From positions 1-20,174 of the forward strand of contig JASLKH010000032.1 of the NCBI GenBank assembly GCA_030747675.1: a DNA stretch of 20,174 nt, in the 5' to 3' direction. Source of the DNA: Candidatus Thalassarchaeaceae archaeon. Its GTDB lineage: Archaea; Thermoplasmatota; Poseidoniia; Poseidoniales; Thalassarchaeaceae. Positions 1 through 20,174 of this stretch are shown here, in pieces. The position numbers were made by a program, and so were the translations under genes. The notes beneath the pieces are model-generated. The model saw only the letters and a list, made by a program, of their open reading frames with translations, was not told where the DNA came from and made no database searches. Within the stretch, counting starts at the first letter, position 1, and each line of letters begins with the position of its first letter.

Positions 1-681
1 TGCTCGTCTGTTTCCCATTTGTTCTACAACTTCTCGCAAAAACAGAAATGAATTCCTCCAAGGACTAACATCTCTCACGATGTATTCTTGTCCTGGAAGT
101 AGCCATATTGCAAGTGCTATGGCAAAACGCTTTCTTTCAACCCCTGACGAATACACCGAGGATATCAAATATGCAATTTTATTTCTGATAACCCGCTTAT
201 TAGGGATCCAAGGAACAAAAAGTGATTTGAGTTTCTCAATAGAATCTTCAATGACTTCCATTGGAAGTGACATAAATACATCATCATTCTTGCTAGGATC
301 AATTAAAGCGTCTAAACAACGCATCCAAGAACCCTCGTTTGTTGGACCTCCATATGATATTCCATCAGGAAAACGATGTCGCGGATGGCCATGCATCTCT
401 CGATAATACAATGCTCTTCGAACTGCACCAGGAAACCCCTCACGATCTCCATTTTCATCAAGGTCAAGGAGCAAGCCTTCAAGCCGTTTTCTTACATCCT
501 CAACTTGTTCTGGCCCAGAGAATTTCATAACTTCTCTCAGTGCAGTAAATTTCCGAGTTCGCAGCACACTTTTCTTGACCCAAGGGAAACACGCCAAGCA
601 GAAATTTCCTTGCACCATCCTGTGCTTATGAATAGCTGTAGAATATCCACAACTTGTGCAATTTCCTTGAATTTCTTCCAT
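1..681 (-). CDS. Hypothetical protein with N-terminal Cys4 zinc finger; 3'-truncated by window edge; paralog of 861-2186
   Basis: Not in the ORF track. Hand translation from ATG at 681 gives 227 stop-free codons to base 1: MEEIQGNCTSCGYSTAIHKHRMVQGNFCLACFPWVKKSVLRT...PWRNSFLFLREVVEQMGNRRA. It shares the CxxC...CxxCxPWV start, GGxTN and W-x-x-SF-x-x-x-RE-x-VE-x-M with the 441-aa neighbour. Confidence 0.85.
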   Translation of the reverse strand, partial: MEEIQGNCTSCGYSTAIHKHRMVQGNFCLACFPWVKKSVLRTRKFTALREVMKFSGPEQVEDVRKRLEGLLLDLDENGDREGFPGAVRRALYYREMHGHPRHRFPDGISYGGPTNEGSWMRCLDALIDPSKNDDVFMSLPMEVIEDSIEKLKSLFVPWIPNKRVIRNKIAYLISSVYSSGVERKRFAIALAIWLLPGQEYIVRDVSPWRNSFLFLREVVEQMGNRRA

Positions 682-750
682 ATATCGTCCCTTTTCTTTT
701 ACTTAAATTCATGTTTAGATAAATGGTGGAGAGGCGAAAACAAACCTTGT

Positions 751-860
751 TATCGCGCGGCTATTCATTAGCGATATCTGACCTATTTGAAGCCACGTAT
801 TGTTGCCTCAAATCTTCCTTCAAATTATCGGCCAATACGACCTTGTATTAAGGTCGGATT
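751..860 (-). other. Structured intergenic region: three inverted repeats, two with the same 5-nt loop
   Basis: CGACCTT/AAGGTCG (838-844/850-856, loop 845-849), TGAAGCCAC/GTTGCCTCA (788-796/802-810, imperfect, loop 797-801) and TATCGC/GCGATA (751-756/771-776). The first two loops both read AAUAC on the minus strand. No U-tract follows, so it is not called a terminator. Confidence 0.5.
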
Positions 861-2186
861 CTATTCCTCTTCATCAAAGAACATAGCATCATATTCCTCA
901 CGCCTTCTCAGCCTTCGGAGACTTCGATCACGCAGACGTTGCCTCCACCTTGTTCTATCTCCAGGCCTATCACGACTTTGATATTTCAATGGTAATTCAC
1001 GGAACAGTGGGACAATTGATTCTGCCGATTTTAAATCATCTCGCAGTGCTAATATTAGAGCAGCCACAATATCCCCCATCACCACTTCAAATTGCCCACC
1101 CTCTTGGTTTTCATCAACGTGTATGCAAATTGGTTTTGTCATTTCATTACCAACTCTCGCCACCTTTCTAACTTCAAAGTGATCACCAGAGCGTACAGCA
1201 AGTGCATACCTAGGCCCAGTTGCACACGCTTCTTCCGGCCCAATTCGATACAAATTCCCACTTTCCCCATCCACATAGAGACCATCCGCACCAATTGTCA
1301 CGTAACTTGCCATTTCTTCGACAAGTTCACGCACCCATTGGAATGATTTTGCCCATGCACTGCGCGAACATGTTAGGAATTCTCTTTCCACGTGACTAGA
1401 CCAAAGAAGAATAGCCATACGACAACGATCTGCCACAATTTCACCTAACGCACCATTTGCCATTCTCGAAAATGTCTCTCGAATAATTGGTGTAATTGGT
1501 TCAGTCGCAGCCGTTATAGTGTCTATCATCGACATCCAAGGCTCTCGCCAGTAAATGTAGGCAAGCTCCTCAATCGGTCGTTGCTCTAGACCATGAAACC
1601 TGTCAAATAATAAATCCGCAAGCATATCCGTTCTTTGACAATGTAAGTCAAAAGCAGTTGAACCAAATAGCACAGTATCAAGCCCATCATTAATCCATAT
1701 TTGCCCTCGCTTGTCAACAGTCACTAGATGTCCAGCAACATGACATTGTTCATCAATTAGTTTCAATTGAGTACGTATGGAAGATACAGAAAGAAGATGT
1801 GAATTTGTTCGCGTAGAACGTTCTCTAGCCTCAACAGACCATCGAACTTTGGCTATTACATCTTCTGCACTACCTTCTAATGCCCACCCAATGAAATCCA
1901 CCCATCCTCTTTCTGAAAAAGGAGATGGGGTATTTGTTGCTCCACCTAAAACATGCCAATCCTCATTCTGCTCCGAATTTAGTGCTTGCATGTCTCTATG
2001 TACATTATCAAAATCTGTAGTTCGATCATTAAATGAACGACCCCAAGAAGGAATGCCCGCAGTTCGAGATAATGAAGCATCCACCCAGGGATTACAAATG
2101 TCACATAAAGTTAGATTGGTATTTGGGCGTTTAGCAGCTACTGGATAATGACAACTCTGGCACGTATTAATTTCTACATCGCTCAT
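861..2186 (-). CDS. Hypothetical protein, 441 aa, N-terminal Cys4 zinc finger and Arg-rich/acidic C-terminal tail
   Basis: Long ORF with AGGTGA RBS upstream of the ATG. CQSC-x16-CDIC at the N-terminus; C-terminal block LYVDGESGNLYRI...ICIHVD...GDIVAALILALRDD. Family not recognised. Confidence 0.9.
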   Translation of the reverse strand: MSDVEINTCQSCHYPVAAKRPNTNLTLCDICNPWVDASLSRTAGIPSWGRSFNDRTTDFDNVHRDMQALNSEQNEDWHVLGGATNTPSPFSERGWVDFIGWALEGSAEDVIAKVRWSVEARERSTRTNSHLLSVSSIRTQLKLIDEQCHVAGHLVTVDKRGQIWINDGLDTVLFGSTAFDLHCQRTDMLADLLFDRFHGLEQRPIEELAYIYWREPWMSMIDTITAATEPITPIIRETFSRMANGALGEIVADRCRMAILLWSSHVEREFLTCSRSAWAKSFQWVRELVEEMASYVTIGADGLYVDGESGNLYRIGPEEACATGPRYALAVRSGDHFEVRKVARVGNEMTKPICIHVDENQEGGQFEVVMGDIVAALILALRDDLKSAESIVPLFRELPLKYQSRDRPGDRTRWRQRLRDRSLRRLRRREEYDAMFFDEEE

Positions 2187-2194
2187 ACAATCAC

Positions 2195-2521
2195 CTAGTT
2201 ATTGTGCACATCATATTGTGTGTTTCCAAAACTCCAACCTTCTTTCATATCTCTCCACTCATTGTAATTAGCCTTGTTAATTGAGTTGAGATGTTCATAC
2301 GGAGTAACATAATCAGCTGCACCACGTCTTCTACCATCTCTATCATATCCAATTTCAGGAGAATATAGAGTGTGTTTTATTCGAGCAGTATCTACAATAT
2401 TTATTCCAACGGAAAGAATATTTGAAGCATCACCAGCATATTTACAATGATAGTTTGAACAACGAATTTCCAAACTCCAATTTGGATATGATAAAGTCCC
2501 ACATTTTGGGCAAAACATCAT
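2195..2521 (-). CDS. Zinc-ribbon protein, 108 aa, N-terminus resembling the TFS/RpoM (RNA polymerase subunit M-type) ribbon
   Basis: Start moved from 2551 to 2521, where the ATG overlaps the upstream TGA (ATGA) and follows GGAG. Begins MMFCPKCGTLSYPNWSLEIRCSNYHCKY, like the M-x-FCPKCG-x-L start of archaeal TFS. No second ribbon or acidic DE hairpin. Confidence 0.75.
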   Translation of the reverse strand: MMFCPKCGTLSYPNWSLEIRCSNYHCKYAGDASNILSVGINIVDTARIKHTLYSPEIGYDRDGRRRGAADYVTPYEHLNSINKANYNEWRDMKEGWSFGNTQYDVHNN

Positions 2522-2700
2522 TCCCACTCTCCACGAAATTTGTCCGACCAATTTGAATCTTCGTCAAATTTCACATTTCCACCATCGTTGGGAAGAATAC
2601 TTTCAGTCCATTTAATGTCAAGCAATGCCTTTTGAATAGAGACATCAAGCCATTTTTCTATTTTCGTAATTATTTGTTTTATATTTTCATCTTTAGTCAT
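2518..2700 (-). CDS. Small hypothetical protein, 60 aa
   Basis: AAGGTGA RBS just upstream of ATG 2700; stop overlaps the next start codon (translational coupling). Confidence 0.7.
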   Translation of the reverse strand: MTKDENIKQIITKIEKWLDVSIQKALLDIKWTESILPNDGGNVKFDEDSNWSDKFRGEWE

Positions 2701-2717
2701 TTTATCACCTTATTTAG

Positions 2718-2825
2718 GACGGAGGCTTTGCACCTCCACGGACGTCATTCTCGCGAGTACGTCTATACGCGTAATGGCAGATAGCATGGATTATCTATCT
2801 GTATAGTAGCAACTATGCTACCTAT
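2718..2825 (-). ncRNA. Candidate structured RNA or structured 5' leader (five adjacent inverted repeats)
   Basis: GGAGG/CCTCC (2721-2737), GACGT/ACGTC (2741-2763), TACGCGTA palindrome (2766-2773), CAGATAG/CTATCTG (2778-2801), GTAGCA/TGCTAC (2806-2821). No convincing ORF. No RNA family assigned; strand is inferred from flanking genes and G-U extensions of the first stem. Confidence 0.35.
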
Positions 2826-2857
2826 TGGCCAACTCTTCTTCATTCAAAACTTAGCCA

Positions 2858-2941
2858 TTTTTCGGATCAGTCCCCGATCCCAGTTCGAGAGTAGAATTCT
2901 TTTATTCTACAAGCCAGTAATAATTGGAAAACAATTTTTAC
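2858..2941. repeat. Three-hairpin direct repeat, copy 1
   Basis: 2864-2914 matches 3104-3153 with 3 substitutions and one 1-nt indel; 21-nt identical core GGATCAGTCCCCGATCCCAGT. Stems GGATC/GATCC, GTAGAAT/ATTCTAC and GTAA-T-AATTG/CAATT-T-TTAC. Confidence 0.9.
2878..2898 (-). promoter_or_regulatory. Candidate cognate promoter of the single-subunit RNAP, copy 1 (predicted +1 at 2881)
   Basis: Minus strand AATTCTACTCTCGAACT|GGGA, a 17-nt-plus-GGGA layout like T3/T7 promoters. Function is inferred only. Confidence 0.35.
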
Positions 2942-2962
2942 AATACTATTTTGTAGATGAAA

Positions 2963-3085
2963 TCAATCATCATCACAGTAACCATCAATTCCATCCATGT
3001 TCCCCACAGTTAGAATTAATGGTCCAAGAACTGCAATACCGACTCCGATAGCAGCAACCTTGAACAAACCTTTGAAAAAGCCCAT
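2963..3085 (-). CDS. Micro-protein, 40 aa, probable single membrane helix with acidic tail
   Basis: Below the ORF-track cutoff. AAGGTGA RBS then MGFFKGLFKVAAIGVGIAVLGPLILTVGNMDGIDGYCDDD*. Lies exactly between the two repeat copies. Confidence 0.65.
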   Translation of the reverse strand: MGFFKGLFKVAAIGVGIAVLGPLILTVGNMDGIDGYCDDD

Positions 3086-3097
3086 TTTATCACCTTT

Positions 3098-3176
3098 TTT
3101 TTGGGATCAGTCCCCGATCCCAGTCCGAGGGTAGAATTCTTTATCCTACAAGCAGTAGTGAAAACAAACTCACTAC
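3098..3176. repeat. Three-hairpin direct repeat, copy 2
   Basis: Offset 240 bp from copy 1. Stems TGGGATC/GATCCCA (3102-3108/3116-3122), GTAGAAT/ATCCTAC (3131-3137/3143-3149) and perfect GTAGTGA/TCACTAC (3155-3161/3170-3176). Confidence 0.9.
3118..3138 (-). promoter_or_regulatory. Candidate cognate promoter of the single-subunit RNAP, copy 2 (predicted +1 at 3121)
   Basis: Minus strand AATTCTACCCTCGGACT|GGGA versus phage T3 promoter AATTAACCCTCACTAAA|GGGA. Directly upstream of the RBS and ATG of the 40-aa ORF. Function is inferred only. Confidence 0.35.
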
Positions 3177-3211
3177 ATTCCAACTCAATTTTTGATGTGT
3201 TTACAGGATAT

Positions 3212-3331
3212 TCATATTGAACTTCCATGGCAAGGCCAGAAAATTTCAAACACAATATCACTACAAGTTCGACATAGACCATCATAAACAGATAATCCGC
3301 GTCGCCCACATCCTTCATTACATTCAGTCAT
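3212..3331 (-). CDS. Micro-protein, 39 aa, Cys4 zinc finger
   Basis: Below the ORF-track cutoff. GGTGGAG RBS then MTECNEGCGRRGLSVYDGLCRTCSDIVFEIFWPCHGSSI*; C-x3-C-x11-C-x2-C spacing. Confidence 0.55.
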   Translation of the reverse strand: MTECNEGCGRRGLSVYDGLCRTCSDIVFEIFWPCHGSSI

Positions 3332-3345
3332 TTTTTTCAACTCCA

Positions 3346-3371
3346 CCATCCTCTCGAAAACGAGCCGATGG
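3346..3371. other. Stem-loop just downstream of the RNAP stop codon
   Basis: CCATC-ct-CTCG-aaaa-CGAG-cc-GATGG. No U-tract follows on the minus strand, so a processing or stabilising hairpin is as likely as a terminator. Confidence 0.4.
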
Positions 3372-3390
3372 CTCTAGGGGGGAGAATACC

Positions 3391-6300
3391 TTAATCTAGG
3401 AAGAAAATGGAATCCAGTACGTCTTTTAAGTCGAGTCCTCGGCCACCATTGGCGGTGCAAAAATCCTTTCTTAATTTCTTAATTTGCCCCGCAATTTCCT
3501 TCGGTAATTTCAAATTTTCATGTAATTCCTTGAAGGTTTCAAGTGTAATTTTTCGTAGAGTATCAATATCAGCTGCATGGGTTCCAAATGAGTCATGCAC
3601 TGCCCAGAAGTCAAACCCCTTTTGTTCTCCTTCACAATATGTTGACATTTTATTCACAACCATTGCCATATGGGCGCCATCAAGAGAGTGTACATAATTT
3701 GCAGCAATAGATGTCGCTACCTTATTCTTTGGAGAGTTTTTGTCGTAGACCTCAACTCGATCATCTTCCTTAAGTCGAGCAATCAATTCCTCTTTGGAAC
3801 CAGTTTGTAGAATGAGTTTTTTCTTTTTTCTTTTTGAGTTTCTTTGCCTGATAATTTCTTTTAATTCCCTTCGTGACATTTTGCCGTAATAGTCCACCTT
3901 TTCAAGAGGGGGATGACTAATGGTGAAAGTACAATTGATTGTACCTCGAAGATACGCATCTAGATCTTTAGCAAAGTTATGTTCATCACCTTGCTTTATT
4001 AATTCATTTAGATTTTCAATGTATGATACCTCTGAATCCCATTCGATTTGCTTATTCCCGTATTCAGCATTCCATTTTTCTATAACGTGACTTAACCTCC
4101 AACTTCTTTCTCTTGTCGTAGGGTGTGTTTGCCCTTCTTTCAACTTCGATCCAACTAGATAACCCAAATCATCTTCAGTCAAAATTTTTTGATTATTGTG
4201 AAGTCTTTCTTCTTGTTCCCGTCTTTTCTCGAGCCAATAACTATCAACAGCAACAACCTTTTTCTTTCCTCCGACTTCCATTTTGGGGTTCTTTACATTT
4301 GAGAATTTTAATTCGGTTCTTTCAGGGTACCGATTTTTTGTTTTGAAACCAGTGGGAACCTCCCAATTCAATTCGTGATAATCGTTTTCATCAGAACTGA
4401 CTGAGTTTTTCATTGTCTCACGGTATTCATGGTATTCTGGAGCCTCTATTTTGAGTGCCTTTGTAAAAAGTAGAACAATATCTTTGCTAAATCGTATTTG
4501 TTTTCCAGGTGGGACTAATGAATCATCAATGCCCAAAACGTCATAGAAAAACGATGCTTTATGCCACATTTTTCCAATTTTCATCTTCGGTTTCTTGCCT
4601 TTGATTTTCCCATTCTCTTCCCACAATTTCCACTTTTCGTTATATTTTACCCGTTCTTCAGGATTTTCAGGTACCATTCCATTCTTTTTTCCATTATGTG
4701 TTACAAATTGTTCCCATTGATTATGTAATCCTGCCCCATATGCACTTTGCATTACAATGGGTTTGGCTATACTTCTCCCATTTGTGAATATTTTTTCGTA
4801 TATCTTGGATAAATTAGCCTTATTTTTATTGGTAACAAGTTTTGTCAATTTCTTCTTCGTATCTCCATGGTTAGCTAATTTTTCCGCTTGGTTCGCGACG
4901 AGTTGATATAGGTCAGATTTTTGATTTTTATTATCAGTTTTAATCACATTGACTTTACTTGCCAATTCGTATGATCTTAAAAGAGCAGAAATGTGTTGAT
5001 AACCATTCACAGTCGCATCTAGATTGACAGGTTGATTGCTCATTACTTTATCCCAATCACCACCATTCCTGTCAAAATCGTCCCATGCTTTCTTCATGGC
5101 AATTGTGTTTGCTAGTCTTAAGAAAGCCTCATTTTTCTTTCTTGGATCAGACCACCACCCACCTTCTTTTTGAACCGTAACATAAGACATTGGTTTTTCA
5201 GCAATTTTAGAAAGCATATCGCGTTTTTCTTCAGTCCACTTGGCTCTTTTTTCAAACGATTCCCCCTTCATTTCTCCATAAAGGTTGCACACTTGCACTC
5301 GTAGCCAAAAAGCCCCCCTTTCACCTAAAGGCCTGGATTCCCTAAATACAATTGAAGCCTTTTGAAAATCTTCACCTTGTGGACTCAAATTGGGATGGGA
5401 ATACAAACGCCCTCTAAAATCGCATGAGAAAGGATTCCAGAAAACAGAACCATATTCAGAGGGATGATTCTTGTTTTCTTTGTCATAGTGCCAAATTAAT
5501 CTATCTATGGTGTCCAAAGTCATTTTCCAATTACTATATTTTTCCCAGATATTCAGTCTTGAAGCATGGGATGAACATTTTTTAAAATTATCTTTTCGTG
5601 ACTTTCTTTCCCTGCAAGATTCAGTAATACCTGCATTGCATTTAGGATGAGGGCATTTCACGCGTTTTATACAGAATGCAGCCAATCTTTCTTTAATTTC
5701 GGGTCTGAAATCACGATTAAAAACTCTCATTTGCCTGCCATCCGACCTACTTTTTTCAGAATTACCCAAACTAATTGCTTTGATGAAATCTTCATTAATT
5801 TTCCATTGAGTTTTTTGCAAGTTATTGAGTGCTTTACGCACTCCTTCACCAACATCTTCAACACGCTCCCAATCATCTTCTTCAAACCGTCCATGTTTGA
5901 GAACAGTTTTCCTGTGTTGTTTTTGTAAGGGCCCACCATATAATTCGTTCTTACTTTGACTTTTTTGTGCATTCAGCAATGCCTCAACTTTTTGAGGATC
6001 ACCTCTAATTCCACTTAGATTTTCAAAACGGTGTTCAGAAGGCCTGCAATTCATGTATCCCCCGGGGTATGGCTGATAGACCCTTAATGCGGCACTGGGG
6101 TATCGTGCTTTACTTTTCGAGAATTTATTCACACTGTTTTTTTCTTCCTCATTAATTTCTTTAATCATGTCGTCAGTGAAGTAAATTAAACTTCTAACTT
6201 TGTGATGCTGATCATACCATTCATCGGGAATTTTGTCGTCAGCAGAAAAACGATCATCACCATTCCTTTTGTAAAAATCAATGGGGTTTTGCCTTTCTTC

Positions 6301-7014
6301 CTCTGACATTTTTCGAATTCTAGTCCAATTTAATTCACAACTGCAAATGGCAATAATGCAATGATGAGCAACATAGAGGCCCAATTCGTTTCTTTTGGCT
6401 AGTGGTGAGAGGCCTTCTAATGCATCTGGAAAGTCATTAATAAGACTTTGAAACCTCTCCTCATCTTCCTTGTTCGTCTGAATGGTTGATGCAATTTCTT
6501 GATACATATCAGGCAACAAGCACCTAAATTCCCATCCATCCTTTTTTTCAATTGGTCTTACAGCCCGCAAAACAGCTCTGACAACATCTCCATAGAATTT
6601 ATTTTCACTATTGGCAAGTTTTTCTTGCATATATTTTTGAAATAATATCTTTGGAGCCTTGGAATTACCGTGCACCTTTCTTTCTTTCAGATCACGGAAA
6701 AACCCACCTTCTTTTTTGATGAATTCTTCTAATTTTGTAGCTAAATTGGAAACGATTCTCTTTGCCTCTTCTAAATCGCTAAAAGCTTTGGACATTGTAA
6801 TTGTAAATGGGCTTGAATTACCACTTCTAATACTCTCTAAGCGATGTTGTTGCACAACTAAACCAGCATGTTCATGAAATTCATTCGCCTGAGCAGAAGT
6901 CATTTTTTCCTTTGTTAACAAATCAGGTTTAGATATCCCGATATTTTCTAACCAATCATACCAATCCTCACCGGGTGAAAGGGGAACGGGTACTCTGTCC
7001 ATTCTCTCTCCCAT
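3391..7014 (-). CDS. Single-subunit DNA-directed RNA polymerase (T3/T7/mitochondrial family), 1207 aa, with zinc-finger and SAP-like insertions
   Basis: Motifs in canonical order: ALNNLQKTQWKIN (T7 AINIAQNTAWKIN); CDFRGRLY (5421-5401); PLGERGAFWLRV...NLYG; motif A LDATVNGYQH (D666 = T7 D537); motif B R747-x3-K751-x7-Y759G (T7 R627/K631/Y639); WEVPTGF (T7 WVTPDGF); AANYVHSLDGAH (T7 APNFVHSQDGSH); motif C VHDSFGTH (D1141 = T7 D812). Start could be Met5 at 7002, which follows GGGAG. Confidence 0.97.
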   Translation of the reverse strand: MGERMDRVPVPLSPGEDWYDWLENIGISKPDLLTKEKMTSAQANEFHEHAGLVVQQHRLESIRSGNSSPFTITMSKAFSDLEEAKRIVSNLATKLEEFIKKEGGFFRDLKERKVHGNSKAPKILFQKYMQEKLANSENKFYGDVVRAVLRAVRPIEKKDGWEFRCLLPDMYQEIASTIQTNKEDEERFQSLINDFPDALEGLSPLAKRNELGLYVAHHCIIAICSCELNWTRIRKMSEEERQNPIDFYKRNGDDRFSADDKIPDEWYDQHHKVRSLIYFTDDMIKEINEEEKNSVNKFSKSKARYPSAALRVYQPYPGGYMNCRPSEHRFENLSGIRGDPQKVEALLNAQKSQSKNELYGGPLQKQHRKTVLKHGRFEEDDWERVEDVGEGVRKALNNLQKTQWKINEDFIKAISLGNSEKSRSDGRQMRVFNRDFRPEIKERLAAFCIKRVKCPHPKCNAGITESCRERKSRKDNFKKCSSHASRLNIWEKYSNWKMTLDTIDRLIWHYDKENKNHPSEYGSVFWNPFSCDFRGRLYSHPNLSPQGEDFQKASIVFRESRPLGERGAFWLRVQVCNLYGEMKGESFEKRAKWTEEKRDMLSKIAEKPMSYVTVQKEGGWWSDPRKKNEAFLRLANTIAMKKAWDDFDRNGGDWDKVMSNQPVNLDATVNGYQHISALLRSYELASKVNVIKTDNKNQKSDLYQLVANQAEKLANHGDTKKKLTKLVTNKNKANLSKIYEKIFTNGRSIAKPIVMQSAYGAGLHNQWEQFVTHNGKKNGMVPENPEERVKYNEKWKLWEENGKIKGKKPKMKIGKMWHKASFFYDVLGIDDSLVPPGKQIRFSKDIVLLFTKALKIEAPEYHEYRETMKNSVSSDENDYHELNWEVPTGFKTKNRYPERTELKFSNVKNPKMEVGGKKKVVAVDSYWLEKRREQEERLHNNQKILTEDDLGYLVGSKLKEGQTHPTTRERSWRLSHVIEKWNAEYGNKQIEWDSEVSYIENLNELIKQGDEHNFAKDLDAYLRGTINCTFTISHPPLEKVDYYGKMSRRELKEIIRQRNSKRKKKKLILQTGSKEELIARLKEDDRVEVYDKNSPKNKVATSIAANYVHSLDGAHMAMVVNKMSTYCEGEQKGFDFWAVHDSFGTHAADIDTLRKITLETFKELHENLKLPKEIAGQIKKLRKDFCTANGGRGLDLKDVLDSIFFLD

Positions 7015-7099
7015 GAGACTTCATGCACCACAATTGACTTCAAATTGACCGAGTAACTCTCAGGATTAATTTCATCCGTAAGAACTCAAGGGTCGAAGC

Positions 7100-7654
7100 G
7101 TGGATAACTCACTTTCCCTTGAGATAGGCCTTCCTGGCACATTGCTTTCCGAGGCTTATTTTGATTGTCGCTTCTCTTGTTTGAGAGAACCCCTTGGTTT
7201 TGCCCGAGGAGCTGAAAGGCTAGCAGATGACCCCGAGGCAATCCACGCATGGTGGGAAACAGCCAAAGGCCAAGTTCTTGCAGTTGGTAGAATTCATAAA
7301 ATACCCAGTAATTCGGCTGGATCCCAAGCAGACCATGCAGGGCTCAATGCAACACAGTGCCCTCCTTTCACCCCACTTGAAGAAAATGGGAACTTGCGCC
7401 CTGCTGTGCAAATTCGACAGATGGGGACGCGAAATGAATGGCGTAGGCAAGGGCTAGCTAGTGGACTTGTAGTTGCATTGGAAGCGGCTGCAGTAAGTCA
7501 TTGGGGGGCGAAAAGTGGCTGGCTTCAAGCACGTATTGAAGCAATACCAATGTATGAAAGTGAAGATTGGGACCAATATGGAGACGAATATGATGTCAAA
7601 GGCATTGGACCCCATTGTTCTATGTGGAAAATATTTGACCACTCGGAGGAATAA
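7100..7654 (+). CDS. GNAT family N-acetyltransferase (ElaA/YiiD-like)
   Basis: GTG start; acetyl-CoA motif QIRQMGTRNEWRRQGLA, then WLQARIEAIPMY and GPHCSMWK typical of this GNAT subgroup. Confidence 0.85.
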   Translation: MDNSLSLEIGLPGTLLSEAYFDCRFSCLREPLGFARGAERLADDPEAIHAWWETAKGQVLAVGRIHKIPSNSAGSQADHAGLNATQCPPFTPLEENGNLRPAVQIRQMGTRNEWRRQGLASGLVVALEAAAVSHWGAKSGWLQARIEAIPMYESEDWDQYGDEYDVKGIGPHCSMWKIFDHSEE

Positions 7655-7655
7655 C

Positions 7656-8456
7656 ATGCTTTCAGATGAAGACACTCACTTTGCTATTTGGCTGGATAGA
7701 ATGTTAACAAAAGAGCCAGATTTACGTCAAAGCTTGGGTGTTGAAAAGGAGGCTAAAAGGGCATCTACAATCCCCCGAATAATTTTGTTAGAAGATGGTG
7801 AACCAGCAGCCTATGCTGAATTGCGTAGAGTGGGAAGAGCCGTTGAATTAGCAACAGTAGTTGTAGATCCTGAACAACGTGGCCGGGGTTTATCCCATGA
7901 TTTAGTTCACCAAGGATGGGAAAGATGGCGCCAAGATCCAATAGTACATGGCCAATCTGTGATGCCTGAGATCAATTTCGCACAAGCGTCCCTACAGGAG
8001 GAATCTAATCAGACTGCGTCTATTGTGAGAGGACCCCTTATTTCGTTCACACGAGACCCAGCAATGGCCGCAGCTCTTATTGGAGGCGGTTTCACATTAA
8101 TACCCAAAAAACGTAGACCATCCCGCCTTTGGCTGTGGAAATCCGATAATGGGATATTACCGATTTCAATTCAATTATCACTTGCTTTTGATCGTCTTGG
8201 ACGAGGTCTCCGCCTATTGTTTACCCAACCAAAAAATCTCATTCATTTCCTACAAAATACTCGAAAATATCGCTTGTTTGTGAGAGTCCCTGAAGATGCA
8301 GAACGACTACCTCCTCGAATGCACTCTCGCTCCCAAAGAGAATCTGACGCACCCCAGGGCATTGCTCCCGATGTGATTGACCAACTAGAAGTGGTAGGGT
8401 ATTCTCCTGAAAACGAATCTTCAGGTCAAGTCAACGCCTGGGATGAAGGAGAATAA
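7656..8456 (+). CDS. GNAT-domain protein with C-terminal extension, 266 aa
   Basis: Start moved from 7515 to ATG 7656 (GGAGG RBS, 1 nt after the upstream stop). Motif A VELATVVVDPEQRGRGLS. Confidence 0.75.
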   Translation: MLSDEDTHFAIWLDRMLTKEPDLRQSLGVEKEAKRASTIPRIILLEDGEPAAYAELRRVGRAVELATVVVDPEQRGRGLSHDLVHQGWERWRQDPIVHGQSVMPEINFAQASLQEESNQTASIVRGPLISFTRDPAMAAALIGGGFTLIPKKRRPSRLWLWKSDNGILPISIQLSLAFDRLGRGLRLLFTQPKNLIHFLQNTRKYRLFVRVPEDAERLPPRMHSRSQRESDAPQGIAPDVIDQLEVVGYSPENESSGQVNAWDEGE

Positions 8457-8460
8457 ACAG

Positions 8461-10746
8461 TCAAAGCCGCTGTCGTGCATTTCGTTGCGCATCAACTGCA
8501 CAAATTGCTGCCATGTGAACTACATCACGAACAGCATCTCCTCGTTGAAGTACATGGACTGGTTTTGCCATCCCTTCTAGAATCGGTCCAGTCATTTCAG
8601 CACCACCCAATCGTTGTAGAAGTTTGTAAGAGATATTGGCTGAAGCAAGGTTTGGGCAAATGAGTACATTGGCTGGCCCATTCAAGGTCATGAATGGATA
8701 ACCCTCTTGGATGTCTGGAATTAATGCAGTATCAGCCTGCATTGGACCATCAATAATCAGAGAAGGATCCAATTCACGTGCTATACTCAGCGAATCTTCA
8801 ATGCGATCAGTTCGAAACTCTCCTGATGAACCAAAGTTAGAGAATGACAGAAGAGCAACCCGCGGTTCAACTCCAAATCTCTTTGCTACTCGCGCCGTTT
8901 GAATTGCAATTTCCGCTAGTGTTCTCTTGTCAGGATATATGTTGATAGTTGCATCACCAATGAACATTAATTTCCCTTTAATTGTCATCATGTAAGTTCC
9001 AATCACACGATGTGCATTTTCATCGGTGCCAATTGTTTCTAGACAAGGTCGCAAGAAGTCAGGATAATTTCGTGCAATTCCTCCGATAATACCGTCAGCA
9101 TCGCCTAATTCAACCATCATTGGCCCGAAGTAAGTTCTAGATTTTAGTAGCCGCTTAGCATCGGGCCTCGTCACACCCTTACGCCCTCTTTTCCTGTGCA
9201 GCGCGTCAGTGTAGGTTGTAGAACGCCGCGAGTCTTCCCGCGGATCAATCATTTCACATTCAAATTCAAGGCCTAATTCTTCTTTCATTGCCTCGATTTC
9301 GTGAATTCTACCTAGCAATACGGGTTTACAAATTCTTTCTTGAATGCATTGCGCTGCGGCTTTGAGCATTGTGGGATGATCACCTTCACAGAAGACAATA
9401 CGTTGTTGATTTCTGGCAGCACGATCCATCACTCCGCGCATAATTGAACGGGTCAAACCCAACCGACTTTCCAACTCATTTCGATAATTGTCAATATTGA
9501 ATGAAGCGGCAACTTCGGGACTTACTTTGCCTTCTGCAACAGCAGTAGCTGCCACAGCACTGGCTTCCCACATGAGAACTCTTGCATCGAACGGCTTTGG
9601 AATCAGATAATCTGGTCCAAATTGAATTTGCTCTCCACCATAAGCAGCAGCAACATCGTCTGGAACAGGTTGTTTTGCCAAGGTGGCTAACGCATGGGTT
9701 GCAGCCATTTTCATACCTTCAGTAATTTCAGTAGCTCTAACATCGAGCGCACCACGGAAAATGTATGGGAAACCCAGAACATTGTTGATTTGATTTGGAT
9801 AATCAGAACGCCCGGTTGCTATTATGGCATCATCTCGAACTTTTTGAACTTCTTCAGGCATTATTTCAGGTGTTGGATTTGCTAGAGCAAAAATCAATGG
9901 ATTTGAGGCCATTCTTTTTACCATTTTTCCGGTAACTAATCCTCCTTTAGAAAGCCCAAGGAATACATCGGAGCCAACTAATGCATCTCCCAAGTTACCA
10001 TCAGGAACATCTCGAGAAAATTTAGCCTTGTAGCGGTTTAACTCACCAGCATCCTTGCGTTTTGTAGTAAGAATGCCTTTGGAATCACACATCAACAAAT
10101 TTTCCTTTCTCACACCTAATCTGACATAGTGTGTAGCACAAGAAATGGCACTAGCACCTGCACCAGATACAACGACCTTAACTTGACTAATATCTTTGTC
10201 AACGACTTCAAGGCCATTTAGCAGAGCAGCACCTGAAATAATTGCAGTCCCATGCTGATCATCATGCATCACCGGAATATCTAACTCTTTTACCAATCGC
10301 TTTTCAATTTCAAAGCACTCAGGGGCTTTGATATCTTCTAAATTGATGCCGCCAAAAGTAGGAGCAATTCGCTTTACGGTATCTACAAATTCATCAATGT
10401 TTTCAGCATCAACTTCAATATCAAAGACATCAATATCTGCAAATGCCTTGAATAATAACCCCTTCCCTTCCATCACTGGTTTACTTGCTAAGGCGCCAAT
10501 ATTTCCTAGGCCGAGAACAGCTGTACCATTGCTGATAACAGCAACCAAATTCCCTCGTGCCGTGTATTCCATCGCCTTGTGAGGATCTTGCTCGATTTCC
10601 AAGCAAGGATATGCAACTCCTGGTGAATATGCTAATGATAACTCACGCTGAGTTGAATGAGGTTTTGTAGGGACTACTGTGATTTTTCCACGGGGTTCTG
10701 ATGAATGATAATCGAGCGCATCCTTACGGAGTTGTTCATCGCTCAT
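8461..10746 (-). CDS. maeB: NADP-dependent malic enzyme fused to a phosphotransacetylase-like domain
   Basis: [69 protein letters not shown], followed by a PTA-like C-terminus ([37 protein letters not shown]). Confidence 0.97.
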
Positions 10747-10862
10747 TTTGTGCCCTCAATCTAATCGGTTCTGCATATCCCATATCCCCTTTCCCCCACA
10801 GAATTGACATTGTGCATTATTTTCACAGTATTTTTCACCCTCCAAAACCTAATTTTTTAATG

Positions 10863-10881
10863 TGGTATACTATGTATACCA
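10863..10881. promoter_or_regulatory. Perfect 8-bp inverted repeat (candidate operator) in the divergent maeB / giant-protein intergenic region
   Basis: TGGTATAC-tat-GTATACCA. Confidence 0.5.
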
Positions 10882-10932
10882 TCGACACAATCAACCAAGA
10901 CCTTCAAAAGTAGTAAATCAAGCGTTGATGCC

Positions 10933-13900
10933 ATGATTACCCCTGAGGCCACTGTGACCCCAGATGGAAAGAGACGTGCAATATCTCTCGTTACAATTAT
11001 GATTTTGGCATCTTGGTTGCCCATGGGAACTCCTTGGATTGCAATTGCTCATGCTGGTGTTGTGGCAGAATGGGGGTCTGAAGGATCAAACGATACGGGC
11101 TGGATTCAGTTGAATGCAACATTACCGAATTCGTTGGCTCAATCAGCAACAGCGGACTTAATGTTAGATTTCGCTCCAGGGGCAGCAATTGATAATTTAA
11201 CATTCGAAATACGTGTAAATGGCTCAGATGGAATTTGGGTTGAAGAACCTCAAATTCTCTTACCTGACGCCCCGGCCAGTCTATTGGATTGGCGTGGCCT
11301 TGGAGCTTTAGGTCAACAAAATAATTTCATAGGGAGCGACCCCCACACAAGTCGCCTCTCTCCTAATAGCGATTCAAATGCAGGCTGGGTCTTACCTGGT
11401 GGTGCAACAATAACTGATGTAGTCATCGAAGCATTACGGCCAGCGGACCCCTTAGTTTCCATGCAAAGAATCGAAGTTAATGTTGCAGATACAGATATTC
11501 ATCCCATTGATGGCCGTCTTTATTGGGCATCTGGTGACTCACTTGTGCAAGTAGATTCTCAAAATAATCCACCAGTGATTGAAGTGTTTGATTTGGATCA
11601 AGACATCCTCGCTATATCAGTTGATAGTTTCAACAATATCATTTATGTTGCATCTAGAGATGAAAATGCAGGGTATTTGCATGTTTATTCTTTGATAGAT
11701 TCTAGTTACCTCGGTGAAGTCACAACACCAGGATTAACATTTTCAGCATTGGCAGATGGCGGCTTTGGGGGGCTATGGGCCTCAGATGGTGACGGATTAT
11801 ATTCTGGTAATTTCCAACTTTCAATGGGAACGCCGATGGTGACTTGGACGCGAGTAGTAGACCTTGCAGTAGGAGCAAACCATGCAGCTACTGACATTAT
11901 GGTACTCAGTACCGATGTGTGGATTTCGACTGATGGTTCGGGATTATATCATTACGATGCTAGTTCCGGTGCAGCCAATCATTATGATACACAGAATGCC
12001 TTGCCTAGTGATAGAGTAATTGATTTAGAAATGGCCGGTTCCCACTTGTTGATTGCTACAGCTGATTCAGGAGTATCACGTCGCGATGTATCTACAAATT
12101 CATGGCTTGCAACTTGGACTAACGGAAATTGGCTTGCAAGCAACTCAATCGCCTCACTTTCTTCAATCGACGGTTGGGTCCACATTCTTGCAGGCGATAC
12201 GATACATGCATACAATACCACAAGTTTGTCCTTTACGAATGCATGGACAATGACAGATTTGTCCCTATCTCGGGAAGTAGGAGATTCTCTAATTCCTTGG
12301 CCTCACGGCGGCTCTCGTTCACCCTCAAATCACAGTGTTTTGGTCGGTGACTCTTCTGGAACATTTGCAGTACTTCATCCTTCATTACCCAGTCATGGTA
12401 TTTCTCAAGGTTCATGGGATCAAATGATTTTTGCAACGGGTCCAAGCGAAGATCAAATGCGTGATGCAATTGAACTAAATGGAATAATTTACATTGCGGC
12501 CGGTGAAAAGGTTGAGCGCTTTGATATGAATAATAATCGATGGTTGAATCCATTGACTGGTAACTCAGCGCCTTACTCAAGTGCCATTCAGTGTATTGCA
12601 ACCGATGGCACGAACATCTTCATCGGAAGCGAAAGTTCTGGAGTCATAATGATTACAATTAATGGCACCACAGTAATTTCTGAAAATGCAGCACAGTGGG
12701 TTACAGCCGACGGCCTTTCCTCTAGTGAGGTTGGAGACCTAGCCTACGAGTCGGCCACAGGTCAAATCATCTCCATGCACCCTTTTGCAGGTATTTCTGT
12801 CATAGATCCTACTAATTCAACAGTTCCTCAAACATGGACCGAATTTAATGGCCTCAATTCAAATGATATTACTGCCTTAGCAGTCCGAGGAGGTATCGCT
12901 TATGCGGGCACAAACAATGACGGAGTTGAGAGAATTGATATTGTAAATTCCACTTTGCTGACTCCTTGGACATCAACAGGAATGGACGATGTTGATGCAA
13001 TGCCTATTGCCATTGACGGCTCCACACTTTATCTTGGGATGTATGGGTTTGGCGTTCTCGTTTACGATATGTCAACTGGTGAGCAAACAGGACTATGGCA
13101 AAGAACGGGAGGGAATGGACCAGGTCAATCTAACCAAATTCCATCAAACAATGTTCTTTCCCTTGCAATTCTCACTCCCGGTACTGTACTTGTTGGTACA
13201 AACAATGGGGGTGCACAGCACACATCTAGCGGTTGGTCTAATATGGGTAACACTGGAAATGAACGAGCAGATCAATTTTATGACTGGGATTTCGATAATC
13301 AGCACATCTATGCTGCTACTGAAACAGGTGTTTGTCAGTGGACTAGATCAGGTCTTCAATTCCAAAAGTGCTGGGATGATAACCCAGATGGACTTCCTGG
13401 GGAAGATACCTATGCGATAGAATTGATTGAACCCAACCGAATTTGGGTCGGCCAAAATGAAGGGGCAGGAGTCATAGATGTAACCAATGATTCAGTGATT
13501 AAGAGTTGGGAAGCAGGAGTTAATTCAGGTAATGCAAAAGTCATCGTCATTGGCGACGTGGCATATTTGGGCTATGATGGAATAGGTATTCTTCGATATG
13601 ATTTGGTTACAGATGAATGGCTTTCCCCATGGGACGCTGTAACTTCTAATCTCATTGAAAGTAATGGAGTTACAGCCATGGTTCAGGACATTAATCCAAA
13701 CCGCATTTGGGTTGGAGGCGATATGGGACTCAACCTCATTGATGTTGTCAATGCAACGCTCGAAAAAGATTGGGACTCAGGAAGTAATTCAGGTGGAATC
13801 ACACTTTCCAACCAAGAGCCCGGGGAGCTAGTAATCGTTGGCGATACGATGTATTACATGCAGGTCCGATTTGGAAATAATGGATATTCATCAAACGATA

Positions 13901-16900
13901 ATATTTACCGTTATGATATAATTAACATGACTCAACTCAGTACATTGGATGTGGGTAACTCAGAAGGATACTCAGCATTGGTCCATGGAATGGGTGCAGT
14001 TGGAGACATCATTCATTTTGGAATATCTCCAACTAATTGGTGGCAAGGAGATGGCCACATGGTTCGTTGGAATCATACCAGTGGGGCATGGATGGACTCA
14101 ATTGAAGCTAAAGGACAAGTTGAGCGAGTAAATGCACAATTTGCAGGTGACTGTAACCCTACACCCACAAATTGCCATCTTTATGCAGCATATGGGAATA
14201 CCCCCTTACATCAGGTTGACATGAATGGAAACCTTGTGCGTTCATGGGATGATTCCGTTCTCGAGGGTCCAATCAGAGGAATCGCGACATGGGATGGTAC
14301 AGTACTCTTTGGTACAGAAGACGGCATCTCTCGGTACAACTATTCAAGCAATACTTGGTTATCTGAATGGACTTCCAACAATGGTTTACCCAACAATGTT
14401 GAGGATGCCGTATACTCAATGGAAACAATAGGGGATGATCTGTGGGTTTCTACAATGGCCACGTCAGGCTGGAATCGTAATTCGAAGATATTGCAACTCA
14501 ATGGAACATCAAATCAGTGGACAGTTCATGATGTAGGTAGTGGGCAAGTTCCTGAAGGGTATGGCGCTGATATCGGTATTTGCAATGATATTGTTCATGT
14601 GGCATTGAATCGGTGGGCTGGATGGGGTAGCCAAGGAGGCGTTGCTCGCTATGATTTATCGACAGGAAATTGGCTATCGGATTGGAATCAGGGCGCAGGG
14701 GGATTGCCTCATGACAATCCCGTTGCCATTGCGTGTGATGATGCTTACCAAATCACCTACATCGGATTTGAAGAAGACGATGGGTCCATTGCTCGCTATG
14801 ATTATGTCAATCAACAATTCCTTGCAACATTAGACGAAGATGACAACGTGGTAAGTGAACCAATTTTCCCTGGTGCAATGCAGTATCAACTTGGTAGTTT
14901 ATTGGTTGGACACTATGATGGCGGAGGAATCACATATATTTCCACAACCGGGCAAATTGTAACGGCCGTTATTCCATTCAGTACGGATGCAGAAGCAACT
15001 AGCATTGATCTTGTCCCAGGTCAGACATTTGAATTTGCAGTTGGCCGGGCTGGTGGAGCAAGTGGATATAATCGAGTTGACAACCTAAATGGAAATGGTT
15101 TGAACCCTGGTGCATGGGATAATCTCGCAACACTTTCTACAGGTAGAATCGCAGAATTCACAGGCAACTCAACCCATATTTGGGCAGTACCAATAGATGA
15201 CTTTACTTCGACATATGGTACAGCAATTCTTGAAGGTGAGTATCAGTCTAATGGGAGTATTGAATGGACTCGTGCATGGAACCTAAATGCTGAATTGGTC
15301 AATGAAATTACACTTGATGGGAACACTCTGTGGATTACAACTACAGGGTTAGGTTTACACCAAATCGATTTGGTAAGTGGTAATTATACCTTCACAGGAT
15401 ATCCATTGCATGGGCAAATGGACGGTTTGACTTGGTATGGTAATGAATTAATTGTGGGTTTAATGGGAACACCTTCAACAGCTGCTGGAGTCCAACGATA
15501 TGACACCTCTACAGGACAATGGGGTGCCGGCCGCATTTCAGCAGGCCTGCCGAGTAATTTTGTCCGAGATTTCGAGAAGATTGGTGATTTAGTTTACATT
15601 GCAACACTTGCTGGAATTGGTGTTTGGAATTTATCAGCAGATGATTGGGAAGACCCAATGACAACCGCCGATGGTTTACCAACTCCATTCATCACACATC
15701 TCGATTCAGACAACGGTATCCTCCTGATTGGCACGCCTTCCGGTTTGATGTCATACGAACCTGGCCTTGGTCTTGGACAAATGTACGGCCGCAACCAGGG
15801 TTTGGTTGGAGACTCAGTTAATGGCATTGCCAAGATTATAGATCCTGCAACAGGAATTACTACTCTTTTCGTTAGTCACAACGGAGAGGGCCCAACACGA
15901 CCCGGATTTAGCGAAGTTGTTCCAGTAACTCCAACAAGCCCTCCTGGTGTTGTTTATACAGTTCTAGACACAACGTTAGTCGACATATTACCAAGCAACG
16001 GCATCACTGCATTAGCTAGTGATTGGTGGGGTATCCACATTGGAACTGACGCTGAACCATTGATGCATTGGAATGCATCTGGTAACGAAATGGAGCAAGG
16101 AGCCTCAATTTCAGGATTGTCGTCGTGGCCGATACAGCACATGGATAGCGACGGCCAAAATATAATTGCAATTTCCAGCATGGGTGTTGATTTGATTGAT
16201 GTGACAACTGGATTACATCCTTCCACTCAATTGATTTCATATGCCGGTCTCTCCGCCGGAACAATTTCTTCTAATGGTGTGTACATTGTTGGGATGGATG
16301 GCTTACATGTATGGAGCGGCCACCCTAGTTTCATTGAGATTGACAGGTCTTCCATGAGACGTGCTGACCCATTAACGATTACTTTAGGCGGAAGTTCTGG
16401 AAGTTCTTTAGATGCAACTGATGAAGCACGGCCGGGTAACAAAATTACCTTGATTAATTCAAGTAATGCCGTGTCTATTCCGGCTTTTGGAACAGCAGGC
16501 CCAGGAAATATCCCAGTGACACAAGACATGCTTACACTGTCTAGTCCAGTATCGGGTGCAGCAACGTGGGTGGCAAGCACTCGACTAAATTATTCAGGTT
16601 CATGGGATTTAGCGGCCTTGAATAGTAATCTCCAAACAACAGTACAAGTTGCTATTGATAATAGTGTATTGACTTCAATGGGGCGCTCATTACATATTCA
16701 ACTACAATCACCAGTTAACGGCTCTCTTGAAGTTCGACTAACCTATGACTGGGTAAGAACAGAATCTCCAAGTGAGATGATTGATCTCTTCGATCGCCCT
16801 GAAGATGGAGGGGGCACATTGATTGCTCAGTGGACAGTAACACAAGACCACTCTTTCAATGCGTATCAGATATATTTGCGTCCGAATAGTAATTGGACAA

Positions 16901-19332
16901 GCGCCCCAACATCTTCTGACTTACTGGGGACGACATGGGACGGGCGTTATACAAATTGGCAACGAGACACGATTGAATTGAATTCTCATGCAGGTCAGCC
17001 ATTGATTGATGGTGTGCCCTACTGGGCCGTAGTCGTAATTGAATACCCAGATGGCACCATTGGTGAACCTAGTGATCCGATAGGTCCAGCAATCCCTACG
17101 AATGAAATTCCAATGCCTCCTGAATGGGCAAATGCAGGTCCATTTTTGGACGGAGATGATGGAGATTTATTCATTGAATGGAGTCCATGTACTGAGTTGG
17201 ATGCAGACGTCACACGAATTTGGGCAAGCCCTACGCCAATAAGCAACGCAGTTGGGTTGCTTGATTACGTTGAATTAGCTAACGATGCTGGAAATAACAC
17301 ATCGTTATCTCTTGAAGAAGGCCGTCCTTATTGGGTAGCATTAACTTGCGTTGATGAAAGTGGCCAACATGACCCTGAAAATGCAACGATTGTAGGGCCA
17401 GTTGTCCCAACAGGTGGAATTGATGATGGAATTGCCCCTGACCCTGTAAGTGATATTGCTGCATGGGACACTCCAGACGATGAAGGTGGAAGGATTAATG
17501 TTTCATGGACACCAAATACGGAGAATGATTGCGCTTGGTACACAATATTCGCTACACCGGTGGTATCAGAAGAACCCCCCTTATGGGCAGATGATGCTGA
17601 AATTGCAGCAATCGTCCCTGACTGTGAAATTAATGGTACTATAATTTCAAAAATAGGTGAATCGATAATCATCGATCAACAATTGTATTGGATTACCGTA
17701 GTCGCTTCTGACAAGTGGGGCAATGTTGATCATTTCAATCTCACGTGGGTTTCAGTATTCAGTGTTCAAGATAATTTAGGAATCAACCCACCACCACGCG
17801 TCGAAGGATTGATGGCTTGGGATCACCCAGATGATGATGGGACTGCAGTCGATGTAGAATGGACCCCAACGGGCGTTGATGACTTTGCATTCTATGTTGT
17901 TTGGGCCAGTGAACAACCACTGAACGATGTAGCAATCAAGTGGGTTGAATGTATTGATGACCCTAGCGCCTGTGGCCTAATGCAGATTCCACAGCAAAGC
18001 CAAACCTTCGATGGTCAAATGCAAATTGTTGTTGAAACTGCATTGTATGGTGAAACCTTGGAAACATCAACACCTTCTGAAATTATTCCTGGTAAACCGA
18101 TTTGGATAACTGTAACAATTCACGACATCAAAGGAAATGCCTTCCTCACTCGTCTATCAGATCACATGGTATTGGTTACACCCATCGATAATTCAGCAGA
18201 TCAAATTGCACCAGATCGTATTGAGGGACTTGAAGTCGAAGATCGACCAAATGACAATGGCGATGGTTTGTGGGTTTGGTTTGAAGAAAGTCAAGCAAGT
18301 GACATAGATCATTACGAAATCTATGCTGATGGTATACCATTTGGAGAAGTGGGAATCCGACCAGTTGCAATGAATGTATCTCGCGACACTCCACAACCAA
18401 TTGAATTAGAATCTCGTTCAGGTGGAATCCCAATCACGCCTGGTGTGATGTTGTGGATCACAGTTGTACCTGTTGACACGGCTGGTAACGCTTGGCGAAC
18501 GAATCTAAATGACGTCAATGCAATGCCTGTGAATAACAGTTTAGAAGATCCAGGGCTACATCTCCCTGAAGTATTAGGCATCAATGCTTCATGGAATGGT
18601 CCAGGTACGGATGTTGTAATCACGTGGAATGAGACTAGGGACCCTCAAGTGCAAGGCTACTATGTCCATATCAGCGATGAGGAGTATGTTGACAACCGCT
18701 TTGCATTGTTGGTAACAGAAGATTATATCCAAAATACACGGTTAACAATGAATGCCACAACTTTCGACTTGGTAAATAACCAGGTTTGGTACGTGTCAGT
18801 AGTGGTTTCAGACGGCCAAGTAAATCGCTTTGGTGTTGAATCTGTGATGGTGCCTGTTTGGCAGCCTGGACAAGCTTCGGCTGAAGATGAAGATTTGAAT
18901 GAAGAAGGTTCTGGCGCATGGTGGCAAAGCCTCAGTGTGATGGAAATTGCATTGCTTGCAATTCTTGCAGCGATGATAGCCTTGCTCAGTTTGATATTAG
19001 TAGTTAGATTGCGGAAACCACGCTATGACCCATTGAAACACGCAACGCCAAATTGGGAATTGCAATTGGAAGATTGGAGTGGAGATGATGGAACAGGAAC
19101 CCCCATGACCCCTGAAGTAGATTTCGCAGATACATTAATTCCTGCTGCAAGTAGTATTGAATCAACTCCAACAGTTGCGACAACACCTAGTTCAGTCGAT
19201 TCAAATGCAGGATTTGCACCACGAAATACGACACCAGAATCAAGTATTGACGATCTCGCAAATGATTTGCTTGGCAATGCTTCATCGAAAGGTGACGATA
19301 TTGACACATCGTTCCTTGATGACTTGCTCTGA
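10933..19332 (+). CDS. Giant secreted, C-terminally membrane-anchored protein with multiple beta-propeller repeats and FN3-like domains, 2799 aa
   Basis: Signal-peptide-like N-terminus (KRR then hydrophobic, AHA); many two-component-regulator-propeller-like repeats (ALPSDRV, GLSSSEV, GLNSNDI, GLPSNFV, GLPTPFI); four D-x-P-x-D-x-G..W FN3-like repeats; hydrophobic helix IALLAILAAMIALLSLILVV then RLRK; acidic tail. Confidence 0.9.
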   Translation: MITPEATVTPDGKRRAISLVTIMILASWLPMGTPWIAIAHAGVVAEWGSEGSNDTGWIQLNATLPNSLAQSATADLMLDFAPGAAIDNLTFEIRVNGSDGIWVEEPQILLPDAPASLLDWRGLGALGQQNNFIGSDPHTSRLSPNSDSNAGWVLPGGATITDVVIEALRPADPLVSMQRIEVNVADTDIHPIDGRLYWASGDSLVQVDSQNNPPVIEVFDLDQDILAISVDSFNNIIYVASRDENAGYLHVYSLIDSSYLGEVTTPGLTFSALADGGFGGLWASDGDGLYSGNFQLSMGTPMVTWTRVVDLAVGANHAATDIMVLSTDVWISTDGSGLYHYDASSGAANHYDTQNALPSDRVIDLEMAGSHLLIATADSGVSRRDVSTNSWLATWTNGNWLASNSIASLSSIDGWVHILAGDTIHAYNTTSLSFTNAWTMTDLSLSREVGDSLIPWPHGGSRSPSNHSVLVGDSSGTFAVLHPSLPSHGISQGSWDQMIFATGPSEDQMRDAIELNGIIYIAAGEKVERFDMNNNRWLNPLTGNSAPYSSAIQCIATDGTNIFIGSESSGVIMITINGTTVISENAAQWVTADGLSSSEVGDLAYESATGQIISMHPFAGISVIDPTNSTVPQTWTEFNGLNSNDITALAVRGGIAYAGTNNDGVERIDIVNSTLLTPWTSTGMDDVDAMPIAIDGSTLYLGMYGFGVLVYDMSTGEQTGLWQRTGGNGPGQSNQIPSNNVLSLAILTPGTVLVGTNNGGAQHTSSGWSNMGNTGNERADQFYDWDFDNQHIYAATETGVCQWTRSGLQFQKCWDDNPDGLPGEDTYAIELIEPNRIWVGQNEGAGVIDVTNDSVIKSWEAGVNSGNAKVIVIGDVAYLGYDGIGILRYDLVTDEWLSPWDAVTSNLIESNGVTAMVQDINPNRIWVGGDMGLNLIDVVNATLEKDWDSGSNSGGITLSNQEPGELVIVGDTMYYMQVRFGNNGYSSNDNIYRYDIINMTQLSTLDVGNSEGYSALVHGMGAVGDIIHFGISPTNWWQGDGHMVRWNHTSGAWMDSIEAKGQVERVNAQFAGDCNPTPTNCHLYAAYGNTPLHQVDMNGNLVRSWDDSVLEGPIRGIATWDGTVLFGTEDGISRYNYSSNTWLSEWTSNNGLPNNVEDAVYSMETIGDDLWVSTMATSGWNRNSKILQLNGTSNQWTVHDVGSGQVPEGYGADIGICNDIVHVALNRWAGWGSQGGVARYDLSTGNWLSDWNQGAGGLPHDNPVAIACDDAYQITYIGFEEDDGSIARYDYVNQQFLATLDEDDNVVSEPIFPGAMQYQLGSLLVGHYDGGGITYISTTGQIVTAVIPFSTDAEATSIDLVPGQTFEFAVGRAGGASGYNRVDNLNGNGLNPGAWDNLATLSTGRIAEFTGNSTHIWAVPIDDFTSTYGTAILEGEYQSNGSIEWTRAWNLNAELVNEITLDGNTLWITTTGLGLHQIDLVSGNYTFTGYPLHGQMDGLTWYGNELIVGLMGTPSTAAGVQRYDTSTGQWGAGRISAGLPSNFVRDFEKIGDLVYIATLAGIGVWNLSADDWEDPMTTADGLPTPFITHLDSDNGILLIGTPSGLMSYEPGLGLGQMYGRNQGLVGDSVNGIAKIIDPATGITTLFVSHNGEGPTRPGFSEVVPVTPTSPPGVVYTVLDTTLVDILPSNGITALASDWWGIHIGTDAEPLMHWNASGNEMEQGASISGLSSWPIQHMDSDGQNIIAISSMGVDLIDVTTGLHPSTQLISYAGLSAGTISSNGVYIVGMDGLHVWSGHPSFIEIDRSSMRRADPLTITLGGSSGSSLDATDEARPGNKITLINSSNAVSIPAFGTAGPGNIPVTQDMLTLSSPVSGAATWVASTRLNYSGSWDLAALNSNLQTTVQVAIDNSVLTSMGRSLHIQLQSPVNGSLEVRLTYDWVRTESPSEMIDLFDRPEDGGGTLIAQWTVTQDHSFNAYQIYLRPNSNWTSAPTSSDLLGTTWDGRYTNWQRDTIELNSHAGQPLIDGVPYWAVVVIEYPDGTIGEPSDPIGPAIPTNEIPMPPEWANAGPFLDGDDGDLFIEWSPCTELDADVTRIWASPTPISNAVGLLDYVELANDAGNNTSLSLEEGRPYWVALTCVDESGQHDPENATIVGPVVPTGGIDDGIAPDPVSDIAAWDTPDDEGGRINVSWTPNTENDCAWYTIFATPVVSEEPPLWADDAEIAAIVPDCEINGTIISKIGESIIIDQQLYWITVVASDKWGNVDHFNLTWVSVFSVQDNLGINPPPRVEGLMAWDHPDDDGTAVDVEWTPTGVDDFAFYVVWASEQPLNDVAIKWVECIDDPSACGLMQIPQQSQTFDGQMQIVVETALYGETLETSTPSEIIPGKPIWITVTIHDIKGNAFLTRLSDHMVLVTPIDNSADQIAPDRIEGLEVEDRPNDNGDGLWVWFEESQASDIDHYEIYADGIPFGEVGIRPVAMNVSRDTPQPIELESRSGGIPITPGVMLWITVVPVDTAGNAWRTNLNDVNAMPVNNSLEDPGLHLPEVLGINASWNGPGTDVVITWNETRDPQVQGYYVHISDEEYVDNRFALLVTEDYIQNTRLTMNATTFDLVNNQVWYVSVVVSDGQVNRFGVESVMVPVWQPGQASAEDEDLNEEGSGAWWQSLSVMEIALLAILAAMIALLSLILVVRLRKPRYDPLKHATPNWELQLEDWSGDDGTGTPMTPEVDFADTLIPAASSIESTPTVATTPSSVDSNAGFAPRNTTPESSIDDLANDLLGNASSKGDDIDTSFLDDLL

Positions 19333-19346
19333 TACGGCTTTGCCTC

Positions 19347-20129
19347 GTGCATGACTTGAAGCATAGTACGGCTTTCCCGAAACCGATTGCGATGGATGCG
19401 ACCACATCAGTTGGCGCCTCCGTTTTTACAACATTACGTTGGGATAATGGTCGTGTCGCTTGGCTGGATGAGCATTTAACTCGCCTTCGTAAACATGCAG
19501 AGAGAGTTGGTATTGAATGGCCAGTAAACATCCAACAAGATATTGCTTCCATATCGCCAACAGGCGAGGGAAACCTCTGTCGAATTCAATTGAATAAAAA
19601 CGGCCAAATTGAATTAACTTTGAGAATGTCACAATATAACCAATCTCCATTGAGTGCTCTATCTGAACCAGCTCCAAGGTTCCCCAAAAGTGTCCAAGGC
19701 ACCAAACATGCTGCATGGAGTGGTTATTCTGATGCACGATTAAAGGCAGAAAACGGGGGAGCGGACCTTGCATTATTGGTTCACGATGGTGCTGTTGTGG
19801 ATGGTGATAGATGCACTCCTCTCATTTTGGACATCGATGGTGTAGCCTATGCACCCAGCCCCGAAGGTGGAGGGATTGACTCAATCACCCTTGGTATTTT
19901 GAAGCCCGCTATTGAAGCAGCAGGAATTCCATTTCGATATGCACGTTTGACTGAAAAACTTCTTGGCCGATCTAGAGAAGTAATTGTTGTAGGAACTGGC
20001 GTGGGCGTTGCATGGCTTGGTGAAATCGATGGTCAACCAGTAGGAATTCAATCACCAGGTCCTTTGTATGAAACGTGTAGTAAAGAGTTCGAAATAGCGC
20101 TTAGTGATGCTTGGAATAGGCTGGAGTGA
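19347..20129 (+). CDS. Class IV PLP-dependent aminotransferase family protein (PabC / branched-chain aminotransferase-like)
   Basis: VFTTLR, EHLTRL, Schiff-base Lys in GTKH, SITL and GTG phosphate-binding segments. Start codon uncertain (GTG 19347 or ATG 19392). Substrate cannot be assigned. Confidence 0.85.
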   Translation: MHDLKHSTAFPKPIAMDATTSVGASVFTTLRWDNGRVAWLDEHLTRLRKHAERVGIEWPVNIQQDIASISPTGEGNLCRIQLNKNGQIELTLRMSQYNQSPLSALSEPAPRFPKSVQGTKHAAWSGYSDARLKAENGGADLALLVHDGAVVDGDRCTPLILDIDGVAYAPSPEGGGIDSITLGILKPAIEAAGIPFRYARLTEKLLGRSREVIVVGTGVGVAWLGEIDGQPVGIQSPGPLYETCSKEFEIALSDAWNRLE

Positions 20130-20134
20130 TTGTT

Positions 20135-20174
20135 ATGAGGGTACTCAGTGCAGTTGAGAATAGCGATAATCTCA
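20135..20174 (+). CDS. Probable 5' end of the next gene (MRVLSAVENSDNL...)
   Basis: ATG 5 nt after the upstream stop, preceded by GGAGTGA; open to the window edge; too short to identify. Confidence 0.4.
   Translation, partial: MRVLSAVENSDNL

Follow-up and report, generated by a model that had tools for sequence, protein, structure and literature searches.

Why does the chromosome of a marine archaeon of Marine Group II (MGII; Poseidoniales) carry a phage-type RNA polymerase, and which genes does this enzyme serve? The locus lies in a 20,174-nt stretch of DNA, referred to here as the window. The initial annotation interpreted positions 1–7014 as a co-oriented module and proposed a self-contained expression unit, in which the polymerase transcribes small effectors independently of TBP/TFB. 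A module is indeed present, but junction contigs place its limits at 818–7037, and its content differs. The locus comprises the following features:

1–681, minus strand: p227, truncated by the contig end to the first 227 of 388 residues of c1-short; the leading gene of a resident Ubl operon and not part of the cassette
682–817, minus strand: upstream region of p227, with hairpins and AT-rich TATA-like stretches; outside the cassette
818–7037, minus strand: optional cassette of 6,220 bp, containing the RNAP gene, possibly p45, p40, p60, p118 and p441
818–826, no strand: left copy of the 9-nt direct repeat CTTCAAATT
861–2186, minus strand: p441 (c1-long), with a zinc ribbon, a helical region and an apparent E2/UBC-like C-terminal domain; ends in EEE
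2195–2521, minus strand: p118, truncated paralog of host TFS, N-terminal zinc ribbon and linker only
2518–2700, minus strand: p60, a 60-aa ORF whose stop overlaps the p118 start
2701–2857, minus strand: hairpin-dense leader ahead of p60
2858–2902, minus strand: repeat D1, copy 2, 93% identical to copy 1
2963–3085, minus strand: p40, a 40-aa membrane micro-protein with the C-terminus GIDGYCDDD
3098–3142, minus strand: repeat D1, copy 1, containing AATTCTACCCTC
3212–3349, minus strand: p45, a doubtful Cys-rich 45-aa ORF
3357–3374, minus strand: hairpin GAGCC-ATC-GGCTC followed by G and UUUU, conserved in L057
3375–3388, minus strand: TATTCTCCCCCCTA, a candidate RNAP-specific signal (promoter or terminator) beginning 3 nt past the RNAP stop codon
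3391–7014, minus strand: single-subunit RNA polymerase of T7/mitochondrial type, 1207 aa, intact
7038–7046, no strand: right copy of CTTCAAATT, 24 nt upstream of the RNAP start codon
7047–7099, no strand: host intergenic region between the cassette and a divergent GNAT gene, probable site of a host-type promoter for the RNAP gene

The polymerase is recognized by the profiles PF00940 (E 2e-46) and phrog_414 (E 2e-78) and can be aligned to mitochondrial and T7 RNAP over the DFRGR motif, motif A and motif C (VHDSFGTH). Pfam profiles detect no PF14700 in it; a language-model search with residues 1–390 points to the N-domains of phage RNAPs with a score of 0.88, which we treat as a lead only. Its closest relative (locus L057) is 58–60% identical, the other RNAP clades tested are about 30% identical, and its nearest named relatives are phage enzymes. 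Related polymerases are patchily distributed, with 24 of the 301 species genomes encoding one and 11 of the 26 genera represented; some lie deep within archaeal contigs of 175 kb and 451 kb. RNAP-primed replication, one of the roles suggested at the outset, found nothing in its favour, and replication genes are absent nearby.

The limits of the cassette are set by natural variation. In two seawater metagenomes from different studies, X3 (2017) and X5 (2025), contigs bridge 816/817 to 7037/7038 and lack exactly 6,220 bp; at the X5 joint, nine letters are compatible with either side. Sequencing depth in X3 is 13 and 13.6 in the flanks and 6.5–6.6 in the cassette, while the joined, cassette-less form has a depth of 5, so that cassette (6.6) and joined form (5) together approximate the flanks (13). 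These depths suggest that about half of the natural population carries the cassette. The genes from RNAP to p441 thus behave as one unit, as had been proposed, being gained or lost jointly. Compared with related genomes, the cassette is an insertion: in the sister species G013 (MaeB 90% identical), a 1131-aa gene immediately adjoins GNATa; contig C33 of genome G000 terminates within the corresponding gene. Elsewhere in the genus, the same site is occupied by RNAPs adjoining GNATa (L057, G004 and G019), with identities to the window of 32–58% for RNAP against 73–85% for GNATa and 82–90% for MaeB. The stretch upstream of RNAP at the cassette junction is partly conserved in L057, which argues for an old insertion. 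Because no more than 23 nt ahead of the RNAP start codon belong to the cassette, a host-type (TBP/TFB) promoter probably serves this gene; judging from the cassette boundary, its probable site is 7047–7099.

The last gene of the cassette, p441, belongs to a family (c1) with 266 library representatives and no match in Pfam. The AF2 model of p441 has a pLDDT of 87.7, and a fold search with its domain model returned UBC/RWD/UEV folds in most of 50 rows, including the bacterial Bil E2 (8tyz), Cap2 (7to3) and BubCD (9eav). The C-terminal domain of the family therefore looks E2/UBC-like in the model, at Z scores of 4.7 or less, below the noise guide of the tool. Cys354 in this domain is invariant in alignments A1 and A2; neither an HPN motif nor a sequence match to solved E2s was found for the domain, which may nonetheless possess E2 activity. 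Contrary to what would have refuted the proposed system, the neighbours of homologous RNAPs are not unrelated: in both large Poseidoniales families, c1 genes follow divergent phage-type RNAPs, co-oriented and on the 3' side, at ten or more loci (WIN, L041, L042, L051, L052, L053, L006, L007, L022 and L092). The paralog pair p441/p227 recognized in the initial annotation belongs to this zinc-ribbon family with its apparently E2-like domain, but p227 lies outside the cassette, and proteins of 390–440 aa do not fit the description of small effectors.

The gene cut off at position 1 opens a resident operon. Two public contigs that extend the window (L096 and L097) carry full-length c1-short, then a 66-aa Ubl ending in VGG, then the E2-like c16. 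The complete order is c1-short E2-like, Ubl-GG, c16 E2-like, ThiF E1 and JAMM protease, the last two genes being seen in relatives; ThiF is confirmed by Pfam, and c4 carries the JAMM motif HTHP..S.TD. The Ubl ending in GG is conserved in about 20 loci, with c16 after it. Orthologs of c1-short adjoin GNATa in the RNAP-less genomes G021, G022 and G001. The notion of a self-contained unit therefore fails: the cassette sits within a Ubl/E2-like/E1/JAMM operon that is present without RNAP. Because the resident operon works without RNAP in these genomes and in the joined form, the polymerase is dispensable for it; c1-short also retains its own upstream TATA-like sequence. PADLOC returned no defence match.

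The smaller genes of the cassette are of uneven standing. All long ORFs between 7014 and 1 share the minus strand, but six rather than eight are credible. The p100 ORF (3016–3318, minus strand) overlaps both p45 and p40 and is not a credible gene; p45 is called on no public contig of the locus and lacks a conserved counterpart in L057, the closest relative. By contrast, p40 is credible, with eight protein clusters at 77–100% identity; its homologs adjoin RNAPs in two other genera (G231, G122) and also occur in Ubl/E1 loci without RNAP (L099, L103). Gene calls on four public contigs include p60, for which searches found no relatives. The ORF of p118 spans 2195–2551, with the real start probably at the ATG at 2521 (108 aa). 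Over residues 1–76 of host TFS (G000 C19) it is 36% identical (E 4e-13), so that what had been noticed as a TFS-like ribbon is a true, truncated paralog of this factor; the C-terminal ribbon and the acidic hairpin are both absent, and a word search found no relatives. Translational coupling holds at two junctions only, p60/p118 (overlapping ATGA at 2518–2521) and p118/p441 (8 nt), but not at the others, where genes are 41, 126, 262 and 179 nt apart. Cys motifs are present in five ORFs, namely in the RNAP insert (a weak PF24623 match), p45, p118, p441 and p227.

The gaps longer than 50 nt do contain hairpins, and all three fold better than shuffled sequences. Folding is strongest at 2701–2962 (z -4.33, 0 of 200 shuffles as good, about eight hairpins), which includes the leader ahead of p60, for which Rfam has no match; 3086–3211 and 682–860 have z of -2.77 and -2.64. 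The plus strand folds about equally well, so folding energy alone cannot name the strand. Repeat D1 is found in its two copies only, in the assembly and in related loci, and is not conserved in L057. Copy 1 reads AATTCTACCCTC, ACT, GGGATC...GATCCC (a stem-loop), A8, the Shine-Dalgarno-like GGTGA, and the ATG of p40; GGTGA also precedes p60. The degenerate motif pattern of the D1 copies was defined after the fact.

A further candidate signal follows the RNAP gene itself. TATTCTCCCCCCTA recurs 20 nt past the c1-short stop, ahead of the Ubl gene (L096 10074, L097 4621), and has two copies in L057, whose RNAP is 58% identical; the remaining genome copies of its 10-mer lie within coding regions. 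Each of three RNAP clades has a short motif of its own, located immediately past the RNAP gene and repeated ahead of downstream genes: TATTCTCCCCCCTA in the clade of G000 and L057, TTTTGYCGCCACA in that of G004, G019 and G014, and AATTCCYAYACTANAGGTT in that of G074, G255 and G226 (f3). TTTTGYCGCCACA has four matches with 0–1 mismatch, all in RNAP loci (three in G004, with G019 and G014), and five of the six genome matches of AATTCCYAYACTANAGGTT are in RNAP loci. The f3 motif, which shares CACTAAAGG with the T3 promoter, is plainly T3/T7-promoter-like and nearly restricted to RNAP loci. Motif sequence thus varies with RNAP clade while motif positions stay constant, a pattern that fits private RNAP signals and putative promoters. 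The T7-type core AYACTANAGG does not occur in the cassette. In the G000 clade the motif could instead be a terminator, because it stands just past stop codons and is followed by a hairpin and UUUU.

We assign a probability of roughly one half to a reading in which the optional cassette places a phage-type RNAP at the head of a resident archaeal Ubl-conjugation operon. The host RNAP would transcribe the phage-type RNAP gene from a promoter in the host intergenic region that borders the cassette. The phage-type enzyme would then recognize TATTCTCCCCCCTA after its own gene and before the Ubl gene, and possibly the degenerate motif copies within both D1 repeats, and from these signals would drive p40, p60, p118, p441 and the resident operon independently of TBP/TFB. 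Such orthogonal expression is plausible because each of the three RNAP clades has its own motif, placed behind the RNAP gene and ahead of downstream genes, and the cassette looks like a private transcription unit. p118 may dock on host RNAP in place of TFS. From the extreme divergence, the presence/absence in the population and the kinship with bacterial Ubl-E1-E2-JAB operons, we infer a role in conflict, antiviral or inter-element.

The same polymorphism would also suit a selfish element or a virus or plasmid remnant in an intergenic spot, with a merely positional link to the Ubl operon and an RNAP that serves the element or, by now, nothing. The 9-nt direct repeat could be a target-site duplication, cassette GC (0.35–0.39) is below that of the flank (0.44–0.46), the RNAP is patchily distributed with phage enzymes as nearest named relatives, and in related loci c1 paralogs are separated by HNH endonuclease genes. 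We nevertheless consider this explanation rather unlikely. No terminal inverted repeats were found at the cassette ends; integrase, transposase, capsid, terminase and replication genes are absent, and PHROGs matches the RNAP only. In IMG/VR, 19 stretches match the c1 pattern and 0 pass tblastn. The insertion appears old, and the cassette holds extra paralogs of parts of the resident system (p441, p40). Chance insertion is hard to credit, moreover, because RNAPs of three very different clades head c1/Ubl operons in two families. A misjoining of phage DNA to an archaeal contig is highly improbable. That the genome is a 78%-complete MAG in 100 contigs and that the cassette is lower in GC would fit, but this reading is already contradicted by independent ENA (32.5 kb), JGI and Logan contigs that join RNAP, p40, p60, p118 and p441 to GNAT, MaeB and a 2799-aa gene. 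Five runs from four studies each hold at least 65% of the stretch, and related RNAPs lie deep within the long archaeal contigs described above.

It is likewise doubtful that the locus is an ordinary operon read by host RNAP throughout, with hairpins, D1 repeats and C-rich motifs acting as terminators, attenuators or RNA-processing and stability elements, and the phage-type RNAP employed in priming, R-loop formation or at a target elsewhere. The hairpin and U-run right after the RNAP gene, the motifs just past stop codons, the near-equal folding of both strands, GGTGA before p40 and p60 and the lack of a T7-type core are in keeping with this explanation. It does not account for motifs that change with RNAP clade while keeping their positions, nor for an f3 motif that resembles T3/T7 promoters and occurs almost only in RNAP loci; the absence of replication genes nearby also weighs against it. 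Our literature search found no paper describing RNAP-Ubl loci of MGII archaea. What this work adds is the precise extent of the cassette and its polymorphism in the population, an E2-like interpretation of the paralogs, and the recognition of a TFS paralog.

Under the preferred reading of an RNAP cassette heading a Ubl operon, the closest known arrangement is the early region of T7 and T3 (Autographiviridae; PF00940), where gene 1 encodes the RNA polymerase and its own promoters follow immediately. The window enzyme is likewise single-subunit, with the DxxGR motif and motifs A, B and C, and short conserved motifs stand right after its gene and before downstream genes; the f3 clade adds the likeness to the T3 promoter through CACTAAAGG. 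Candidate transcripts of the window would start with a stem-loop and then a strong SD, like T7 late mRNAs. Unlike in T7 and T3, the RNAP resides in a cellular archaeal chromosome without other phage genes, has 1207 aa with large inserts and undetectable PF14700, and is followed by parts of a Ubl system. The putative promoter of its clade is C-rich, lacks a TATA-like -4 to -1 region and is not T7-like, in contrast to the T3/T7-like motif of the f3 clade.

For p118 the nearest parallel is Sulfolobus TFS4, a virus-induced TFS paralog turned RNAP inhibitor, which keeps both zinc ribbons and inhibits via lysines of the C-terminal ribbon, the N-terminal ribbon being modelled on the RNAP funnel (Fouqueau et al. 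2017, PMC5715097). p118 is similarly a paralog of the host transcript-cleavage factor, predicted to lack cleavage capacity, and retains the N-terminal ribbon, through which it may bind; unlike TFS4, it has an unrelated 70-aa tail in place of the C-terminal ribbon. The resident genes recall the prokaryotic operons of Ubl, E1, E2-like and JAB proteins (Iyer, Burroughs & Aravind 2006, PMC1779556), together with the antiphage variants Bil, Bub and CBASS Cap2/Cap3 (PMC10557695, PMC11601596). Shared are the set of a small Ubl-GG, ThiF-type E1, JAMM/JAB protease and E2-like proteins, a variable and fast-evolving locus, and the p441 fold-search rows for Bil, Cap2 and BubCD. The E2-like and JAMM genes of the archaeal locus match no PADLOC or Pfam model. 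The locus differs further from known Ubl operons in its tandem E2-like paralogs with an N-terminal zinc ribbon and helical region, and in its archaeal host, where a variable slot holds a phage-type RNAP, TFB or TFS paralogs and a membrane micro-protein.

The gene for the phage-type RNA polymerase (RNAP) lies in a discrete cassette at window positions 818-7037, which coexists in nature with a form that lacks it. Logan contigs from four seawater runs were placed on window positions 1-9000, and junction contigs in X3 and X5, runs from different studies (2017 and 2025), join 816/817 to 7037/7038, skipping 6,220 bp. Depths in X3 are 13 and 13.6 for contigs of the flanks, 6.5-6.6 for those of the cassette and 5 for the joined form, so that the two forms together roughly account for the depth of the flanks. 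At 67 nt, the junction contig has, by our inference, about the length that a k=31 graph yields when a junction is genuine and the overlap is 9 nt. A 9-nt direct repeat, CTTCAAATT, is found at both cassette ends (818-826 and 7038-7046), giving two features of transposons and integrative mobile elements, presence or absence at one site and flanking direct repeats. The initial annotation had proposed comparing presence and coverage with the flanks in metagenomes, and this comparison bears out a unit that is gained or skipped whole. The cassette and the GNAT/MaeB flank differ between samples by only 0.1-0.2%, against about 2% in the p227 region at 1-809, a local diversity hot spot where one X3 contig carries 16 changed letters and three indels.

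Related genomes offer a further comparison. In a sister species (G013, MaeB 90% identical) a 1131-aa gene abuts GNATa, the divergent GNAT gene that borders the cassette, and contig C33 of the source genome is syntenic with this region and ends within the 1131-aa gene; on sequence, both agree with a discrete polymorphic cassette. Alignment of the joined-form intergenic region with the RNAP-less genomes G021, G022 and G001 is too divergent to reveal an empty site, and the direct repeats flanking the cassettes of G004 and G019 are matches of 7-8 nt only and uninformative.

The source MAG, of 1.68 Mb and 78% complete, encodes TBP, and the window is the whole of its contig C32 (20,174 bp). The GC content of the RNAP region is 0.35-0.39, against 0.44-0.46 in the host part. 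The genes are as follows.

3391-7014, minus strand: RNAP
2963-3085, minus strand: p40
2518-2700, minus strand: p60
2195-2521, minus strand: p118, from its likely ATG
861-2186, minus strand: p441
1-681, minus strand: p227, truncated at the contig end
Right of 7100: host genes, namely two GNAT ORFs, a MaeB-type malic enzyme, a 2799-aa ORF and a class IV aminotransferase

The cassette contains RNAP, possibly p45, p40, p60, p118 and p441, and excludes p227. Every long ORF from 7014 to 1 is on the minus strand, as originally described. Of the eight ORFs then considered credible, the six listed here stand and p45 and p100 do not: p100 overlaps both p45 and p40, and p45 is uncalled on the public contigs and unconserved in the closest relative. 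The translational coupling described for several genes was seen at p60/p118 (ATGA overlap) and p118/p441 (8-nt gap). An Atlas search with p60 gave no match. The 2799-aa ORF (10933-19332) has no Pfam match and a 30%-identical paralog on contig C47 of the same genome.

The RNAP belongs to the T7-like single-subunit enzymes. It matches PF00940 at 159 bits (curated cut-off 22; E 2e-46) and the phage RNAP family phrog_414 at E 2e-78, and carries the catalytic motifs DFRGR (DxxGR), NLDATVNGYQH (motif A), RSIAKPIVMQSAYG (motif B) and VHDSFGTH (motif C); the first, A and C align with the mitochondrial and T7 enzymes, and motif B was read from the translation. The N-terminal promoter-binding domain PF14700 has no Pfam match in the protein, and a language-model search with residues 1-390 returned, as no more than a lead, clusters of PF14700 at 0.86-0.88. 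The closest relative, P0002 on contig L057, is 58-60% identical and all others reach at most 38%, these being a set of long enzymes (1150-1760 aa) without PF14700. Among 301 species genomes of Poseidoniales at least 24 have PF00940, as do at least 11 of 26 genera; these are minimum counts, since assembly frequently leaves the locus on 2-3-kb contigs and fragments are missed (L092, for example). Some copies sit deep within contigs of 175 and 451 kb. Scans of IMG/VR with the RNAP and with the alignment of the p441/p227 family confirmed no relative, a weak result given the narrow patterns used. We found no description in the literature of a phage-type RNAP in MGII or other archaeal chromosomes. 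In all four seawater runs depth rises to 23-46 at 6601-6900, the N-terminal part of the RNAP gene, against about 5-7 alongside; extra contigs of at least 90% likeness pile up there, and low-complexity Lys/Glu-rich coding or a segment common to cassette variants could be responsible.

The RNAP occupies a variable position next to a resident operon. Leftward of the window the locus continues on public contigs (L096 and L097 among them) that encode an identical p441; there p227 is complete at 388 aa and is followed by a 66-aa ubiquitin-like protein (Ubl) ending in VGG, and then by a gene of family c16. The 66-aa protein retains 34-60% identity across about twenty related loci. Relatives continue with a ThiF E1 (Pfam) and then c4, with the JAMM signature HTHP-x6/7-S-x-T-D. 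The locus combines a Ubl ending in GG with an E1 and a JAMM-motif protein as the candidate deconjugating protease, the ThiF and JAMM genes being read from relatives, since those of the source genome lie outside its assembled contigs. In the RNAP-less genus members G021, G022 and G001 the order is GNATa, full-length p227 (c1-short), Ubl, ThiF and c4, on contigs of up to 100 kb, and p227 is therefore the first gene of a Ubl/E2-like/E1/JAMM operon that exists without RNAP. The original view of a self-contained module that includes p227 fails on this point. We found no published account of such a Ubl locus, either for MGII or for chromosomes of other archaea. Immediately upstream of the Ubl gene, four genus members, with and without RNAP, have a conserved element, CCGG..ACCGGACTCGGCTCGTAGACGAGGTCAA, which looks like a structured leader or operator:

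L052, 845-1017: CCGG..ACCGGACTCGGCTCGTAGACGAGGTCAA element
L053, 9722-9895: CCGG..ACCGGACTCGGCTCGTAGACGAGGTCAA element
L080, 9418-9503: CCGG..ACCGGACTCGGCTCGTAGACGAGGTCAA element
L081, 10679-10763: CCGG..ACCGGACTCGGCTCGTAGACGAGGTCAA element

In L057, G004 and G019, too, GNATa and c1-short are separated by an RNAP, as in the window. These enzymes are 58%, 32% and 31% identical to that of the window, and the host proteins are far closer (GNATa 73-85%, MaeB 82-90%). The slot also holds other cargo:

G005 and G011: TFB paralog (PF00382) and AAA ATPase
G004, G019, G002 and G010: HNH endonucleases
G004 and G019: DUF6717

The TFB paralog and AAA ATPase of G005 (L083, 2333-4823) and G011 (L084, 4070-6517) lie between c1-long (p441) and c1-short. 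This TFB paralog is full, having both the TFIIB zinc ribbon and the cyclin repeats (E 3.5e-29), and gives the locus a second type of transcription-factor cargo. HNH genes are wedged between the c1 paralogs in L052 (3670-4293), L082 (686-1333), L090 (1183-1722) and L099 (2923-3204), which suggests homing-type turnover within the locus.

Linkage of the RNAP with neighbouring genes is conserved. A co-oriented c1 gene follows the RNAP in the window and in L041, L042, L051, L052, L053, L006, L007, L022 and L092, loci that span both large families of Poseidoniales, so that the neighbour conservation expected of a linked system is found for this gene. A second RNAP set (type-B) is followed by a 430-aa family, c2, which hhalign of the two families ruled out as a relative of c1. 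p40 is a real gene (eight clusters, 77-100% identity); its homologs, which end in GIDGYCDD[DE], neighbour the RNAP genes in G231 and G122 and are found in Ubl/E1 loci without RNAP too, which places p40 in the repertoire of the Ubl locus. The TFS-like ribbon of the original description is borne out in p118. This protein has the N-terminal Cys4 zinc ribbon and shows 36% identity over residues 1-76 of the host TFS (E 4e-13), but the C-terminal ribbon with its acidic hairpin (QTRSxDEP), present in the host TFS and in that of G122, is absent, and p118 is therefore a truncated paralog and not a TFS. A word search with p118 returned only its own cluster; an apparent homolog near the G122 RNAP was rejected as part of the module, being that genome's ordinary TFS. 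A TFS paralog of Sulfolobus inhibits RNAP during virus infection through its C-terminal ribbon (PMC5715097), which p118 lacks, and p118 may be at most a docking competitor.

The c1 proteins p441 and p227 combine an N-terminal CxxC...CxxC ribbon with a conserved C-terminal domain, in which Cys354, Gly371-Asp372 and Asp384 are invariant. Cys354, in an ICI[HD] motif, never varies in alignment A1 of the family; in A2 and A3 its conservation is at least 90%. A profile search recovered 266 representatives of clusters and no family of Pfam. By itself the C-terminal domain is present in 175 of the 301 Poseidoniales genomes, for the most part within host proteins of 770-850 aa; c16 has it as well. The conserved host proteins that carry it, of about 220 aa and 770-850 aa, number usually two or three per genome and have no Pfam family; one is encoded at L078 2203-2829, on contig C33. 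The AF2 models are confident, with pLDDT values of 87.7 (whole p441) and 82.7 (C-terminal domain). Foldseek searches of the PDB with both models gave no match at E <= 0.001, the best for the domain being UbcH5A at E 0.24; a profile search of PDB sequences with A3 returned nothing, and the best rows of an ESM Atlas structure search were unnamed Thermoplasmatota proteins. With the domain model, VIA-align, an exhaustive aligner, gave 50 rows that are mostly UBC/RWD/UEV folds, among them FANCL, Ubc9, E2S, Ufc1, CBASS Cap2, a CdnG-E2 complex, the Bil E2 (8tyz) and BubCD (9eav); the best Z, 4.7 (FANCL, rmsd 3.8, 83 residues aligned), does not reach the noise guide of the tool. Cys354 is modelled 12 residues past a strand and 16 ahead of the next helix, which we take, by textbook topology, to be the putative place of the E2 catalytic cysteine; the HPN motif upstream of the cysteine is absent from the c1 alignments. 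We regard an E2-like C-terminal domain as rather probable. Both paralogs end in Glu-Glu-Glu (FFDEEE in p441, window 861-869; NGGEEE in c1-short, L097 4590-4601), and two c1 paralogs of G004/G019 end in LGEEE.

Candidate signals for the RNAP were sought in the intergenic regions. TATTCTCCCCCCTA at 3388-3375 starts 3 nt past the RNAP stop codon and is followed by a hairpin and UUUU. On the public contigs L096 and L097 it recurs between c1-short and the Ubl gene, 20 nt past the stop codon of c1-short. L057 has two related copies, after its RNAP and before the next gene, and the motif is the only intergenic sequence conserved between this locus and the window; other copies of the motif 10-mer in the source genome are inside genes. 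It is a candidate promoter or terminator; the T7-type core AYACTANAGG is absent from the cassette. In the clade of G004, G019 and G014, whose RNAPs are 70% alike, the motif is TTTTGYCGCCACA, placed after RNAP, before c1-long and after c1-short, and every match with zero or one mismatch is in an RNAP locus. G074, G255 and G226 (family f3) have AATTCCYAYACTANAGGTT, with five of six whole-genome matches in RNAP loci, and this motif shares CACTAAAGG with the textbook T3 promoter. Co-evolving pairs of enzyme and signal predict just such a motif, constant in position and different in each RNAP clade.

A 45-nt direct repeat, D1, is present at 2858-2902 and 3098-3142 (93% identity). Both copies contain a degenerate form of TATTCTCCCCCCTA, namely AATTCTACCCTC and AATTCTACTCTC, followed by GGGATC...GATCC, able to form a stem-loop at the RNA start; copy 1 continues with an A-run and GGTGA up to the p40 ATG. 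This layout is like that of T7 late leaders, but D1 is unconserved in L057 and the motif pattern is post hoc. Beyond the two local copies D1 has no match in the whole assembly, in all loci or in L057, where the alignment score equals the shuffle mean.

We give a probability of about 0.5 to the reading that an optional transcription cassette couples the phage-type RNAP to the Ubl-conjugation operon and a few small proteins. The cassette extends no more than 23 nt beyond the RNAP start codon on its upstream side, and a host promoter outside it probably reads the gene; transcription of the RNAP would begin there. A selfish element whose linkage to the Ubl operon is merely positional would be compatible with the polymorphic insertion, and we consider it unlikely; the cassette ends carry no terminal inverted repeats, no recombinase or transposase was matched in the cassette by Pfam or PHROG, virion and packaging hallmark genes are lacking, and PHROGs matches the RNAP only. 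An operon transcribed by the host, with structural RNA elements, appears improbable. The hairpins reported in the gaps are real, in that three long gaps fold better than shuffles (z -4.33, -2.77 and -2.64); they fold about as well on the plus as on the minus strand, and Rfam and tRNA scans found no match in the window. An assembly artefact is scarcely credible and is contradicted by independent public contigs of the locus. A broader form of the coupled-cassette reading is held only tentatively: MGII may carry a population-variable domesticated phage-type RNAP whose co-evolving promoter would make it an orthogonal switch for a conflict or defence Ubl operon, with a TFS decoy on the host RNAP, as a second private transcription system in a cellular archaeon. 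A conflict system would fit the population polymorphism and lower GC, the divergence of RNAP and c1 far above that of the flanking genes, and the presence in the variable slot of HNH genes and of TFB and TFS paralogs.

New here are the exact cassette limits and the coexistence with the empty form, the occupation of one site by unrelated RNAP clades, the model-based E2-like reading of the c1 paralogs, the Ubl-GG, JAMM and TFS-paralog assignments, and the co-variation of motif and clade over three clades. Archaeal transcription has been held to rely on one multi-subunit RNAP with TBP and TFB. If the enzyme is a working T7-type RNAP with its own signals, the cell would have a second transcription system, in one of the most numerous groups of ocean archaea, and a natural example of the orthogonal RNAP-promoter pairs of synthetic biology; at least three RNAP clades appear with three different motifs and could be mined for new pairs. 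The cassette-plus and cassette-minus haplotypes coexisting in seawater are a ready natural experiment. A PADLOC search for the protein models of known antiphage Ubl systems (Bil, Bub and CBASS Cap2/3) gave no match for RNAP, p441, p227, p118, p60, p40, p45, c4, c2 or c9. The gene set held in common with bacterial Ubl operons, some of them antiphage (PMC10557695, PMC11601596, PMC1779556), would also fit a conflict system. The linkage of the RNAP with a Ubl-E2-E1-JAMM operon would extend the recent finding of bacterial ubiquitin-like antiviral systems to archaea, and suggests how such a system might stay expressed under attack on host transcription.
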